Part shown: in pieces, positions 1 to 64,000 of the stretch
Layout of the letters: the number at the start of each line of letters is the position of its first letter
Position numbering within the stretch: the first letter of the stretch is position 1
Assembly (NCBI GenBank): GCA_027493625.1
Contig: JAOSKM010000001.1
Span: 382,416-446,415, forward strand
Length of the DNA: 64,000 nucleotides
Reading direction: 5' to 3'
Source of the DNA: Planctomycetota bacterium
GTDB taxonomy: Bacteria; Planctomycetota; UBA8742; UBA2392
The notes under the pieces: generated by a model
Told to the model about the DNA's origin: nothing
What the model saw: only the letters and a program-made list of their open reading frames with translations
The model's database searches: none
Translations under genes and position numbers: made by a program

Positions 1-141
1 CGGTTTTTGAAGTCCTTTGTCTTCGAAACTGCCGGGTTGATCGCGTACCTCTTGCTGGGCAAGCCCGTACGAGGCCAAGGCGTCAGCATCCTGCACGTCA
101 GCGTTGGCCCCAAAGCGCTGGCGTAATCCGAGTGGCTTTAG

Positions 142-262
142 CATCGCGCAGAGAACGCTGAGACCGCAGAGAACCGCGTTGCTCTGCACGCCCTGTGTTC
201 TCTGCGTGAAGATTGCAGTTGCAGTTCTTTGCGGCCTTCGCGAACCTTAGCGCCTTCGCGTG
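142..262. repeat. ~120-bp dispersed composite repeat, copy 1
   Basis: catcgcgcagagaacgctgagaccgcagag...gcagttgcagt...ccttcgcgaaccttagcgccttcgcgtg is near-identical to 821-940. Confidence 0.8.
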
Positions 263-284
263 TTGCTGTTTTCGGAGGGTTCAC

Positions 285-764
285 GTGCTGAGGTACTCAG
301 GGTTAGCGTGTTTGCTGTTGCTGGCCGGTTGTGTGTCCACACAGTCAGCATCAGATCGGACTCAACCGGAAGCGCCTGAAGTCGTGGCTCGCTTCGTCGC
401 AGTTGTTTGCAAAGACTTGCTCTCGAAATCCGAGGGCGAGCTTCCTCGGCTTGACCATCTCGATAGCAATGGAAGGGTTCGAGTTGTTTTACCTGCTCAC
501 CTGCGGGACTCATTCATGCAGTCGGCGGCGGATCTTCGGATTGAGTTGGAACGAGTTGTCATGGTGGAAGAAAGTTCCACACGGGAACTCGACGAGCCTT
601 ACCTGACGTTTTCAACCGAGCGCACCGAGTGGGGGCTATGGTTCAAGTGCCTCGCGCGCGAGAAGCGGGGTGACAAGCCAAGCTCCGCTGACGGTTGGTC
701 TGAGTCGTTCTGGGTGACCAACGAAGGCATCAGCTTCCACTACTGCTATTCAAACGTCTCCTAA
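285..764 (+). CDS. hypothetical lipoprotein
   Basis: GGAGGG RBS before GTG at 285; lipobox LLLLAGC; lower GC than neighbouring genes. Confidence 0.7.
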   Translation: MLRYSGLACLLLLAGCVSTQSASDRTQPEAPEVVARFVAVVCKDLLSKSEGELPRLDHLDSNGRVRVVLPAHLRDSFMQSAADLRIELERVVMVEESSTRELDEPYLTFSTERTEWGLWFKCLAREKRGDKPSSADGWSESFWVTNEGISFHYCYSNVS

Positions 765-820
765 GCGTTGAACTGCAGTTACCAAGAAGTTGGTCCACCC
801 ACTGCTTCAGAACACAAAAT

Positions 821-940
821 CATCGCACAGAGAGCGCTGAGACCGCAGAGAGCGGCCTTCTCTGTGTCCTCCGCGCTCTCTGCGCGAGGAAAGCAGTTGC
901 AGTGCTTCGCGCCCTTCGCGAACCTTGGCGCCTTCGCGTG
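821..940. repeat. ~120-bp dispersed composite repeat, copy 2
   Basis: Direct repeat of 142-262; a partial inverted relative lies at ~33991-34027. Confidence 0.8.
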
Positions 941-961
941 AATGCTGTTCAAGAAGGAGCC

Positions 962-1103
962 ATGTCCGGCAAGCTGGAACAGTCGAAGATTGATGGCGCG
1001 CATGCGTTGCTGGCGTCGATGGTGGGGGAGTGGCGCGGCGCGGACCTGGTTTGAGCCGGGCAAGCTGGCCGACGAGTCGCCGATCGCGGGCTCCATCCGC
1101 TGG
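962..1103 (+). pseudogene. truncated duplicate of the 5' end of the DUF1579-like gene at 3557
   Basis: atgtccggcaagctggaacagtcgaag...gacgagtcgccgat matches 3557-~3703; a 5-bp deletion causes a frameshift and early TGA. Confidence 0.85.
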
Positions 1104-1203
1104 CCTGCCCGACGTAGCGTTGGCGGAGTCGGGAAGCGAATGCCACTCGACTGCGGGTGTTGGTGTCTCCGCTGCATGTTAGGCTGCCTGCACAGGAGGA
1201 CAC

Positions 1204-1359
1204 ATGTCCAGCAAACGCTTCGGCAAGAAGCCCAAGAAGGTCAAAGCGAAGGCCGACAAGGACGGCACGGAAAGCACACCCGAAGAGAAGAAGTCGGTGC
1301 CCGCGCCCAAGGCCGCCAAGTTCGCCCAGAAACACTTCCAACGCCGCACATCGGGATGA
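1204..1359 (+). CDS. small Lys-rich hypothetical protein (51 aa, MSSKRFGKKPKKVKAK...)
   Basis: AGGAGG RBS, ATG, GC3-rich codon usage; shorter than the ORFs listed in the track. Confidence 0.7.
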   Translation: MSSKRFGKKPKKVKAKADKDGTESTPEEKKSVPAPKAAKFAQKHFQRRTSG

Positions 1360-1440
1360 CGCAGGTGGTCATCGTCAGCAGCGCTTTGGAAACTTCTGAC
1401 TGATTCCGCGGGGCGGTCGTAACATGCAGCGGGGTTGAAC

Positions 1441-3544
1441 ATGAAGCGTCCGGTCTGGCTGCTGCTGTTACTGCTTGTGGTCCTGCTGCTGGGCGGGGTC
1501 GGGTTACTGATCCTTGATTTCGGCGGCTCGGCGCCGGGCACATCCAAGGGCGCCGGCCAGCAGGTTCCGACCGCACTTGCCGGGCTTGATCCATCCGCCG
1601 AAGCCTCAGGCAACGCGGCCGTCAGTGACCCGTTGTCGGGAACGGGAACCGGCGCCGGAAACGGCAGCGCCTCCGACGGCACAAGGGCCGACAGCACTTC
1701 TGCAAATCAGGCCGCGCCGGAAACAGTTCGTCCGGACAAGCCCGCCCCGGAAGACACCAGCCGGGTTGAGAGCCCGCCCCAGCAGGGAAGAGACCAACCC
1801 CGCCTCGGTCGGCAGGCAGCCGAAGGCGCAGATCGGCGGCGAAGGGCGCGTCATCGAGCACTGGGCCACCCGCCTGGAGATGAACGCCGATGGCAGTCTG
1901 GCCGCCACGTTTGGCCCCGATGAAGTTGTGCTGTGGTCGCCCGACAGCACCAAGCCCCTGTGGCGCCAGCCCTGCCACCATGACTACACCGCGCCCGGAG
2001 CCTTCAGTCCCGATGGCAAGCAGCTCGCGTGTACGACTGACAAGGGGCACGCGGCCTTGCGCAACTGCGTCGATGGCTCACTGGCCTGGAGCCGCGAACA
2101 GGACTCCCATCCCACCGCGATCTGTTTCCGCCCGGGCGGCGAACACCTGTTCGTGGGCTGTTTCAACGGAAGCGTCATCGAACTGAACGCGGCCGATGGT
2201 TCGCAGGTGCGCGAGGTTGCGAAGCTGGAGACGGAAGTGTCCAGCCTCGCGTTCGAGCCTGCCCAGGAGCTGCTGGTCGCCTGCACCGGAATCGGTGTCC
2301 ACACGATTGACCGGGGCGGCGAGGTAAAACTGATCTTCGAGGGAGGCAGTTTCTCGGACGGCATTGCGCTGAGCCAGGACGGCCGCAAGCTTGTCCACGC
2401 GGAGGAAGGGGGCCTGTTCAAGCTGCGTCAGCTCTCGGATGGCACGGTGCTGAAGCAGTATGAAGCCGGCGGCGAGCGCACCGTGTACCGGCCCGCGCCG
2501 GCCGGCACGGGTTACGCGTTGCTGCGCATCCGCGACCAGATAGGGGTGTCACTGCAGCTTTGGGACATAGAGGCATTCGAAGCGATCCACAGCATCCAGC
2601 TCGACTTTGTGTTGAGCGCCGCGGCGAGCGCGGACGGGCGTCGTGCCGTGACCTGCAGCTTCGCCAAGGTCATCAGGTTCTGGAGCCTGGAGGGCGGGCG
2701 CATACGTGCACTCGATCCGGACTGGCTGAAACCGCTGTATGCGGAATGGATGCCCGATGGGCGGCGGCTGCTTGTCGGAGACCTGGACGGCAAGGTCTCG
2801 ATCCGCGATGCGGACACCCTGTCGGAGCTCGAGTCTTTCCGCACCGGCGAAAAGGCCGCTGAGGGCATGCTGCTCTCGCCTCGCGGCGACAAGCTGCTGG
2901 TGGTCGACTCCGCGCGCCGACCCTGGCTTTGGGATCTTGCCACCCGCGAGCGCGTGGCACTGGGAGACAAGGCGGACTCGAGCCTGGCGCAGTTCGCGGC
3001 AGACGGTTCGCGCCTGTACCTGGCGGTGGACGGCAAGATTGAGTCCTTCGATGCATCAGACGGAGCAAAGCTTGCCACCATCCGGGACGACTGGCAGGCG
3101 TCCGCGTTCCGTGTCAGCCCGGATGGCCTGCGAATCGTGATTTGCGGAAAGGACGTTCGCATCTACCCGCTGCCCATGCAGGGTGAAGGTGAGGTGATTG
3201 TGGAGCGGCGGAATGACTTCTTCGACGTCGAGTTTTCTCAGGATGGCACCCAGCTCGCCATCTGCAACACCAGCGACCTGCTGCTGTGGGATGTCGGGCG
3301 CGGTGAGCTCAGCCATAGCATCAAGGGCGCCGTGGCCATGGTGAGGTTCAATCCGCGCGGTGACGAGTTCATCTGCATGGACTTCAATGCCATCCTGTAC
3401 CGGTGCAACTCCGATGGCAGCTTGATCGAAAAACTCGGCGGTGCGCCCGACGTCTCAGTCAACATTTCCTGGTCGCCCGACGGGACCCGCGTGATGGCGG
3501 CCGGCTTCGGCGAAAGCGTGAAGATCTGGGACCTGCGAGATTGA
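1441..3544 (+). CDS. membrane-anchored WD40 beta-propeller protein (apparent +1 frameshift near 1777-1787)
   Basis: N-terminal TM segment in the 1435 frame; WD40 repeats (FSPDG, LWD, SWSPDG, VKIWD) in the 1514 frame; the frames join at a C/G run. Confidence 0.75.
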
Positions 3545-3556
3545 ACTGGAGAGACC

Positions 3557-4069
3557 ATGTCCGGCAAGCTGGAACAGTCGAAGAAAGACGGCGCGCATGC
3601 GTTGCTGGCCTCGATGGTGGGGGAGTGGCGGGGCGTGGCGCGTACCTGGTTTGAGCCGGGCAAGCTGGCGGACGAGTCGCCGATTGCGGGCTCCACGCGG
3701 CTGGTGCTGGACGGCCTGTTCCTGCTGCACGAGTACGAGGGTGCGCTGCAAGACGCGCCCATGAAGGGTATCGCGATCATTGGCTACTCACTGGCCGAGC
3801 AGCAGTGGCAGGTGTCCTGGATCGACAGCGTCCACAACGGCACGCGCATCATGCACAGCAAGGGTCAGACCCCTTTTTCGCTTGCGAAAAAGGGGTCTGA
3901 CCCTCTCTCTGTTATAGGCAGCTACCCGGCCGGCGAAGGCCCCGACTGGGGCTGGCGCACGACGCTTGAGCTGCGCGGCCGCGACAACCTGGTGATCACC
4001 CACTACAACATCACGCCCGACGGCGAAGAGTCCATCGGCGTGGAGATCGACTACAAGCGGGTGGTTTAG
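3557..4069 (+). CDS. DUF1579-like protein
   Basis: GEWRG...W.DS.H.GT.IM...WGWRT motif pattern; RBS GGAGA. Confidence 0.75.
   Translation: MSGKLEQSKKDGAHALLASMVGEWRGVARTWFEPGKLADESPIAGSTRLVLDGLFLLHEYEGALQDAPMKGIAIIGYSLAEQQWQVSWIDSVHNGTRIMHSKGQTPFSLAKKGSDPLSVIGSYPAGEGPDWGWRTTLELRGRDNLVITHYNITPDGEESIGVEIDYKRVV
3861..3904. repeat. perfect 21-bp inverted repeat in frame within the CDS
   Basis: agggtcagacccctttttcgc-tt-gcgaaaaaggggtctgaccct. Confidence 0.9.
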
Positions 4070-4461
4070 CTGCGGGGCCGGATCATGCCCGGCATGGCCT
4101 TCATCAGATCGTCTTTGGTGGTTGCTGAGTCCGCTACCTTCATCACCAGCTCGAACAACTCGTCCGCAATGACACTGAACTCAAACCCGTTCACGTCAAG
4201 AAACACCGCGCAACTCAAGATCGCTACGCGCTTGTTGCCATCGACGAACGCGTACGCCTGGCACAGGTGAAACAGATACGCCGCTGCCATTTCCGCCAAT
4301 GTGGGGTGCAGATATACGCCGCCAAACATGGCTTGCGGCATCGCCACGGCTGAATCCAGCAGCGCCGCATCGCGCAGGCCCGGCGCGCCGCCTTCGTGCC
4401 GGATGGTGTCGGCATGGAGGGCGAGCACGTCGTCCACGGAAAGGAAGATGATGTTCTGCAT
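4066..4461 (-). CDS. doc: death-on-curing (Doc/Fic) family toxin with His-to-Tyr in the catalytic motif
   Basis: GLRD..LL.SA...P and YAFVDGNKR (canonical HxFxDGNKR). Confidence 0.9.
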   Translation of the reverse strand: MQNIIFLSVDDVLALHADTIRHEGGAPGLRDAALLDSAVAMPQAMFGGVYLHPTLAEMAAAYLFHLCQAYAFVDGNKRVAILSCAVFLDVNGFEFSVIADELFELVMKVADSATTKDDLMKAMPGMIRPRS

Positions 4462-4688
4462 CACTCAGCCAGCCGCTTGAGCACAGAACTGTAGCGCTTG
4501 CGGAACCGAGCCACTGCGTCGGTGCGCTGTTTCTCAGTCAGCCCGACGTTGACAGGTGAAATCACAAGGCTGCCGTTGTGAACGGTGACGTTCACCTGAT
4601 CGCCGATCTTCGCGTGAATCATCTCAAGCAGCGCGAGGTCGAGAGTGATGGCCGCGCTGTTTCCGGATTTGGTGATCTTCTTGATCAT
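4461..4688 (-). CDS. AbrB/MazE-family antitoxin
   Basis: KITKSGNSAAITL swapped-hairpin motif; overlaps the doc start. Confidence 0.85.
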   Translation of the reverse strand: MIKKITKSGNSAAITLDLALLEMIHAKIGDQVNVTVHNGSLVISPVNVGLTEKQRTDAVARFRKRYSSVLKRLAE

Positions 4689-4740
4689 GCTTCACCTCGT
4701 CATTACATCGTAATGACGACGCGAGCCCTTGTAAATGGGG

Positions 4741-4902
4741 CTATTCCTCGCAGTGACGGGTGATGATCAGGCGGTTGCCTTCGACCGTGAACTGGACTTC
4801 GTCGCCGGCCTTGCATTCGAGCGCCTTGAGCAACGCCTCGTCGATCGGCAGGAAGTACTCGTCGCCGATGCGCGTGATGGTTGCCGTGGCCGTGAGTTCC
4901 AT
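4741..4902 (-). CDS. second short AbrB/MazE-like DNA-binding protein (53 aa)
   Basis: ITRIGDEYFLPIDEALLKALECKAGDEVQFTVEGNRLII; GAGG RBS before ATG 4902. Confidence 0.7.
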   Translation of the reverse strand: MELTATATITRIGDEYFLPIDEALLKALECKAGDEVQFTVEGNRLIITRHCEE

Positions 4903-5122
4903 GTCGTCCTCTGCACTGAAACGTTCGGCCCGCCCGAAAAGTTCCAGCAACTGACACTCCAGCTCATTAGTACGCTTCAGCCCGAGATTCTTACGTGAGC
5001 CTTTGATGAATACGCTTCGAGGCAATGTGGATGAAGTGTGCAAAAGGCGGCACGGGTAGGCCAAACGCGTACCCAGCCCCTAAACCCTGACACCTGAAAC
5101 CTCGCCCCTGTAACCTGTCCCC

Positions 5123-6085
5123 ATGCCCATCGGCATCGACTGGGGTGGCACCTCCATCAAGGCCGCGATCGTGGACGGCGCGGCCGTGCGCGGCTTTGCG
5201 CGCATCGAAACCAGTGGCGAGCCGGCCGCGATCCTCGACGCCATCGCCGGCCTGGTGCGCGTGCTGGACCCCCGCACCGAGAGCGTCGGCGTCGCGATCC
5301 CGGGCGAAGTACGGCCGGACGGGCGCTGCTGGCGGCTGCCCAACGTGCCGGGTTTTGAGGACGTCAACATCGGCGCCGAGCTGCACGCGCGATTGAACCT
5401 GCCCATCGGCGTCGAGAACGACGCCACCGCAGCGGCGCTGGCCGAGCGGCTGTACGGCTGGGGCAACCAGTACGGCAGCTTCCTGCTGGTCACGCTGGGC
5501 ACCGGCATCGGCGGCGGGCTGGTGCTGGACGGCCACGTGCGCCGCGGCACGGGCGGCTTCGCGGGCGAGATCGGCCACGTGCTGGTGGAAAGCGGCGAGC
5601 AGGCCTGGACCTGCGGCTGCGGCAAGCGCGGCTGCATGGAGGCTTACGCGGGCATCGCCGGCCTGCTCAGAAAGTATGCGGCCGTTAAGGGGTCAGACTC
5701 TCTTTTCGGAACGAAAAGAGGGTCTGACCCCCTCAGCGCTGCAAGTGCGACTGAAGAAGAAGGGACGAAAAGAGGGTTTGACCCCTTTCCCCGCACCATC
5801 AAGGAGATCGCGGACGCCGACGACGCCGGCACACAGGCCGTCTGGCAGCAGCTGGGCTGGGCGCTGGGCACAGGCCTGGGCGTGATCAACAACGTGCTGG
5901 ACCTGGACGCCATCGTGTTCACCGGCGGCGTAGCCAACTCGCTGAGCCGCTTCGAAGCCTTGATCCGCAAGGCCATGCAGGCCCGTGCCTTCGCCCCGCC
6001 GCTGGCGCAACTGCCCCTGCTGACCAGCCGCCTCGGCGAACAAGCCGGTGTAATAGGCGCCGCGCACCTGCCCGCGGCGAAGTGA
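5123..6085 (+). CDS. ROK family sugar kinase (glucokinase-like)
   Basis: IGIDWGGT, ENDA, TLGTGIGGG, GEIGH, CGCGKRGCME motifs. Confidence 0.92.
   Translation: MPIGIDWGGTSIKAAIVDGAAVRGFARIETSGEPAAILDAIAGLVRVLDPRTESVGVAIPGEVRPDGRCWRLPNVPGFEDVNIGAELHARLNLPIGVENDATAAALAERLYGWGNQYGSFLLVTLGTGIGGGLVLDGHVRRGTGGFAGEIGHVLVESGEQAWTCGCGKRGCMEAYAGIAGLLRKYAAVKGSDSLFGTKRGSDPLSAASATEEEGTKRGFDPFPRTIKEIADADDAGTQAVWQQLGWALGTGLGVINNVLDLDAIVFTGGVANSLSRFEALIRKAMQARAFAPPLAQLPLLTSRLGEQAGVIGAAHLPAAK
5689..5785. repeat. GGGGTCAGAC/GTCTGACCCC palindromic element in frame within the ROK gene
   Basis: 20-bp inverted arms at 5689-5708 and 5712-5731 (1 mismatch) plus a third arm at 5766-5785; same family as 3861-3904. Confidence 0.85.
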
Positions 6086-6159
6086 TTGCCTTTGCAACCA
6101 TCCCTTGGTTTGATAGGTCTCCGCAACGCGAAGCAATCCTGATACCAACCGGGGGAAAT

Positions 6160-9100
6160 ATGTCGAAGCTTGCCTGGCCGGCCCTGCTGGCGGTGTTGTG
6201 TCTCATGGTCAGCAGCTTCCCGGACGCGCCTGCGCCCGTGCGCGCCGAGGACGAGCCGAAGAGCAAGGCCACCGACCGGCGCCCCATCAACGACCAGATG
6301 AGCTTCGATGAAGCGCGCGCCGCCATCGACAAGGCGGCCCGGGGCGATGACGAGGCGCTGCAGAAGCTGAAGGATGGCCGGCTGGCGTACGTGCCGCTGC
6401 TGATCCGCGACCGGCGCGGCGTCAACCTGGCCTACCAGCTGCTGCGCGAAGACATCGGCTGGGTGCGTGACATGCAGCGCTGGGAGGTGGCGCTCGGCAG
6501 TCTCAGCCCCAAGCTGATCGAGGACACTTACCGCGAACTGGCAGACCGCTTCCACCATGCCGAGGGCCAGCTTGCGCGCGCCTACATCAAGGCCTGGCAG
6601 CTCGGCGACTACGAGTGCGCGGGCAGGCTGGCGGGCGTGGCGCCGAAAAGCGGCTGGGTCCAGGCGGCACAGGCCTGGGTGGGTGCGATCAGCGAGCCGG
6701 CCGCGCGCGTCGAGGCGCTGCTGGGCCTGGAGCAGGAGATCTGGCTGGTCACCGACCTGTCGTACAGCATCTCGGTCGGCCGACTCGACGACGAGGTGCA
6801 GCGAATCCCTTTCGGCACCAACCAGTACGCCAGGGCGGAGGTGCCCCTGTTCTACGGCTCCGGTGGCGCAAGCGCGCTGTTGACGGTCCCCGTTGAATGG
6901 ATGTTCGGGGCGTACTTCGAGAAACTGGGCATCCTGACGCACGACCTGCCGCGCAAGCAGCGCGACGAGGTGATCGCGCGTGTGGAAAAGCTGACGGAGG
7001 GGGCCGCCTCCGGTTCGCGCCGCACCTCGTTCATGTACGGCGCGTTGTACGGGGAGAAACAGAGCAAGTACGAAGTGAACTTCGCGCTCACCCACGTCGC
7101 GCGCTGCACGCCCTGCATGGCGTACGCCGAGAACAACTACAAGGATCAGCCGCTGCCCCGCCGCATCAGCGCCATCTCGGCGTTCTGGGGCGCACCGGAC
7201 TGGGCGCCGGCCCAGGACCTGCTGCTGGACGAGGCCGTCCGTTCGGGCGACGAGACCTTCCTGCGCCTGGCGTCGCGCGCCGTGCTGTGCGTGAACGACG
7301 ACCGGCTGCGGGCAGTCAACTCGGTGGCACGGGCGCTGCGCGGCGCAAAAACGCTGGCGGATGAGCGCAAAGCCTTTGCCAGGGCGCTCAAGGACAGCAA
7401 GCACAAACAGTTGCAGGGCGTGGCCGCCTTCCTTGACGGCACCGGCAAGCTGCCCGCTGACAACGGCAACCCGGTCCTCAAGCTGACGACAGAGCAGAAG
7501 AGCGCGCTGCTGAAGCCCTTCCTGTACCCCGAGGAGATCACGGCCTACGGCGGCGAGCAGGCTGCCTACTTCATGAACCTCAGCCAGTTCCTGTTCGCCC
7601 AGCACCGCGTGATCGCGGCGATGGAGGCCGCTGCGCTCAGCATCGAGGCTGCCGCCAAGGGCAGCAAGCGGCGGCTGGGCCAGGCCAACGCCTACCTGAC
7701 GCACCGCACGCTGCGCCAGTTCCTGGGCCGCCAGGGCGTGAGCGAGTGGCTGGCGCCCTGGAAGGAGCGCTTCCCGCTGGCCGTCGAGATCCTGCGCAAC
7801 CAGGACCAGGCCAGGGAAGCCGCGGGCGAAGAGATTGAGGCCTCGATCTATGCCGTGGAACGCCAGTTCGGAGGCGGCGCAGAGGCCGGCGCCGAACAGC
7901 GCGAAGCCCTGGTGGAAGACGTTTCGCTGGCGGGCGGCTTCGGTGTGGCCGTGATTTCCCAGCTGGAAGGCGTTGATCTGAAGCCGAGCGAACGCGATGA
8001 GTTGCGCGAGAGGGCGGAGCTGGTCACGCCCTCGGACTGCCACCTGCACCTGTTCATGCTTCCGCAGAACGACTGGTTCGGGCGTTTCGCCTGGCGCGAC
8101 TGGACGCTCGCGGAGCACACGGTCCAGTGCCTGGCCCTGCTGCAGCCCTTCAACTGGATCACGCTGAGCCGGCTGGGCGCCGTGCTGGCCCGTGCCGGCT
8201 GCGACCCGCGCTGCATGTCGCCGCTGCTCACGCTGGCCCATGAACGCCCGATCCAGCCCTACGTCAACGGCCAGAGCGTCGCGGGCTTGCGGCTGATGCT
8301 TTTCAACCGCGGCGCCGTTTCCAACCTGCTCCGCGCCAACGCGGCCGTCAACGATCGCTTCATCTCAGACGACTGGAAGAAGTCCTACACCGCCTCGCTG
8401 GAACGCATGTCGTGGGGGCTGGACTGGTGGGACTCGATGTGCTGGGGCCCGCGCCTCTCGCCGCGGCCCGGGTTCACGGATGCGTGCTTCGATTACGAGT
8501 ACAACGCCCGCGACCGCGAGAACGTGAGCATCCTGCTCGACTACGCGCTCGAGCTGCAGGGCGTGTCGCCCAGCCGCGCGCTGAAGCTGGTGGAAGTATC
8601 CGAAAAGATCGGCGTCAGTTCCTACGGGCACTTCGTCGGCTCCCAGTCCTACATCCGCGCCAAGGCCCAGCTGGGCGACTACGCCGCCGCCATCAAGCGC
8701 TGGCGCGAATTGCGCGAAGGCGACACCGGTGTCCCCGCCTATCTCGACTACATGCTGCTCCACGGCCTGCTGGAGGGCAACCAGTGGAAGCACATCGGCG
8801 CCGCCCTCGATGAGGTCCTGGCCTACGAGCAGAACCAGGAAAGCGTGTACCTGACCTTTGCCCTGCGCCGCGCGCTGATGGCGGACGGCCGCCACTCCAA
8901 GGTCGCGGCCGTGAAGGCCCCGCACTGGGAACCGAGATCCGGCGATGCCTACGACGCAGGCAACTACACGGAAGTGTTCTACGAGGCGCGGCGGCTGTTT
9001 GAACGCGGCCAGCTGGAGGAGATCACCAGGCGTGCCAACCTGCTCTGGACCTGCGGCTGCGAGAACTCAATCGGCGTGATCCTGGATGCCATTCTGCTGA

Positions 9101-9531
9101 GGTCCCTGGCCGGCAAGCTCCAGGTCGACCGCGCGCAGTTCTTCGGACCCGACGACAAGGGCCTGCTGCACGCGGTCGCAGAAGTCGACCTGTGGTGGTT
9201 CCGCCGCAGCAACACGCTGGACTACCTTACGTTCGAGATCCTGGTCGGGCGCCGCAAGCCGGGGGACCTGCCGGCCATCAGCGACGGACTGACCTGGCAC
9301 GGCTTGCGCTTCGGTGAAAGGCCGCAGCAGTTCAAGGGTTCCGGCTTCCTGCGCGAGGGCGAAGCGCTGGCGCGCGACCGTTTCGTGCGCGGGGTGATCG
9401 CGTTCCTGGCCGACGACGAGAAGACGGCGCGTGCTGAGTTCCAGGCCTGCGTGGATGCGGACCAGCGCTGCAGCCACGAGTACCACATCGCCGAGTGGCT
9501 GCTCGACAAGCATCTGCCCAAGGGCAAGTAG
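6160..9531 (+). CDS. large secreted hypothetical protein, probably helical/TPR-like
   Basis: 1123-aa ORF with signal peptide MSKLAWPALLAVLCL; coding-like codon usage. Confidence 0.8.
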   Translation: MSKLAWPALLAVLCLMVSSFPDAPAPVRAEDEPKSKATDRRPINDQMSFDEARAAIDKAARGDDEALQKLKDGRLAYVPLLIRDRRGVNLAYQLLREDIGWVRDMQRWEVALGSLSPKLIEDTYRELADRFHHAEGQLARAYIKAWQLGDYECAGRLAGVAPKSGWVQAAQAWVGAISEPAARVEALLGLEQEIWLVTDLSYSISVGRLDDEVQRIPFGTNQYARAEVPLFYGSGGASALLTVPVEWMFGAYFEKLGILTHDLPRKQRDEVIARVEKLTEGAASGSRRTSFMYGALYGEKQSKYEVNFALTHVARCTPCMAYAENNYKDQPLPRRISAISAFWGAPDWAPAQDLLLDEAVRSGDETFLRLASRAVLCVNDDRLRAVNSVARALRGAKTLADERKAFARALKDSKHKQLQGVAAFLDGTGKLPADNGNPVLKLTTEQKSALLKPFLYPEEITAYGGEQAAYFMNLSQFLFAQHRVIAAMEAAALSIEAAAKGSKRRLGQANAYLTHRTLRQFLGRQGVSEWLAPWKERFPLAVEILRNQDQAREAAGEEIEASIYAVERQFGGGAEAGAEQREALVEDVSLAGGFGVAVISQLEGVDLKPSERDELRERAELVTPSDCHLHLFMLPQNDWFGRFAWRDWTLAEHTVQCLALLQPFNWITLSRLGAVLARAGCDPRCMSPLLTLAHERPIQPYVNGQSVAGLRLMLFNRGAVSNLLRANAAVNDRFISDDWKKSYTASLERMSWGLDWWDSMCWGPRLSPRPGFTDACFDYEYNARDRENVSILLDYALELQGVSPSRALKLVEVSEKIGVSSYGHFVGSQSYIRAKAQLGDYAAAIKRWRELREGDTGVPAYLDYMLLHGLLEGNQWKHIGAALDEVLAYEQNQESVYLTFALRRALMADGRHSKVAAVKAPHWEPRSGDAYDAGNYTEVFYEARRLFERGQLEEITRRANLLWTCGCENSIGVILDAILLRSLAGKLQVDRAQFFGPDDKGLLHAVAEVDLWWFRRSNTLDYLTFEILVGRRKPGDLPAISDGLTWHGLRFGERPQQFKGSGFLREGEALARDRFVRGVIAFLADDEKTARAEFQACVDADQRCSHEYHIAEWLLDKHLPKGK

Positions 9532-9581
9532 CCGTTGCCCGGCGCGGCCCCCGGCGGCAGGATGACCCCCGGAAGGAGAGT

Positions 9582-10415
9582 ATGCGCTTCCTGTGCCTGC
9601 TCCTGAGCCTGCTGTTGACGGGTCAAGTTTTGAGCGCCGGGCCGTTGGGGGATCGCTTGTCATTTGCCGTGCGGGCGGATGCGGGTCTGGACTTTGACGG
9701 CTTCGTGCGGCTGCGGCAGTTTTCGCTTGAGGGCTCGCGGCTTACGCTGCGCGAGGACCTGGGGCTGAGCCAGTGGACCTCCGGCGGCTTTGACTTCGGC
9801 TGGCGCTTTGACGGCCGCCACGCTTTGCGCGCGGGCTTCACCGGCACGCGCTTCCGCGGCCTGAACACGCTGGACCGCGAGGTGACCCACGAAGGCGCGA
9901 CCTACCCCGCCGGCACCCAGCTCAAACTCGATCGCAGCAGCTGGTGGCACGCGGAGGCCTGGTACCAGTTCACGCCCTGGCGCAACGAGCACGCCGAGCT
10001 CAACCTGCTCGGCGGCGTGGTGCTCGACCTGCTGGATGTCTGGGTGGTGCCCAACCCGCGCCCGGCCGATGCGCCGAAAGACGACCACGAGAACTTCGCA
10101 ACCGCCTGGCTGCCGCTGCCCGCGCTGGGCATGCGCCTGGAAGTCAGGCCCGTGGCGGGTTTGCGGCTGGGTGTCGAGGCGCGCGGGACGCACGTCGACA
10201 ACCTGTCCAGCTGGCACACCGCTGGCGGCCGCATGCGGCACAGCCAGACCAGCTTGGACGCGCAGCTTGAGCTGGGATATCGCGTGGCCGAGGTCGAGTT
10301 CGGCGTTGCGCTGCGCCACCGCGTGTTCCGCATCGAGCAGAACAACCTCGAGGACGGCAACGAGTTCAGCCTGCAAGGCACCCAGGCCGGCCTGTTCATC
10401 CGCGTGGTGCTGTAA
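9582..10415 (+). CDS. probable outer-membrane beta-barrel protein
   Basis: AAGGAG RBS, signal peptide, alternating beta-strand pattern ending GLFIRVVL. Confidence 0.7.
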   Translation: MRFLCLLLSLLLTGQVLSAGPLGDRLSFAVRADAGLDFDGFVRLRQFSLEGSRLTLREDLGLSQWTSGGFDFGWRFDGRHALRAGFTGTRFRGLNTLDREVTHEGATYPAGTQLKLDRSSWWHAEAWYQFTPWRNEHAELNLLGGVVLDLLDVWVVPNPRPADAPKDDHENFATAWLPLPALGMRLEVRPVAGLRLGVEARGTHVDNLSSWHTAGGRMRHSQTSLDAQLELGYRVAEVEFGVALRHRVFRIEQNNLEDGNEFSLQGTQAGLFIRVVL

Positions 10416-10417
10416 CC

Positions 10418-11584
10418 CTACTTCTTCAGGGCGGCGAGCTTTACGCAGAACTGTTCCCAGCCCTGGTGGAGGCTGCTGCGGTTCTGCTGGTCGTCGTTGT
10501 TTGGGTCGAAGCTGGAGTGCGTGATCGTCACCTTCACTCCCTCCGTTACTTCCTTGAATTCCACCACCACGTGCAGGGTGGGGGCTTCGGCCGGGTCGGT
10601 GTTCCACTTCCAGCTGAAGCCCAGCTTCCGGTTGGGCTCCCAGATTTCGATTTCGCCCAGCAGCTGCCAGACGATCTCGCCCTCCGCGTTGCGCCAGGCG
10701 GGCTGGTACTTGCCGCCTACCTTGTCGCCCACCTCGGCCTCCTGCGGCCACCACTTGGTCAGCCCCTCGGCCGTGGCCCACAGCTTCCACATCTCGTCGA
10801 GCTTGAAGCCGTGAAAGTCGGCCGTGAGCACCAGCCTGGTCTTGTCATCGGGCTCAAGCTGCTGCAGGAAGGGGGGCGCGGGCTTGAACAGGGCGTCGGT
10901 CTTCTCGCGGTGCAGCTTCATCAGGTTGCCGTCGCCCCAGTCGACCTGCACGATCTCGCGCGCGTCGTTGACCCAGATGGGCAGGGCTGGGGTCTTGGCG
11001 TGGCGCTGCATGGTGAACTTCCAGGCCTTGAGCTTGCCTTCCGGCAGCTCGATCTCTTCCTGGCCCACGCAGGCGAAGCTGGTGGCGCCGAGGTCCTTCA
11101 GATCCTGCGCCTCGTTGTACTCGGTGCGGCTGAACTTCGCGCCTTTGCGCAGCTCGGCGCAGGCGGCGAGGATGAAGCCCATGCCGGTGATGGCGTCGTC
11201 GGAAACCTCGGCGCGCAGGTCGTCAACGCCGGACTTGCCGACCATCACCTTGCCCTCGCGCGCGGCCAGCACGCGCCGTCCGTTGCTGTCGATTTCTGAG
11301 TAGCTGAGTTTCCAGTCCGCGTCGAAGCTGATCTGGCGGCTTTCCTCGTAGGTCCAACCCTCGCCGCTGATGTGCAGCTCCCACTCGCAGTGCAGGCCGT
11401 GCTGCCTGGTCTCGCTGAACTTCAGGTGCGAGTAGCCTTCGCTGCTGCCGTCGGGGCGGTACATGCCGTACCAGAACTCGCCCAGTTTCAGGCGCGTGAA
11501 CCCGGGCTTGGCAGGCTCGTCCTGGGCAACGGCGACGCTTGAGACCAGCAGCAACAGCGCGCAGGCGATCAGCAGGTAGTTCAT
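10418..11584 (-). CDS. secreted protein with C-terminal SRPBCC/AHSA1 domain
   Basis: Signal peptide; W...T.EGL.KWW, GG.Y, EPNRKL.FSW, V.VEF, HQGW motifs. Confidence 0.8.
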   Translation of the reverse strand: MNYLLIACALLLLVSSVAVAQDEPAKPGFTRLKLGEFWYGMYRPDGSSEGYSHLKFSETRQHGLHCEWELHISGEGWTYEESRQISFDADWKLSYSEIDSNGRRVLAAREGKVMVGKSGVDDLRAEVSDDAITGMGFILAACAELRKGAKFSRTEYNEAQDLKDLGATSFACVGQEEIELPEGKLKAWKFTMQRHAKTPALPIWVNDAREIVQVDWGDGNLMKLHREKTDALFKPAPPFLQQLEPDDKTRLVLTADFHGFKLDEMWKLWATAEGLTKWWPQEAEVGDKVGGKYQPAWRNAEGEIVWQLLGEIEIWEPNRKLGFSWKWNTDPAEAPTLHVVVEFKEVTEGVKVTITHSSFDPNNDDQQNRSSLHQGWEQFCVKLAALKK

Positions 11585-11640
11585 GGCGGGCTCCGGGCTG
11601 AGAGGGGCTGCAATGTTGTAGCACCAACCACGCGGCGTCA

Positions 11641-11712
11641 ACGTTGAAGTGGCACGTTGAAGTGGCACGGATGTCCTCATCCGTGCGGCATGGGTGGGGA
11701 CACCCATGCCAC
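11641..11712. repeat. REP-like double hairpin (GTGGCA...TGCCAC family) preceded by a 13-bp tandem duplication
   Basis: acgttgaagtggc x2; gcacggatg-tcct-catccgtgc; ggcatgggtg-ggga-cacccatgcc. Confidence 0.7.
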
Positions 11713-11716
11713 CCCG

Positions 11717-12754
11717 CTAGAAACCCTGGAAGGCGCGGTAGTTCTCGTGCAGGCCGGCGTCGATGGTGACGGCATCAGCCGGGCGGCGCGCGGTGGCCTT
11801 GGCCTCGCGGGTCGGCTTGCCCAGGCGCAGCAGCACCTGCGGGAAGCGCGCGCCCACGTGCTGCGCGAGGTCAAGGCGCAGGCGGTCGACCTCGACGGGC
11901 TGGTTCAGGAAGCTGGCCGCGAACCCGCGCCGCGTGGCCTCCAGCAGCAGGTGCTGCAGGGCCTCGCCGGTGCGGATCCAGTCGTCGTGGTGATCCGCGC
12001 TGGTGGAGAGCACGCACAGGGCGGGCGAGTGCTCGGCCAGGTCGCGGTCGCGCGCGGCGACGCCTTCGCCGATGTCAAAGGTGCGCACCACCAGCGGCGC
12101 CACCAGCGACATCAGGTCGCCGAACCCCAACGCGTAGCCGGGCATGCCGTCGAGGCTGCCGGTGCGGTTGTGGTGAAGCCAGCCCGCGAGCTCACGCCGG
12201 AAGGCGTCGCTGGCGAGCTGCTGTTTGTCGGCCTCGGCGACGCGCTCGGCGATGGCGTGGCGCGAGGCGTCGTCGCTGTAGCCGCGCAGGCTGACGGCGT
12301 GGGAGGCGCAGAGTTCCGCAAACGCGTGCAGGTCGGCGGCACTGACGCTGCCGGGCTGGTAGGGAAAGCGGTTGGTCACGCGCCGCGGGATCGCTTCGAA
12401 CAACGCGGCCAGGGTGTCGTGGCTGCCGGCCTTGGGGTCGATCGCGATGTTGACCAGGCGGTCTTCGTGGTCGTCCGGGTTGCGTTCAATGCTGAGAGGC
12501 ACGCCGAAATGCGCCGCCGCCACGCGCAGGTTGAACAGCGCGCTGCCGCACGAGATCACCAGTTCGCGGTCGTGGGGGTCGGCCACGGGCAGGCCGCGGG
12601 TGCGGTCGGCGTGCAGGGAGATGCGGTTGTCGTGGGTAATGAACAGCCACGGCTGCGAGTTGTGAGAGGACGGCGCCAGCACGGCGTAGTTCACCAGGAA
12701 GCGCAACTTCTCGAGGTCGCTGCCGTTGGCGGGAAAGTCGGCTTCGGTGGGCAT
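11717..12754 (-). CDS. Acg-family FMN-binding nitroreductase-like protein
   Basis: APSSHNSQPW, DP..RE..ISCG.AL.NL, RRVTNR, LNQPVE motifs. Confidence 0.9.
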   Translation of the reverse strand: MPTEADFPANGSDLEKLRFLVNYAVLAPSSHNSQPWLFITHDNRISLHADRTRGLPVADPHDRELVISCGSALFNLRVAAAHFGVPLSIERNPDDHEDRLVNIAIDPKAGSHDTLAALFEAIPRRVTNRFPYQPGSVSAADLHAFAELCASHAVSLRGYSDDASRHAIAERVAEADKQQLASDAFRRELAGWLHHNRTGSLDGMPGYALGFGDLMSLVAPLVVRTFDIGEGVAARDRDLAEHSPALCVLSTSADHHDDWIRTGEALQHLLLEATRRGFAASFLNQPVEVDRLRLDLAQHVGARFPQVLLRLGKPTREAKATARRPADAVTIDAGLHENYRAFQGF

Positions 12755-13066
12755 TTATTCGTCCGGTTCGATGGTTACGGCCAGCGGGTACTTCTGGGCG
12801 CGGGCCGCGGAAACAACCTGGTCTTTCTTGAGTTCTGCCACTTCCTGCGGGTACACGCCGGCGACACCCTGGCCGGTGTTGTGGACCTCGAGCATGATCT
12901 TCCTGGCCTTGTCGATGTCATGGCCGAAGAAGCGCATCAGCACCCAGGTGACGAACTCCATGGTGGTCTTGGGGTCGTTGTGGAAGATGACCTTCCACAT
13001 CGGGGCGCGTTTGGTTTTCTCGTCGGCCTCGACCTTTGGCTTGGGCAATGTCTGGGTGTCAGGCAT
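12755..13066 (-). CDS. clpS: ATP-dependent Clp protease adaptor ClpS
   Basis: WKVIFHNDPKTTMEFV...MLEVHNTG...EVAELK...YPL. Confidence 0.92.
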   Translation of the reverse strand: MPDTQTLPKPKVEADEKTKRAPMWKVIFHNDPKTTMEFVTWVLMRFFGHDIDKARKIMLEVHNTGQGVAGVYPQEVAELKKDQVVSAARAQKYPLAVTIEPDE

Positions 13067-13130
13067 GCCCGGATTTTAGCACGCCCCGCGACATTGGAAG
13101 GGTCAGCATGATCCCGAGGCGCCCGTCGCG

Positions 13131-13631
13131 TCAGTTCCCCGTCGGCTCATCGCTGCGCCTGAACTTCAGCTCATAGTAGGCCACGTCGGGCAGCGGATTG
13201 TGGTAGTAGGGCTCGATGCGCGCGAATCCGAGGCGCTCATACAGCCCGCGTGCGGCGGTCATGGTCGCAAGTGTGTCGAGCCGAATGCCGCGGTATCCGG
13301 CCTGCAGGGCGCGCGAAATGACTTCATCGACGAGGCGGCCTGCAATGCCCCGGCCGCGGAACTCGGGGCGGACGTACATGCGCTTGAGTTCGGCGATGCG
13401 CTCTTCCAGCGGGCGCAAGGCTACGCAGCCGGCGAGTTGCCCGTCGGCCTCGGCCAGCAGGATCACGCCGTGCGGCGCCTCGTAGCAGCCCGGCAGCTCG
13501 GCCAGTTCCTGCTCGAAGCCCTGGAAGCCCAGGTCGATGCCGATCTCGCGGGCGTACTCGGTGAACAGCTCGCGCACGTCGTCCATGCGCTCGGGTTGCT
13601 CGGTTACGTCCACGATGTCGATCTCAGACAT
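13131..13631 (-). CDS. GNAT family N-acetyltransferase
   Basis: ELKRMYVRPEFRGRGIA, RLDTL, LYERLGF. Confidence 0.92.
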   Translation of the reverse strand: MSEIDIVDVTEQPERMDDVRELFTEYAREIGIDLGFQGFEQELAELPGCYEAPHGVILLAEADGQLAGCVALRPLEERIAELKRMYVRPEFRGRGIAGRLVDEVISRALQAGYRGIRLDTLATMTAARGLYERLGFARIEPYYHNPLPDVAYYELKFRRSDEPTGN

Positions 13632-13662
13632 GGCGAGAGTTTAGCAAGAAGGCCCTCGCGAA

Positions 13663-13815
13663 GTGACACGGCCGTCCCGGCCGTGCGTCCGTCGGGCCTC
13701 CGGCCCGGCGAGTGGGACGCGAGGCAGGTCGCGACTGCCTGTGTTTGGCCGCCAATGCAGCCACGTTGTGCAGGCGGGACGCCCGCACGACACATGGCCG
13801 TGACGGCCATGACAC
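13663..13815. repeat. REP-like palindromic intergenic element (GTGRCAYGGC...GCCRTGNCAC family)
   Basis: gtgacacggccgtcccggccgtg at the left end and catggccgtgacggccatgacac at the right end. Confidence 0.6.
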
Positions 13816-14157
13816 TCATACGATCTGCGGGCCGCCTTCGATTTCTACCCTTAACGGATAGCCGGCGTCGGCGGCGGCTTCGGCTATGCGGCGGCGCGCG
13901 AGCTCGGCCGGGATGGCCGCCATCTCGATCACCACGGCCTTGCCCTGCTTGCGGATGCGTTCGACGGCGGCGCGGGCCTTGGGCTCATCGAAACCGAAGT
14001 ACTGCTCCAGCGCGTACAGCACGAAGTCAACGGGCGTCTTGTCGTCGTCGTGGAACCACACCTTCACCTTGGCGGCGATCATGGTGCTGTCGTCGCGCCC
14101 GGTCTCGGAACCGGTTTCATCCGGCTCGAACGGTTCAGAAGGGGTTTCTTCAGCCAT
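13816..14157 (-). CDS. divergent ClpS paralog
   Basis: VKVWFHDDDKTPVDFV...F......A......G.AVV...YPL pattern; embedded in a long shadow ORF in the track. Confidence 0.8.
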   Translation of the reverse strand: MAEETPSEPFEPDETGSETGRDDSTMIAAKVKVWFHDDDKTPVDFVLYALEQYFGFDEPKARAAVERIRKQGKAVVIEMAAIPAELARRRIAEAAADAGYPLRVEIEGGPQIV

Positions 14158-14223
14158 GACCGGATTATAGCGTACCGGCGTCATGGTTGTAGCTCGAACC
14201 GCGGACGAAAAAGGAGCCGGGCC

Positions 14224-15468
14224 CTGCGCATCCTGATCTTCCCCATGGGCAGCGCCGGCGACGTCCACCCCTTCATCGGCGTGGGCAAGGCCCTGCAGGC
14301 CCGCGGCCACGAAGTGTTCATGATCACCAGCGCCTTCTTCGAGCCGCTGGCGCAGCGCGCGGGCATCGAGTTCCGCGCCGTCGGCACGGCCGAGGACTTC
14401 ATCCGCGTGCAGGACGACCCGAACCTGTGGCACCCGCGCAAGGCCTTCGAGACGCTGGTGCACAAGGCGCTCAACTACTCCTACGAGCCGATTCTCCAGC
14501 ACGCCCGCGAGCTGCACAAGCCCGGCGAAACCGTGATGCTGGCGGGCTCGCTGGCGTTCGGCACGCGCAACGCTCGCGAGCTGCTGGATATCCCGCTGGC
14601 CACCGTGCACTTGGCACCGGCTCTGTTCATCAGTACCTACCGCCAGCCCATGCTGCACGGCGCGCCTTTCGGCCAGTGGGCCCCGCGCTTCCTGAAGCGC
14701 TTCCAGTGGTGGGTGGGCGGCAAGGTGGCCGACCATCACATCCTGCCCGGCCTGAACCGCTTCCGGCACGAGCACGGCCTTGCCCCTGTGCGCGACATCA
14801 TCCGCGACTGGTGGCACTCGCCGGACCGCGTGATCGGCCTGTTCCCCGAGTGGTTCGGCCCACCCCAGCCCGACTGGCCGAAGCAAACGGTGCTGACCGG
14901 CTTTCCGCTGTTCGACGAGAAGGGCCTGCGCGAGGTGCCGCCCGGGCTGGAAGAGTTCCTGCAGGCGGGCGAGCCGCCGGTGGTGTTCACGCCCGGCAGC
15001 GCCATGGCCCACGGCCACGAGTTCTTTGAGGAAGGCGTGAAAGCGCTGGAGCTGTCCGGCCGGCGCGGGCTGCTGCTGTCGCGCTTTCCCGAGACGGTGC
15101 CGAAGCGGATGCCGGAAAGCGTGCGGCACTTCGAGTACGTGCCGTTCAGCGAGGTGCTGCCGCGCTCGGCGGCGCTGGTGTACCACGGCGGCGTGGGCAC
15201 CTGCGCGCAGGCGCTGCGGGCGGGCATCCCGCACCTGGTGCAGCACATGGCGCACGACCAGCTGGACAACCTGAGCCGCGTGCGCGACCTGGGCGTGGGC
15301 GATGGTTTGGCGCCAAAGCAATTCAAAGCCAGGCGCATTGCCAAGGTGCTTGATGAACTGCTGGGAAATCCGGAAACGATACGGCGCGCCGAACAGGTCG
15401 CCCAACGCTTCGACGCCGAAGCATGGATGCGCCGCACCTGCGAGCTGGTCGAGGCCCTGAGCAAATAG
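14224..15468 (+). CDS. GT1-family glycosyltransferase (RhlB/MGT-like), probable CTG start
   Basis: GSAGDVHPF, TPGS, YVPF..VLP, HGGVGT, HDQ.DN; AAGGAG 7 nt before CTG. Confidence 0.88.
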   Translation: MRILIFPMGSAGDVHPFIGVGKALQARGHEVFMITSAFFEPLAQRAGIEFRAVGTAEDFIRVQDDPNLWHPRKAFETLVHKALNYSYEPILQHARELHKPGETVMLAGSLAFGTRNARELLDIPLATVHLAPALFISTYRQPMLHGAPFGQWAPRFLKRFQWWVGGKVADHHILPGLNRFRHEHGLAPVRDIIRDWWHSPDRVIGLFPEWFGPPQPDWPKQTVLTGFPLFDEKGLREVPPGLEEFLQAGEPPVVFTPGSAMAHGHEFFEEGVKALELSGRRGLLLSRFPETVPKRMPESVRHFEYVPFSEVLPRSAALVYHGGVGTCAQALRAGIPHLVQHMAHDQLDNLSRVRDLGVGDGLAPKQFKARRIAKVLDELLGNPETIRRAEQVAQRFDAEAWMRRTCELVEALSK

Positions 15469-15528
15469 GGCAGGGGCGCGGCACGCTGCCGCGCTCCTGG
15501 CGCAACCTCGGGGGCGTGTGAGGGTGCG

Positions 15529-16440
15529 CTACCTGGGCAGGATTACGCTGTCGATCACGTGGATCACGCCGTTGCTGCACTTGATGTCCGTGGCGATCAC
15601 CTTCGCGCCGTCAACGTGCACGGTGCCGTCCTTGACCTCGATCTTCACCTTCTGGCCCTGCACCGTGGCGGCCTCCGTCAGCTTCACCACGTCCGCGGCC
15701 ATCACCTTGCCGGCCACCACGTGGTAGGTGAGGATCGCAGTCAGCTTCTCGCGGTTCTCGGGCTTTAGCAGGTCTTCGACCGTGCCTTCCGGCAGCTTGG
15801 CGAAGGCTGCGTTGTTGGGCGCGAACACCGTGAAGGGGCCGTCACCCTGCAGGGTTTCGACCAGCTCGGCGGCCTTGACCGCGGCGACCAGGGTCGAGAA
15901 ATCGTCGTTCGCTGCTGCGACGCCGACGATGTCCTTGGGCAGGATGACGCTGTCGATCACGTGGATCACGCCGTTGGTGCACTCGATGTCGGCGCTGATC
16001 ACCTTGGCGCCGTCGATCTTCACGCCGTCAGTGGCGTCGATGCTGAGCTTCTGGCCGAACACGGTCTGGGCCTCGGTCAGCTTGGCGGCGTCCTTGGCCA
16101 TCACTTTGCCGGCCACTACGTGATAGGTGAGGATGTCGGCCAGCTTCTGCTTGTTCTCTGGCTTGAGCAGCAGCTCGAGGGTGCCCTTGGGCAGCTTCTC
16201 GAAAGCGGCGTCGTTGGGCGCGAACACCGTGAAGGGGCCTTCGCCCTTCAGGGTTTCGACCAACTCGGCGGCTTTCACGGCGGCGACCAGGGTTTTGAAC
16301 TGGCCGGCGTTCGCGGCTGTGTCAACGATGTCAGCCTTGGCGGCCTCACCGCCGGAGCCTTCGGTTTTGGAAGGCGACGAGCAGGCGACAGCGAACAGCG
16401 CCAGCAGCACAGCGGGTATGGCGGCGAAAAGGGACTTCAT
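15529..16440 (-). CDS. lipoprotein with two fasciclin (FAS1) domains
   Basis: Lipobox FAVAC; two copies of FTVFAP.N.AF / ILTYHVV / NGVIHVID. Confidence 0.95.
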
Positions 16441-16531
16441 GGCTGACCTCCAGAGTTTAGTATCAGTAAAATAAAGTTTCACTACAGTTGAACACTAAAC
16501 GCCGGCCCGGGCAGGGCTATTTCCGGGTTTC

Positions 16532-16563
16532 AAAAAAACGCCACGGCCGGGGCCGTGGCGTTT
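16532..16563 (-). terminator. intrinsic terminator downstream of the transposase
   Basis: aaacgccacggcc/ggccgtggcgttt stem ending in T7 on the minus strand. Confidence 0.7.
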
Positions 16564-16591
16564 GTGGGGCAGACGATCATGAGTTCGTTTA

Positions 16592-17296
16592 GCAGTCAGC
16601 CGGCGAAGCCGGCGTTTCTCATGGTAAGCCCCCGGCGCAGCGGAGCGGAGCCGGGGGTTGGGTTGCGGCACAGTGAATGAGCCGCGAAGCGGCGGCTCTC
16701 ATCCCAGGAAGAAGCGTTCGTCGAACTCCAAGCCGTGATTCTTGACCAGCTTTCGAATCTCTTCTTCGAAAGAGTGTTTCTGGTGGTGCGCCTCCTGCCG
16801 GTCGAAGTAGCCCCGCACCTCCTCGAGTTTCGATGGGCTGACACTGAACGCGCCGTAACCACGCTGCCAGCGGAAATCGACCTTCGGGAACAACTTGCGA
16901 AACCAACGCGAGGAGTTGGCCTTCAGCTTGGTCAGGAACTCCGCCGTGCTCAGCGCGGCTGGCATATCCACCAAAATGTGCACGTGATCTTCCACACCGT
17001 TCAGTGCCAGCACGGTGGCGTTCAAGTCATTAGCCACGGTGCGCAGGTAGCCCAGCATGCGAGGCCGAACCTCAGCGTGCAGGAACGGCCGACGTTCCTT
17101 TGTGCTGAACACGATGTGGAGCAGCTGGCGCGTGTACGAATGGCTCATGGCGGCAGGATACCGGGCCGATAGTTGCTCGCCCACACAAGAGCCGCCGCTG
17201 CGCGGCTCGGGATTTCGTTCCGTCCGTGTCCCCCGGCTCCGCTCCGCTGCGCCGGGGGCTTACCGAGCGAGACGCCGGCTGCGCCGGCTGAACTGC
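16592..17296. mobile_element. IS200/RAYT-like unit: HUH transposase between ~105-bp inverted repeats
   Basis: 16592-16699 and 17188-17296 are imperfect inverted copies, each with three GC hairpins; no tnpB. Confidence 0.8.
16699..17148 (-). CDS. tnpA: IS200/IS605-family Y1 (HUH) transposase
   Basis: HIVFSTKER, DHVHIL (HUH), KANSS, WQ.GYGAFSVS, Y..RQ..HH. Confidence 0.92.
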   Translation of the reverse strand: MSHSYTRQLLHIVFSTKERRPFLHAEVRPRMLGYLRTVANDLNATVLALNGVEDHVHILVDMPAALSTAEFLTKLKANSSRWFRKLFPKVDFRWQRGYGAFSVSPSKLEEVRGYFDRQEAHHQKHSFEEEIRKLVKNHGLEFDERFFLG

Positions 17297-17386
17297 ACAC
17301 CTCAGCCCTTACAGGCGGAACTTGGATTTGCGGACGCCGGGCCAACCTCGCCCTCGCTACGTCGGCCCGGCGTCTGCGCTCCTGAA

Positions 17387-18214
17387 CTACTTGAAGATCT
17401 CGGCGAAGAATTCCTCCATGCGCTGCCAGGAGCGGGCGTCGGCCTGGGCGCTGTAGGCCACGCCGCGGCTGGGGTCGTTGCCGGCGTTGGGGTTGGTGAA
17501 GGCGTGCACCGTGTGGCCGTAGAGGTCGAGCTCGTAGTCCACGCCGGCGTCTTTCATTTCCTGGTTGATCACGGCCACCGACTCGAAGTCGTCGTCGGCG
17601 CCGTGCAGCACCAGCACCTTGCCCTTGATGTTCTTCGCGTCCTCGGGCGTTGCGTTGCGCAGGCTGCCGTGGAAGCTGATCACGCCCTTCACGTCGGCGC
17701 CGCTGCGCGCGAGCTCAAGGGCGCTGAAGCCGCCGAAGCAGTAGCCCATGGCGCTGACTTTCTCCTTATCGGCCTGCTCCAGCGCGATCGCCGCGTTCAG
17801 GCCCGCCTGCAGGCGGGTGCGCAGCGCCGCGCTGTCGTTCTTCCAGGCGCCGGCGGTTTTGCCGGCCTCGCCGGCGTTGGCGGGGCGCACGCCCTTGCCG
17901 TACACGTCAACGCTGAAGGCCAGGTAGCCGAGCGCCGCCAGTTGCTTCGCGCGGGCTTCGTCGAACTCGCCGCGGCCCATCCAGTCGTGGATCACCAGCA
18001 CCACCGGGCGCTTGCCCTTCAGGTTGGCGTCCCAGGCCGCGAAGCCTTCGCACTCCGTGTCGCCATCCTTGTAGGTGACGACCTGGGTGCTGATGTTCGG
18101 CCCGGCCTGCTTGCTGGTTTCCTGGGCCTCGGTGTTGCGGTTGGTCAGGTCCGTGACCACCACGGTCGCGACAATCATCAGTGCGGCCAGGGCCGCGGTC
18201 AGCGTGGTTTTCAT
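17387..18214 (-). CDS. dienelactone hydrolase family protein with signal peptide
   Basis: IHDWMG, GYCFGG, SFHG, HAFTNP motifs. Confidence 0.92.
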   Translation of the reverse strand: MKTTLTAALAALMIVATVVVTDLTNRNTEAQETSKQAGPNISTQVVTYKDGDTECEGFAAWDANLKGKRPVVLVIHDWMGRGEFDEARAKQLAALGYLAFSVDVYGKGVRPANAGEAGKTAGAWKNDSAALRTRLQAGLNAAIALEQADKEKVSAMGYCFGGFSALELARSGADVKGVISFHGSLRNATPEDAKNIKGKVLVLHGADDDFESVAVINQEMKDAGVDYELDLYGHTVHAFTNPNAGNDPSRGVAYSAQADARSWQRMEEFFAEIFK

Positions 18215-18283
18215 GCTCTCTCCTCGATCGTTCAACGTGGAAATTCCAGCACGGGAACGGCCTGAGGGCGAGGGCCATTCCAC

Positions 18284-18748
18284 CTAATCCGAGGTCGCGG
18301 CGACCGGCGCCGGTGCGTCGGCAGTGCGTGTCGCCACGGACTTGCGGGCGGGGGCGGGTTTGGGCTCTGCATCGGCGGCGGGCTGAGGCTCGGGTGAATC
18401 AACCGCCGGCTGCTCGGCCTTGGCCTTTGCGTCCGTGTCCAGCATTTCGTCGATGTCGGCGCGGCATTTCGCCAGCTTCTGTTCGCGCTGGCGCGTGAGG
18501 TTCATGAGCTGCGCGCGGGCGCGGTTGGCCTCGGCCGTGGTGATGACCGGTTGGCCGTGGGTGGGAGCGCCCTGGCGCTGGGCGCGATAGTCATCCAGCA
18601 TCTCGCGGGCCGACTGGATGCCGAAGTCGATGTCGTTGCCGCCGGTCTCATGGTACAGGCGCCAGGCCATGGCGATCTCATCCCACATGCGGTCTTTGCC
18701 GCGCGGGTTGCGGTCTTCACGGCCGCGGACGTTTGCGTAACGGGACAT
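18284..18748 (-). CDS. hypothetical protein
   Basis: GGAGAG RBS; coding-like codon usage; Pro/Ala-rich tail. Confidence 0.7.
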   Translation of the reverse strand: MSRYANVRGREDRNPRGKDRMWDEIAMAWRLYHETGGNDIDFGIQSAREMLDDYRAQRQGAPTHGQPVITTAEANRARAQLMNLTRQREQKLAKCRADIDEMLDTDAKAKAEQPAVDSPEPQPAADAEPKPAPARKSVATRTADAPAPVAATSD

Positions 18749-18987
18749 GTCAGACTCTCCGAAAGGCGGAAAAAACTCCGCCCACACCCATTGCGGCGGA
18801 TGGAGTCCAGAAAGGCCTGAAAACGCCCCACGGACAATCAGCCGAAGTTCCCGAAACGGCCGTGAACAAAGGGTTTGGAGTGCCCGAAAAAATTCAGGGA
18901 TTTTTCCGCGGCCACACGGTGCTCAGGCTCAGACCGGATGGTTCCGTGCGAATTCCGGGTTAACGTGGAGTACGGACGGGGACACGG

Positions 18988-19818
18988 ATGGAGTGGGTCG
19001 CGCTGGGAGTCGGGCTGTGCCTGTTGCTGCTGGTGGGGCTGGGCCACATGGGCTGCCGGCGGCACGCGCTTCTGCAGCGGCGTGGGGCCGAGGCACTGGC
19101 CGCGATGCCGGCTGTGGGCCCTGACATGCTGCTCGATCAACTGCCAGGCGCGGCGCAGCGCATGTTGCGCCATGCGATCGGCGACAATGCGAAGCCCGTG
19201 CGGGCGGTGCGTTTCCGCGCGGTGGGGCAGATCCGCCCCGCCAAAGACGGCCCCTGGCTGCCGTGCGAAGCGCGCCAGACCCTGCGCGTGCCGGGCGGCT
19301 TCACCTGGCGCTGCGCCGTGCGCGGGGGCCTGATGCGGCTGACGGGCGGCGATCACTACCTCGGGCATCACGGCGGCGTGCGATTCTGGCTGTGGGGGAT
19401 CCTGCGGGTGGCGAAGGCCGACGGGCCCGACATCGACCGCAGCGCCGCCCACCGCACGCTGCTTGAGGCAATCTGGTTCCCGCCGGCGCTGGCGCGTCAC
19501 GAGTCTGTACAGTGGCTCGAGGGCGACGACGACACCGCCCGCGCACGCCTGAACATCGACGGCACGCAGATCGTCGTGGAGTACAAGGTCGCGCCCGACG
19601 GCCGAATCATCAGCCTGTGCGGCGAGCGCTGGGGCGACCCGGCGAACAAGGGCAACCCGCAGGCGCTGCCATTCGGGGGTATCATGGAGGCCGAGCAGAC
19701 CGTGCAGGGCTACACGATTCCCAGCCGTTTCCGCGTCGGCTGGCACTTCGGCACCGAGCGCTGGGATGAAGGCGAGTTCTATCGCGCCGAGTTGAAGGAC
19801 ATCGAGTTTGTTGAGTGA
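18988..19818 (+). CDS. membrane-anchored hypothetical protein (DUF6544-like)
   Basis: N-terminal TM; LP....R.L.HA, Q......GF.W, E.IWFP.AL, IP....VGW pattern. Confidence 0.7.
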   Translation: MEWVALGVGLCLLLLVGLGHMGCRRHALLQRRGAEALAAMPAVGPDMLLDQLPGAAQRMLRHAIGDNAKPVRAVRFRAVGQIRPAKDGPWLPCEARQTLRVPGGFTWRCAVRGGLMRLTGGDHYLGHHGGVRFWLWGILRVAKADGPDIDRSAAHRTLLEAIWFPPALARHESVQWLEGDDDTARARLNIDGTQIVVEYKVAPDGRIISLCGERWGDPANKGNPQALPFGGIMEAEQTVQGYTIPSRFRVGWHFGTERWDEGEFYRAELKDIEFVE

Positions 19819-20368
19819 GTCCGCCGAGATCATCGAAACCCCTCGCCTGCGGCTGGTTCCGTTCGCGCTGCCGCTGATGCTGGCGGCGCGCGACGGTGAG
19901 CTGGCTGCGGTGGGGGAAGCACTGGGCGCCGCTGTCCCGCGCGGCTGGCCCAGCGACGGCGTGCGCGACTACCAGCTTCCCTCGCAGATCGGCGCCCTGC
20001 GCAAGGGCGTAGCCCTCAAGTGGCTCGGCCGTCTGATCATCACGCGCGGCGCAGGCAATCCTGCCTGTGGTCCTGAACTCGCCGGGGTGATCAACCTGAA
20101 AGGCGAGCCCGATGCCGCAGGCCGCGTCGAGATCGGCTATGAGGTGGTGGAGTCGCAGCGCCGCAAGGGCTACGCCACGGAGGCCGCGCACGCCTTGCTG
20201 GCCTGGTGTTTCCGGCAGCCGCCGGTGAAGGCCGTGCTGGCGCGCACGCTGCCGCACAACGAGATCAGCGCGCACATGCTGCAACGCCTGGGTTTTGAAA
20301 GGCTGGGCCCACAGCGGGACGCCAGCCTCGGCGAGATGATCGTCTGGGAAAACAGGAACCCCGGCTGA
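19808..20368 (+). CDS. RimJ/RimL-type GNAT acetyltransferase
   Basis: IETPRLRL, VEIGYEV, RRKGYATEA, N..S...L.RLGF; exact start uncertain. Confidence 0.88.
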   Translation: MLSESAEIIETPRLRLVPFALPLMLAARDGELAAVGEALGAAVPRGWPSDGVRDYQLPSQIGALRKGVALKWLGRLIITRGAGNPACGPELAGVINLKGEPDAAGRVEIGYEVVESQRRKGYATEAAHALLAWCFRQPPVKAVLARTLPHNEISAHMLQRLGFERLGPQRDASLGEMIVWENRNPG

Positions 20369-20385
20369 TGGGCCGGAGCGCCTGT

Positions 20386-21543
20386 TCAGGACTTCAACTC
20401 CCAGCGGCTGATGGTCAGGCGCTGGATTTCGGAGGTGCCCTCGATGATGGTCATCAGCCGGGCGGCGCGGAAGAACTCCTCCACCCGGTACTCGCGCATG
20501 TAGCCGTAGCCGCCGTGCACCTGGATCGCACCGCTGGTGACGCGCTCCGACATCTCGCTGGCGAACAGCTTGGCCTGCGCGGCCATGCTGATGAAGCGCG
20601 GGTCGCTGAGCCCGAACTGCTCCTTCAGCCACACCGCATGCCACACCAGCCCCTTGGCTGCGTTGATCTCGGTGATCATGTCCGCCAGCCTGAACGCCAC
20701 GCCCTGGAACTCGCTGATCTTCTGGCCGAACTGCTCGCGCTCGACGGCGAAGCGCTTGGCGCGCTCAAAGGCCGCCTGCGCCAGGCCCAGGCTCTGCGTC
20801 GCGACGCTGAGCCGCCCGGTGTTGAGCGTCACCAGCGCGACCTTGAAGCCGTCGCCCTCCTTGCCCAGCAGGTTCCCGGCCGGGACTTCGCAGTCCTCGA
20901 AGATCAGCTCCGTGGTGGGCGAGGCGTGCACGCCCATCTTGTCCTCGACGGTGCCGACCTTGAACGGGCTGGCGTCCTTATCCACGAGAAAGGCGCTGAT
21001 CAGCGGCTTGCCGTCGGCCTTCTCGCCTGTCTTGGCCCACACGATCAGCGTCTTGGCCACCGCGCCGTTGGTGATGTACAGCTTGGTACCGTTGATCACC
21101 CACTTGTCGCCCTTCTTCACGGCCGTGGTGCGCATGCCGGCTGGATCGGAGCCGGCGCCGGGCTCGGTGAGGGCAAAGGCGCCCAGCTTTTCGCCGGATG
21201 CGAGCGGCGGCAGCCATTGCTGTTTCTGCTCTTCGGTGGCGAAGTTCATGATCGGCAGGCCGACCAGGCTGTTCTGGGCGCCGAGCGTCATGGAAAGCGA
21301 GATGCTGGACTTGGCGATCTCTCCCTCGACCAGCAGGTAAGCCAGGTAGTCGGCGCCGACGCCGCCGTACTGCTCGGGGATCACCATGCCCATGAATCCG
21401 AGCTCGGACATGCGCTGGGTGAGTTCCATGGGAAACTCGTGGCCGGCCTCGAGCTTGATGGCGACCGGGTCGACCTCGTTTTTGCAGAAGTCGGCGGCGG
21501 CCTGGTGGAACATCTGCTGTTCTTCGGTGAGGGCAAAGTCCAT
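20386..21543 (-). CDS. acyl-CoA dehydrogenase
   Basis: FALTEPGAGSD, NGTKLYITNG, REQFGQKI, QVHGGYGY, IIEGTSEIQR. Confidence 0.96.
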   Translation of the reverse strand: MDFALTEEQQMFHQAAADFCKNEVDPVAIKLEAGHEFPMELTQRMSELGFMGMVIPEQYGGVGADYLAYLLVEGEIAKSSISLSMTLGAQNSLVGLPIMNFATEEQKQQWLPPLASGEKLGAFALTEPGAGSDPAGMRTTAVKKGDKWVINGTKLYITNGAVAKTLIVWAKTGEKADGKPLISAFLVDKDASPFKVGTVEDKMGVHASPTTELIFEDCEVPAGNLLGKEGDGFKVALVTLNTGRLSVATQSLGLAQAAFERAKRFAVEREQFGQKISEFQGVAFRLADMITEINAAKGLVWHAVWLKEQFGLSDPRFISMAAQAKLFASEMSERVTSGAIQVHGGYGYMREYRVEEFFRAARLMTIIEGTSEIQRLTISRWELKS

Positions 21544-21749
21544 GGCGTGTTTCCTGTGAAAGCGTTCTGCAGGTCAGGGTTTACGGATGCGCGTCAGCAC
21601 CGCAAGCGGCCAGTTGTGGGGGTTGAGAGGGCATCCGTCAACCCGTTAATTGGCCACCTTTGATTTGACGTGACCTTGCCGTGACTTATGCTTTGAGCCA
21701 CTTGGGTCCGGCAGTCGCCGGGCCGATTTTGTCGAGATAGGGGAAGCAG

Positions 21750-22670
21750 ATGAAGCGGATTCTGTTGGCAGGCGTGGCTGCACTGGCGCTGAGTGCGCTG
21801 TACGTGTCGCCCGTGGTGGCGGACAAGGCAGAGGGCAGCAGGCTTACTCCGGTGGCGGAAGGCGTTCCCGCGCCCGACGCGCTGAAGGTCAACGCCGGCG
21901 TGAAGGAAGGGCACAAGTCGGCCCTCGAGGTCTACACCAAGGCGGTCAAGGCCGCCAAGGCCGGCGAAATGGAGACGCTGAAGGGCTGCTTCGACCCGAA
22001 CACCGTCGAGTACATCGAACAGGAAGCCTGGGACTCCGACGGCGAAGAAAAGCTCACGCACCTCGCCAACATCGCCAACATCCTGAAGGGCTACTCCGAA
22101 GCCGGCGCCGAGCGCGCCCAGGGTTCGGTCGGCGACTACGCCGTGATCGTGGTGCAGAACGGCGAGGCCGTGAACATGGTCAAGTGCGTGCGCGTGAACA
22201 AGTGGAGCGAGACCGAGTCCAAGGACAAGAACTGGTACCTGGCCAGCTACTACGGGAACGAGTACCGCATTGATTACAACGCGCCTGACGTGAAGAAGGT
22301 GCGCGACGCGATCGAGAAGGGCGACGTCGAGAAGCTGAAAGAGCACCTTGACCAGTACCAGACCCAGGTGCTTGACCTGATCAGCGGCGACGGCACCGAC
22401 GGCTACGCCCTGCTGCTCAAGAGCCTCAAGGCTATCGGCAGCAAGGAAGTCAAGCCGACCACGATCCTGAGCCGCGGCGACAACGCCCTGGCCTACTGGT
22501 TCCACACCGACAAGAGCGACAGCTTCCTGGTTCTGCGCTTCATGGAGTCGTACGACTGGCAGACCGAGAAGCGCTTCACCCAGGTGCAGATCGAGATCAG
22601 CTACACCTCGCAGTTCAAGAAGGACGCGGCCGAGACCTTCAAGAGCTTCGTGCAGGACTGGGCCTGGTAA
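21750..22670 (+). CDS. secreted hypothetical protein
   Basis: Signal peptide; strongly biased codon usage; terminator follows. Confidence 0.8.
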   Translation: MKRILLAGVAALALSALYVSPVVADKAEGSRLTPVAEGVPAPDALKVNAGVKEGHKSALEVYTKAVKAAKAGEMETLKGCFDPNTVEYIEQEAWDSDGEEKLTHLANIANILKGYSEAGAERAQGSVGDYAVIVVQNGEAVNMVKCVRVNKWSETESKDKNWYLASYYGNEYRIDYNAPDVKKVRDAIEKGDVEKLKEHLDQYQTQVLDLISGDGTDGYALLLKSLKAIGSKEVKPTTILSRGDNALAYWFHTDKSDSFLVLRFMESYDWQTEKRFTQVQIEISYTSQFKKDAAETFKSFVQDWAW

Positions 22671-22686
22671 ACGGATTCCATCGCAG

Positions 22687-22719
22687 GAGCCCGCCGCCCG
22701 GCGGGCTCTTTGCTTTTTT
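22687..22719 (+). terminator. intrinsic terminator
   Basis: gagcccgccg/cggcgggctc stem followed by tttgctttttt. Confidence 0.8.
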
Positions 22720-22729
22720 CGACGCCTGG

Positions 22730-23769
22730 TCAGGGCTTGCGCGGCGAGGGCAGCTTCGGGGCGGCTGCGGCGCTGTCGTCCGCCTTCGGCGGCAGTGACG
22801 GCGTTTCCGGTTTCTTCACACCGGGCGCGATGAAGATCGCCAGCAGCAGCAGCAGCCAGCCGCCCAGGAAGGTCCACGCCCCGTAGCCCACGCCGGCCAG
22901 CGCCTCCATCGGCTCGATCGGCAGCGAGCCGGGCCCGCCGGCGCTGAACCACGCGGAGAAAGCCTCCCGGAAGCTCAAGTACACCGCGAGCCCCGGCAGC
23001 GCCGGCGCCAGGGCCACCAGGATGCGGATCCACCAGTGGCTCTTGCCTTTTGCGGCGCAGCGCCAGTCATTGATCAGCCCGAACAGCAGCAGCAGCGGCA
23101 GTGCGTACAGGGCGAACACCGCGTACAGCGCCGTCTCGTTGTCGCGCATGGCGGCAACCACCGGGTTCTCGCCGTAGCCGGCCGCGTCCAGCGCGGTCAC
23201 GAAGTCGTGCGCCAGCAGCGGAGCCTGGAAGCCGGCCACTGGCTGGTCAAAGCCCGGCACCTGCAGCGTGAACCAGGGCAGGAAGAAGCCCACCATCACG
23301 GCCGCCACGCCCAGCAGCAGCACGAAGTTGATCATCCGCGTGCGCGGGACTGCGGGCATCGGGCGCTGGCGCGTCAGGCCGGTTTTCAGCTTGGGCGGCG
23401 CCTTCAGGCCCGTGGGCAGCTTGCCGGGGGCAGCTTGCCGGCGGGCGCCGTGGGCTTCGGCTCTTCGGGCTCCGCCATCTGGGGCGGGCGGCTGATCTTC
23501 GCGCCGCTGCTGAGCTTGCGGGTGTCCGAGGGCACGTTGCGTTTCGCGGGCTCATCGCGGCGTGGCCGGTTCTCCGGCAGGATCCTGGTTGAGGAATGCC
23601 GCCCGGAAGGCCGCTTCATCTCGCGGGTGTCGTCAACGAACGACAGACCGGAAAGGTCCGGCACCGTCGTCGGCTGGCCGCAACCCTTGCACTTTACACG
23701 CTTGCCGACATTCGAATCGGCAACGGTGTACCCGCGCAGGCAGTGAGGGCAATTGAACTCAATGGGCAT
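22730..23769 (-). CDS. zinc-ribbon + Pro-rich linker + multi-pass membrane protein (apparent frameshift at 23426-23430)
   Basis: CPHC...CKGC N-terminus; adding one base in the C5 run joins it to the TM ORF 22730-23359. Confidence 0.7.
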
Positions 23770-23817
23770 GTCGCACCGGTGCTCTATTATCTGCCGCCCA
23801 GCACCCGTCCGCAATGT

Positions 23818-24285
23818 TCAGCTTTTAGCCGCCCGCAGCGCTTCCAGCACCTTCTCGGCGTGGCCCTCGACCCTCACCTTGCTCCAGATCTTTGCCAGCT
23901 TGCCTTGCGGGTCGATCAGGTAGGTGCTGCGGATGATGCCCTGCACCGTGCGGCCGTACATTTTCTTTTCGCCGTAGCAGCCGTAGGCGGTGGTGACGGA
24001 CTTGTCTTCGTCACTGAGCAGGGGCACGCCCAGCTTGTGTTTTTCCTCGAACTTTTTCTGTGCGGCCACGCTGTCGGGGCTGATGCCGAGCACCACGGCG
24101 CCCAGCTTCTCGAAGTGCTTCACCAGACCGGTGAAGGCGATTGCTTCCTTGGTTCAGCCGCTGGTGTTGGCCTTGGGATAGGCGAACAGCACCACCCACT
24201 TGCCCTTGTAGTCGGCCAGCCTGTGCTTCTTGCCGTCCTGGTCCGGCAGGTTGAACGCAGGCGCCTTGTCGCCTTCCTTCAGCAT
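23818..24285 (-). CDS. bcp: peroxiredoxin Bcp/PrxQ, selenoprotein (UGA = Sec at residue 44)
   Basis: MLKEGDKAPAFNLPDQDG...YPKANTSG-UGA-TKEA...GISPDS...IIRSTYLID; AAGGAG RBS. Confidence 0.9.
24118..24136 (-). promoter_or_regulatory. bacterial SECIS element
   Basis: CUUCACC-GGUCU-GGUGAAG hairpin beginning 17 nt after the UGA. Confidence 0.8.
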
Positions 24286-24351
24286 CGGTGGCTCCTTGTG
24301 AGTCGAGACGCCGCACTATAGCTTGCAACCCTGTAACGCAAGCGAGCACCC

Positions 24352-26376
24352 ATGGCCGAGGAAGCAGACGTCATCAAAGCCGCACCCGCAAAGGGCTACG
24401 CGCGCCTTAGCCCCGCCCTGCGCGGGCTGGTGGCCGACGTGGCAACGGGCGCGGCCGGGTTGCTGGCGCTGCTGGCGCTGTTCATGGGCAGCAGGCTTGA
24501 GGGCGTGTGGCTGCGCATTCCACTGCTGCTGGCGCTGCTGCTGCTGCTTCCGGCGGCCTGGTACGCCCACCGCAGGCTGGCGCAGCGGGCTTCGCCCATC
24601 CTGTGCGGCGGGCTGGTGGTGGGCCTGATGGGCTGCTCGGTGCTTGCCATGGCGCTGCACCATGCCAGCGGCTGGACCAGCCTGGCGGGTCTCGCGTCGC
24701 TGCTGGCGGCATTGGCGCTGCGCGGATCGGTGGACCGCGCGGTGATCCGCGGGCGCGACATACGGCCTGCCAAGCGCAGCCCGCTGACCACGCTGTTCGA
24801 GCAGGTGGAGAGCCTGGCGGCGGCGCTGGTGCTGGTGCTGCTGGTGTGGCACTTCGGGCTTGAGGCGTTTCGCATCCCGTCGGGCAGCATGGCGCCGACA
24901 CTGCTGGGCGACCCGATCAGCGGCGACCGCGTGCTGGTGGACAAGTTCACGTACGCCTACAGGGATCCGGAGCGCTGGGAACCCGTGGTGTTCAGGTACC
25001 CGTTGCGCCGTACGGACCCCTACGTCAAGCGCTGCATAGCCCTGCCCGGCGAGCAGGTGCTGATCGCGCGCGGTGACGTCTACGTGCGCCTGCCCGGCAA
25101 CGACAGGATCGAGCTCCTGCGCAAGACGCCCCGCGCCCGCGATGTGCTGTGGCTGCCGATCATCGAGAACCTTTCCAGCAACACCGCATGGGTCAAGAAC
25201 TTCAAGCGGGACGGCGACCTGGATTTCACCGATGGACTGATCGAGCTGCGCAAGCGCGCGGCCGTCACCTTCCCGCGCGGCGACACGGACGACAAACCCG
25301 GCAACGTGACGGACCACGACGCCAGCTTCGGCGCCACAGAAACCCCCAAAGATCGTTACGGCCGCCACGTGGTGGGGGACCTGCGCCTGCAGGCCGAGGT
25401 GACGCTCGAGGAGGGCGGCGAGTGCCTGGTCACGCTGGTGCGCGACGAAGACAGCTACGTTCTTGAGCTGCGCCCGGCGCTGGGCGCCTGCAAACTGTTC
25501 CACCTGGCCGAGGGCGCAAGCCGCGAGCTGGCCATTGAGCAGACCAGCGCCATCGACTTCGGCACGGACGAGCGCACGGTGAACTACTCGCTGGCGGACG
25601 GCGAGTTGCGCCTGGAAATCGACGGCCGCGAGCAGTTCAGCCTCGATGTCGGCACGCCGCTGCTCGACCAGCTGCGCAGCCGCGACGCGGAGGGGCGCAT
25701 CAACCTGGCGGGCAACGTGGCGTTGGAGATCGCGAAGGCCGAGCCCGCGGGCGGGCGGCAGGCGCGCATCGAAATTGCCGGCGGCGCCGAAAAGGGTGCG
25801 ACGTTGAGGATTCGCAGCATCGACCGCGACGTGTACTACGTGGGGCGCATCCAGGAATGGCTGCAGAACCAGCCGGAGCTGCCGTTCCAGGTCGAGCTGG
25901 GCGACGAGCAGTACCTGGTGCTGGGCGACAACTCGCCGGGCAGCGCCGACTGCCGCTACTGGACCCGCATCACGCTGTTCCTGGAAGACGACACCGAGGT
26001 GGTCGGCAGCATGGATGAGCCCAGCCAGCCCGAGCTGGTGGGCCTGCTGGTGAAGGCCGGCGAGCAGGGCGACCCCTTCAACGCCTACTTCAAGCTGCGC
26101 GGCGTAGCGCATTTCACGCCCGAAGAGCGCGGCGAGGCCAAGGGCAGCGATGGCACCGTGGTGATCGCCGCGCTGGAACAGCTGAAGGAAGCCAGCAAAA
26201 CTCAGGGGCGCGCGGCGATTGATTTCTATACGGAGGGCGGCGGTTACACGCGCATCAGGCTGGCCGACATCAAGCACATCCAGGTCGAGCGCATGCCGTA
26301 CGTGGAGCGCAAGCTGTTCGTAGGCCGACCCTTTGCCGTGTTCCTGTCCCCGCGCGGCATGAAGCTGATTGATTAG
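24352..26376 (+). CDS. lepB: signal peptidase I with extra TM helices and a large insertion
   Basis: IPSGSMAPTL, GDRVLVDK, YVKRCIALPG, LGDNS..SADCR. Confidence 0.88.
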   Translation: MAEEADVIKAAPAKGYARLSPALRGLVADVATGAAGLLALLALFMGSRLEGVWLRIPLLLALLLLLPAAWYAHRRLAQRASPILCGGLVVGLMGCSVLAMALHHASGWTSLAGLASLLAALALRGSVDRAVIRGRDIRPAKRSPLTTLFEQVESLAAALVLVLLVWHFGLEAFRIPSGSMAPTLLGDPISGDRVLVDKFTYAYRDPERWEPVVFRYPLRRTDPYVKRCIALPGEQVLIARGDVYVRLPGNDRIELLRKTPRARDVLWLPIIENLSSNTAWVKNFKRDGDLDFTDGLIELRKRAAVTFPRGDTDDKPGNVTDHDASFGATETPKDRYGRHVVGDLRLQAEVTLEEGGECLVTLVRDEDSYVLELRPALGACKLFHLAEGASRELAIEQTSAIDFGTDERTVNYSLADGELRLEIDGREQFSLDVGTPLLDQLRSRDAEGRINLAGNVALEIAKAEPAGGRQARIEIAGGAEKGATLRIRSIDRDVYYVGRIQEWLQNQPELPFQVELGDEQYLVLGDNSPGSADCRYWTRITLFLEDDTEVVGSMDEPSQPELVGLLVKAGEQGDPFNAYFKLRGVAHFTPEERGEAKGSDGTVVIAALEQLKEASKTQGRAAIDFYTEGGGYTRIRLADIKHIQVERMPYVERKLFVGRPFAVFLSPRGMKLID

Positions 26377-26460
26377 CCCTGACGCGCAACACACGCCAAC
26401 CCCGGGCTTGCTTTGGGCGTTGAACAGGGTCAACATGGGTTTTCCCTGAGTGTTCCCCGG

Positions 26461-28059
26461 ATGCTGATGATGATGCGATTTGCAGTCCTGGCGGCCTTGC
26501 TGTCGTTTGCTCCTTTCCTGTTCAGCCAGAGTGTCGCGGGCGGATTCACGTCCGAGGTGGTGGTCAACCCGGTCGCGAGCGGGCGCGCGTTCGCCTTCGC
26601 GCCGGACGGCCGCCTGTTCTACACCGAGAATGGCAGCGGCCGGATCATGGTGGTGAACGATCCCACCACCACGCCCAGCGCGCCCAGCGAGTTCGCTACG
26701 GTCAGCGGCTTTGTCGCGCCAGCGGGCAACGACCTGGGCCTGCACGGCATCACCCTGCACCCGAACTTCCCGGCGGCGGCCGGCGACAGCACCAACCGCT
26801 ACGTCTACGTGGTGCACACCACCGGCACCAGCGGCGCGCCGCAACTGGTGGTGAAGCGCTTCCTGGAAGACACGGGCGCGTTGGGCACGGCTGCCGCGGG
26901 CAGTGAGACCACGCTGATTTCCGGCGTGGACATGGGCAGCAGCGGCAACAACTTCGGCGGGCGCATCGCCTTTGACGCGGCATCCAACATGTTCGTCACG
27001 GTGGGCGACGGCGGCGCGGCGATCAGCCTGGCGGGCGGCTTCGCCCAGGACATCAACGACCGGCGCGGCAAGGTGCTGCGCTACCAGGCCGACGGCAGCA
27101 TCCCGCTGTCCAACCCGTACACCAGCAACGCCATGTGGGCGCGCGGCCTGCGCAACCCGAGGGCGCTGGCCTTCAACCCGTCCACCGGCGACCTGTTCAC
27201 CGCCGACACCGGCAACCCCGCCACCAGCGGGCTGGACGAGCTGAACGTGATCCAGTCCGACGGAAACTACGGCTGGGACACCTCAGGCCTCAGCGGTGCG
27301 CGAGCCACCACAGGCTTCATCGATCCGGCCTGGGAGCACGGCGCGACGTTTGAGCCCGCGGGCGTGGCCTTTCATCCGGGTGCCTTGGGCACCTGGCCCA
27401 CGGTGGGCTACCGCGGCGGCGTGGTGTACGTGGGCAGCGAGGCCGCGGCGGGCAGCATCCTGCGCGTGGTGCTTACGGGCGGTAATGAGCGTACGGGCAT
27501 TGCGGCGTGGGCGTTCGCCAACGGCTTCAGCGCGCCGGTGCGCGACATGAAGTTCGGCCCCGACGGCAACATGTACGTGCTGACCGACACGGTTCTGTAT
27601 CGCATCAGGTACACCGGCAACACCAGTGCCGACCCGACCGCCAACGCCGGCACGGCCCAGAGCGTGAACGAGGGCGTCACGGTGAACTTGAACGGCACCG
27701 CCAGCAGCGACCCCGACGTGTCGGACGTGCTGCGCTACACCTGGCGCCAGACCGGCGGCAGCACCGTAGTGGCGATCACCAACCCGACCACGGCCACGCC
27801 CAGCTTCATCGCGCCGCAAGTGACCTTCAGCCAGAACTTCACCTTCCAGCTGATCGTCGAGGACGGCAACGGCGGCGTGGACGAAGACTTCGTGATCATC
27901 ACCGTCAACGACCTCGGCAACCCCGACGCCGACGGCCCCGTCAGCTTCAACCCGCCCGGCGAAGGCGGCTGCAGCACCGGCGACAGTGCAAGCTGGTGGT
28001 GGCTCGCGCTGCTGGCGTTGACGGCCGGCGCCGTAACCTGGCGTCGAGTGCGCGAATAG
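26461..28059 (+). CDS. PQQ-dependent sugar dehydrogenase (GSDH) + PKD-like domain + C-terminal GC-TM-basic sorting signal
   Basis: FAPDGRL, GGRIAF, GLRNP, DELN, GNYGW; PTANAG..Q.V.EG; GGCS...WWWLALLAL...RR; exact start uncertain. Confidence 0.85.
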   Translation: MLMMMRFAVLAALLSFAPFLFSQSVAGGFTSEVVVNPVASGRAFAFAPDGRLFYTENGSGRIMVVNDPTTTPSAPSEFATVSGFVAPAGNDLGLHGITLHPNFPAAAGDSTNRYVYVVHTTGTSGAPQLVVKRFLEDTGALGTAAAGSETTLISGVDMGSSGNNFGGRIAFDAASNMFVTVGDGGAAISLAGGFAQDINDRRGKVLRYQADGSIPLSNPYTSNAMWARGLRNPRALAFNPSTGDLFTADTGNPATSGLDELNVIQSDGNYGWDTSGLSGARATTGFIDPAWEHGATFEPAGVAFHPGALGTWPTVGYRGGVVYVGSEAAAGSILRVVLTGGNERTGIAAWAFANGFSAPVRDMKFGPDGNMYVLTDTVLYRIRYTGNTSADPTANAGTAQSVNEGVTVNLNGTASSDPDVSDVLRYTWRQTGGSTVVAITNPTTATPSFIAPQVTFSQNFTFQLIVEDGNGGVDEDFVIITVNDLGNPDADGPVSFNPPGEGGCSTGDSASWWWLALLALTAGAVTWRRVRE

Positions 28060-28148
28060 CCAAAGCCCGGGATGCCAATCCCGGGCAGTTCAGCTTGAGC
28101 TCGCGAATCCAACGGAATCCGCCCGGCCTTTGCAGGCCGGGCTTTGGT

Positions 28149-28913
28149 TTACTTGCCCAGCAGCAGGCGGTCGGCCAGCATGCTGGGCAGGGTGGGGATG
28201 GCGCGGATCTTGTCGGCCGTGGCCTTGTAGTCGTATTCGACGCGGCGGAACTGCAGGGTGCTGCCGTCAATCACCACGTAGCACGCGCGGGTGTCGTGGT
28301 CGCGCGGCTGGCCCACGCTGCCGATATTCACCAGCAGCTTGCGGAAGCGCCGCAGGTCAAGCTCGCCGTTGTTGAGGTTCTTGGGGTGGCCGTACTTGCC
28401 GGTTTCGCTGTAGATGCCGGGGATGTGGCTGTGGCCGCAGAAGCAGAAGCGGTCGAACTTGGCGAACATGCTGCGGATCTTGGCGGCGTCGAGGCTGTCT
28501 TTCGGAAAGACGTACTCGTGGGTGGGCTTGCGCGGGCTGCCGTGCACGAACAGCAGGTCGCCCTGCTTGTGCTCGCGCTTCTTGGTCATGGCGTCGAGAA
28601 AGTTCCAGTACTTGTGGCGCTTCTCCTTGGGCAGGTCGGGGCTGTTCAGCTGCTCGCGGGTCCACTCCACGCTGCGCATGGCGCGCTCGTTGAAGTCCTC
28701 GGCCACCAGCATCACGGCTTCTTCGTGGTTGCCGAGGATGGTGAGGTCGAAGCGCTCCATGGCGATGTCGAGCACTTCGCACGGGTTGGGTCCGTAATCG
28801 ACGAGGTCACCCAGACAGAAAATCTTCTGGCAACCCAGGCTGTCGATATCTTCCATGACGGCGTTGAGTGCTTCGATGTTGGCGTGGATGTCGGAGACTA
28901 AAGCGATGCGCAC
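28149..28913 (-). CDS. metallophosphoesterase family protein
   Basis: SDIHAN, LGDLVDYG, GNHE, HGSP, GHSH, N.GSVGQPRD. Confidence 0.93.
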   Translation of the reverse strand: MRIALVSDIHANIEALNAVMEDIDSLGCQKIFCLGDLVDYGPNPCEVLDIAMERFDLTILGNHEEAVMLVAEDFNERAMRSVEWTREQLNSPDLPKEKRHKYWNFLDAMTKKREHKQGDLLFVHGSPRKPTHEYVFPKDSLDAAKIRSMFAKFDRFCFCGHSHIPGIYSETGKYGHPKNLNNGELDLRRFRKLLVNIGSVGQPRDHDTRACYVVIDGSTLQFRRVEYDYKATADKIRAIPTLPSMLADRLLLGK

Positions 28914-29067
28914 TGACCGGCCTTTCAAAGCCCGCAATCGTGCAGGCCAACGAGCACCTCAATCAACCGAAGTGGCCATATTCGTGGAATTTACGCCGGA
29001 TCGCAAGGGGCAACATTCAGCCCCGTACGCACAACGCACGGGGCTGGATGGGCAAGTGATATTTTGC

Positions 29068-30111
29068 TTAACGGGTGAGCAGGGCGAGGTCGCGGTCATC
29101 GAGGCGGAGCATGGGCCCAGAGACGGGCAACTGCACGGCGCGGCTGAAAGAACGATACGTGCCGCTGCCGTTGAAGGTGCCCAGGCGCTCGAAGGTGCGG
29201 TCGATCATCATCAGGTCGATCATCACGGTGTTGGGGTAGCTCCAGCGCGTGGCGCCCACGAAGTCGCGGTCCGGGTTGGTCTGTGTGATCCAGTCCCCGC
29301 CAAACTCGACGCGGTTGTCGCGCAGGGGCCGCTGCAGCAGGATGGCAGTGCCGCCCGCCGGCACGGGTTTCACGACGCCCGGGGTACCCTTGGCCCACAG
29401 CCAGCGCGCGTTGGCGTCGGTGGGGCTGCACTCGGGCATGATGTTGTAGCTGAACTGGCTGTTGCGGGCGCCGAGCTGGAAGGCGGCCTGGTCGTCCACG
29501 AACACACGCACGCCGTAGACGAAGCTGGCAAGCTCGTCCTCATGGGGGGCGATCGGGTCGGGCGACTTGCCCTTGCCGATGGCCGCGATTTCGGCCATGG
29601 AGCGCTGGGGGATGACGCGGCGCACCAGGTAGGCGCCGCCGTACTGGTCGCCGTTCTTGTCGGGCATGCGGCGCCGCAGGTAGTAGGCCACGAAGGCGGT
29701 GCCGGTGACGTACTTCTTCTTGTTCTTGTCGTACCAGGTGTTGCGCCCGGTGAAGGACAGGAACTCGCGGATCTGCAGGGTCTGGGCGTCCTGGGGCTCA
29801 ACCCAGTCCTCGAGCTTGGAGTAGGCCTTGGAAGCGGGGATGGACTCGATGTCTCGCAGGTTCTCGGGCGTCAGGCTGCGGCAGTTTACGGTGTGGTAGT
29901 CTTCAAAGCCGGTCTCGATGCGCATCAGGTCCTGCTCGATCATGTCGAGGGCGGCGCGGGACTGGCTGTAGACGTCAACACGCTTGGCGGCGCGCAGGTA
30001 CATGGTCTGCGCGTTGACGAACATCGAGCGCAGCATCAGCATGATGATCAGCATCAGCGAGATCGCGATCATCAGCTCGAGCAGCGTGAAGCCACGGCGA
30101 AGGTTTCTCAT
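29068..30111 (-). CDS. prepilin-type protein (GspJ/PilW-like)
   Basis: RRGFTLLELMIAI class III signal. Confidence 0.85.
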   Translation of the reverse strand: MRNLRRGFTLLELMIAISLMLIIMLMLRSMFVNAQTMYLRAAKRVDVYSQSRAALDMIEQDLMRIETGFEDYHTVNCRSLTPENLRDIESIPASKAYSKLEDWVEPQDAQTLQIREFLSFTGRNTWYDKNKKKYVTGTAFVAYYLRRRMPDKNGDQYGGAYLVRRVIPQRSMAEIAAIGKGKSPDPIAPHEDELASFVYGVRVFVDDQAAFQLGARNSQFSYNIMPECSPTDANARWLWAKGTPGVVKPVPAGGTAILLQRPLRDNRVEFGGDWITQTNPDRDFVGATRWSYPNTVMIDLMMIDRTFERLGTFNGSGTYRSFSRAVQLPVSGPMLRLDDRDLALLTR

Positions 30112-30261
30112 GTTGGCGCTCCGTGCCGGAGGTCAGTGGCCGGAGGTCAGAGGTCAGGGACCTCGCCTGGCCGGCGGCTTTACTCCGGAAGTTTTTCGTT
30201 CTTTCGGGCCGGCGCTTTCAAGGCTCAGACGCGCCCGCCTGCCGTTTCTGACGTCTGACCT

Positions 30262-31041
30262 CTACTTTGCTGCATTCACGTAGAAATCCCACTCGAAGAA
30301 GGGGTCGTTCATCACGTCCCCCTCGAACTGGAAACCCTTGTAAACCCTGACGTGAACCACATACAGGTCGTCCAGCGGCTGCTTTTTGCCTGAGCCGTCG
30401 GGGGTCGGCACGCTGGCGCGCTGCACACTGCGGCGCACGGAGAAATCGAACTGGTAGAACATGCGGTCGTCCGGGTCCAGGCCCTCGATGGCGCCGGCGC
30501 GCCGCAGCGGGTCAGGCAGCAGCCGGAACACGCGGGGGTCACCCTCGAAGCCGGGCTTGCCGCCGCCCGGTCCGACGCCGTCGGTGGGAACCTGGGTCAC
30601 CATGTTCTTGCGACCGTCGCCGGTAACGGCGGCGTCGAACATCACCTTGGGCAGGCGGAAGAACACGGCGTTGGTGGCAGGCGCGCCGCCGACGATGTCC
30701 TTGGCGGCGTCGCGCTCGAGCGAGCCGGTCTTGCTCTTGCCGCCTTCGTAGTAGTCGCGGTATTCGTCGGGTGTGTAGCTCAGCGAACTGTCGGGGTAGT
30801 AGAAGGCGTAGACGTTGTCGTTCTCGGCCACGTTGATGGGGCGCGCGAGCGACTGGGTCACCAGCGAGCGCACGTTGCGCGTGATTTCCGCGGCGCGGGT
30901 GTAGTCCATGGCCTGGCGCGAGAGGCGCACGTTGGTGATGAACAGGGCCATGATCGCGGTGCCGCCCAGCGCGAAGATCGCCAGCGCCACCAGGATTTCG
31001 GTCAGCGTGAAGCCCCTGCGGTTGTTCGGTTTTCTGCGCAT
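30262..31041 (-). CDS. prepilin-type protein (GspI/PilV-like)
   Basis: RRGFTLTEILVALAI. Confidence 0.85.
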   Translation of the reverse strand: MRRKPNNRRGFTLTEILVALAIFALGGTAIMALFITNVRLSRQAMDYTRAAEITRNVRSLVTQSLARPINVAENDNVYAFYYPDSSLSYTPDEYRDYYEGGKSKTGSLERDAAKDIVGGAPATNAVFFRLPKVMFDAAVTGDGRKNMVTQVPTDGVGPGGGKPGFEGDPRVFRLLPDPLRRAGAIEGLDPDDRMFYQFDFSVRRSVQRASVPTPDGSGKKQPLDDLYVVHVRVYKGFQFEGDVMNDPFFEWDFYVNAAK

Positions 31042-31085
31042 GCGGTTTTTCCTTGCCGTCGGTGAAAGGGTCGTGACGGTCAGGC

Positions 31086-31772
31086 CTAGGGTTCGGTCAC
31101 TTCCTCGCGGTCCAGCACGGTCGAGCGCTTCACGGCCCCGGTCGCCGGGTTGATGTCGATGTAGACGAAGCGGTCGTCGTCAGTGAGGATCAGGTCTGCG
31201 TTCAGGTTCCGGGTCTCGCCGGAATCCAGCACGTAGCCCGGCTTGTCCTGGGGGATGATCAGGCGCCCGTCCGCCAGCACGGCGATCTTGTACTTGCCGG
31301 CGAAGCGCGAGTTGGCGCCCTCGGACAGGTAGTTGTCGATCGGGCCCTTGGGCGACTCATCCACCCAGCGGGGCGCGAACTTGACCGCGCCGCCGATCTG
31401 GTCCTGGAAGTCGAGCTGCTTGACGTAGTTGATTTCCTGCTGATCGGTGCCGGGCTGCGGGTTGGGGTTGATGCGGAACACCGCCATGCCCGGGCCCAGG
31501 TAGAACGTGAGGGCGTCGCTCTCCTGGGCTTGCCCGCCCAGCGCTTCCTCTTCGGTGTAGCACACGATCACGTGGGTCTGGCGCGTGTTCATGGCCTCGC
31601 TGCGGGCGAACGCGATGAAGCCGCCGATGTTGTTGCCCGACATGCTGAGCCCGCGGCCCTTCATGAAGCGCAGCATCACCGGCACCATCACCGTGACCAG
31701 CATGGCCACGATGGCGATCACCACCAGCAGTTCCATCAGCGTGAAGCCGCGTCTCTGCCTTTTCACGTTCAT
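31086..31772 (-). CDS. prepilin-type protein (GspH/FimT-like)
   Basis: RRGFTLMELLVVIAI...ARSEA. Confidence 0.85.
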   Translation of the reverse strand: MNVKRQRRGFTLMELLVVIAIVAMLVTVMVPVMLRFMKGRGLSMSGNNIGGFIAFARSEAMNTRQTHVIVCYTEEEALGGQAQESDALTFYLGPGMAVFRINPNPQPGTDQQEINYVKQLDFQDQIGGAVKFAPRWVDESPKGPIDNYLSEGANSRFAGKYKIAVLADGRLIIPQDKPGYVLDSGETRNLNADLILTDDDRFVYIDINPATGAVKRSTVLDREEVTEP

Positions 31773-31795
31773 CTCCTGCCGCCCGCGGGCGATTG

Positions 31796-32365
31796 CTACT
31801 TCATTTCCTCGCGCGTCTTCACCGAGTTGTTGCGCGAGTCAAAGATCAGGTCGTCGGGAGTGTTCGGCAGGCCGTCGGGGCCCGCCGAGTACACGAAACC
31901 GAGCTTCACGTTGTTGTCGAACTTGTACCAGATCGTGTTTTCCCAGGCGTCCACCAGGTGCGGCAGCCGACCGCCCTCTTCCCGCGTGAACTTGGCCAGC
32001 TCCTCGGGCTGCAGCAGCGGCGCGTAGTTCTGGTCTTTGTACAGATTCGAGCCTTCCCACACCGAGCGCGTCGGCGCCGCATAGAACAGCATCATCTGCG
32101 ATGAGGCCAGCCGCTCGTCGGATGCGATCCGCCCGGAAAGCTGGCCCGCGTCCTTCTTGAACTTCTTGATCGTGGGCGGGTTCTTCTCGCCGGTGATCAC
32201 CGGGCCGATCTGCTGCAGCAGCGTGCGGGTGGCGCTTTCTTCCGACTTCTTCAGCGCCGGCAGAACCGCCACGGCCAGCACCACGATCAGGATCGAGATG
32301 ATGCCCACCACGATCAGCAACTCGATCAGCGTAAAACCGCGTTTGTTCAAGCGCATGCTGTTCAT
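31796..32365 (-). CDS. prepilin-type protein (GspG-like)
   Basis: KRGFTLIELL; DAW...YSAGPDG...T.DD. Confidence 0.85.
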   Translation of the reverse strand: MNSMRLNKRGFTLIELLIVVGIISILIVVLAVAVLPALKKSEESATRTLLQQIGPVITGEKNPPTIKKFKKDAGQLSGRIASDERLASSQMMLFYAAPTRSVWEGSNLYKDQNYAPLLQPEELAKFTREEGGRLPHLVDAWENTIWYKFDNNVKLGFVYSAGPDGLPNTPDDLIFDSRNNSVKTREEMK

Positions 32366-32379
32366 CGCCCATCCCCCGC

Positions 32380-32934
32380 TTACTGCAAGCCGTTGTAGAT
32401 GTCGTCGTTTTCGCCCTGCAGCTCATACAACTGGCCGTCGGGCCCGCGGGATATGATGTCGTAGGTGTTCTCGTTGTAGCGCCGCCCCGCGTAACGGGGG
32501 GTCTTGCCGCTGGCGCTCTTCTTCTGGCTGTAGTTGCGGTAGATGTAGTACTTGTGCCACGGGTCCAGGAAGACCTTCTTGCCGCCTTCCTCACCCTCGA
32601 CGTACTCGTCGCTCTTCACGTACGGGTCTTTGCCGGCCTTCTTGGGCTTGTCCACCAGCTCCGCGAACAGCTCCGCGTTGCCCTGCCAGTAAGACTCGCC
32701 GTCGGTCAGGTTCGGGCTGGCCGGATAGGTGTTGTTGTCCTTGCCCGTTTCGTCCTGCCACTTGCTGATGGCGGCCGGGATCACGTTGCTGACGAAGTTT
32801 TCGGCGGTCTTGATCTCGCCCTTCGACATCGCGTTAAACAGCACGGCCACCAGCACCACCACCAGGATGCCGATAATGCCGACCACAATCATAAGTTCGA
32901 TCAGGGTGAACCCTGACCGCGATGAGCGTCTCAT
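32380..32934 (-). CDS. prepilin-type protein (GspG-like major pseudopilin)
   Basis: SGFTLIELM; DPW..YY.Y...YDIIS.GPDG...DDI.N. Confidence 0.87.
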   Translation of the reverse strand: MRRSSRSGFTLIELMIVVGIIGILVVVLVAVLFNAMSKGEIKTAENFVSNVIPAAISKWQDETGKDNNTYPASPNLTDGESYWQGNAELFAELVDKPKKAGKDPYVKSDEYVEGEEGGKKVFLDPWHKYYIYRNYSQKKSASGKTPRYAGRRYNENTYDIISRGPDGQLYELQGENDDIYNGLQ

Positions 32935-33138
32935 CGGACCTCCAGTGACCGTCCGTAAATGCATGCTATGCAAACCTTACGCCAGAACTTGGATGCCGCG
33001 CAGGCACTTGACGCAAGTGCCCACCGCATCTGGATTTCAACAGATTACCCAAGGTCCTGTATGCTACCCGAAGCGGCCAGATACGCAAGTTTGGTGTCCC
33101 GCGGGTAACGCAAAGTCTGCCGCAGGTAAGGCGGGTAC

Positions 33139-33265
33139 GGTCAGAGGCCGGAGGTCGGAGGTCGGAGGCCGGAGGTCAGGAGGCCGGAGGTCAGGAGGCC
33201 GGAGGTCAGAGGTCGGAGGTCGGAGGCCAGAGGTCGGAGGTCGGAGGCCAGAGGTCGGAGGTCAG
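33139..33265. repeat. intergenic tandem heptamer array (GGTCRGA/GGCCRGA)
   Basis: About 18 degenerate 7-8 nt units; shorter copies at ~30125-30158 and ~48529-48560. Confidence 0.9.
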
Positions 33266-33342
33266 TGTCCAAAACGATTCCCTACAACCTGCAACCTAAA
33301 ACTTAAAACCTGCCTCCTGCCTCGGGCCTCCTGCCTCCTGCT

Positions 33343-33975
33343 TCACCCCAGCTTGCCGTCGCGCAGCTCCACTACCCGGTCCGCTACCGACTGGGCCGAG
33401 TCGTGATCGTGGGTGCTGAAAATCACCACCGTGCCAGACTGCGCCTGCTCCCGCGCCGCCTGCCACAGGCGGGTCCGCGCTTCTCTATCCAGGCCCGTGG
33501 ATGGCTCATCCAGCAGCAGCAGTCGCGGGTTGTGCACCAGGGCGCGGCACAACGCGGCCGTCTGTTCCTGGCCGCGTGACAGCTCGCTGACCGGCAGGTC
33601 GGCATAGCGCGCGGCCTGGAAGCGCTCGATCAGCGCCTCGGCGCGGGCCTTGTGGTCGGCTACGCCGTACAATGAGGCAAACAGGCGCAGGTTTTCGCGC
33701 ATGCTGAGGGCTGCGTCGAGCATGCTTTCGTGGCCCAGGTAGCCCAGCAGGGCGCGGGCCTTGAGCGGCTGGGCGCGGCAGTCGGTTTCGCCGAGGTTTA
33801 CCTTTCCGTCGTCGGGGCGCAGGATGGTGGCCAGGATACGGATCAGTGTGCTCTTGCCCGTGCCGTTGGCGCCGATCAGCGCCGTGAGGCTGCCCGGCTC
33901 GGCGCTGAAATCAAGCCCGCGCAGAACGTGCGTCGCGCCCCACGACTTGGTGATTCCCTCGGCAACCAGCTTCAT
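33343..33975 (-). CDS. ccmA: heme exporter ABC ATPase CcmA
   Basis: Walker A GANGTGKST, LSRGQ, LLLDEP; ccm context. Confidence 0.85.
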   Translation of the reverse strand: MKLVAEGITKSWGATHVLRGLDFSAEPGSLTALIGANGTGKSTLIRILATILRPDDGKVNLGETDCRAQPLKARALLGYLGHESMLDAALSMRENLRLFASLYGVADHKARAEALIERFQAARYADLPVSELSRGQEQTAALCRALVHNPRLLLLDEPSTGLDREARTRLWQAAREQAQSGTVVIFSTHDHDSAQSVADRVVELRDGKLG

Positions 33976-34061
33976 GAACGACCCGATGTCACGCGAAGAG
34001 GCGAAGGTAGCGAAGACCGCGAAGAACCGCCATCATTCAGCGCGACTTCGCGGAGTTCGAG

Positions 34062-35657
34062 CTAGGCTTTTTTCTCCGCCGCGCCTGCGTCGAACTCCAC
34101 CAGCCGGTTCAGCAGCCGCTGCCTCTGTTCCTGGTAGACGCGTGCCGGCATGGCGCCTTCCTTATACTCCGCCTCCAGTGCCACCACGGCGTCCAGCACC
34201 TCGCGCCTGGAGGCCGGCAGTCGAGCCAGCTTCTTCAACTGCTCGTCGCGCGGCTTGCGGATCGTCGCCACCAGCGCGCCGACGAACGCCAGCCCGAACA
34301 CCAGCGCCAGAGCCTTGAACAGCACCGACAGGTTGAAGCTGGGGCCTGGAGGCGCGGGCTGCTGCTGCGCGGTGGGGGGGCCGGATTCGCCGGCCTCCCA
34401 GCGCGACAGCATCTGCTGCGCCTCTTCGGTGAAGGCGAACACCAGCTGCACGACTTCCTGGGATGCGAGGTCGGGGCTGTGGTCCGGGTTGGGTGGGTGA
34501 CGGCCGTCCTGGGGCGGACCGTACAGGCGGCGATGCGCGCCCTCGACCAGCGCGGCCAGCGTCAGCTCCGGTGGCAGGTCGGCTTCCGCCTCCAGCACCG
34601 GGTAGTCGAAGCTGCGGGTCACGGATATGCGCTCGGCGGGGGCTGACGTAAGCACTCCGCCCTGGTGCATCACCCGGATTTCCAGCACACCCGCCGCGCC
34701 AAGCCGGGCGGGGGGCACCGGGCGCGTGAACACCAGGGTGGCCGAGCGCCCGCTGGGGGACGGGTTCACGCGGTACACCGTGTCGCCGGCGCCGACCATC
34801 ACCAGCATCGGGTCTTTGTTCAGCAGGTGCCAGTTGTCGGCGCTGACCTGCGGGCCGTTGCCGGGCCGGGCCGGGCCGCCGTGCATGCCGCCGCCGGTGC
34901 CGAAGCTCCAGGCCGCGGCGTTTTCCTCGGTGAACGGCTTCTCCAGCGGCGTGCCGACGTTCCAGCCCTGCATGTAGAGCAGCTGGCTGCCGTACATGGC
35001 CGGCAGATTCTGCGCGGACAGGCCGGGTGGCACCATCACGTTGAGCTCGACAGTCACCAGCGCGGCGCGGGCCGGGTCCGGGTTGCTGATGCGCAGGTTC
35101 TCGATCAGCTGCACCGGGCCGTAACGCAGGTCGGGGCGCAGGAGGGTGCGCGTCTGAAGCCTGTACTTTTCTATCCGCACGTCGGCGCGGTCGGCTCCCA
35201 GCCGGAAATATGGAAGGCGCACGTCCAGCGTGGTCACCTCGGGCGTCAGCCAGGCCTCGTTGGTCAGCGGCCACCACAGCTCGCCGACCTTGGCGGCGAC
35301 GCCCAGCCGGGTGTTCAGCGGCAGGCCCTCGAGTCGGAAAGCACCATCGCCCTCAACCGGAGCAAACCAGCTTCCTGTCGCGATCACCGGCGCGATCAGG
35401 CCGCCCAGCGGAGTCTCGGGCTGCTGCCCGTCCGCGAGCGCGTTGAACGCGTCCTGCCACTGAGTTGCGGTCAGTTCATTGAACGCCGGCGCGTCGGCGG
35501 GCAGCGCAACCGCGCCGATCATGGCCGGATCGTCCAGGTAGGGCTCGCCGCCCGCCGCATCGTACAGCCGCCCGGTCAGCGCGCCCTGCGCCGTCAGCGT
35601 GTTCGCCAGCAGGCAGGCCAGCAGCAGGGTGTGAATGTACAGGGCGGATCGGCTCAT
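34062..35657 (-). CDS. ccm-associated exported protein with C-terminal TM and coiled tail
   Basis: Signal peptide; C-terminal TM then LE.EY..G......Y...R..L; overlaps the upstream gene's stop. Confidence 0.7.
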   Translation of the reverse strand: MSRSALYIHTLLLACLLANTLTAQGALTGRLYDAAGGEPYLDDPAMIGAVALPADAPAFNELTATQWQDAFNALADGQQPETPLGGLIAPVIATGSWFAPVEGDGAFRLEGLPLNTRLGVAAKVGELWWPLTNEAWLTPEVTTLDVRLPYFRLGADRADVRIEKYRLQTRTLLRPDLRYGPVQLIENLRISNPDPARAALVTVELNVMVPPGLSAQNLPAMYGSQLLYMQGWNVGTPLEKPFTEENAAAWSFGTGGGMHGGPARPGNGPQVSADNWHLLNKDPMLVMVGAGDTVYRVNPSPSGRSATLVFTRPVPPARLGAAGVLEIRVMHQGGVLTSAPAERISVTRSFDYPVLEAEADLPPELTLAALVEGAHRRLYGPPQDGRHPPNPDHSPDLASQEVVQLVFAFTEEAQQMLSRWEAGESGPPTAQQQPAPPGPSFNLSVLFKALALVFGLAFVGALVATIRKPRDEQLKKLARLPASRREVLDAVVALEAEYKEGAMPARVYQEQRQRLLNRLVEFDAGAAEKKA

Positions 35658-36049
35658 TGCTGCGCTTTGCTGCGGGCGAGGTCCTCTTCGATGCGGCGGC
35701 GCGCGGCCGTGCGTTTTTCCTGGATGACATCGAGCTGGGCGGTCAACTCGCGCGCGGTCTGCAGGTAAGCGGGTCGCAGGCGCTCGAAGTCGTCGGCGGG
35801 AAGCTTGCCGGCGAGCTTGTCGTCCTCGAGGTCCTTGAGGGCCCGCAGTGCCTCTTCGCGGCGGCGTGCGATGATGCTGTACTCGGATTCGACGTCGCCC
35901 ACGAACCACAGGCGCTTGCGGCGCGCCAGCGGCGAGAATGTCAGCGCCACGACGCCGAACACCAGCGGCGCCAGGCGCCAGTCGGCGACGGCGGTCAACG
36001 CGCCCGCGGCGCCGGCGGCGATCAGGATTTTGAGCCAGGCCTGCTTCAC
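35654..36049 (-). CDS. CcmI-N-terminal-like membrane protein
   Basis: Two TMs, then LRALKDLEDD...GKL...DF..L. Confidence 0.65.
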   Translation of the reverse strand: MKQAWLKILIAAGAAGALTAVADWRLAPLVFGVVALTFSPLARRKRLWFVGDVESEYSIIARRREEALRALKDLEDDKLAGKLPADDFERLRPAYLQTARELTAQLDVIQEKRTAARRRIEEDLARSKAQQ

Positions 36050-36608
36050 TCCAGCTCCTTCAGTTCGCGCGCAATGCGATCCTCGAAATCGGAATCCACG
36101 GCCGGCTGCGGCGCGGCTTCGGGCGCGGGTCCGCGGCGCGTGAGTACACGGAATGCCACGCCGAACGCCGCCAGCAGCAGCAGGCCGGAGCCGATCAGGA
36201 TGGGGTAAAGGTTGCTTTCCTCGGGCACCTGCAGCACGCCCTTGCCGAAGCGCTCCATCATCTGCTGCCTGATGGCGGCCGCGTCAAGCTTCGGGTTGCC
36301 GACCAGTTCGCGCAGAAACTTGCGCTCTTCTTCTTTTGAGCTGCACACGTTGTGGCTGCAGGAAAGCAGCGGCTCGCGGCAGCCGCAGATGCAGAACAGC
36401 TGGTCGCCGACCTGCTGGTACAGCAGCTCAGCCTGGTCCGGCGTGCGCTCCTGGGCTGACAGGGCAGGGGCAAACGAGACGAGAGCCAGCAGCAACACCG
36501 CCGTCCATTTTGGATTTTGAATTTTGGATTTTGGATTGAATGCCACGGGGGCGGCACCGCACGCCGGGCGCCAATCCAGAATCCAAAATCTGAAATCCAG
36601 AATCCCCA

Positions 36609-36612
<4 letters not shown>
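36046..36612 (-). CDS. ccmH: cytochrome c biogenesis protein CcmH-like
   Basis: LFCICGC...SC...C, RFG..VL..P, C-terminal TM; coupled to the ccmF stop. Confidence 0.75.
36507..36604. repeat. inverted pair of ATTTTGG/CCAAAAT heptamer arrays within the 5' end of ccmH
   Basis: attttggattttgaattttggattttggatt ... aatccagaatccaaaatctgaaatccagaat. Confidence 0.85.
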
Positions 36613-39899
<3,287 letters not shown>

Positions 39900-39904
39900 C
39901 CGCT

Positions 39905-40339
39905 TTACGGGGCTGGGTTTGCTTCCTCGGCCGTGGTCAGTTCCTTGCCCTCATAACGGGACGGGCACTGGGTCTGCAGCAGCGTGGCAACGAATGCCCC
40001 GCGCCGCGGGTCGTAGCGCCCTTCCATGGTGACGTGGGCCGCCTTCTTCAGGTTGGCGGGCACGTCGTCGCCCTCATAAATCACCTGCAGTACCGCGGGG
40101 TTCGCCGGCAGCTGCTGCCCCTCGGGGGGGATGTCCACGGCCGTGAACTGCGTGGGCCGGAACTGGCTTTGAACGGAAAGCACCTGAGCCTTCACCTTGA
40201 CGCGCTCGCCGTCGTAGGAACTGGAGCTGAGCTCGGGGATGGTGCGGTACTCGGTGCCGCCCTCGAGCAGCGCCAGGGCGACGGAGCCGCCGATCGCAGC
40301 GGCGAACAGTACGATGACGATGATGACCTTCGCGCTCAT
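39905..40339 (-). CDS. ccmE: heme chaperone CcmE, CxxxY variant
   Basis: V.Y.G..P......V..EG.......F.A..L..QCPSRY. Confidence 0.85.
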   Translation of the reverse strand: MSAKVIIVIVLFAAAIGGSVALALLEGGTEYRTIPELSSSSYDGERVKVKAQVLSVQSQFRPTQFTAVDIPPEGQQLPANPAVLQVIYEGDDVPANLKKAAHVTMEGRYDPRRGAFVATLLQTQCPSRYEGKELTTAEEANPAP

Positions 40340-40469
40340 GGTTGCATCTCAACGGCCCGTGGGTTCGCTTGCCCCGCGGAACTTTATAGCAGGGCCCTCC
40401 GCCCGGACAAGCGAAAGCGGCCAACCATAGAACGCATGGGCGGTGGGTTCGATTCGCGAGAAAGGGGGG

Positions 40470-41097
40470 CTACTCCTGCTTTTCGGTGTTGAGTTCCTGC
40501 TGCAGGCGTGCGGTGAGCGGGCCCTGGCGCTGGAAGGGGTGGTAGGGGAAGACCAGGCGCCAGTGGGTGCGCTCGGCTTCCGGCGAGTCGACATCAAGGT
40601 AGGTGTCGGGTGAGGGGTGCTCGGTGCGGATGAAGTAGCGGTCGCCGATCCAGAAGCCGCGGGACTGCCTGGCGTTGGTGGGCGGCGCGTCGATCTCCTG
40701 CTGGAACAGGAAGTCTTCCTCCTCGCCGTCGAGCCGCAGCCGCAGCCGCATCAGCGGCGTGCCGTCGTCGGGCCAGACGAAGCCGGGGGGCGCCAGCGGG
40801 TCAGGACGCGGAGCGCGGTAGTCGTTGACCTCGACGACCTCGGCGCGGTCGATGAAGGCGCCGACCCTGGGCCGGATTTCGGACCATCCGACGCGCAACA
40901 TGTGCTCGCTGTACTCGCGAAGCACCGGTCTGCCCAAAGTGTGAAGAAAAAAGTGAGGGATCATCTTCGCGGTATGCGTCGCGCATGACTTCGATGGAAG
41001 TGCGCGGCTGGATGAGTCGCGGGCGGGCGGTAACGGAGCAGGCTGCTGCCAGCAACCCTGCGCAGATCAAGGCAAGGCAGGCGATCGGCTGTTTCAC
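40470..41097 (-). CDS. hypothetical lipoprotein (apparent frameshift at the A6 run ~40947-40952)
   Basis: Lipobox LAAAC in the 41097 frame; removing one T joins it to ORF 40470-40964 (DDPSLFLHTLG). Confidence 0.65.
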
Positions 41098-41115
41098 GAC
41101 GCTTCTCCCGGTGGT

Positions 41116-41174
41116 ATTGACGCGTCAATGGCACGGCCGGTCGGGGGGTTATCCGGACGTATTGACGTGTCAAG
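41116..41174. promoter_or_regulatory. two palindromic TTGAC-N2-GTCAA boxes in a divergent promoter region
   Basis: attgacgcgtcaat at 41116-41129 and attgacgtgtcaag at 41161-41174. Confidence 0.55.
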
Positions 41175-41274
41175 TGTGCGCGATCGGGGCATGATTTTTC
41201 TTTGACGGAAACTTGTGCACAGGATACTTTTCATCCATCGAGTGTGTGCGTTAACGAAACACAAGGAGGGGAGC

Positions 41275-41412
41275 ATGGCAGGTACCGCGAAGAAGAAGCC
41301 GGCTGCGAAGAAGAAGCCGGCCGCCAAGAAGGCCGCCAAGAAGCCGGCCGCCAAGAAGAAGCCCGCAGCCAAGAAGCCGGCTGCGAAGAAGAAGACCGCC
41401 AAGAAGAAGTAA
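41275..41412 (+). CDS. histone H1-like small basic protein (KKPAAKK repeats, 45 aa)
   Basis: AAGGAGG RBS; almost entirely Lys/Ala/Pro; TTGACG-17-TACTTT promoter-like site upstream; hairpin at 41510-41539 downstream. Confidence 0.85.
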   Translation: MAGTAKKKPAAKKKPAAKKAAKKPAAKKKPAAKKPAAKKKTAKKK

Positions 41413-41632
41413 CCACGCAGCACCCGCAGTTCAGGCAGTAAACGAAGCACGTAGACCAACCCAGCGCCCTGAAGTCAGGACGCGAAACAAACAGCCAGCA
41501 CACACTCGAGAGCCTCACTGTCCGCCAACAGTGAGGCTCGCACTTTTAATCCACAGTTTGTCCGCAGGCGGGGTCAAAGCAACGGGCCGGGGAAGCGCAG
41601 CTCCCCGGCCCTGCCTGCTGTCATCGGTTGCG

Positions 41633-42085
41633 CTACTCGGCCTGCGCCACGATCCACACGCGGCTCTGCACCTCGACTTCGTCGTGCAGGCGGATGTTGA
41701 AGCTGTATGTGCCCAGCTCGCGGATGTGGTCGGATTCCAGCTCGATCTGGCTGGGCTTCAGGGAAACGCCCTCTTCCTTGAAGGCATCGCAGATCACCTT
41801 GGGCGTCACGCTGCCGAACAGGTGGCCCTCGGCGCTGGCGCGCATCGGCACGGTCAGTTGCACCTTGCCGATGGCCTCAGCGATCTCCTGGGCGGTCTCG
41901 CGCTGTTTGACCTGGCGGGCCTCGTAGGCGCGCTTCTCGCCGGCCAGGCGGCGCAGGTTTTCGTCACTGGCGGGCATGGCCAGATTCTTGGGCAGCAGGT
42001 AGTTGCGGGCGTAGCCGTCGGTGACGTCAACCACGTCGCCGCGCTTGCCCACCCCGCGGATGGATTCGCGTAGTAGAAGTTTCAT
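41633..42085 (-). CDS. rplI: 50S ribosomal protein L9
   Basis: GKRGDVVDV.DGYARNYLLP, LFGSVT. Confidence 0.96.
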   Translation of the reverse strand: MKLLLRESIRGVGKRGDVVDVTDGYARNYLLPKNLAMPASDENLRRLAGEKRAYEARQVKQRETAQEIAEAIGKVQLTVPMRASAEGHLFGSVTPKVICDAFKEEGVSLKPSQIELESDHIRELGTYSFNIRLHDEVEVQSRVWIVAQAE

Positions 42086-42176
42086 GTGTTCTCCTTGCAT
42101 TGAGGAGGCCGGAGACCGGGTGCGGAGGCAGGAACTGCTTTCCCTGCCGCGCGCTGCCTGCCTCCTGCCGCCTGGA

Positions 42177-42452
42177 TTACTTGTTCACGAAGGGCAGCAG
42201 GGCCATGAAACGCGCGAGCTTCACGGCGTCGCGCACCATTGCCTGTTCCTTGTGGCTGGTGCCCGTGCGCTTGCGCGGCAGGATCTTGCCCACGCCGCTG
42301 ATGAAGCGGGACAGGGTGTCCACGTCCTTGTAGTCGATGAAGTCGCGCTGGTCTTTCGACAGCTTGTTCTGCACCGGCAGCAGCGTGCGTGTGCGCTTCT
42401 TCTTTTTCTTCTTCAGCTTGCTCTTGTTGATGCGGATGTTGCCCATGGTCAT
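42177..42452 (-). CDS. rpsR: 30S ribosomal protein S18
   Basis: [23 protein letters not shown]...Q......K.AR.MALLPF. Confidence 0.96.
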
Positions 42453-42485
42453 TTTCCTTTACGCGGGTTGCCCCGCGGCTTGGGT

Positions 42486-42983
42486 TCAGTCAAGTGTGAC
42501 GTCGTCGCCGACGTCCTCGTCATAGCCAGAGTCGTCGTCGCGGCGCGGCGGCTCGGACAGGTCGTCTTCCAGGTCGCCGGCGCTTTCGTCGTGGATGGTG
42601 TTGCCGCCCTTCTCCACGATGCGGATGTGCCGGCCTGACGCGCTGCGTTCGACTTCGCGGCGGATGAACTGCACGCTGTAGGCGACCACGCGGATGCGCG
42701 AGCGGCGCTGGCCGTCGCCGGTGGTCCAGGTGTCCTGCTCGAGGCGGCCCTCGACGAAAACCGGCGAGCCCTTTTTCAGGTACTCGGCACAGCTTTCCGC
42801 CAGCTTGCGCCAGCTCACCACGTCGATGAAGCAGGTGCGATCGTGCTTCTCGCCGCTGCTGGTGGTGTAGCTGTCGCTGACCGCCAGGCGGAATTCCGTG
42901 ACCGGGGTGCCCGACGGCGTGTGCCGCAGGTCCGGGTCGCGGGCCAGGTTGCCCACCAGGAAAACCTTGTTCAGCGTAATCAT
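42486..42983 (-). CDS. ssb: single-stranded DNA-binding protein
   Basis: LNKVFLVGNLARDP.LR.TP.G, YLKKGS.V.VEGRL. Confidence 0.96.
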   Translation of the reverse strand: MITLNKVFLVGNLARDPDLRHTPSGTPVTEFRLAVSDSYTTSSGEKHDRTCFIDVVSWRKLAESCAEYLKKGSPVFVEGRLEQDTWTTGDGQRRSRIRVVAYSVQFIRREVERSASGRHIRIVEKGGNTIHDESAGDLEDDLSEPPRRDDDSGYDEDVGDDVTLD

Positions 42984-43023
42984 TTCAGCGTCCGTTCGTC
43001 TCGGGAATCGTCAGCGCGTCCGA

Positions 43024-43431
43024 TCAGTCGGCAACGCCGACTTCTTCCTCTTCCTTGCGCGACTCCACTTCCGTTTCGCGCGGGCGTGCGGGCTTGCTCT
43101 CGTAGCGCTTGAACCACTTCTCGATCGGCACGCCCTCGCGGTTGGTGAACAGGTAGCGCAGGATGCGCTCCGTCAGGCGGCACTCCAGCTCCATTTCCGC
43201 GACCTTCAGCGTGTTGGAGCGGAACGCAACCAGGATGTAGGCGCCGCGCTTGTTCTTGCGCACCTCGTAGGCCAGCCGCTGCTCTGCCCACAGCTCGGCG
43301 CGGATGATGGTTGCGCCGTGCTTCTCCAGTACTTCCCTGCACAGGGCCACCGCCCCTTCCGGGTCCTTGTTCGCGAACCCCGAGTCCACGAGGAACAAGC
43401 CCTCGTAGGTCCTCTGTCCATCGTCTGCCAT
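43024..43431 (-). CDS. rpsF: 30S ribosomal protein S6
   Basis: YE..F, W..QRLAYE..K...G.Y, ILRYL; rpsF-ssb-rpsR-rplI order. Confidence 0.93.
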   Translation of the reverse strand: MADDGQRTYEGLFLVDSGFANKDPEGAVALCREVLEKHGATIIRAELWAEQRLAYEVRKNKRGAYILVAFRSNTLKVAEMELECRLTERILRYLFTNREGVPIEKWFKRYESKPARPRETEVESRKEEEEVGVAD

Positions 43432-43536
43432 GACTTCTCCTGCCCGGTAGTAAAATGCCCCTTCGGTCTGCTCGCCCGGCGCCGCCGGGTGCCGGCGCCG
43501 GGAAGGGCGATGAAATGTGTGTCGAACTCCGACTGC

Positions 43537-44187
43537 CTACTTTTTCCCGGCAGGCTTCGCGGCAGGCTTGGCCGCGGCCGCAGCCGCCGGGGCCGGAGCG
43601 CCCGGCGCGGGGGCGCCCGGCGCCGCCGCAGTTTCGGTGGCGCGGCGCGCCTGGGCGCACTTGACCACCAGACCTTCGGGGTTCGGGATCAGATCGGCGC
43701 CTTCGGGCAGGTTCAAATCCTTGAAGCGGACCGCCTGGTCCACCTCGAGCTGCGTCACTTCCACCTCGATGAACTTGGGAATGCGGGAAGCCGGGCAGTG
43801 CACCTCGACCTCGCCGCGCATCACCTCAAGCAGGCCGCCGTGCGAGGCGCCGCGCGGCGTGCCCACGAACTTCAGCGGCAGCTTCAGGCGCACCTTGTCA
43901 TGCAGGTCGATGCGGATGAAGTCGATGTGCTGCAGGTGGTCGCCCATGAAGTCGCGCTGCAGGCCGCGCACCAGAGCGGTCTGCTTGCCGTCGCCGATGT
44001 CGAGCTCGACCACGTGGTCGGCGTCGTGCACCAGCTTCTCGATGTCACGCAGGCTGAATTGAAGGTTGATGTTCTCGCCGCCGCGGCCGTAGAGCACGCC
44101 GGGCAGTCCGCCGTTGGCGCGCAGCTTGCGCATGGCCTTGGTGCCGCTGTTGGTGCGGCGCTCGGCCTTTAAAACCGGAATCTGCAT
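43537..44187 (-). CDS. rplY: 50S ribosomal protein L25/CTC
   Basis: LR..G.LPGVLYG, Q.D.....L.HIDF, IP..IEVEV. Confidence 0.95.
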   Translation of the reverse strand: MQIPVLKAERRTNSGTKAMRKLRANGGLPGVLYGRGGENINLQFSLRDIEKLVHDADHVVELDIGDGKQTALVRGLQRDFMGDHLQHIDFIRIDLHDKVRLKLPLKFVGTPRGASHGGLLEVMRGEVEVHCPASRIPKFIEVEVTQLEVDQAVRFKDLNLPEGADLIPNPEGLVVKCAQARRATETAAAPGAPAPGAPAPAAAAAAKPAAKPAGKK

Positions 44188-44267
44188 GTTGACCTCAGTA
44201 GTGGACCCCGTGCCTGCGTACCGCACCGTGCGGCGTGGCCTGCGCCGGGTTCGTTCCCGAAAAAGCG

Positions 44268-46051
44268 TTACTTCTTTACTTTCAAATCCACGGCTGCAAA
44301 GCCGCAGCGCTCCCCTTTCGGATCGCGGGCGAACACTTTGAGAATGTAGTCACCGGGCGCAAGGGGGAGTCGGGATTTCCGGCGAAGAATCCCTCCGTCA
44401 CCGTTTTTTCGCTTCCATCCGGCAGCACCATTTTAGATTCGGCCACCCCGACAAACTCAACCGGCAGCTTCGCAACCAGCTTGTTGTTGGAGTTCGCGTG
44501 GTTCTGCGCCACAGTTTCTTCTGCTGCTTGCCGCTTCTTTTCATCGTTGCCAGTCAGGTCCGCCTTGTTGAAGGGCAGAACCTGATGGGCGAGAGCCGTA
44601 CGCTTGCACTCGATCCGGAACTCGAGTTTGGCGTCGGCAAAGATCTCCAGGCCGCTTACCGCGACAGTAATCTCGCCTTCCGAAATGACCTCGCCCTTTG
44701 ACAGTCGCAGGCCGATGTCCAGCTTGGGGTACTGCATGCGCAGGCCAGGGTCGCCGGTCAGGTTGTAGAGGCTGAGGTGGCTCTGGTTCAGCCCGGCGCG
44801 CTCTTTCTCGGGGATGATGAACATCGCCATGGTGTCGAGCTTCTTGCGTTCCGGGTGCTCGCCCAGGATCAGCTCGCGCTTGGACTTCAGGAATGCCTGG
44901 CCCAGCGTCGGCGTGTTGCTCACAGACAGCTCGTCCACCATCGCCAGCTCCAGCAGCGTGTTGCTGTAGGGGTGGCTGTCGCGGCTGCTGGCGATCACCG
45001 CCACGGGCGCCTTCTCCGTGAAGCAGATCTTTTCGGCCAGGCTGCCCTTGGGGTGGTCGAGGCGGCCGGTTTCGCAGGCGATAATCATCATGACCGGCAG
45101 CTTGCCGTCGGGGATGTTGAACTTGCCGACGTCGTCGGCGGAAAGGATCGGGTAGCGCGTGCGTTTGCCGTCCACGTCAACGTACATGTCGTCGAGGCGG
45201 TCATAGGCGCCGTGGCCCAGGTAGCAGAGCAGCAGGGCGCCGGCGTTGGCCTCTTCAATCACCTTGTCGCTGAACTTGCTGGGCACGTAGGCGTATGAGC
45301 TGTTGATGTTGGCGTAGGTCATCCGCACGTTGTGGGCCTGCGACATCGACTCGGCGAACTGCATGAACAGCTTTTCCAGCATGGTGTCGATCATCGCACC
45401 GAAGTGGCCCTCGCCTGCGAAGAATGTCAGGTTGCGCAGCCACTCGCCCTGCCTGGCGGCCTCGTAGGCCTTCACCTTGGCCAGCGCCAGGCGGGCCTGC
45501 TCGGGCGTGCGGGCCGGGATGCGGCCGACGGCGATGTCGGGCAGGCCGTCGTCATCCTGCACCAGGTCGGCGTAGAAGTTGTCGGTGGGCACGCGCTCGC
45601 GCCGGTTGGTGTCGGGGTTGCTGTCCATCTGGCGGGTCAGCATCCAGGGGATTTCGCTTTTCGGGTCGTAGTCCGTGGCGCTGTCGTTGGGGCAGTCGCC
45701 CAGCAGCAGCACCTGGAAGCCCTCGCGGACTTCATCACCGCCGGCGTGCTCGAGGATCGCGCTTTTGATCTCGGTCAGGCCGGGCTCGTCCATCTCGTGC
45801 AGCTTGCCGATCGCGCCGATGGTGAGAACCTTGGTGACCCGGCCGTGGGATGCACGGTATTCGGCCCACTCCTTGGCGACTTCGGCCAGGCCGTCCGCGC
45901 TGACGATCAGGTAATCAACGGCCGGCGCATCGGCCGTAGTTTCACCGTCAGTTTTCTCGGCCGGCTTTTCGTCCTGCGCGGCCGGGTGCGGCGCGGAAAC
46001 GAACATCAACGCGACGGCCAAAGCCGCGGCGATCAGCGGAAACTTCTTCAT
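44268..46051 (-). CDS. C25 (gingipain-like) cysteine peptidase; C-terminus probably frameshifted near 44355-44367
   Basis: LLLGD, TDNFY.D, VGRIP, YLGHG, IAC..G, YNL.GDP; signal peptide; the alternative frame ends PGDYILKV...VKK-stop at 44268. Confidence 0.85.
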
Positions 46052-46170
46052 CGTCCAACTCCTGGGCCCACAAGCTATGGGGATAGTACGAATGAGACAG
46101 AAATCCTCACGTCCACCGAAGTGGACGATTTTGGATTGATGGCCACGATGGCGGTACAGCTCGTTGGGCC

Positions 46171-46216
46171 AATCCAAAATCCACAATCCAAAATCTAAAA
46201 TCTAAAATCTAAAATC
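46171..46216. repeat. tandem heptamer array (AAAATCY)
   Basis: aatccaaaatccacaatccaaaatctaaaatctaaaatctaaaatc with an inverted partner at ~46127-46138. Confidence 0.85.
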
Positions 46217-46219
46217 GCA

Positions 46220-47173
46220 TCAACCCTTGAACAGCAGGCTTACGGACTCGTTGAAGTGGATGTTGCGGATCGCCGTGGCCAGCAGCTTGCTTACGCTCAG
46301 CACCTTCAGGGTGTCGAACTCCTTGCCCTCAACGGGCACGGTGTCCGTCACGATGCACTCCTTGATCGGCGCGTTCTTCAGGCGCTCCACGGCCGGGCCG
46401 CAGAACAGGGCGTGGGTGCAGGCAACGTAAACTTCCTTGGCGCCGAACTTCATGCAGGCCTTGGCAGCGTCCACGATGCTGCCGCCGGTGGCTATCATGT
46501 CGTCGATCAGCACGCAGACCTGGCCGTCCACCTTGCCGATCATGTCCATCACCTCGGTCTCTTCGCCGCTGACGCGCCGCTTGTCCACGATGGCGAGGCC
46601 GGCGTTCAGGCGCTTGGCATAGCCGCGGGCGACCTTCGAGCGCCCGACGTCCGGCGCCACGATGGTCATGTTCTTGATGCCCTTGTCGGTTTTCAGCTTT
46701 TCGAAGTACTCGTTGATCACCGGCGCCGCGTACAGGTGGTCCACCGGGATGTCGAAGAAACCCTGGATCTGCGCGGCGTGCAGGTCCATGGTCAGCACTC
46801 GGTCGCAGCCGGCGCTCACCATGCAGTTGGCGACCATCTTGGCGCTGATCGGAACGCGCCCTTCATCTTTGCGGTCTTTGCGCGCGTAGCCGTAGTAGGG
46901 GACCACGGCCGTGATGCGCTCGGCGCTGGCGCGGCGCGCGGCGTCGGCGAACAGCAGGGCCTCCATCAGGTTGTCGTTGACGGGCGGGCAGGTGGACTGC
47001 ACGAAGAAGGTGTCCACGCCGCGGATGTCTTCTTCGATCTTCACGTCGATTTCGCCGTCGGGGAACTTCTCGATGCGCGCGTGCCCCAGCGGGATCTCCA
47101 GGATGGCGCAGATGGCCTCCGCCAGCTTGCGGTTGCTGTTGCCGGCGAAAATCTTGAGTCCCTTGGTCCGCAT
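46220..47173 (-). CDS. prs: ribose-phosphate pyrophosphokinase
   Basis: FPDGE, PYYGYARKDRK, DLHA.QIQGFFD, DDMIATGGS. Confidence 0.97.
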   Translation of the reverse strand: MRTKGLKIFAGNSNRKLAEAICAILEIPLGHARIEKFPDGEIDVKIEEDIRGVDTFFVQSTCPPVNDNLMEALLFADAARRASAERITAVVPYYGYARKDRKDEGRVPISAKMVANCMVSAGCDRVLTMDLHAAQIQGFFDIPVDHLYAAPVINEYFEKLKTDKGIKNMTIVAPDVGRSKVARGYAKRLNAGLAIVDKRRVSGEETEVMDMIGKVDGQVCVLIDDMIATGGSIVDAAKACMKFGAKEVYVACTHALFCGPAVERLKNAPIKECIVTDTVPVEGKEFDTLKVLSVSKLLATAIRNIHFNESVSLLFKG

Positions 47174-47188
47174 CGTTGTGCCCTTTCG

Positions 47189-48460
47189 CTAACTCTTCTT
47201 GCGCAGTTCCCGTGCCGGCGCGCCCACCACTATAGTGTCGTCCGGGACGTCCTTGCCGTGGGGGACTACCGTGTTCGCGCCGGTCTGTGCATTCTTACCT
47301 ACCTTCACCGGCGCCACCAGCACCGTGCCGCAGCCGATGAAGGCGTTGTCTCCGACCTCGGTGTGATGTTTGGCCTTGCCGTCGTAGTTGGCCACGATGC
47401 TGCCCGCCCCGATGTTCACGCCGCTGCCCAGCGTCACGTCGCCCAGGTAGGCCAGGTGGCCTGACTTGGTGCCGTCGCCGTACACGGCGTTCTTGGTTTC
47501 GACGAACGCGCCCACCTTGCAGTCGTTGCCCAGCCTCGTGCCGCCGCGCAGGTGCGCAAAGGGACCGATCTCGCAGCGCTCGCCGATCACCACCCCGGCG
47601 CGGATCACGCTGTGGGGCCAGATCACCGTGTCGCGCCCGATGCTGCAGCCGGCCTCGATGTAGCAGCTCTCGGGCTGGTAGACGCTGACGCCCTGTTCGA
47701 TCATCAGCTCGTCGAGAATGCGTTCGCGCGCGAGCCGGTCGGCCTCGGCCAGCTGCTTGCGGTTATTGATGCCCATCACCTCAGTGTGGTCGTCGCAGGC
47801 GCAGGCCGCGACCCGGTTGCCGGCGTCGGCCAGCAGGCGCACTGTGTCGGTCAGGTAGTACTCGCCCTGGGCGTTGTCGGTGTCCAGCTTGTCGAGTACC
47901 GACATCAGTTTCGTGCAGTCGTACAGCCAGGTTCCGGTGTTGATTTCCTGAATCGCCTCCTGCTGCGGCGCCAGGTCGCGCTGCTCCACGATGCGGCGCA
48001 CACGCCCCAGGCCGTCGCGCACGATGCGCCCGTAGCCGCGCGGCTCCGGCAGCAGCGCGGTCAGGATGGTGCAGGCAGCCTCCTCGCTGACGTGCATGTG
48101 GCGCAGCAGCTCAAGGGTGCGCGGGCGGATCAGCGGCACGTCGCCGCACAGCACTGCCACATCGCCGTTGAAGCCAGCCAGCGCCTCGCGCGCCTGCATT
48201 ACCGCGTGGCCGGTGCCGTGCTGGGGTTCCTGGGTCACGAAGCGGGTGTTGGCGCGGCCGGAGAACTTCTCGCGCACGCGCTCACTTTCGTGGCCCACGA
48301 CCACGATGGTTTCCGCCGCACCCATGGCCTCGGCCTGCTCCAGCACCCACTGAAGTACCGGCACGCCCGCCATCTTGTGCAGCACCTTGGGCGTGGCGGA
48401 CTTCATGCGCGTGCTTTTGCCCGCGGCAAGGACCACGACTTTCAACGGCCGATCAGCCAT
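47189..48460 (-). CDS. glmU: bifunctional UDP-GlcNAc pyrophosphorylase/GlcN-1-P acetyltransferase
   Basis: LAAGKSTRMKS..PKVLH, GTGHAV, NAQGEYYLTD, HLAYLGD, NYDG. Confidence 0.96.
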   Translation of the reverse strand: MADRPLKVVVLAAGKSTRMKSATPKVLHKMAGVPVLQWVLEQAEAMGAAETIVVVGHESERVREKFSGRANTRFVTQEPQHGTGHAVMQAREALAGFNGDVAVLCGDVPLIRPRTLELLRHMHVSEEAACTILTALLPEPRGYGRIVRDGLGRVRRIVEQRDLAPQQEAIQEINTGTWLYDCTKLMSVLDKLDTDNAQGEYYLTDTVRLLADAGNRVAACACDDHTEVMGINNRKQLAEADRLARERILDELMIEQGVSVYQPESCYIEAGCSIGRDTVIWPHSVIRAGVVIGERCEIGPFAHLRGGTRLGNDCKVGAFVETKNAVYGDGTKSGHLAYLGDVTLGSGVNIGAGSIVANYDGKAKHHTEVGDNAFIGCGTVLVAPVKVGKNAQTGANTVVPHGKDVPDDTIVVGAPARELRKKS

Positions 48461-48649
48461 CCAGACACCAACGACGGGTAGAGGCACGAAGTCTAGCCGC
48501 AGGCTCGAAAGGAACAACCCTTGGGCCGCAGAGGTCAGGAGGCCGGAGGTCAGAGGTCAGAGAAGGCGGCAGCAGGCAGTCGGTGGGGGCGAGAAAACGC
48601 CAGAGGCCAGGGAGCTTTTCCCTGGCCTCTGAACTCCGACCTCTGATCT

Positions 48650-49225
48650 CTATGCCGCAGGCATTGCCTTGCCGGCGAAGCGGTCGCGCAGGAAGGCCTT
48701 GGCGCGGTGCAGGCGCGACATCACGGTGCCGATCGGCAGCTTCAGCTTGCTGGCGATGTCCTTGTAGCTGAGCTCGCCGACGGTGTTCAGCAGCAGCACG
48801 TCGCGGTAGCGGCTGTCGAGCTCGCTGAGTCCTTCCTTCAGGTCCTGGTCCAGGCTCTGCAGGAAGTTGTCGTCCTGGGCCAGCTTGCCCGGGTCCATCA
48901 CGGCGAAGCGTTCGTCGTTTTCCGGCGCGTCATGGGTTTCGGCCATGTTCTCGACGCCCTCCACGAACACCGACTTCACCCGGCGCTTCTTGCGGCGGTA
49001 CTCGTTGATGAACTGGTTGAACAGGATGCGCCCAAGCCAGGCTTTAAGGTTGGTGCCGGGCTCAAACTGGGCGAACTTGCGCATGCCCCTGATGTAGGTC
49101 TCCTGCACCAGGTCCTCGGCGTCTGCGCGGTTGCGTGTGAGGTGGTAGGCCTGCGCGTACATGTCCTGCATCAGCGGAAGAGCTTCTTCTTCGAAACGCT
49201 GTCTGAGTGTGGTCTTGGTTTTCAT
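48650..49225 (-). CDS. ECF RNA polymerase sigma factor
   Basis: [38 protein letters not shown]. Confidence 0.95.
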
Positions 49226-49366
49226 GGTCTTCCCCTCCCGAAGGTGCGGTGCTTGCCCCCGCCCCTTCCTTATTAGTAGCCCGGTTGCTTCGGCTTGCTG
49301 GTTCATTGTATGAAAATCAGTTTACTTGTCAAGCAACAGTACTGGTCCCTGATTCATTCCACTAAG

Positions 49367-49380
49367 ACAGACCGGTCTGT
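49367..49380. promoter_or_regulatory. putative TetR operator upstream of the ECF sigma gene
   Basis: Perfect palindrome acagaccggtctgt. Confidence 0.6.
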
Positions 49381-49398
49381 TTTATCATTCCAAAATTT

Positions 49399-49992
49399 TT
49401 AATCCTCAAGGCCCAACCGCACGGCCACGATCCGCCACGCCGTCTCCGCCGGCCAGGTGCAGCGGTGCACTGGCGAGGCCGCGAACACGGCCTCGGCCAG
49501 CAGGTAGATCTCGTCGGAAAGGTCCTGGATTTCCTCTTCAGTCTTGTCGCCGCCGCGGAAGTGCGCGCTTACCAGCTCGCTCAGGAACTGGCGGAACACG
49601 CCCTTGTGCCAGCGCACCAACTCACGTACGCGGCTGCCCGCGTCGCGGAATTCGCTCACCATATTGAGGTAGGCGCAGCCGTTGGCCGCCGAGCCGCAGC
49701 TGCACGAGCTGCCGAGCCATTCGAACACCCGGCCGATTTTTTCAGCGGGCGTCTTGCCCTGGGCGATCACCGCACGCAACTCAGCCATCATGCGCTCGTG
49801 GCGCTGCTCCAGTGAAACCACCAGCAGGTCTTCCTTGGTCTTGAAATGGTGGTAGAAACTGGCCTTGCAGATGCCGGCCTGCTTGATGACCTCGTTGATG
49901 CCGGTGGCGCCGTAGCCCTTTTCGTAAAAGAGCCGCGCCGCCGTTTCGAGCAGGCGGTCACGCACGTTGAGCTTTTCAGCAGTTCCGGCCAT
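49399..49992 (-). CDS. TetR/AcrR family regulator (NemR-like, Cys-rich)
   Basis: RDRLLETA..LFYEKGY.ATGI, FYHHFKTKEDL, GC.Y.N. Confidence 0.92.
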   Translation of the reverse strand: MAGTAEKLNVRDRLLETAARLFYEKGYGATGINEVIKQAGICKASFYHHFKTKEDLLVVSLEQRHERMMAELRAVIAQGKTPAEKIGRVFEWLGSSCSCGSAANGCAYLNMVSEFRDAGSRVRELVRWHKGVFRQFLSELVSAHFRGGDKTEEEIQDLSDEIYLLAEAVFAASPVHRCTWPAETAWRIVAVRLGLED

Positions 49993-50006
49993 GAAGGAAG
50001 TGTATA

Positions 50007-50024
50007 CCAGACCAGTCTGTCTGG
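50007..50024. promoter_or_regulatory. putative TetR operator between the divergent tetR and ubiX genes
   Basis: Imperfect palindrome ccagaccagtctgtctgg. Confidence 0.6.
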
Positions 50025-50071
50025 CAACGAAAAATTGAGGACTATTCCAGTCTTTTTTCAAACCGAGTGGT

Positions 50072-50674
50072 ATGGCAGGAACAGACCGAGTTGTGGTTGC
50101 AGTCACAGGCGCCTCCGGCATCCAGTACGCCCAGCGCCTGCTGCAAGTCCTTGGGCAACAGGGGCTTGAGACCCACGTCGTGTTCAGCGAGGCTGCCTTT
50201 GACGTCTGGAAGGCCGAGATGGACATACCCTGCGACCCCGGCAAGCCAGACCTGAAGGCGTTCACCGGCACGGATGGCGACTTCCGCCTGTACCGCAACA
50301 GCCAGGTCGGCGCGCCGCCCGCCAGCGGCAGCTTCCGCCACCGCGGCATGGTGATCTGCCCTTGCACCATGAGCACCCTCGGCCGTGTTGCGAACGGTAC
50401 CGGTGAGGGGCTGATCGGCCGCGCCGCCGAGGTCGCGCTGAAGGAGCGCCGCAAGCTGCTGCTGGTGACGCGCGAAACGCCGCTGTCGCTGATCGCCCTG
50501 CGCAACATGGTGCAGGTGACGGAGGCCGGTGGAACCATCATCGACGCCAACCCCGGTTTCTACACGCGGCCGCAGACGGTGCAGGAGATGATCGACTTCG
50601 TGGTGGCCCGTGTGCTGGATCATCTGGGCATCGACCACCAACTGACCAAGCGCTGGGGCGAGAAGCAGAAGTAA
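50072..50674 (+). CDS. ubiX: flavin prenyltransferase UbiX
   Basis: TGASG..Y, ASGS, PCTM.TL, RAAEV.LKERR.L.LV.RETP, PGFY. Confidence 0.96.
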   Translation: MAGTDRVVVAVTGASGIQYAQRLLQVLGQQGLETHVVFSEAAFDVWKAEMDIPCDPGKPDLKAFTGTDGDFRLYRNSQVGAPPASGSFRHRGMVICPCTMSTLGRVANGTGEGLIGRAAEVALKERRKLLLVTRETPLSLIALRNMVQVTEAGGTIIDANPGFYTRPQTVQEMIDFVVARVLDHLGIDHQLTKRWGEKQK

Positions 50675-50688
50675 GCGGCATGCGTGCA

Positions 50689-50788
50689 GTGGCATGCGCA
50701 TCCTGCGCATGAGTAGTTCCGCGCGCTTCCAGCGCGTGACGCCTTGGCTGGAAGCCAAGGCGTCACGCGCTGGAAGCGCGTGCCACTC
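50689..50788. repeat. REP-like palindromic element (GTGGCA...TGCCAC family)
   Basis: gtggcatgcgcatcctgcgcatg ... cacgcgctggaagcgcgtgccac. Confidence 0.6.
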
Positions 50789-50879
50789 ACGGCCGCAACC
50801 CGCACACGTTCAGAAATGGCCCGGCGCTTGCCGGGTCGGGCTGTGGTGATACACTTCCGCCCTCGCCGAACGAGACAGT

Positions 50880-50956
50880 CGGGGCGTAGCTCAGCCTGGT
50901 AGAGCGCTTCGTTCGGGACGAAGAGGCCGCAGGTTCAAATCCTGTCGCCCCGACCA
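50880..50956 (+). tRNA. tRNA-Pro(CGG)
   Basis: Cloverleaf: CGGGGCG acceptor stem, anticodon arm cttcg-tt-CGG-ga-cgaag, GGTTCAAATCC T-arm, encoded CCA. Confidence 0.97.
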
Positions 50957-50961
50957 TGAAA
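50914..50961. repeat. att site, left (48-bp direct repeat)
   Basis: Identical to 59924-59971. Confidence 0.95.
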
Positions 50962-50964
50962 ATA

Positions 50965-50990
50965 GGGCTTCCGCAAGGAAGCCCGTTTTC
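50965..50990 (+). terminator. tRNA terminator supplied by the element
   Basis: gggcttcc-gcaa-ggaagccc followed by gttttc. Confidence 0.75.
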
Positions 50991-51021
50991 TTGGCACCAA
51001 GGTTTTCACCAAACTCGGGTT

Positions 51022-51861
51022 TTACGATCCCGCGTTGGCCTCGAGGCGCTTCTTGAGAATCTCGCCGCGCAGCTCTTCCATGTGGCGGCGCACCCACTGC
51101 ATATCCTGGTACAGGCGGTCAGGCACGCGCAGGGGAAGCTCCGGCATGCGCAGCCCGCGTAGGCGCTCGGCGGTGTTTTCGTTGACCTTGTCGATCACCT
51201 TCTGAAGTGCCGCATCGCGCTTATCTTCGCTCAACTTCTTCAGCTCGCGCGCCTCGCGTTCGGCGTAGAACGCCTTGAGGAATACCCGGCGGTTGGCTGC
51301 CTGAGCCTCAATCGCGGCGTCCGCTTGCGACTGCTCACCCAGCAGGCCGCTCACGCGCTCATCGAGCGCGGTGTCAAACACTTCCCCGGCCGTCTTCGCG
51401 CCGAGGCGGCGATTCAGGAGCTGGTACAGCAGCCGCCCGGCCGGGTTGAGAGGGTTGCGGCGGTAGAGGTCCGCCAGGCTTTCGTTGACCTCCTGGCGGA
51501 TCGCTTGCTTGATCGTCTTGCCGTCTTCGTGCGCCTCGAGCAGGGCGGAGCCTATTGCTGAAGCCTTGCCGATTCCGTACGCGGCGGCGTAGCCGATCAC
51601 GGCCGCTCCGCCGGCGCCGGTTCCCCGCGCGCGCGACATGACGGCGCCCTTGATGTCGCCCCGCAAGAGCCCTTCATCGAGCAGGCCGCGACTGCGCGCC
51701 TGGTCGATCAGCGAGCTGATACGCCCGGCCTGTTGCGTCTTCCGGCTTGCGACGTCGGCCTTGGCTGAGACGCTGTCCAGCTCGCGCGCGACTCGGCGCG
51801 CGCTGCTTACGGCGTCGCGCTCGTTGAGGTCCAACTCGACTACGGTGCGTTCAGTTCCCAT
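51022..51861 (-). CDS. hypothetical protein, paralog B (tape-measure/pilot-like composition)
   Basis: [12 protein letters not shown]..., Gly/Ala-rich hydrophobic segment, [19 protein letters not shown]. Confidence 0.75.
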
Positions 51862-52210
51862 GACGCTCTCCCGCCGGCAGGCCCGGCACAAGTCCTACAA
51901 GGTCGATCAGGTCCAGCGGTGACGCCTCCGGCACGGCCACCAGGAACCAGCGCCACGCCAGCATATCGAGCTCGCCGGCCTGCATTGCGAACAGCCGCGC
52001 GTCCTCCGCGATCTTGCAGGCGGGCTCCAGGTAGCTGCTCAATCCATTGAGCAGCGCGCCCAGCGTCGCGCCGATCACCGGCAGGCCGCCGACCACCAGG
52101 CCCATGGGTTCGGTCACCTCGCGGCCGTCGGTCACCATGACGCACAGACGCCAGGGGCCAACCGCGCGGTCGAGCGCATCAATGACGGCCTGAAGCTTGG
52201 CGGAGCTCAT
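51851..52210 (-). CDS. hypothetical protein
   Basis: Overlaps both neighbouring genes. Confidence 0.6.
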   Translation of the reverse strand: MSSAKLQAVIDALDRAVGPWRLCVMVTDGREVTEPMGLVVGGLPVIGATLGALLNGLSSYLEPACKIAEDARLFAMQAGELDMLAWRWFLVAVPEASPLDLIDLVGLVPGLPAGERHGN

Positions 52211-53064
52211 GCGCCAACCCCCGCGCCAAGGCGCACTTTCTGGATCGTGCCGCGCAGGCGCTCGCGCAGTTCCTGCTCCTGCTCGATGCGGCGCTGCAGG
52301 GCGGGCGTGAGCTTGGTCGGGAATGACACCGGCTGCAGACCGGCAAGGCGAGCGCTCACGGTTTCGTCGATCTTCTGGAACGCGCGCTCGCGTTCTTCCA
52401 GTCGGCGCTGACGCTCGCGGGCTTCCCGCGCCTGCTGCTGGTCGAACGCCTTCAGGAAGGCGCGGCGGTTGGCTGCCTGCTGGGCAATGGCGGCGTCAAC
52501 CGTGGATGTTTCCCCGGTGATTCCGCTGGATGCCAGATCGACGGCTGTGTCCCATGCCAGCCCGGCGCTGGTGGCGTTGTAGCCGAGCGCTTTGCTCACG
52601 GCCTGGTAGCCGAATCGGCCGGCCGGGTTGAGCGGGTTGCCCGCAACTACTCCCGCGACGGCGTGGCGTACTTTCTGGTCGATGTAGTCTGCGAGGAAGG
52701 ACGGAATGCCCCCGGCTTCGTGCGCCTCGATCAGGGCGGAGCCGGCTTCTCCGATGGTGCCCGCCGCGTAGGCGATCAGGCCAGCGACAAGGCCGGCGCC
52801 ACCGAACCTGGCCAGCTTACCGCCGGCAGGGATGCCGTTGAAGCCGCGTCCCGCGACGGTGGTGAGCAGGCTGGAGACGTTGCTCCCTCCTAGCAAGCCC
52901 TTGGCGTTGGCTTTCTGGAAGAGGCGGTCAACGCGCCCGGCCGTGTTTTGCGCGCGCTGAGCCTTGGCGGCCACGCTATCAAGCTCGCGGCTGACTCGGC
53001 GGGCGGAGGCTACGGCCTCGCGCTCCTGCATTTCCATTTCAACGACGGTGCGTTCGACGCCCAT
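52207..53064 (-). CDS. hypothetical protein, paralog A (tape-measure/pilot-like composition)
   Basis: MGVERTVVEMEM..., shares motifs with 51022-51861 along its whole length. Confidence 0.75.
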   Translation of the reverse strand: MGVERTVVEMEMQEREAVASARRVSRELDSVAAKAQRAQNTAGRVDRLFQKANAKGLLGGSNVSSLLTTVAGRGFNGIPAGGKLARFGGAGLVAGLIAYAAGTIGEAGSALIEAHEAGGIPSFLADYIDQKVRHAVAGVVAGNPLNPAGRFGYQAVSKALGYNATSAGLAWDTAVDLASSGITGETSTVDAAIAQQAANRRAFLKAFDQQQAREARERQRRLEERERAFQKIDETVSARLAGLQPVSFPTKLTPALQRRIEQEQELRERLRGTIQKVRLGAGVGA

Positions 53065-53066
53065 GA

Positions 53067-53789
53067 CTACCCCCTCAGCTTTTTTAGACGGAACATGATG
53101 CGCAGCAGGTCACGGCCTGCCAGGCGGCGGCGGGCGGATGCGCTCAGCTCGGACACCCACTTGTCATACTCGGCGTGGCGGGCCTTGCGCATACGGTCGA
53201 AATCGACTCGCGCCAGGCTGCCAAGCCCGCGGGCCTTCAGGTCCGCGAAGTGGTCGATGTAGTTGTTGACGCGGAACGAACGCCGGTTGGTGACCTGGTG
53301 TTTGATCCCGATCCCGACCACGGCGCGCTTGCCGTCGATCTTGCCGATGATGCGCTTGCCCGCCAGTGCCCGCAGGCTCTTGCCGACCGTTGCGCGGCCG
53401 GTGATCGTGATGTCAGGTATCTTCGGGTCGAACACGAAACCGCGCGCGGTCTTGGTGATGATGCGCGGGCTCTTCAGCGTCTTGAGCACGCCCTTGCGAG
53501 CGATGCCCCGGCGCGAGTCGAGCCCGAGGCGCTTTTTGCGCTTGCCCCACTTGTCGCCGTATGGCTTCACCTTCTGCAGCGCCCCGCTCGTGTTGGCGTA
53601 CAGGCCCAGCCGCTCGTATCGCGCGGCGAACATCTTGGCGATGGTGCGGGCCTCGAGCTGCATGGCGCGAAGCAGGCGGCGCCGCAGGGCGCGCAGGGCG
53701 GCGTCGAACTCGCGGACTTCACGCGCGGCGCCCATGGCGGCGCGGCGGAGATCCCCGAGGTCTCTTGCTGCTTTGCTCAGTCCTGCCAT
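53067..53789 (-). CDS. highly basic hypothetical protein, possibly virion morphogenesis/tail-completion-like
   Basis: GAGG RBS; Arg/Lys-rich; KPYGDKWGKRKKRLG segment. Confidence 0.65.
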   Translation of the reverse strand: MAGLSKAARDLGDLRRAAMGAAREVREFDAALRALRRRLLRAMQLEARTIAKMFAARYERLGLYANTSGALQKVKPYGDKWGKRKKRLGLDSRRGIARKGVLKTLKSPRIITKTARGFVFDPKIPDITITGRATVGKSLRALAGKRIIGKIDGKRAVVGIGIKHQVTNRRSFRVNNYIDHFADLKARGLGSLARVDFDRMRKARHAEYDKWVSELSASARRRLAGRDLLRIMFRLKKLRG

Positions 53790-53874
53790 AGGTGCCTCTT
53801 CCGGTGCGTCCTTCTGCCTGTCGCCCTGGAGCCCGCTATTTTGCGCCCTCCGGGGTGGGCTCCGTATCCGTTCA

Positions 53875-54120
53875 TCACGGGGTCAGGCCGTGCTCCCGCA
53901 CTTTGGTCAGGTACGCGGCGTCCAATTCCTCGTCGGTCATCAAGTCGAACTTTCGCCGGAGTTCGGCAACGTTGGCTTGCGACGTGCGCGCGCACTGCAT
54001 GAAGCTCGCGCGGGCTTCCGGTGGCAGGCCTGCCACGGCGTCAGCCAGCGCGCCGGCCCGGTGCAGTGCGTTCGCAAGGCGGGTGAACAGCTCGACTTGC
54101 TGTTGACGCGTCAACTTCAC
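53875..54120 (-). CDS. hypothetical protein
   Basis: GTG start overlapping the upstream stop (GTGA). Confidence 0.6.
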   Translation of the reverse strand: MKLTRQQQVELFTRLANALHRAGALADAVAGLPPEARASFMQCARTSQANVAELRRKFDLMTDEELDAAYLTKVREHGLTP

Positions 54121-54380
54121 TCCAGGCCCTCCAATAGCCGGGCGAACACGTCCCCGACGTCCTGCGGCAGCAGGTACTTGCTCAGCCACGCGCGCGCGGC
54201 GGCGTCGCCGGCCTTGGCGTCCTGCAGGGCCTTGGCTACGACTTTCTGCCAGTCGGCGGGGCTGACCGTGGCGAGCGTCGCGTCCAGGTAGGCGCGTTCG
54301 ACTTCACGCTTCGGGCGCCCGGGACCGCCGGGGTTGCCCTTCTGGAACGGGCGGCCTCTCGGTTTTTTCTTCGCTGCCAT
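54117..54380 (-). CDS. DUF5681-like / terminase small subunit-like protein
   Basis: GRPFQKGNPGGPGRPKR and A..GD..A..WL..YL motifs. Confidence 0.7.
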   Translation of the reverse strand: MAAKKKPRGRPFQKGNPGGPGRPKREVERAYLDATLATVSPADWQKVVAKALQDAKAGDAAARAWLSKYLLPQDVGDVFARLLEGLE

Positions 54381-54552
54381 TCGCGTTTTGCTCCGCGTCT
54401 AAACGTACAGCCCCGCGCGACATAGTTGAGCGGTGGCAGGTGGTGGCGTCCTGCCACCGACTCAACCGCGCACGCCTCGGGCGTGCTACTGGTGGCCGGG
54501 GTTGGGCTCGCGCCCCGCGCGGGAACCGGACCCCCGCGCCCCCGGCCGTGGT

Positions 54553-55416
54553 CTAATTTCGGCGCGCCAGGCGCGGCGGGAACAACTCCCGCAGCTTGTC
54601 GCTGAAATCGCGGCGCTGCGGGCGGATGCCCGTCTCTTGCATCGCCTTGTCCGTCTCGGCGTCGCCGACTTCGCGCAGGTCACGAATGCGCAGGGGGCGG
54701 CCGTAGACGGCGCGGCCGTTTTCGTCGAGGCTGGGCAGCTTGGCGTAGCCTTGACGGGTCAACGGCACGCGCTCAGCCGTCGCGCCCTGGAGCACCTCGT
54801 AACCTTGGCCGTCGCCGCCGATCACGCGGAACTGCGGGCGCCCCATGGCGTCGGCAGACACGGTGTACTGGAAACCGCGCGAATCCTGGACGATCACGTC
54901 GAGCGACGGGTCCAGTTCCGCCACGATCTCGGCGGCTGCGCGCAGGCCGCGCAGGCCAGACTCGACCGGGAACCACGCCTGGCGCACGCCGTCAAAGCCT
55001 CGCACCAGGACAGTGTGACTCAGGCTGTCGGACCAGTCTTCATGAGGCGCGCGGGCCGTCACCAGCGGTCCGCGGCGGACTGTGACGTCCAGGTTCTGGA
55101 TCTCGGCGTCGGTGGCCTCAAGCTGCTTGCGCAAAGCCACCAGCTCGGCGCCGGCTGCCTCGCGCTCGATCAATGACGCGCGGGCAAGGCGGGCCTCGGC
55201 CTTGGCGACTTCCCCGAGCAGGTTGGCGCGGCGGTCGGTTGCGGCGTCGAGATCACGCGACGCGCGGGCGTGGACCAGGTGGTCCACCAGGTTGAGGTCG
55301 CCGGCCTGTGTGGCGGCCTCGATGCGCTGGTCATAGTCGCCGGCTGCGCGTGCCTGCTGTGCGGCGGCCTCGCGTTCTGCGGCGGTGGCGGGTGGGGTTG
55401 GCTGATTCGTGTTCAT
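54553..55416 (-). CDS. hypothetical protein with N-terminal coiled coil
   Basis: GGAG RBS; 287-aa ORF. Confidence 0.7.
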   Translation of the reverse strand: MNTNQPTPPATAAEREAAAQQARAAGDYDQRIEAATQAGDLNLVDHLVHARASRDLDAATDRRANLLGEVAKAEARLARASLIEREAAGAELVALRKQLEATDAEIQNLDVTVRRGPLVTARAPHEDWSDSLSHTVLVRGFDGVRQAWFPVESGLRGLRAAAEIVAELDPSLDVIVQDSRGFQYTVSADAMGRPQFRVIGGDGQGYEVLQGATAERVPLTRQGYAKLPSLDENGRAVYGRPLRIRDLREVGDAETDKAMQETGIRPQRRDFSDKLRELFPPRLARRN

Positions 55417-55467
55417 GCGTGGCTCCGGTTCGGGTTTGAAATTGAAATGTGCGAGTCCCTTGACGGG

Positions 55468-55815
55468 TCAAGTGTAGTATTTCCGGCTGCTCGGCTGCGC
55501 GGGCGGCATGGGGCGCGGCGGCAGGGCGTCCAGTTCCGCGCGCAGGCGCTCGACTTCGGCTGCGTCGCTGTCTTCGCGGGCGCGCCTGAGCGCGAACTCG
55601 ACCTCACGCCGGATGCGCGTGAGCTGCACTGCCTGCTCGCAATTCTTCTGCGCGATGTAGACTGTGACGTGCTCGGGCCCGTGGTGGCGGCGCATGGCTT
55701 CTTTGTGCGCCTTCCAGGCGTCGCGCACCTGCTGGACCTCACGCTCGGCTGCCTCGGCTTCGCGTGCCGCTTCCGTGGCGCGCTGCTGGGCTTTGAGTTC
55801 AACTGGGTTTCCCAT
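55468..55815 (-). CDS. hypothetical coiled-coil protein
   Basis: AAAGGAAA RBS before ATG 55815. Confidence 0.65.
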   Translation of the reverse strand: MGNPVELKAQQRATEAAREAEAAEREVQQVRDAWKAHKEAMRRHHGPEHVTVYIAQKNCEQAVQLTRIRREVEFALRRAREDSDAAEVERLRAELDALPPRPMPPAQPSSRKYYT

Positions 55816-55867
55816 GGGTTTTCCTTTTTTTGGTGACATTCTTGGTGACCGGCAAAGCCGGTCCGCT

Positions 55868-56125
55868 TCAATTGTGGGTTCGTGAACCTCTCGACGTTCG
55901 TGGCTCACGAACAGCCCCGCTTGCTGGCTGCCTGAGCATCCAGTCAGGCGTCACCCGGCGGCGGTCGGTGATGCCCAGCTTGCGGGCGTAGATCCGGAGG
56001 CATTCCTCGGTCATGGCGCCCGGCCTGCCCTCGCGGATGGCCTGGGCCAGCTCCACGTCGGTCAGATCTTCAAGCGGCCGGGTGTCGGTCAGGTCGACAT
56101 GGTCGGTTGTGAAGAGGTTGTTCAT
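55868..56125 (-). CDS. hypothetical protein
   Basis: ATGA overlap with the rep stop codon. Confidence 0.6.
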   Translation of the reverse strand: MNNLFTTDHVDLTDTRPLEDLTDVELAQAIREGRPGAMTEECLRIYARKLGITDRRRVTPDWMLRQPASGAVREPRTSRGSRTHN

Positions 56126-56985
56126 GCGCTCTCCGCTTCCTCGCGCAATTCCCGCTGATAACGCGCGATCTCCTGTGCGGGTGTTTCTCGTGGAGCTTGC
56201 GAGCGCGCTGCCCTCCTACACCACCGCTCAAACGCGCCAGTCTGCGCAGGCGGCCCGGCTTCCGCGCGCCTGGCCATTGCTCGCCCTGGGCTTCCAATCC
56301 CGGCGAAAGCAGCCTCACCGGCAGCCGCACGGGCCTCAGCCTCCGCTGTGACGGCTTCCAAGCCGTGTGCGTCGATCAGCTTTTGAAGTTCGTTCGCCGA
56401 CGGCGTCCGGCCGCAGTGCACGTGAATGAACTTTTCAAGTTCCACCGCCGCCGCCCTGGGGGTGGTTGGTGGCTCTGGTTCAATGGCTATGGTTTGGTCG
56501 CCACCGGTGGCACTACCTACCTGCCACGGGTGCACTACCCTCTCGCCACCGGTGTCGCTACCTAGTGCGCCGGTGTCGCTACCTAGTGCGCCGGTGTCGC
56601 TACCTAGTGCGCCGGTGTCGCTACCGCTGTTACCTAGTGCGCCGGTGTCGCTACCTAGTGCGCCGGTGTCGCTACCCCAAAGTAGCTTGTAGAAGTTGCT
56701 GTCCGGCTCGTTGGTGCCCGCCTTTGTACGCCTTTCGCGCTTCAGCCACTTGGCGGCTTCCAGCTCGTCTATCGCCCGGTCCACGCTTCGGACGCTGCAG
56801 CCGGCCCGCTTGGCCAGGGTGTTGCGCGAGGGCCAGCACTCGCGCCGTTTGTTCGCGTACCTGTCCAGCAGCGCCCAGACCCGGATTGCTCGGTCGCTCA
56901 ACCCGGAGTCAAGAAGCCGCTCGGGCACGATGGCGTAGTGCCCGCCGACGGGAGATATGGATGAGGATGTAGGATGCTCAGCCAC
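56122..56985 (-). CDS. phage-type replication initiator (HTH_36-like winged helix)
   Basis: LS..A.RV...L..YAN....CWPSR.TLAKR.GCS.RSV.RAI.ELE...WL...R; internal tandem repeats. Confidence 0.82.
   Translation of the reverse strand: MAEHPTSSSISPVGGHYAIVPERLLDSGLSDRAIRVWALLDRYANKRRECWPSRNTLAKRAGCSVRSVDRAIDELEAAKWLKRERRTKAGTNEPDSNFYKLLWGSDTGALGSDTGALGNSGSDTGALGSDTGALGSDTGALGSDTGGERVVHPWQVGSATGGDQTIAIEPEPPTTPRAAAVELEKFIHVHCGRTPSANELQKLIDAHGLEAVTAEAEARAAAGEAAFAGIGSPGRAMARRAEAGPPAQTGAFERWCRRAARSQAPRETPAQEIARYQRELREEAESA
56549..56676. repeat. 21-bp tandem repeats (probable origin iterons) inside rep
   Basis: Six copies of core CCGGTGTCGCTACC; unit ccggtgtcgctacctagtgcg; one unit carries a 9-bp insertion; encodes GSDTGAL. 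Confidence 0.9.
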
Positions 56986-56995
56986 CCAAGCGCTC

Positions 56996-57235
56996 CTACT
57001 TCTCGTTCACAACGATGTAGCGCGCGAGTTCAGCCCGGCGGATGCGCAGCCGGTTCCCGATCCTGAACGCCACCAGGTCACCGCGCGCGGCCATGCGGTT
57101 GATTGTCTTCGGGTTGTCCAGGCCGAGCGCCTTCGTGGCCTCCGCCGGGGTGGCCACCGCCGGTACGCCGGCGGCGGCGAGCTCCGCCTCAATGTCCTTT
57201 TGGCGGGCTTTGGTGGCAGTTTCGTGCAGACTCAT
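56996..57235 (-). CDS. excisionase-type HTH (HTH_17) protein
   Basis: TPAEA..ALG....TI.RM..RGDL.AFRIG..LRI.R.EL; AGGAGG RBS. Confidence 0.85.
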   Translation of the reverse strand: MSLHETATKARQKDIEAELAAAGVPAVATPAEATKALGLDNPKTINRMAARGDLVAFRIGNRLRIRRAELARYIVVNEK

Positions 57236-57530
57236 AATAACCTCCTGTGGTCTGCGCGGATTAGTAACAACGCTCACGACACCTTTTGAAGGTGAACAGC
57301 CCCAGCAGGCGCAGGAGTGCCGCACAAGTGCCTGTCAAGGTTGTTTATAATCCCGCTTGGTGGTACAAAGATGCCCGCGAAGGCCGGTGAATCGGGCCTT
57401 CGCGGGCTATTGGGCGCGGCGTGCCTTGTGTGACAGGCTGCGGGATTTTCAGGGATCGCGCGACAACTTTTCCTCCGAGATTTCCGCCGAGTCCGTTTCG
57501 GGGTCTCTTGTCGACGCATGATCCCTTCCG

Positions 57531-57872
57531 TCACGGAAGCCTTGCCCCCGGCTTCCAGTGCCGCGGCTTGACTCGGCACCGAATAATCCACGCCTCCACG
57601 TCGCTGGGCAGGACGTAGAACCACGCCGATTCAGCCGGCCCCGGTTGCGTAGCCGGCAGCTCGCCGCAAAGGATGGCCTTGCGCAGCAGCTTCACGCCGA
57701 GTCCTGTTCGCCGCGCGGCCTCGCTCAAGGTGATGTGCGGCTCGTCAACGTAGCCCGGCACCTGGCACTTGTGGACGCGCCAAATCAGGCGCTCGAGGTC
57801 AGAAACGGGCACGCCCAGCAGGTTGGCGATCTTCTCAACGATTTCAGCGTCTTTGATCCGGTGCGTTTTCAT
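57531..57872 (-). CDS. excisionase-type HTH protein
   Basis: ITLSEAARRTG.....LRKAI..GELPA......WFYV...DVEAW. Confidence 0.75.
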   Translation of the reverse strand: MKTHRIKDAEIVEKIANLLGVPVSDLERLIWRVHKCQVPGYVDEPHITLSEAARRTGLGVKLLRKAILCGELPATQPGPAESAWFYVLPSDVEAWIIRCRVKPRHWKPGARLP

Positions 57873-58069
57873 CACCAGGCCCTCCGCTTCACGCGTCTGG
57901 ATTCAAACCAGGCGTCGATATCCGCGCGGGTGCAGAAGTACGGGCTGCGCGGCCCCATGCCCAGGCGCATGGCCTTGAGGTGTCCGCGCCCAACCGCCGT
58001 CCTGAGCGTCTTCTGCGGCAGCCCCAGCTCGGCTGCCCATTCGCTGATGCGCTTCACTTCGGTTGTCAT
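57872..58069 (-). CDS. excisionase-type HTH protein
   Basis: ISEWAAELG....TLR.AV.RG.LKA.RLG......F..RADIDAW. Confidence 0.75.
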   Translation of the reverse strand: MTTEVKRISEWAAELGLPQKTLRTAVGRGHLKAMRLGMGPRSPYFCTRADIDAWFESRRVKRRAW

Positions 58070-58077
58070 CACGTCCT

Positions 58078-58347
58078 CTACTTCCCGGCCGCGTCGATGG
58101 CGGCCTGCAGGCTGTCGCGGCAAACCAGGAAGGCATGTGCTCCAATCTTCACTTCAACAAAGTCGGCGCGGTGGCGAGCCTCGCGCGCGGTGCGGATAGT
58201 CAACTTCGCCGGCAACTCCGGTTCGTCCGCGCCGTCGTAATAGCTGATGTCGCCGATGTAGACCGCGTGCAGGTCCACGTCCACAAAAACGCGGCCGGTG
58301 CCGGGGTTCACGGATGATTCGCGGGGGTTAGTATTCTGTGCAGCCAT
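58078..58347 (-). CDS. hypothetical protein
   Basis: AAAGGAG RBS; 89-aa ORF. Confidence 0.65.
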   Translation of the reverse strand: MAAQNTNPRESSVNPGTGRVFVDVDLHAVYIGDISYYDGADEPELPAKLTIRTAREARHRADFVEVKIGAHAFLVCRDSLQAAIDAAGK

Positions 58348-58417
58348 GATGATGCTCCTTTCATCGTTGTGGTCAGGGCAGGCGGGAAGCGCCATACTTC
58401 CAGCCTGCCCGCCTTGT

Positions 58418-59769
58418 TTAGTTAGCTGCCTCCAGCGCCGATGCCTGCCGCTGGATGTAGCCGAGGTCCTGCAGCAGCTCGCGCAGCTCATCCGCCACGC
58501 CAAGCCATTCCTCGACCGTTTGTCCGCGCTCGCGGATGCCATGCAGAGCGCGCCGGTAATGGGTGATGCTGACGTTCTGGGTGTGCCCGAACCTGAATTG
58601 CAGCAGCCCCTCGCCCTCAGGTGAGCCGGCGGCAACGTGTGCAACCGTGGTGCGCCGCAACATCTGCCGGTTGACCTTGCTCCGCGTTATGCCGAGCTCA
58701 TCCTCATACAGCTTCACGCGCGCGGACACTGCCAGCCGCATGACGCGGTCGCGCTTCACTCTGCCGACCAGCGCACCGCCAGCGGCGCGCAACTTCAACG
58801 ACGTGACCAGTTCGCGAAGCAGCGGCGAGTCATGCAGCGGGATCTCGCGCTCGGCGTTCGTCTTGCTCGCGTGAACCAACACGTTGCCGTGACCAAGACG
58901 CACATCGTCCGCCGTCAGCGCTTCGATCTCCCCGGGCCTGCAGCCTGTCAGCAGCGCCAGGGCGAAGTACGGCGCCAGCGGCTTGCGCTGTCGAGCGACG
59001 GACTGCTCAAACTCCTGGACTTTGCCGGCCTGCGGGCCACGGGTGACGTGGCGCCTGACCTTGGCCTTCACGCCGGCTTCCCGACGTCGGAGGGCGTCGA
59101 TCATGCGCAGCAGTTCTTCGCGGTCGAGGATGAGCGGCTTCTTCCGCTCAGTCTTGTAGTGCTTCAACGCCTTGCCGGCCTCGCGGGAGTCGAAATCGAT
59201 GTAGCGCCGGTCAATCATGAAGTTTACGGCAGCCCTGGCGGCGTCCAGAAACCGGTTGATCGAGCTGTTTTCCAGCCGGCCTACTTCGCCGAGCTCGGCC
59301 CGGTAGTCGTCGAGATCGTCCACGGTCAGGCGTTCACACCTCTTCGCGCCAACGAATGCCACGAACGGCCGCAGGTGCTGCTCAAGACGGGCCTTGGCGC
59401 GCGCCTGGTACTCTTCACCGCGATCACGGCGTTCAAGCAGAACATGCTCAACGTAGACTGACAGGGCATCGGCGACGGTGGATCGCGGCCGGTTGTGCTT
59501 GCGCCTGTGCCTGTCCCGCCGCGTCGCGCTCACCAGGTCTTCGGACTTCCGCCTGGCGAGCCTGACGGCCTGCTCGCGCGTGGTCACGTCATCCGCCAGG
59601 CGTTGCCACTCGTAGCGATAGTCGCCTTCCGCCCGACTAACACGCCACTTCAGCCAGAACGCGCCACGGCGCTTGACGATGCTTACGCCTGGGTGCTTCC
59701 GGTGAGACTCCGCGGAGTACCCCCTGAGTGCTTTCCCTCGCCGGCGTCGACCTTCTTCTTCCTGGCCAT
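58418..59769 (-). CDS. tyrosine recombinase/integrase (apparent frameshift at 59720-59724)
   Basis: LLTGCRPGE, SKT, QMLRRT, FGH, THY; the frame stays open upstream through HPGVSIVKRRG.FW; ATG 59769 joins if G5 is G6. Confidence 0.88.
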
Positions 59770-59781
59770 GCCCTACCCCCG

Positions 59782-59805
59782 TGGCACCAAACTTGGCACC
59801 AAACT
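59782..59805. repeat. probable integrase arm-type sites (TGGCACCAAACT x2)
   Basis: Tandem 12-mer; degenerate tandem pair at 50992-51015 near the other att. Confidence 0.7.
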
Positions 59806-59923
59806 ATAGGGTATTTCGGTGCCGTTTGGTCCCTCAAAGTCTGAGATAACAAGCACAATACAAACGGCGGCAAGCGGTGTAGCAGCCGAATGGCTACGAC
59901 CAAGAACATGGGTGCGTTCGTTC

Positions 59924-59971
59924 CGGGACGAAGAGGCCGCAGGTTCAAATCCTGTCGCCCCGACCATGAAA
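59924..59971. repeat. att site, right (duplicated 3' part of tRNA-Pro)
   Basis: Identical to 50914-50961. Confidence 0.95.
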
Positions 59972-59998
59972 CAGGGCTTCCTTTTGGAAGCCCTGTTT
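59969..59998. terminator. original host tRNA terminator, likely bidirectional with the RND gene
   Basis: aaacagggcttcc-tttt-ggaagccctgttt. Confidence 0.75.
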
Positions 59999-60004
59999 CT
60001 GTGT

Positions 60005-63000
60005 TCAGCCGATCGTCTGGGGTTCGAGTGTGATCGGTTCTTCGGTCTCTTCTTCGATCACCACTTGTGGGCCTTGCTGCTCTCCGCGGTGGGGGTCGAT
60101 GTCCTTGTTGAACCAGCGCTTCACCCTTTGCAGCGTGTCTTCCAGCGCGAGGTAGGTTGAGGGCAGCATCACCAGCACCACCACCGTCGAGAACGCGATC
60201 CCGAACGCCAGGCTGATCGCCATCGGGATCAGGAATGCCGCCTGCACCGAGCGCTCCAGCATGATCGGCGTCAGGCCCGCAAACGTGGTCAGCGATGTCA
60301 GCAGAATCGCCCGGAAGCGCCGGGGCCCGGCCTCGCGCACGGCCTCAAGCACCGTCTTGCCCTCTTCGCGCCGGTAGCGGTTGATGAAGTCGATCAGCAC
60401 CAGGCTGTCGTTCACCACCACGCCCGACAGGGCCAGCAGGCCCACGATGCTCAGGAACGTCACGTCCATGCCGATCGCCAGGTGCGCCCAGATCGCGCCG
60501 GCGATGCCGAACGGCACCACCCACATCACGATCACCGGCTGGAAGTAGGAACGGAACGCCACCGCAAGCAGGCCGAACATCAGGAACATCGACAGGATCA
60601 GCCCCACGCGCAGGCCGGAGAAACTTTCCGCCTGGCGCTGCTGCTCGCCGCCGAACTTCCAGGTCAGGCCCGGGTACTTCTCGGTCAGGGACGGCAGGTA
60701 GTTCTCGGCCAGGTCGGCGTTCAGCTCGTTCGCGTTGGTGACGGTGCGGTTAAGGTCGCTGGTGACCACGATGGTGCGCTGGCGGTCCAGCCGGTTGATG
60801 CTGCTGACGCCGCGCGAGATGGTGTAGCCCGCGACCTCCGAGAATGCGGCCTCGCGCCCGTTGGGCAGGCGGATGCGCATGTTCTCGAGGTTGCTGATCG
60901 ACTCGCGCTCGTCTTTCGGGTAGCGCACGAACACCTTCACTTCATCCTTGCCAACCTGCACGCGCTGGGCCTCGTTCCCGTAGAACGCGCCGCGCACCTG
61001 CTGGATCAGCGCCGCCTGCGTCAGCCCGAGGCTGCGGCCGGATTCGCTGACTTCCGGCACGATCTCCAGCTTGCCCTCGCGGTAGTCGTCGGCGATGTCG
61101 AAGGTGCCCGGGTACTCGGCCAGGTGGCCCTTCAGGTCTTCGGCCGCCTGCTCGATCTGCCTCAGGTCGCGGCCTGCCAGCTCGACGTTCACGGCCGCGC
61201 CGACGTTGACCTGGTCGGAGCTGAAGGTGAGCTCGATGGCGTTGGGGATGCGCTGGCCCACTTTGTTGCGCCACATGTCGCGGATCTCGGAGGCTTTCAA
61301 CTCGCGCTTTTCAGACGAGACGAGAGCCAGGTGCACCTCGGCGATGTTGTCGCGGCTCTGGCTCGAGCCGCCTTCGCCCGGTGGGCCGTTGGCCATGCGG
61401 AAGGGGTGCGCGCCCAGCACGGCGCGGACGTTCTCGACCACGCTGCCGCGCTTGTCGCCCTCTACCTCGGCGCGGATTTCCTCGGCCGTGGACTCCAGCA
61501 CCTCCAACGCGAGGCGCGTTTCTTCTGCAGACGCGCCTTCGGGCAGCGTGACAGAGGCGATCACGTCGTTGCCCTCAATGGCCGGGAAGAACGCGACTTT
61601 AATGCGCCCGCTGGCGAACAGGCCGCCGGTCAGGATCAGGAAGCCCAGGCCGCCGCCGATGATGGTCCAGCGCCAGCGGATCGTGAACTCGAGCGTGGGC
61701 CGGTAGGTCTTGTCGATGAACCAGTCCACCATCTTCTCGAAGCCGCCCTGCACTTTCGACCACGCGCGGGGCAGGAACCAGTTGCTGAAGCGGCCCTTGC
61801 CTTCGCCGTGGGCCAGGTGCGCCGGCAGAACGAACAGGCTTTCCAGTAGTGAAGCCGCCAGCGCCAGGATCACTACCGAGGCAATGGCGGCCGCGAACAC
61901 GCCGGTGCGGCCGGGCAGCATCAGCATGGGGCTGAAGGCAATGGTGGTGGTGGCAATCGCGAGGCCGACGGGCAGCATCACCTCGCGCACGCCGTCAATG
62001 GCCGCCTGCAGCGGTGGCTTGCCCATGCGCTTGTGGGCGTCGATGTTCTCGCCGACCACGATGGCGTCATCCACCAGGATGCCCAGCGCCAGCACGAAGC
62101 CAAAGCTGGACAGGAAGTTGATCGTCATGCCGGCAAAGGGCATCAGCCACACGGTGCCCAGTACGGCCGTGGCAAGGCCGACCGCGACCCACATGGCCAG
62201 GCGCGCGCGCAGGAAGAAAGCCAGCACCAGGAACACCAGCAGCAGGCCCTGCATGCCGTTCCACTTCAGCAGGTCCATGCGCTCGATCAGGTTCTCCGAG
62301 ATGTCGCGGAACTTCTGGATGGTGACGCCGGGGGGCAGCTCGGCTTTCTTCTTGTCGGTGTAGGCGGCCACGGCCTCGGCGATGGCCAGCGTGTCCTGGT
62401 CGCCGACGCGGTAGACCTCGATCATCAGGCTGCGGCGCCCGTTGACTCGCGATTCCAGCGTGACTTCCTCGAAAGTGTCGCGCACGTCGGCGAGATCGCC
62501 GACCTTGATTTCCGTGCCGTCCGCGCGGGTGATTACCGGGATGCGCTCGAACTCTTCGCGCGTGTAGGCCTGGCTGCTGCTGCGGAACAGGATTTCGCCG
62601 CCCGCGGTCTCGACTGAGCCGGCCGGCAGGTTCAGCGAGTAGCGGTTCACGGCGGCGGCAATCTCGGCAAAACTGAGGCCGTAGCGGCGCAGGTCGTCCT
62701 CGCGCACGCTGATGGCGATCTCGTGGTTGCGGTCGTCGCTGATCTCGGCCTTGCTGACTTGTGGCAGGGCGACGATTTCATCGCGGACCTGGTCGGCAAG
62801 GCGGGTCAGCTCGCGCTCGGACATGTCGCCCGCGAGCAGCAGCCATACCACGCGCTCTTCGATCTTCCCCTCGCGGATCACCGGCTCTTCGGCCTCGGCG
62901 GGGAAGGTGGTGATGGCGTCGATCTCGGCCTTCACTTCGTCGGTGACGTCCTTGATGTCCTCGCCGTCTTTGATTTCGACGGTGACCAGGCCGAGGCTTT

Positions 63001-63259
63001 CGGTGGCGCGGCTGCTGATGCGCTTGACGCCATCGATGCCCTGGATCGCCTCTTCGATCTTGATGTTGACCGACTCTTCGACTTCCTCGGGCGTGGCGCC
63101 GGGGTACAGCACCGAGACGCTGATGATCTCGGGTTCGATGTCGGGGAACGCCGTGCGGCGGATGATCGGCAGTGTCATCAAACCGCCGATCAGGAACATG
63201 CCCATCAGCAGGTTGGCCGCGACGCCGTTGCGGGTGAACCAGGCTACCAGGGCGTTCAT
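60005..63259 (-). CDS. RND efflux permease (AcrB/AcrD/AcrF family)
   Basis: GILVDDAIVVGENI, GVVVNDSLVLID, RFRAILLTSLTT. Confidence 0.96.
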   Translation of the reverse strand: MNALVAWFTRNGVAANLLMGMFLIGGLMTLPIIRRTAFPDIEPEIISVSVLYPGATPEEVEESVNIKIEEAIQGIDGVKRISSRATESLGLVTVEIKDGEDIKDVTDEVKAEIDAITTFPAEAEEPVIREGKIEERVVWLLLAGDMSERELTRLADQVRDEIVALPQVSKAEISDDRNHEIAISVREDDLRRYGLSFAEIAAAVNRYSLNLPAGSVETAGGEILFRSSSQAYTREEFERIPVITRADGTEIKVGDLADVRDTFEEVTLESRVNGRRSLMIEVYRVGDQDTLAIAEAVAAYTDKKKAELPPGVTIQKFRDISENLIERMDLLKWNGMQGLLLVFLVLAFFLRARLAMWVAVGLATAVLGTVWLMPFAGMTINFLSSFGFVLALGILVDDAIVVGENIDAHKRMGKPPLQAAIDGVREVMLPVGLAIATTTIAFSPMLMLPGRTGVFAAAIASVVILALAASLLESLFVLPAHLAHGEGKGRFSNWFLPRAWSKVQGGFEKMVDWFIDKTYRPTLEFTIRWRWTIIGGGLGFLILTGGLFASGRIKVAFFPAIEGNDVIASVTLPEGASAEETRLALEVLESTAEEIRAEVEGDKRGSVVENVRAVLGAHPFRMANGPPGEGGSSQSRDNIAEVHLALVSSEKRELKASEIRDMWRNKVGQRIPNAIELTFSSDQVNVGAAVNVELAGRDLRQIEQAAEDLKGHLAEYPGTFDIADDYREGKLEIVPEVSESGRSLGLTQAALIQQVRGAFYGNEAQRVQVGKDEVKVFVRYPKDERESISNLENMRIRLPNGREAAFSEVAGYTISRGVSSINRLDRQRTIVVTSDLNRTVTNANELNADLAENYLPSLTEKYPGLTWKFGGEQQRQAESFSGLRVGLILSMFLMFGLLAVAFRSYFQPVIVMWVVPFGIAGAIWAHLAIGMDVTFLSIVGLLALSGVVVNDSLVLIDFINRYRREEGKTVLEAVREAGPRRFRAILLTSLTTFAGLTPIMLERSVQAAFLIPMAISLAFGIAFSTVVVLVMLPSTYLALEDTLQRVKRWFNKDIDPHRGEQQGPQVVIEEETEEPITLEPQTIG

Positions 63260-64000
63260 GGCTGCTCCTTGCTCAGTTGCACGGGCATGTCTTCAACCAC
63301 CATTTCGAGCTGGCTGGTCACCACCTGCTCGCCTTCTTCCAGGCCGGCGCTGATCAGCACCGACTCCGGCGTGGCGCGCACCACCGTGACTTCGCGCTGC
63401 TTCAGCCGCGAAGCGGCGTCCACCACCAGCACGCGCCCGTCGGGGCGCAGCGCCTGTCGCGGCAGCACGAACACGCGCTCGGCCTCGCGGCCGGTGACCA
63501 CCGCGTTCACAAAGGTGTTCGGCAGCAGCGGCGTGGACTGGGCGCTGCCGTTGGGGTCCCTGACCCGCGCGATCGCGTAGTACATGCGGGTTTGCGGGTC
63601 AACCTCGGCCTCGGTGCGCACGATGCGAGCCGGCCAGGAGATCACTTCAGGCCCGAAGCGCGCGCTGAGCTGCACCTGCGGCGCGCGCTCGTCGTCGTAC
63701 TCGAGCTGACCGCCCAGCGGCAGCTCAAGGAAGCCGATGTCGTCGGCGCTCAGGGGCAGTCTCACCTCGGCGTAGTCCGTGGCGTACACGCGCGCCACAG
63801 GTACGCCCAGGCCGATGAACTGCCCCTGCTCGACCAGCTTCTGGCGCACGCGTCCCTCGTATGGGGCGAGGATGCGCGTGCTCAGGAAGTCCACGTTCGC
63901 CTTGGCGTACGCGGCCAATGCACCCTGCAGCGCGGCGTTGCGCTCGGCCAGTTGCGGCTCGCGCAGCAGCAGCGGGTCTGCGGGGCCCTGCCCGTACTTC
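63256..64000 (-). CDS. RND periplasmic adaptor subunit (5' end lies outside the window)
   Basis: TRILAPY.GRV, V..GQ, VDPQTR, LP..AL, GL..GE.VV. Confidence 0.9.
   Translation of the reverse strand, partial: KYGQGPADPLLLREPQLAERNAALQGALAAYAKANVDFLSTRILAPYEGRVRQKLVEQGQFIGLGVPVARVYATDYAEVRLPLSADDIGFLELPLGGQLEYDDERAPQVQLSARFGPEVISWPARIVRTEAEVDPQTRMYYAIARVRDPNGSAQSTPLLPNTFVNAVVTGREAERVFVLPRQALRPDGRVLVVDAASRLKQREVTVVRATPESVLISAGLEEGEQVVTSQLEMVVEDMPVQLSKEQP

Follow-up and report, generated by a model that had tools for sequence, protein, structure and literature searches.

Within the window, the whole 64,000-nt stretch of Planctomycetota bacterium DNA that we analyzed, a 9-kb element is inserted at a tRNA-Pro gene; it is a self-integrating, self-replicating unit that most likely spreads as a phage satellite. 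We favor this reading because the element carries its own integration and replication genes together with copies of two phage late genes. Judging from the sequence, this is probably a phage satellite of a new kind, and we put the chance that it belongs to a new satellite family of Planctomycetota, tied to a specific helper phage, at somewhat better than even. Dependence on a helper and packaging by helper particles are predicted.

The preliminary description of this DNA had proposed a discrete integrated mobile element, which is borne out by att repeats that match exactly and by a relative whose site is empty. The insert between the 48-bp repeats measures 9,010 bp (the repeat spacing), and 43 nt at the 3' end of the tRNA-Pro gene belong to the repeat. 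Beyond the 48 bp, a weaker likeness of the two ends continues for ~35 nt, across a GGGCTTCC..GGAAGCCC hairpin. The terminator-like hairpin just inside attL closes the long minus-strand operon, and a similar hairpin follows attR. A sister genome in this genus, G342, has the left flank and its tRNA (90% nucleotide identity to the host flank) just 6 bp away from the right flank (94%), indicating that the insert is precisely absent there. Genomes G282 and G381 carry tandem att-like copies of remnant-like appearance at the same tRNA-Pro.

The element holds 15 genes, the credible ones all on the minus strand and in the order given in the preliminary description, from the integrase to par paralog B (Table 1). 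All 15 ORFs are intact, and eight of the 15 proteins have no match to any family. The virion-building core genes are absent, as had been claimed: searches of Pfam, PHROGs, NCBIfam, and PADLOC returned 0 matches to capsid, portal, TerL, lysis, relaxase, primase, or helicase families. Family searches of the element likewise gave no match to a coupling protein, an FtsK-like translocase, or a partition gene, and it contains no lysis or extrusion gene and no packaging ATPase. The three HTH_17 proteins match their family with E-values of 1e-6, 2e-5, and 2e-9. Three start sites can be refined: orf2 probably begins near the integrase stop, hth3 likely begins at an ATG at about 57235 with AGGAGG in front, and paralog B probably begins at the methionine of MGTERT, about 51861. 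The reading frame of orf8 is confirmed by its homologue in a related element, G204. In the predicted structure of orf9, residues 12-115 form a long coiled-coil hairpin, which is accompanied by a small beta domain; fold searches with orf9 returned generic coiled-coil matches only. A single segment of strong hydrophobicity is present in orf14 (KD19 maximum 1.96).

Table 1. Features of the element and its insertion site, in positions of the window
Feature	Position	Strand	Basis
tRNA-Pro (anticodon CGG), integration target	50880..50956	+	ARAGORN; Rfam RF00005, 67.9 bits
attL, left copy of exact 48-bp direct repeat	50914..50961	.	repeat search, family D4, 100% identity
Terminator-like hairpin, 8-bp stem then T run	50965..50984	-	terminator scan
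par paralog B, 289-aa ORF	51022..51891	-	44% identical to paralog A; 30% to phage G001 homologue
orf14, 119 aa, no family match	51851..52210	-	88% identical to G204 element copy, dN/dS 0.12
par paralog A, 285 aa	52207..53064	-	late-operon homologue; 39% identical to G001 8635-9570
Basic 240-aa protein (K+R 62, D+E 20)	53067..53789	-	composition; phage homologues
orf11, 81 aa from GTG overlapping orf10 stop	53875..54120	-	ORF open up to 54189 (81-104 aa)
orf10, 87 aa, DUF5681-like small basic protein (earlier "TerS-like")	54117..54380	-	Pfam 19.5 bits
orf9, 287 aa, rare family, no family match	54553..55416	-	predicted structure
orf8, 146-aa ORF, start uncertain, no family match	55468..55908	-	G204: 73% identity over 115 aa, dN/dS 0.27
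orf7, 85 aa, no family match	55868..56125	-	ORF; 81% identity over 37 aa in G204
Replication initiator, HTH_36 winged helix	56122..56985	-	PF13730 1.4e-14; phrog_270 "replication initiation protein" 1.6e-19
Candidate origin, six to seven 21-bp iterons within initiator gene	56538..56697	.	repeat search
hth3, HTH_17 excisionase/AlpA-type protein	56996..57325	-	family match
13-bp GC-rich hairpin, weak U tract, between 32-nt site and hth3	57373..57407	-	RNA fold
32-nt site common to phage G001 (26621-26652), 30/32	57456..57487	-	pairwise E 3.8e-7
hth2, HTH_17 protein	57531..57875	-	family match; 76% identical to G204 copy, dN/dS 0.20
hth1, HTH_17 protein	57872..58123	-	family match; G204 copy
orf2, no assigned function	58078..58440	-	ORF open to 58644; 32% identity to G204, residues 68-186
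Tyrosine integrase, 389 aa	58418..59587	-	PF00589 5e-11; phrog_1 4e-18
attR, right copy of 48-bp repeat	59924..59971	.	repeat search

A phage-type initiator with internal repeats and no primase-helicase had also been described, and both the family searches and the repeat search agree. The initiator additionally matches phrog_391, 678, and 345 ("O-like"), resembling lambda-O/DnaD-type phage initiators, and contains no primase or helicase domain. The 21-bp iterons encode GSDTGAL repeats of the protein, and in G204 the repeats inside the initiator are different ones.

For two element genes, basic and par, homologues are found among the late virion genes of tailed phages, within one operon. In three tailed-phage types (G001, L021, and L022), a basic homologue lies directly upstream of a par homologue; the pair is part of a conserved block that follows the portal, scaffold, and major head genes and precedes three large ORFs (about 460-480, 660-670, and 910-1090 aa). 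Between G001 and the element, amino acid identity is 55% for basic and 39% for par. We regard virions as a candidate location for both proteins, a placement that derives from gene position. The AF2 model of the basic protein (pLDDT 76) has as its best, though weak, fold match the SaPI1 neck chain 9mu2_P (Z 6.0). Paralog A has helical N and C termini and a Gly/Ala-rich hydrophobic center, and its rank 12 Atlas match to a tape-measure fragment is a lead only. The longest contig on record for a par relative, P0004, is 9,329 bp, about the size of the element.

Could the element instead be a complete, tiny temperate non-tailed virus, e.g., a pleomorphic membrane particle built from the par, orf14, and basic proteins with no need for a helper? 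Its 9-kb length, one-strand gene order, integrase, and initiator would suit such a virus, as would the very basic protein, the three proteins with hydrophobic segments, the share of proteins lacking family matches, and the length of the P0004 contig. We nevertheless consider this very improbable. The phages that carry the basic and par homologues in their late operon are ordinary tailed phages with TerS, TerL, portal, scaffold, and HK97-type head genes, which ties the two proteins to tailed-virion biology, and a more distant relative of the element (G381) carries a homologue of a tailed-phage scaffold. Furthermore, neither of the two element proteins that were modelled has a jelly-roll or HK97-like fold, and the element has no packaging ATPase and no lysis or extrusion gene.

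Not every part of the preliminary description survived. It had credited the element with its own TerS, and orf10 gives only a match to DUF5681, a family without known function, that at 19.5 bits falls below the cut-off of 27.5 bits. A homologue of orf10 in G133 (52% identical) scores 41.6 bits, above the cut-off. No element protein matched a terminase family, including the small subunit, in the family searches. The last 25 aa of orf11, which has a database entry solely in its 81-aa form, resemble the C terminus of the G001 TerS (44% identity, over those 25 aa only).

Similarly organized elements do exist elsewhere. The closest (G204), from another species of the same genus, is ~9 kb spread over two contig ends. 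It has a different integrase (471 aa) and occupies tRNA-Leu(AAG), and a 62-bp tRNA-end repeat marks its far end. It retains nine genes. Amino acid identities to the present element are 64% for the initiator C terminus, 81% for orf7, 73% for orf8, 81% for orf9, 87% for the basic protein, 61% and 30% for the two par copies, 88% for orf14, 68% for hth1, 76% for hth2, and 32% for orf2. The par gene is thus duplicated in both elements, and integration modules appear to have been swapped within the family. The G381 element (8.8 kb, between exact 29-bp repeats) has in common with it the initiator N terminus (50%) as well as hth3-like and par-like genes; a head-scaffolding homologue is also present there in shortened form (164 aa, phrog_206 1.2e-17, vs. 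255 aa in L022). Other small integrase-HTH_17 islands with DUF5681 genes and no par or basic gene occur in the same bacterial family. The element family is known so far from one Planctomycetota genus only.

These relatives bear on another reading, in which a full-size prophage lost its head, tail, and lysis genes by deletion and left a decaying remnant whose other genes drift. Two genes are indeed collinear with a phage late operon, G001-like fragments are present in the host genome at C2:1130612-1133640, and the tandem att-like copies in G282 and G381 look remnant-like. However, collinearity with a full prophage is confined to the two-gene basic-par block: no other element gene was found in G001, L021, or L022, the two element genes tried against GenBank phages gave no match, and megablast of the element against phage and plasmid collections gave none. 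The 48-bp att copies are identical and the ORFs are all intact. In G204, the same ~9-kb composition recurs in a different species with another integrase and tRNA target, and dN/dS was 0.12-0.54 in 9/9 shared genes tested, a pattern that independent decay would not give. The second ~9-kb element with its other integrase and the purifying selection led us to reject the remnant reading, which we consider quite improbable.

The satellite reading gains a candidate helper in G001, a 46-kb tailed phage matched by 3 of the 67 spacers in the host CRISPR array (34/34, a 29-nt exact run, and 30/33); none of the 67 match the element. No G001 prophage was found in the host genome (87% complete), where only short fragments occur. 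The element and G001 have a 32-nt site in common, located in the main intergenic region of the element and, in G001, ~20 nt upstream of a small ORF preceding terS. No further copies with ≤7 mismatches were found in the 4.7-Mb genome or the compared loci. With ≤2 mismatches, 1 of 401 Planctomycetota genomes was hit, by this element, and only 2 contigs in IMG/VR contain the 24-nt core, both of the same phage (99.99% identity). The site is common to one phage genotype only. It is a candidate for a cis-acting site in control or recognition by a helper. The GC-rich hairpin between this site and hth3 has an MFE of -60.1 kcal/mol (z -3.1) and is absent from the terminator-scan list.

In Logan contigs from four metagenome runs, the depth of the element equaled that of its flanks, with no excess copy number (run X1, 50.4 vs. 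48.5 and 46.3; run X7, 20.6-28.5 vs. 27.2 and 29.2). No circular junction was seen, but Logan contigs break at the 48-bp repeat, so one could not show there. IMG/VR yielded no element-like contigs: searches with par and basic returned phage contigs only, and orf9 returned 0. The even depth would also suit an integrative plasmid-like element (a mobilizable island) that integrates, excises, and replicates by itself, uses no helper virions, moves by another route (e.g., vesicles, transformation, or some conjugative helper), and carries its phage genes as cargo, e.g., for superinfection exclusion or membrane functions. Such an island would further agree with the firm annotation, which is limited to the integrase, the three HTH_17 proteins, and the initiator with its iterons, with the lack of a TerS family match, with the hydrophobic segments in orf14 and the par proteins, and with the integrase-HTH_17 islands that have DUF5681 and lack par and basic. 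We think it rather unlikely, since searches of the element gave no match to a relaxase, a coupling protein, an FtsK-like translocase, or a partition gene, purifying selection maintains par and basic along with the core in two species, and par is duplicated in both elements. In addition, the truncated scaffold homologue of G381 has no obvious non-capsid use, and phage-independent cargo would not be expected to share a unique 32-nt site with the sequence upstream of terS in a phage of this host.

We propose that a satellite of this kind would operate as follows. The host would be infected by a G001-type temperate tailed phage (46 kb), whose late-gene control would then act on the 32-nt site, which G001 has shortly before its terS operon. 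In the element, the order is this site, the hairpin, and the operon from hth3 and the initiator to par; with the site ahead of both hairpin and operon, we propose that the long operon is switched on or read through. The integrase would carry out excision together with one of the three HTH_17 proteins, the excised element would replicate from the iterons, and it would be packaged into helper-made particles. The element's own basic and par proteins would replace the helper versions or bias assembly and packaging in its favor, and the DUF5681 protein, with orf11, may act likewise.

Compared with known systems, the replication module resembles lambda O and DnaD-like initiators with an in-gene origin, in its HTH_36 and O-like PHROG matches and in its tandem iterons within the coding sequence; in G204, the iterons change along with the N-terminal half of the initiator. 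Unlike in lambda O-type systems, no P-like helicase loader gene adjoins the initiator, and the origin is a candidate. P4-like satellites share with the element a length of ~10 kb, an integrase acting at a tRNA, and an AlpA-type HTH, and their cross-talk with helper late transcription is our proposed model for the 32-nt site. P2 Ogr and P4 Delta act on each other's late promoters. The element differs in having 0 matches to the P4 markers named in the cited section, Psu, Delta, Sid, Ash, and the alpha primase-helicase (PMC10085698).

Like PICIs, including SaPIs, the element is flanked by att sites, runs from integrase through small HTH regulators and replication to phage-interference or packaging genes (here, phage-related genes), and has no other structural or lysis genes. 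The shortened scaffold homologue of G381 resembles the CpmB strategy of SaPIs. At 9 kb and 15 genes, the element is also close to the published PICI median, 9.5 kb and 15 proteins (PMC10085698). Unlike PICIs, it has a lambda-O-like winged-helix initiator with in-gene iterons in place of a primase-replicase, no match to a TerS or known capsid-morphogenesis family, all genes on one strand with no divergent repressor, homologues of two helper late-operon genes that no PICI marker set is known to include, and a host in the Planctomycetota.

[quoted passage not shown] VEIMEs are defined there by their occurrence as concatemers inside virus particles, whereas the element is known here from its genes. 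The original assertion that the element fits no known satellite type holds for PICIs, P4, and VEIMEs as the cited sections describe them.

The insertion at tRNA-Pro(CGG) is a real mobile unit. It is bounded by an exact direct repeat, whose left copy is made up of the tRNA 3′ end and 5 further nt, and beyond the repeat an imperfect similarity continues for about 35 nt more, across a terminator-like hairpin that follows both copies. An Rfam scan detected nothing but the tRNA. In the congeneric genome G342, the tRNA-bearing left flank ends at C15:273157 (90% nucleotide identity) and the right flank begins at C15:273150 (94%); the two flanks are just 6 bp apart, and the 9-kb insert is therefore precisely absent there. 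With the exact repeats, this empty site and a gene order that agrees with the one first given, we could confirm the preliminary description of an att-bounded 9-kb element with its genes on one strand.

Features of the element and its integration site in the window
Feature	Position	Strand	Remarks
tRNA-Pro(CGG)	50880-50956	+	ARAGORN, sole tRNA in the window; Rfam agrees
48-bp direct repeat, exact	50914-50961 and 59924-59971		repeat finder; spacing 9010 bp
Terminator-like hairpin, end of hth3-initiator operon	50984-50965	-	
13-bp GC hairpin	57373-57407		z -3.1
32-mer shared with phage contig G001	57456-57487		

The same tRNA-Pro is followed about 1.7 kb further on by a second att-like copy in two other genomes, G282 and G381, and in G381 the first ~50 nt of the element recur after each att-like copy, so the site has been in repeated use. 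The second copies (G282:C35:28398-30238; G381:C55:70904-72695, locus L028) are 91-93% identical. We conclude that tRNA-Pro(CGG) is a hotspot for integration, occupied by small remnants or mini-elements.

All plausible genes between the repeats lie on the minus strand. We scanned their products against Pfam (E ≤ 0.1) and PHROGs (E ≤ 0.01), as well as NCBIfam and PADLOC. The integrase is of the tyrosine type (PF00589, 5e-11; phrog_1, 4e-18), and three HTH_17 proteins (hth1 to hth3) are of the excisionase/AlpA type, with a further match to phrog_66, "excisionase and transcriptional regulator"; Phage_AlpA was not among their listed Pfam and PHROGs matches. The only replication gene of the element encodes an HTH_36 initiator that matches the PHROG "replication initiation protein" and "O-like" families and contains six to seven 21-bp tandem repeats within its coding sequence. 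Eight other element proteins had no family match in Pfam or PHROGs. Among the remaining features, a 240-aa protein is strongly basic (62 K+R vs. 20 D+E), and hydrophobic segments occur in orf14 and in both copies (A and B) of a paralogous pair, par. Capsid, portal, large terminase, lysis, relaxase, primase and helicase genes were unmatched in Pfam, PHROGs, NCBIfam and PADLOC; PADLOC gave weak HTH matches only and no defence gene, and NCBIfam added nothing further.

Wider searches returned little. Megablast of the whole element found no match among GenBank phages or PLSDB plasmids, nor did tblastn of orf10 and the basic protein against GenBank phages. Alignments of par and orf9 yielded no confirmed relative in JGI metagenome contigs, and a narrower orf9 alignment found nothing in IMG/VR. 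The fold search with orf9 recovered generic coiled-coil hairpins only, with no Foldseek match at E ≤ 1e-3 in PDB or BFVD, and hhalign showed no relation of orf9 either to a phage scaffold or to a 263-aa protein of G381. PDB sequence profiles gave nothing meaningful for the basic protein or par, and the ESM Atlas gave nothing usable for orf9 and a weak lead only for par. The 81-aa orf11 had no relative besides itself among 5.8 billion proteins, and no second copy of any element gene was present in the host genome.

Similarly organised islands do exist elsewhere, as a search for homologues showed. The par family is very rare (8 clusters among the 5.8 billion proteins) and occurs in three of the 401 sampled Planctomycetota genomes, all of one genus. 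G204 carries a second element of about 9 kb (MAG contig JAJVIO010000090.1 and the end of a second contig), which has a 62-bp copy of the 3′ end of tRNA-Leu(AAG) at one end and the intact tRNA-Leu at the other. Its 471-aa integrase is also of the tyrosine type and is unrelated at BLAST level to that of the window. The C-terminal part of its initiator is 64% identical, while the N-terminal half and internal tandem repeats differ; the next genes correspond to orf7 (81%), orf8 (73%) and orf9 (81%), up to a contig break. After the break follow the basic protein (87%), a par copy (30%), orf14 (88%) and another par copy (61%), and then, in convergent orientation, hth2 (76%), hth1 (68%) and orf2 (32%), ending at tRNA-Leu. 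Nei-Gojobori comparison of the two elements gave dN/dS values of 0.12-0.54 in all nine genes compared, with dS between 0.3 and 1.2. We therefore regard these genes as real and under purifying selection, retained as a set while one integration module replaced another; prophages decaying independently would not yield a pattern of this kind.

A more distant element of 8.8 kb, with exact 29-bp repeats on either side, is present in G381. It has in common with the window element an hth3-like gene, the N-terminus of the initiator (50%, HTH_36) and a par-like gene (26%), and it encodes three tandem tyrosine recombinases as well as a 164-aa protein that matches the head-scaffolding family phrog_206 (1.2e-17) and is a shortened relative of a 255-aa scaffold in phage contig L022. 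Three tandem tyrosine recombinases occur in the host at G000:C1:1541649-1544788 and at positions 6963-10083 of locus L017, 45-59% identical between the two genomes and with an HTH_17 gene nearby, a layout that we take to resemble recombinase-in-trio elements. On a 2.35-kb contig of G187 (L026, G187:C152), an orf10-like gene (52%) precedes by about 600 nt the start of a G381-type par-like gene at the contig end; with this additional fragment, the element family extends to a fourth genome of the genus. P0004, a database protein 60% identical to par, is found on 10 contigs, the longest of which (9,329 bp) is near the size of the element and could be a free or circular form of it.

Alignments of par and the basic protein retrieved IMG/VR contigs, among them G001, L021 and L022. 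The 46,344-bp G001 (IMGVR_UViG_3300048837_001192), which has a terminal repeat of 127 bp, is a temperate tailed phage that encodes an Sf6-type TerS, TerL, a major head protein (phrog_283), RecE/RecT, an SNF2 helicase, RusA and an integrase. Its homologue of the basic protein (55% amino acid identity) is directly followed by its par homologue (39%), an 83-aa ORF and ORFs of 483, 670 and 1047 aa. This block recurs in L021 and L022 in the order ~440-560 aa, ~184 aa, basic protein, par, ~70-83 aa, ~460-480 aa, ~660-670 aa and ~910-1090 aa; in both of these contigs, genes for portal (phrog_145), scaffold (phrog_206) and major head protein (phrog_212) are located upstream of it. From this position we conclude that the basic and par genes are part of the late region of these phages, where the virion genes lie. 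Structural comparison gave leads only: Foldseek had no match for the basic-protein model (pLDDT 76), and its best VIA-align match, a chain from the SaPI1 neck (Z 6.0, rmsd 4.0, 103 residues aligned), falls under the tool's background level, while the nearest named Atlas cluster to par was a tape-measure fragment at rank 12.

The presence of late phage genes raises the alternative that the element is a remnant left by deletion from a prophage. Collinearity with the phages is limited to the basic-par pair; the other element genes are absent from G001, L021 and L022, so the element is not one of these phages reduced by deletion. The remnant reading was not borne out.

G001 can be tied to the host itself. 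The host genome (4.7 Mb in 6 contigs, 87% complete) carries, directly after cas1/cas2, a CRISPR array of 68 copies of a 37-nt repeat (G000:C2:37051-41799), and three of its 67 spacers match G001 (34/34, an exact 29-nt run of 34, and 30/33). All three lie within the first four spacers after cas2, a position that dates the encounter with this phage type as recent. Judged from these spacers, the candidate helper G001 infects this host. None of the 67 spacers matched the element or the other loci, and none of ten loci with short element matches in related genomes lies within a CRISPR-like array.

G001-like fragments are also present in the host genome, at C2:1130612-1133640 (78-86% nucleotide identity) and C3:195161-195333 (94% over 173 nt). 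The C2 fragments match the TerL end of G001 and a neighbouring gene and lie near a contig end, and the C3 stretch adjoins a TerL-like gene (7.7e-35); both appear to be prophage or remnant regions. The genome has two TerL-like genes, one at C3:196752-197930 and the other on the 24-kb contig C4. In C4, the region ~2322-12422 includes this TerL-like gene (phrog_2, 1.3e-26) along with sequences that weakly resemble the large distal late proteins encoded by G001, L021 and L022, and C4 is possibly a resident or co-assembled phage and another helper candidate.

Apart from the two coding homologies, the element and G001 have just one significant nucleotide match, a 32-mer. It corresponds to G001 26621-26652 at 30 of 32 nt (pairwise E 3.8e-7) and is oriented alike with respect to the genes. 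With as many as 7 mismatches allowed, there was no further copy in the 4.7-Mb genome or the other loci compared, and at up to 2 mismatches only one of the 401 Planctomycetota genomes had it, in this element. Its 24-nt core was found in IMG/VR in G001 and a 99.99% identical contig from a sibling sample only. By our reading of the alignment, about 20 nt separate the G001 copy from the start of a downstream ~105-aa ORF, the one immediately before terS. In the element, the 32-mer occupies the largest internal intergenic gap, 44 nt past the hth2 stop codon, and is followed on the transcribed strand by the GC hairpin, hth3, the initiator and the rest of the operon. The 32-mer may be the site at which the helper's late-gene control reaches the element, as an activator, sigma or antitermination site. 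Alternatively, it may serve as a packaging recognition site.

The preliminary description had also assigned the element its own TerS-like gene, orf10, a label that we could not establish. No terminase small-subunit family matched in the element (Pfam, PHROGs), and the 87-aa orf10 product is DUF5681-like at 19.5 bits, below the cut-off; a homologue in G133 (52% identical) scores 41.6 bits. We know of no function for DUF5681. Homologues of orf10 occur in other small islands of G133 and G220. At L045 (G133:C1:672268-692267; 9724-16074) and L044 (G220:C1; 9979-17014), the order is integrase (471 or 549 aa), HTH_17, a 779-952-aa protein with no Pfam match, a 119-200-aa protein and a DUF5681 protein 49-52% identical to orf10, and these islands may represent a second satellite-like family in the same bacterial family. 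The sole paper that we found with the term places a DUF5681 protein in a Salmonella phage virion proteome, according to the excerpt consulted (PMC8954984). For the neighbouring orf11, 81 aa in its database form, the probable start codon is a GTG that overlaps the stop of orf10. Over its final 25 residues, orf11 shares 44% identity with the C-terminus of G001 TerS (single-pair E 1e-4), a likeness of sequence that is suggestive only. Complex prediction of G001 TerL with orf11 scored 0.00 in both runs, which speaks neither for nor against binding.

Element DNA was present in 20 of 24 public runs among the matches listed; these metagenomes come from bioreactors, sludge and biofilms and belong to 13 studies. 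Five of the run rows may be the source sample, and there were no RNA runs among the matches listed. In Logan contigs of bulk metagenomes, the depth of the element equals that of its flanks (50.4 vs. 48.5 and 46.3 in run X1; 20.6-28.5 vs. 27.2 and 29.2 in run X7), as expected of an integrated, uninduced single copy. No circular or empty-site joint is seen in the Logan contigs from four runs, which end at the att repeats and so cannot contain one, and the depth data neither show nor exclude rare free forms. Compared with the window, the run contigs have single-base indels at 54538, 59719 and 59923, all intergenic, and these could reflect either minor assembly errors in the genome of the window or variation between strains.

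The best-supported reading, and one toward which we lean slightly, is that the element represents a new family of phage satellites, because integration modules are exchangeable within the family, late-operon genes of the helper are retained and duplicated, one branch (G381) carries a scaffold fragment, and a specific phage of the same host has a unique cis site in common with the element. The proposal of a new satellite family in the preliminary description thus holds up as the best supported, and its part concerning an own TerS was not established. Helper-dependent packaging, a TerS role and a virion location of the basic and par proteins are inferences.

More tentatively, and with doubts that outweigh our confidence, we propose that this is the first satellite family of Planctomycetota and that it hijacks its helper through a copied 32-nt cis site and duplicated late-operon proteins, a route that has not been described for P4, PICI, cfPICI, PLE or PICMI. 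The cis copy, placed ahead of the operon that runs from replication to par, would plug into the helper's late-gene switch. The element would bring neither a capsid-size factor nor a classical TerS; its own, duplicated versions of two proteins from the helper's neck/tape-measure/ejection region would remodel or redirect the particle to suit a genome of 9 kb. Integrases and tRNA targets would be swapped within the family, and one branch would swap in a truncated scaffold.

Phage satellites are known mainly from Proteobacteria and Firmicutes. Our literature search found no paper pairing Planctomycetes or Planctomycetota with phage satellites; the abstract of the SatelliteFinder survey names Actinobacteria as the only novel taxon, and "Planctomycet" does not occur in the main text as retrieved (PMC10085698). 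The element and G001 offer a concrete candidate satellite-helper pair for an understudied phylum in wastewater and bioreactor communities, and since three independent links join them (common late genes, a common cis site, and spacers against the phage in the CRISPR array of this host), the pair is directly testable. If correct, the satellite reading would extend the satellite repertoire by a mode of replication based on an O-like initiator with iterons inside its gene, and by copies of helper late-operon genes as a possible hijacking module, and would give several orphan protein families their first biological context.

We compared the element with known types using marker sets as quoted in the available portion of PMC10085698. 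In this source PICIs comprise an integrase, alpA/merR/stl-type regulation, a primase-replicase, a small terminase subunit and capsid morphogenesis genes. At most two of the five are present here, the integrase and, loosely, the HTH_17 regulators, whereas a primase-replicase and matches to TerS and capsid morphogenesis are missing; a phrog_206 scaffold homologue is found in the distant G381 relative rather than in the window element. General plan and size are shared with PICIs, for which the same portion gives a median of 9.5 kb and 15 proteins (PMC10085698). The P4-like markers quoted there (Psu, Delta, Sid, Ash and the alpha primase-helicase) were all unmatched, and the element differs from cfPICIs in having no major head, portal, protease or connector match and no HK97-like fold in the predicted models of orf9 and the basic protein. 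PLEs, defined by 15 Vibrio markers including capR, repA, nixI and lidI, are reported in that portion from few Vibrio only (PMC10085698); PHROGs and Pfam, whose profiles are general rather than PLE-specific, gave no related match. AICE-like elements differ by their FtsK-like DNA translocase and relaxase, both unmatched here. Closest in workings are the VEIMEs, a loosely defined marine group of integrase-bearing, capsid-less elements, some with plasmid-type initiators, in the sections of PMC9618062 consulted. That class is defined by concatemers inside virus particles, while our element is known from bulk-metagenome contigs and is compared by description alone (PMC9618062). With phage satellites in general the element shares the absence of core virion genes, and CRISPR spacers, two shared genes and the 32-mer provide it with a candidate helper.

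Follow-up and report, generated by a model that had tools for sequence, protein, structure and literature searches.

A putative phage satellite in an uncultured Planctomycetota genome carries a candidate tail-assembly cassette with two diverged helical paralogs

In an uncultured Planctomycetota genome, four co-directional genes at 51022-53789 on the minus strand of the window (the whole stretch of 64,000 nucleotides that was analysed) form the distal operon of an island of 9,010 bp. The island is probably a phage satellite, a lifestyle that we infer, and the four genes are quite possibly a virion-related operon that provides it with a tail-assembly cassette of its own, with C-terminal modules for two helpers. 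The genes for the basic and the helical proteins sit in what appears to be the place where long-tailed phages encode the tail-assembly chaperone and the tape measure, and it is from this position that we infer both identities.

The island is bounded by perfect direct repeats of 48 nt (100% identity, spacing 9010). It is a small integrative element in which an integrase and att sites are combined with its own replication module (Table 1), and the 21-nt repeats within the rep gene encode GSDTGAL repeats. By Pfam and PHROGs at E ≤ 0.1, the island lacks a complete complement of virion and packaging genes: not one of its 14 proteins gave a match to a capsid, portal or terminase family at this threshold, nor could a clear candidate for a small terminase or a pac/cos site be found. 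Most island genes belong to no known family in Pfam or PHROGs. The 287-aa ORF gave no family match in Pfam, PHROGs or PADLOC, and two of its five homologue clusters share their longest-contig sizes with members of the helical family. The 104-aa ORF is uncertain because of its 73-nt overlap with the following gene. The 87-aa ORF was considered as a clue to a small terminase and dismissed: its DUF5681 match (E 1.5e-3, 19.5 bits) falls below the Pfam cut-off of 27.5, and it showed no similarity to the TerS-like protein of a second island. A DUF5681 protein is present in a published virion proteome, with no function assigned to it.

Table 1. Features of the island and its integration site (positions in the window)
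Feature	Position	Strand	Basis or remark
tRNA-Pro (anticodon CGG), integration target	50880..50956	+	ARAGORN; Rfam tRNA, 67.9 bits
attL, 48-nt perfect direct repeat over 3' end of tRNA-Pro	50914..50961	.	repeat search
helical paralog A, 279 aa, pI 9.6, 'P[LI]RV...' type C-terminal module	51022..51861	-	family alignment
orf119, 119 aa, acidic, pI 4.5	51851..52210	-	88% identical copy in G202
helical paralog B, 285 aa, pI 10.1, 'PTKLTPxLQRRIEQEQELRERLRG' type C-terminal module	52207..53064	-	family alignment, AF2 model
basic protein, 240 aa, pI 11.7	53067..53789	-	conserved upstream partner of helical family
possible 104-aa ORF, uncertain	53875..54189	-	tblastn match in L023 weak, E 0.004
87-aa basic ORF	54117..54380	-	sub-threshold DUF5681 match; 51% identical copy in G111 island
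287-aa island-specific ORF	54553..55416	-	also in G202 and G111
146-aa ORF	55468..55908	-	73% identical copy in G202
85-aa ORF	55868..56125	-	open reading frame
replication initiator (winged HTH, phage O/DnaD-like)	56122..56985	-	PF13730 HTH_36 E 1.4e-14; phrog_270 E 1.6e-19
iteron-like 21-nt tandem repeats within rep gene	56549..56676	.	TRF period 21, 100% matches
HTH_17 excisionase/regulator-like gene	56996..57325	-	PF12728 E 2e-9; phrog_66
HTH_17 excisionase/regulator-like gene	57531..57875	-	PF12728 E 1.9e-5; phrog_66
HTH_17 excisionase/regulator-like gene	57872..58123	-	PF12728 E 1.3e-6; phrog_66
tyrosine integrase	58418..59587	-	PF00589 E 5.4e-11; phrog_1 E 4e-18
attR, second copy of the 48-nt repeat	59924..59971	.	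repeat search

Satellites of the PICI and P4 types are of about 10 kb, carry an integrase with a tRNA att site, their own replication initiator and excisionase-like regulators, and use helper capsids. The island resembles them in its size near 10 kb, its integrase and tRNA att site, its replication initiator and its excisionase-like regulators, and would likewise depend on helper capsids, but it has no recognised capsid-size redirection gene, small terminase or primase-helicase, and its cargo comes from the tail module and not from the head module.

No helper phage was identified, and among the sequences of the island's own assembly (87% complete) there is no phage that carries the cassette. 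In the contigs of the public runs X1, X7, X8 and X14, which end at the att repeats, neither an excision junction nor a joint skipping about 9,010 bp was found; short joints, with sides of 20-23 nt, were disregarded. As contigs drop rare forms, the missing junction is not evidence against excision. The depth of the island in run X1 (50.4) was the same as that of its flanks (48.5 and 46.3). The lack of a helper, a packaging signal and a junction, together with the many genes of no known family, would suit the remains of a decayed prophage, or else an integrative plasmid-like element, in which the four genes were leftover cargo with no present role. Such an origin is nevertheless very unlikely: every gene is intact and shows a strong coding signal in GC3, the two att repeats are free of mismatches, and beside the cassette there are no fragments of the genes for the 183- and 463-aa proteins that adjoin it in phages. 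Moreover, related islands at 77-84% DNA identity, with the 287-aa gene in common, were found in another genome, and 13 public runs contain at least half of the island's sampled words.

Within the operon, two of the gene junctions overlap, by 11 and 4 nt, and the third is a gap of 2 nt; with ends that overlap or nearly abut, the four genes therefore look like one transcriptional unit. All of them have a GC3 of 0.80-0.87 against a GC2 of 0.46-0.51, a contrast that marks four real coding frames. The start of paralog A at MGTERT is backed by the family alignment; a start further upstream, the TTG at 51891, is open too. The product of orf119 has a hydrophobic stretch at residues 36-54 (KD 1.96); among the loci examined, counterparts of this gene were confined to islands, where they directly follow a helical gene, and its similarity to a 132-aa ORF located 3' of the helical gene in the G379 island is weak (36% over 45 aa, E 0.035). 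The arrangement with two helical slots is seen again in the G202 island, in the order basic, helical, orf119 and helical, the first helical slot being occupied by a member of a distant clade. No match below E 1e-3 was obtained with PADLOC for any of the four genes, and a Csm3 match on paralog A at E 0.009 was taken as noise.

Paralogs A and B align from end to end with 115 of 296 positions identical (39%, E 5e-53), and the alignment includes MGxERTVVE, SARRVx[14 protein letters not shown] and QAANRRxFLKAF, all of them motifs quoted in an earlier note on this DNA. The description given there of two intact, diverged, full-length paralogs, with a 119-aa ORF between them and a very basic 240-aa ORF upstream, was borne out by the coordinates and the calculated pI, and the element to which the note referred is, by the 48-nt repeats and the Pfam and PHROGs searches, a small integrative one lacking head and packaging genes. 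The Gly/Ala hydrophobic stretch that it had pointed to does exist, and at a conserved position, since it occupies residues 75-126 in each of the 37 family members, but it is weakly hydrophobic, with Kyte-Doolittle 19-mer values of 1.13 in A, 1.48 in B and a family median of 1.28, and therefore it is not a clear transmembrane helix.

The helical family is narrow in both size and distribution. Its 37 members, phage copies included, range from 275 to 313 aa, and 32 representatives were retrieved at E ≤ 1e-3 among 1.84 billion proteins, all of 279-313 aa except one 53-aa fragment. Family matches were present in 4 of the 19 genomes of the host's own family, compared with none of the 381 other genomes of the phylum that were searched. 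Two of the helical clusters, P0005 and P0006, have a longest contig of the same size, 15,438 bp, which would agree with the two helical slots seen in G202. Both A and B are full length, with both termini and every conserved column of the family. As their lengths are nearly those of the phage copies, the remodelling of tail length proposed in the earlier note is unlikely.

The helical proteins are 25-39% identical to the phage copies, and A and B diverge most over their last ~60 residues, where they are 30% identical compared to 45% over the N-terminus and core. Paralog B and P0008, the protein of L004-type phages, share 29% identity in the N-terminus and core and 78% in the last ~60 residues, whereas the C-terminus of A is closest to P0011 (53%) and P0012 (43%). 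Judged by their sequences, the C-terminal modules of A and B are different, each being common to different phage lineages, and the suggestion that the element carries two alleles for two helpers gains support from this.

The basic and helical genes belong to a conserved block in phages. The five loci L004, L014, L021, L022 and L023 have a common order of genes for proteins of 259, 198, 183, 165, 441 and 183 aa, basic, helical, and 463, 656 and 912 aa, and the slot of the helical gene is fixed in all five (the last protein being of ~900 aa). In L014/L017, L021 and L022, the loci with upstream DNA, this block lies downstream of the terminase, portal (phrog_145), scaffold (phrog_206) and major capsid genes. 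The neighbourhoods of the homologues are the structural module of complete (pro)phages, in agreement with the phage nature that the earlier note had proposed for these proteins. The pair itself is constant, as a helical-family gene follows the basic gene in nine of nine loci (seven of seven, plus the window and G061); in G061 the two genes are some 570 nt apart and their matches are weaker (E 1e-13 and 2e-6).

The five neighbour families of 441, 183, 463, 656 and 912 aa are not recognisable as any known family: profile searches against PDB sequences gave nothing below E 0.25 and Pfam gave nothing useful at E ≤ 1, the last large protein (912 aa) having weak tail-fibre or depolymerase matches at E ~1e-3. 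By a crude measure, the fraction of helix-formers is 0.50-0.58 in the basic and helical proteins (0.53-0.58 in the helical ones, from composition) versus 0.36-0.45 in these five. As the neighbours have no recognised family, the reading of the block as tube, chaperone, tape-measure and distal tail genes depends on the position and size of the genes, on composition and on the relatives of the capsid proteins. The major capsid proteins of these loci are of the phrog_283/P22 coat type or of the phrog_212/GP7 type, and among the best 15 matches for each type most records have in their names the 'S' that stands for siphoviruses (vB_BpoS, vB_RpoS, vB_DshS-R5C, vB_VpaS, vB_EcoS). The annotated order in vB_DshS-R5C is a 398-aa major tail protein, chaperones, the tape measure and distal tail genes; head and tail modules are mosaic, only the scaffold and coat of L014 matching this phage. 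If the phages that carry the block are long-tailed, the helical protein is its only tape-measure candidate. The annotated tape measure of a long-tailed phage such as Dinoroseobacter phage vB_DshS-R5C (gp63) would share with the helical protein its slot in the gene order, an all-helical prediction and a conserved C-terminal module; it differs in its 1,018 aa against 285 aa here and shares no profile or BLAST similarity with the island protein. Tape measures span 1.5 Å per residue. At this value, one of 285 aa would specify a very short tail, of about 43 nm.

The AF2 model of paralog B is all-alpha, with nine helices, no strands and a mean pLDDT of 70.7, and corresponds to the extended, nearly all-helical protein expected of a tape measure. 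Tape-measure families gave no Pfam or PHROGs match for A or B at E ≤ 0.1, and the B model had no Foldseek match in BFVD at E ≤ 1e-3; a TMP_2 cluster at rank 12 of the Atlas feature search (score 0.92) is a weak lead. When the basic and helical proteins were searched together, Pfam and PHROGs returned nothing at or below E 1e-3, every Pfam match being under its curated cut-off, tblastn against 50,697 phage records found no match for either, and the wide fold searches with VIA-align gave generic helices only. A metagenome scan with alignment A1 detected no relative and one with alignment A3 detected a single phage fragment, L023. With 9,460 bp, this fragment is of nearly the same size as the island, and for this reason a circular form was considered; it has no terminal repeat and is a piece of a phage.

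A role in DNA delivery is a rival explanation. A and B would then be DNA-ejection or internal (pilot) proteins like P22 gp7 or T7 gp14, the basic protein would be an ejected DNA-associated protein, and the island would carry both to deliver its DNA from hijacked particles. In its favour, the proteins are basic and all-alpha, with a conserved Gly/Ala segment that is weakly hydrophobic. The L014 coat matches Pfam P22_CoatProtein (E 2.9e-19), those of L021 and L022 match Pfam GP7, which we take to be the capsid family of epsilon15, a podovirus, and the sizes of the next two proteins (463 and 656 aa) recall P22 gp20 and gp16. However, these two families are poor in helix-formers (0.37 and 0.41-0.45 by the same crude measure), whereas known ejection proteins are largely helical, the closest cultured capsid relatives, among the best 15 matches per type, are mostly named siphoviruses, and the eight or more genes between the capsid gene and the 441-aa gene fit a long-tailed neck. 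Ejection-protein families also gave no profile match in Pfam or PHROGs, and delivery of DNA from hijacked particles is an unlikely function for the pair. The tape-measure or pilot-like nature claimed in the earlier note stands as regards the all-alpha fold and, probably, the tape-measure slot, but no profile, PDB-sequence or fold link to either group of families was found.

The identity of the basic protein was assessed in a similar manner. Its family has pI values of 11.7-12, and its position upstream of the tape-measure slot fits a tail-assembly chaperone, whereas a small acidic protein with a programmed -1 frameshift product would be expected; a pI of ~12 is atypical for a chaperone. An overlapping -1 frame of the G/GT type was not evident from the gene coordinates, and in complex prediction of the basic protein with B a control scored higher, so that the prediction speaks neither for nor against an interaction. 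The model of the basic protein had no Foldseek match at E ≤ 1e-3 in PDB or BFVD; 3 of its top 22 BFVD rows are labelled 'tail completion' or 'virion morphogenesis' at E 0.75-3.5. The Atlas feature search gave viral clusters, one of them with HK97-gp10_like on 13% of its members (score 0.89, a weak lead). Its assignment to a morphogenesis family in the earlier note found no profile, PDB-sequence or fold link, and the Foldseek check suggested there connected neither this model nor that of B with phage folds at E ≤ 1e-3.

In the explanation that we tentatively prefer, a satellite with its own tail-assembly genes, the basic and helical pair would form a conserved cassette within the tail genes of (pro)phages that resemble siphoviruses and come from the same bacterial family, placed after presumably beta-rich proteins of ~441 and ~183 aa and before others of ~463, ~656 and ~900 aa. 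The island, which has two helical genes, would have taken up this cassette and gained the small acidic gene that lies between the two. During replication of a helper phage, the island may supply its own chaperone-like and tape-measure-like proteins, which would nucleate tails from the tip and tube proteins of the helper, giving chimeric tails like those demonstrated by experiment for the Vibrio PLE. By analogy with the tip-proximal end of tape measures, the C-terminal modules of ~60 residues may dock on the tail-tip complexes of two helper lineages. It is possible, although doubtful, that A and B are alternative tape measures with exchangeable C-terminal modules for two helper lineages, through which one 9-kb parasite could form chimeric tails with more than one helper and spread by them, and that the membrane-like orf119 product serves to discriminate satellite from helper tail assembly.

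Satellites also carry tail-assembly inhibitors, according to the accounts in PMC11364771 and PMC12987554, and the island copies could likewise be dominant-negative decoys that poison the tail assembly of helper or competing phages, a role in defence like that of the Tai/Rta inhibitors. Two diverged copies with phage-like C-terminal modules and an acidic orf119 restricted to islands would be consistent with such an interference device. We regard it as distinctly unlikely, given the integrity of A and B described above, the retention of the partner basic gene and the negative PADLOC result; with A and B intact and the basic gene kept, the cassette looks like working parts and not like decoys.

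A satellite with its own tail-assembly cassette has precedents. In Vibrio cholerae, PLE satellites have genes of their own for a tape measure, a tail-assembly chaperone and a baseplate hub, and with phage ICP1 they form chimeric tails, as described in PMC12987554. As in that description, the island would be a small integrative satellite with a partial tail-assembly pathway diverged from the phage version, the genes at the chaperone and tape-measure positions are adjacent, and the divergence is considerable (20% identity between PLE and ICP1 tape measures in PMC12987554; 25-39% here). It differs from the PLE so described in its Planctomycetota host, in the siphovirus-like heads of the related phages versus the contractile ICP1, in the positional nature of its identities, which in PLE come from HHpred and experiment, and in having two tape-measure-position paralogs with differing C-termini, separated by a small acidic ORF, while a gene for a hub is missing. 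Small genomes with a tape-measure gene, which has been proposed to alter tail assembly, are likewise described for EPIP satellites of Mycolicibacterium aichiense (PMC12822802, which also names the PICI/P4 types). According to the same account, EPIPs also encode a small terminase, connectors, a scaffold and a major capsid protein, as well as a serine integrase. The searches of the island yielded none of these; its integrase is of the tyrosine type, and the candidate gene is present twice.

Tape-measure genes borne by satellites have been reported only in 2025-2026, in PLEs and EPIPs, and altered the view that satellites hijack only heads. In our full-text literature search, with queries that did not include the term, no title or abstract opening among those listed was on Planctomycetota. 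The block also brings to light a phage tail module (441, 183, basic, helical, 463, 656 and ~900 aa) made up entirely of proteins of no known family. The two diverged copies with swapped C-terminal modules are a new twist that leads to a testable model of wider helper range and, if the reading proposed here is true, tail hijacking would extend to a distant, poorly studied phylum.

The four ORFs described in the earlier note were all present, on the minus strand. Their GC content was 0.80-0.87 at the third position vs 0.46-0.51 at the second, a contrast which, in a 65% GC genome, indicates that they are real genes. The helical paralogs A (279 aa) and B (285 aa) aligned over their full length with 39% identity (E 5e-53), and the motifs that had been quoted for them were recognised in this alignment. 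The Gly/Ala stretch, described before as hydrophobic, was found at the same position in 37/37 members of the helical family, but its hydrophobicity was weak (Kyte-Doolittle, 19-mer, median 1.28) and it therefore forms no clear membrane helix. A stronger hydrophobic stretch (Kyte-Doolittle 1.96) was located at residues 36-54 of the acidic orf119.

Features of the island and of its four-gene operon
Feature	Position	Strand	Assignment
tRNA-Pro(CGG)	50880-50956		
Perfect 48-nt direct repeat	50914-50961 and 59924-59971		brackets 9,010 bp
Paralog A	51022-51861	-	ORF call; pI 9.6
orf119	51851-52210	-	ORF call; pI 4.5
Paralog B	52207-53064	-	ORF call; pI 10.1
Basic 240-aa ORF	53067-53789	-	ORF call; pI 11.7
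Four or five ORFs without family	between replication initiator and four-gene operon	-	
Winged-HTH replication initiator	after HTH_17 genes	-	PF13730 E 1.4e-14; phrog_270 E 1.6e-19
Three HTH_17 excisionase-like genes	after integrase in transcription order	-	
Tyrosine integrase	first in transcription order	-	PF00589, phrog_1

All genes between the repeats are on the minus strand, and the four-gene operon is the last to be transcribed. At E<=0.1, no match to a capsid, portal or terminase family was recorded for any of the 14 island proteins, and PADLOC returned nothing meaningful. Against a satellite, no clear small terminase was found in the island, where the DUF5681 match of an 87-aa ORF fell below the cut-off, and the contigs of four public runs, from which rare forms drop out, showed no joint left by excision and no raised depth over the island. 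The initiator gene contains perfect 21-nt tandem repeats (56549-56676), encoding GSDTGAL heptapeptide repeats, which may constitute an origin with iterons within the initiator gene, by analogy with lambda O, whose gene harbours the origin iterons. In one public run (X7), contig depth was ~7-15 over the central island genes (53840-55459) vs 20-38 across the remaining island, which suggests coexisting island variants with another central region.

The helical family was small: a word-indexed search gave 8 clusters, and 1.84 billion proteins yielded 32 representatives (E<=1e-3), which were full-length (279-313 aa) except for one 53-aa fragment. Within the Planctomycetota, the phylum of the uncultured host (401 genomes), it was confined to the host's own family, being present in 4/19 genomes besides the window's and in 0/381 elsewhere. 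The basic protein gave 25 clusters, none of them named. The AF2 model of B, built with the family alignment, was all-alpha with nine helices (mean pLDDT 70.7), and that of the basic protein was mixed, with a small alpha/beta core flanked by long terminal helices (pLDDT 79.2). Fold searches with both models gave no significant match, and VIA-align searches returned generic helices only. Atlas feature searches gave leads only: for B, rank 12 was a TMP_2 cluster, and the basic protein had viral clusters, in one of which 13% of the members carried HK97-gp10_like.

In a custom HMM scan, a helical-family gene followed the basic gene in 7/7 loci, as it does in the window; the pair was also present in genome G061, with weaker matches and wider spacing. 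Five loci were phage or prophage fragments, L004, L022 and L021 (IMG/VR), L023 (metagenome) and L014 (genome G392), with a common order of genes encoding proteins of 259, 198, 183, 165, 441 and 183 aa, basic, helical, 463, 656 and 912 (or 406 + 1158) aa. Wherever upstream DNA was present (L014/L017, L021, L022), this tail block lay downstream of genes for large terminase (phrog_2), portal (phrog_145), scaffold (phrog_206) and a major capsid protein of either phrog_283/P22 coat or phrog_212/GP7 type. Among the matches listed, most of the closest cultured capsid relatives of both types had names with the 'S' tag of siphoviruses, and the best of them, vB_DshS-R5C, has an annotated order of 398-aa major tail protein, chaperones, tape measure and distal tail genes. 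Homology between L014 and this phage was limited to scaffold and coat, so that their tail modules are unrelated in sequence. The 441, 183, 463, 656 and 912 families had no relatives in Pfam, PHROGs or PDB sequences, and the last large protein of the block showed marginal tail-fibre or depolymerase matches. In L004 (7861-8985), a QueC-like fragment (phrog_1550, E 1.7e-18; PF06508) sits between the 183-aa and basic genes, so the slot tolerates inserted genes. In 2/5 phages (L022:9434-10690, L021:9437-10678), these two genes are in-frame, separated by a stop codon and 0-2 codons, which may be chance or may hint at fusion by read-through, comparable with the G/GT chaperones.

The helical gene lies in what would be the tape-measure slot of a long-tailed phage and the basic gene in the chaperone slot, and by composition their products are the sole helix-rich proteins within the tail block (helix-former fraction 0.50-0.58 vs 0.36-0.45 for 441, 183, 463, 656 and 912). 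They are candidates for these two functions, a positional identification that we consider about equally likely to be right or wrong, because it is not confirmed by any match to a profile or fold, a tail measured by 285 residues would be very short, a pI of 12 is odd for a chaperone, and head and tail modules are mosaic. When a complex of the basic protein with B was predicted, a control scored above the pair, so that the prediction speaks neither for nor against their association. The mobile-element and phage-virion context proposed for the four genes is solid, whereas the proposed remodelling of helper tail length is unlikely, A and B being nearly the same length as the phage copies (275-313 aa, 37 members).

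Out of the phage block, the island carries the basic/helical cassette only, and no fragments of the 183 and 463 genes were found beside it. A related island in G202, on two contigs, had the layout basic, helical, orf119, helical with 77-84% DNA identity, together with the 287-, 146- and 85-aa genes of the window's island. In the family tree, its first helical slot holds a member of a distant clade, common to a different island in G379, and A and B formed sister clades (support 97/92). In the G202 island (L015:16641-17131), two excisionase-like genes are convergent to the helical gene, whereas those of the window are co-directional and far from it, which indicates module rearrangement among related islands. 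The last ~60 residues of B were 78% identical to P0008, an L004-type phage protein, vs 29% over the N-terminus and core; A and B shared 45% identity over the N-terminus and core and 30% over the last ~60 residues, and the C-terminus of A was nearest to other lineages (53% to P0011). Judged from these identities, both paralogs are modular. The C-terminal end of a tape measure resides in the tip complex of the tail, where two types of C-terminus would then match two types of helper tip. The idea of two alleles for two helpers gains support from the modular C-termini.

Also against a satellite, no helper phage with the cassette was found in the host's own assembly (87% complete). Its 24-kb contig C4 (L034:1-20000 + L035:1-14262), with a GC content of 59% against ~65% for the window, is a fragment of a phage structural region and includes genes for a virion protein, Neck1/tail completion and a tail fibre. 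There, a recognised Neck1/tail-completion gene is followed by genes for 183, 143, 491, 528, 667, 376 and 782 aa, the same logic as in the phage tail block; the 376-aa protein is homologous to the 406-aa protein of L014, and the 782-aa protein matches a tail fibre family. At one end of contig C2 (L036) are pieces that resemble two proteins of the G392 prophage, its large terminase (69% over 81 aa) and its portal (62% over 117 aa). C4 and this end may belong to a single resident prophage, which would be a candidate helper although it lacks the cassette. A second small island (L016:5600-17125), ~1.1 Mb from the window on contig C1, encodes a distant 377-aa helical-family member (HMM E 6e-8), a small-terminase-like protein (phrog_4044, E 2.4e-8), an excisionase-like protein and three tandem tyrosine recombinases. 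In the G379 island (L013:3963-12446), the same recombinase trio occurs together with a gene of the helical family and with a scaffold-like gene that is truncated (phrog_206, E 1.2e-17).

The island's helical copies could also be dominant-negative decoys, as the earlier note suggested, a reading to which the tail-assembly inhibitors carried by satellites (PMC11364771) lend some weight, though we consider it improbable. Tape-measure genes in satellites have been described in EPIPs (2025 preprint, PMC12822802), and Vibrio PLE satellites are reported to encode a tape measure, chaperone and baseplate hub of their own and to assemble chimeric tails (2026 Nature, PMC12987554). Read as a phage satellite, the island would be a variant of this recently recognised kind of system.
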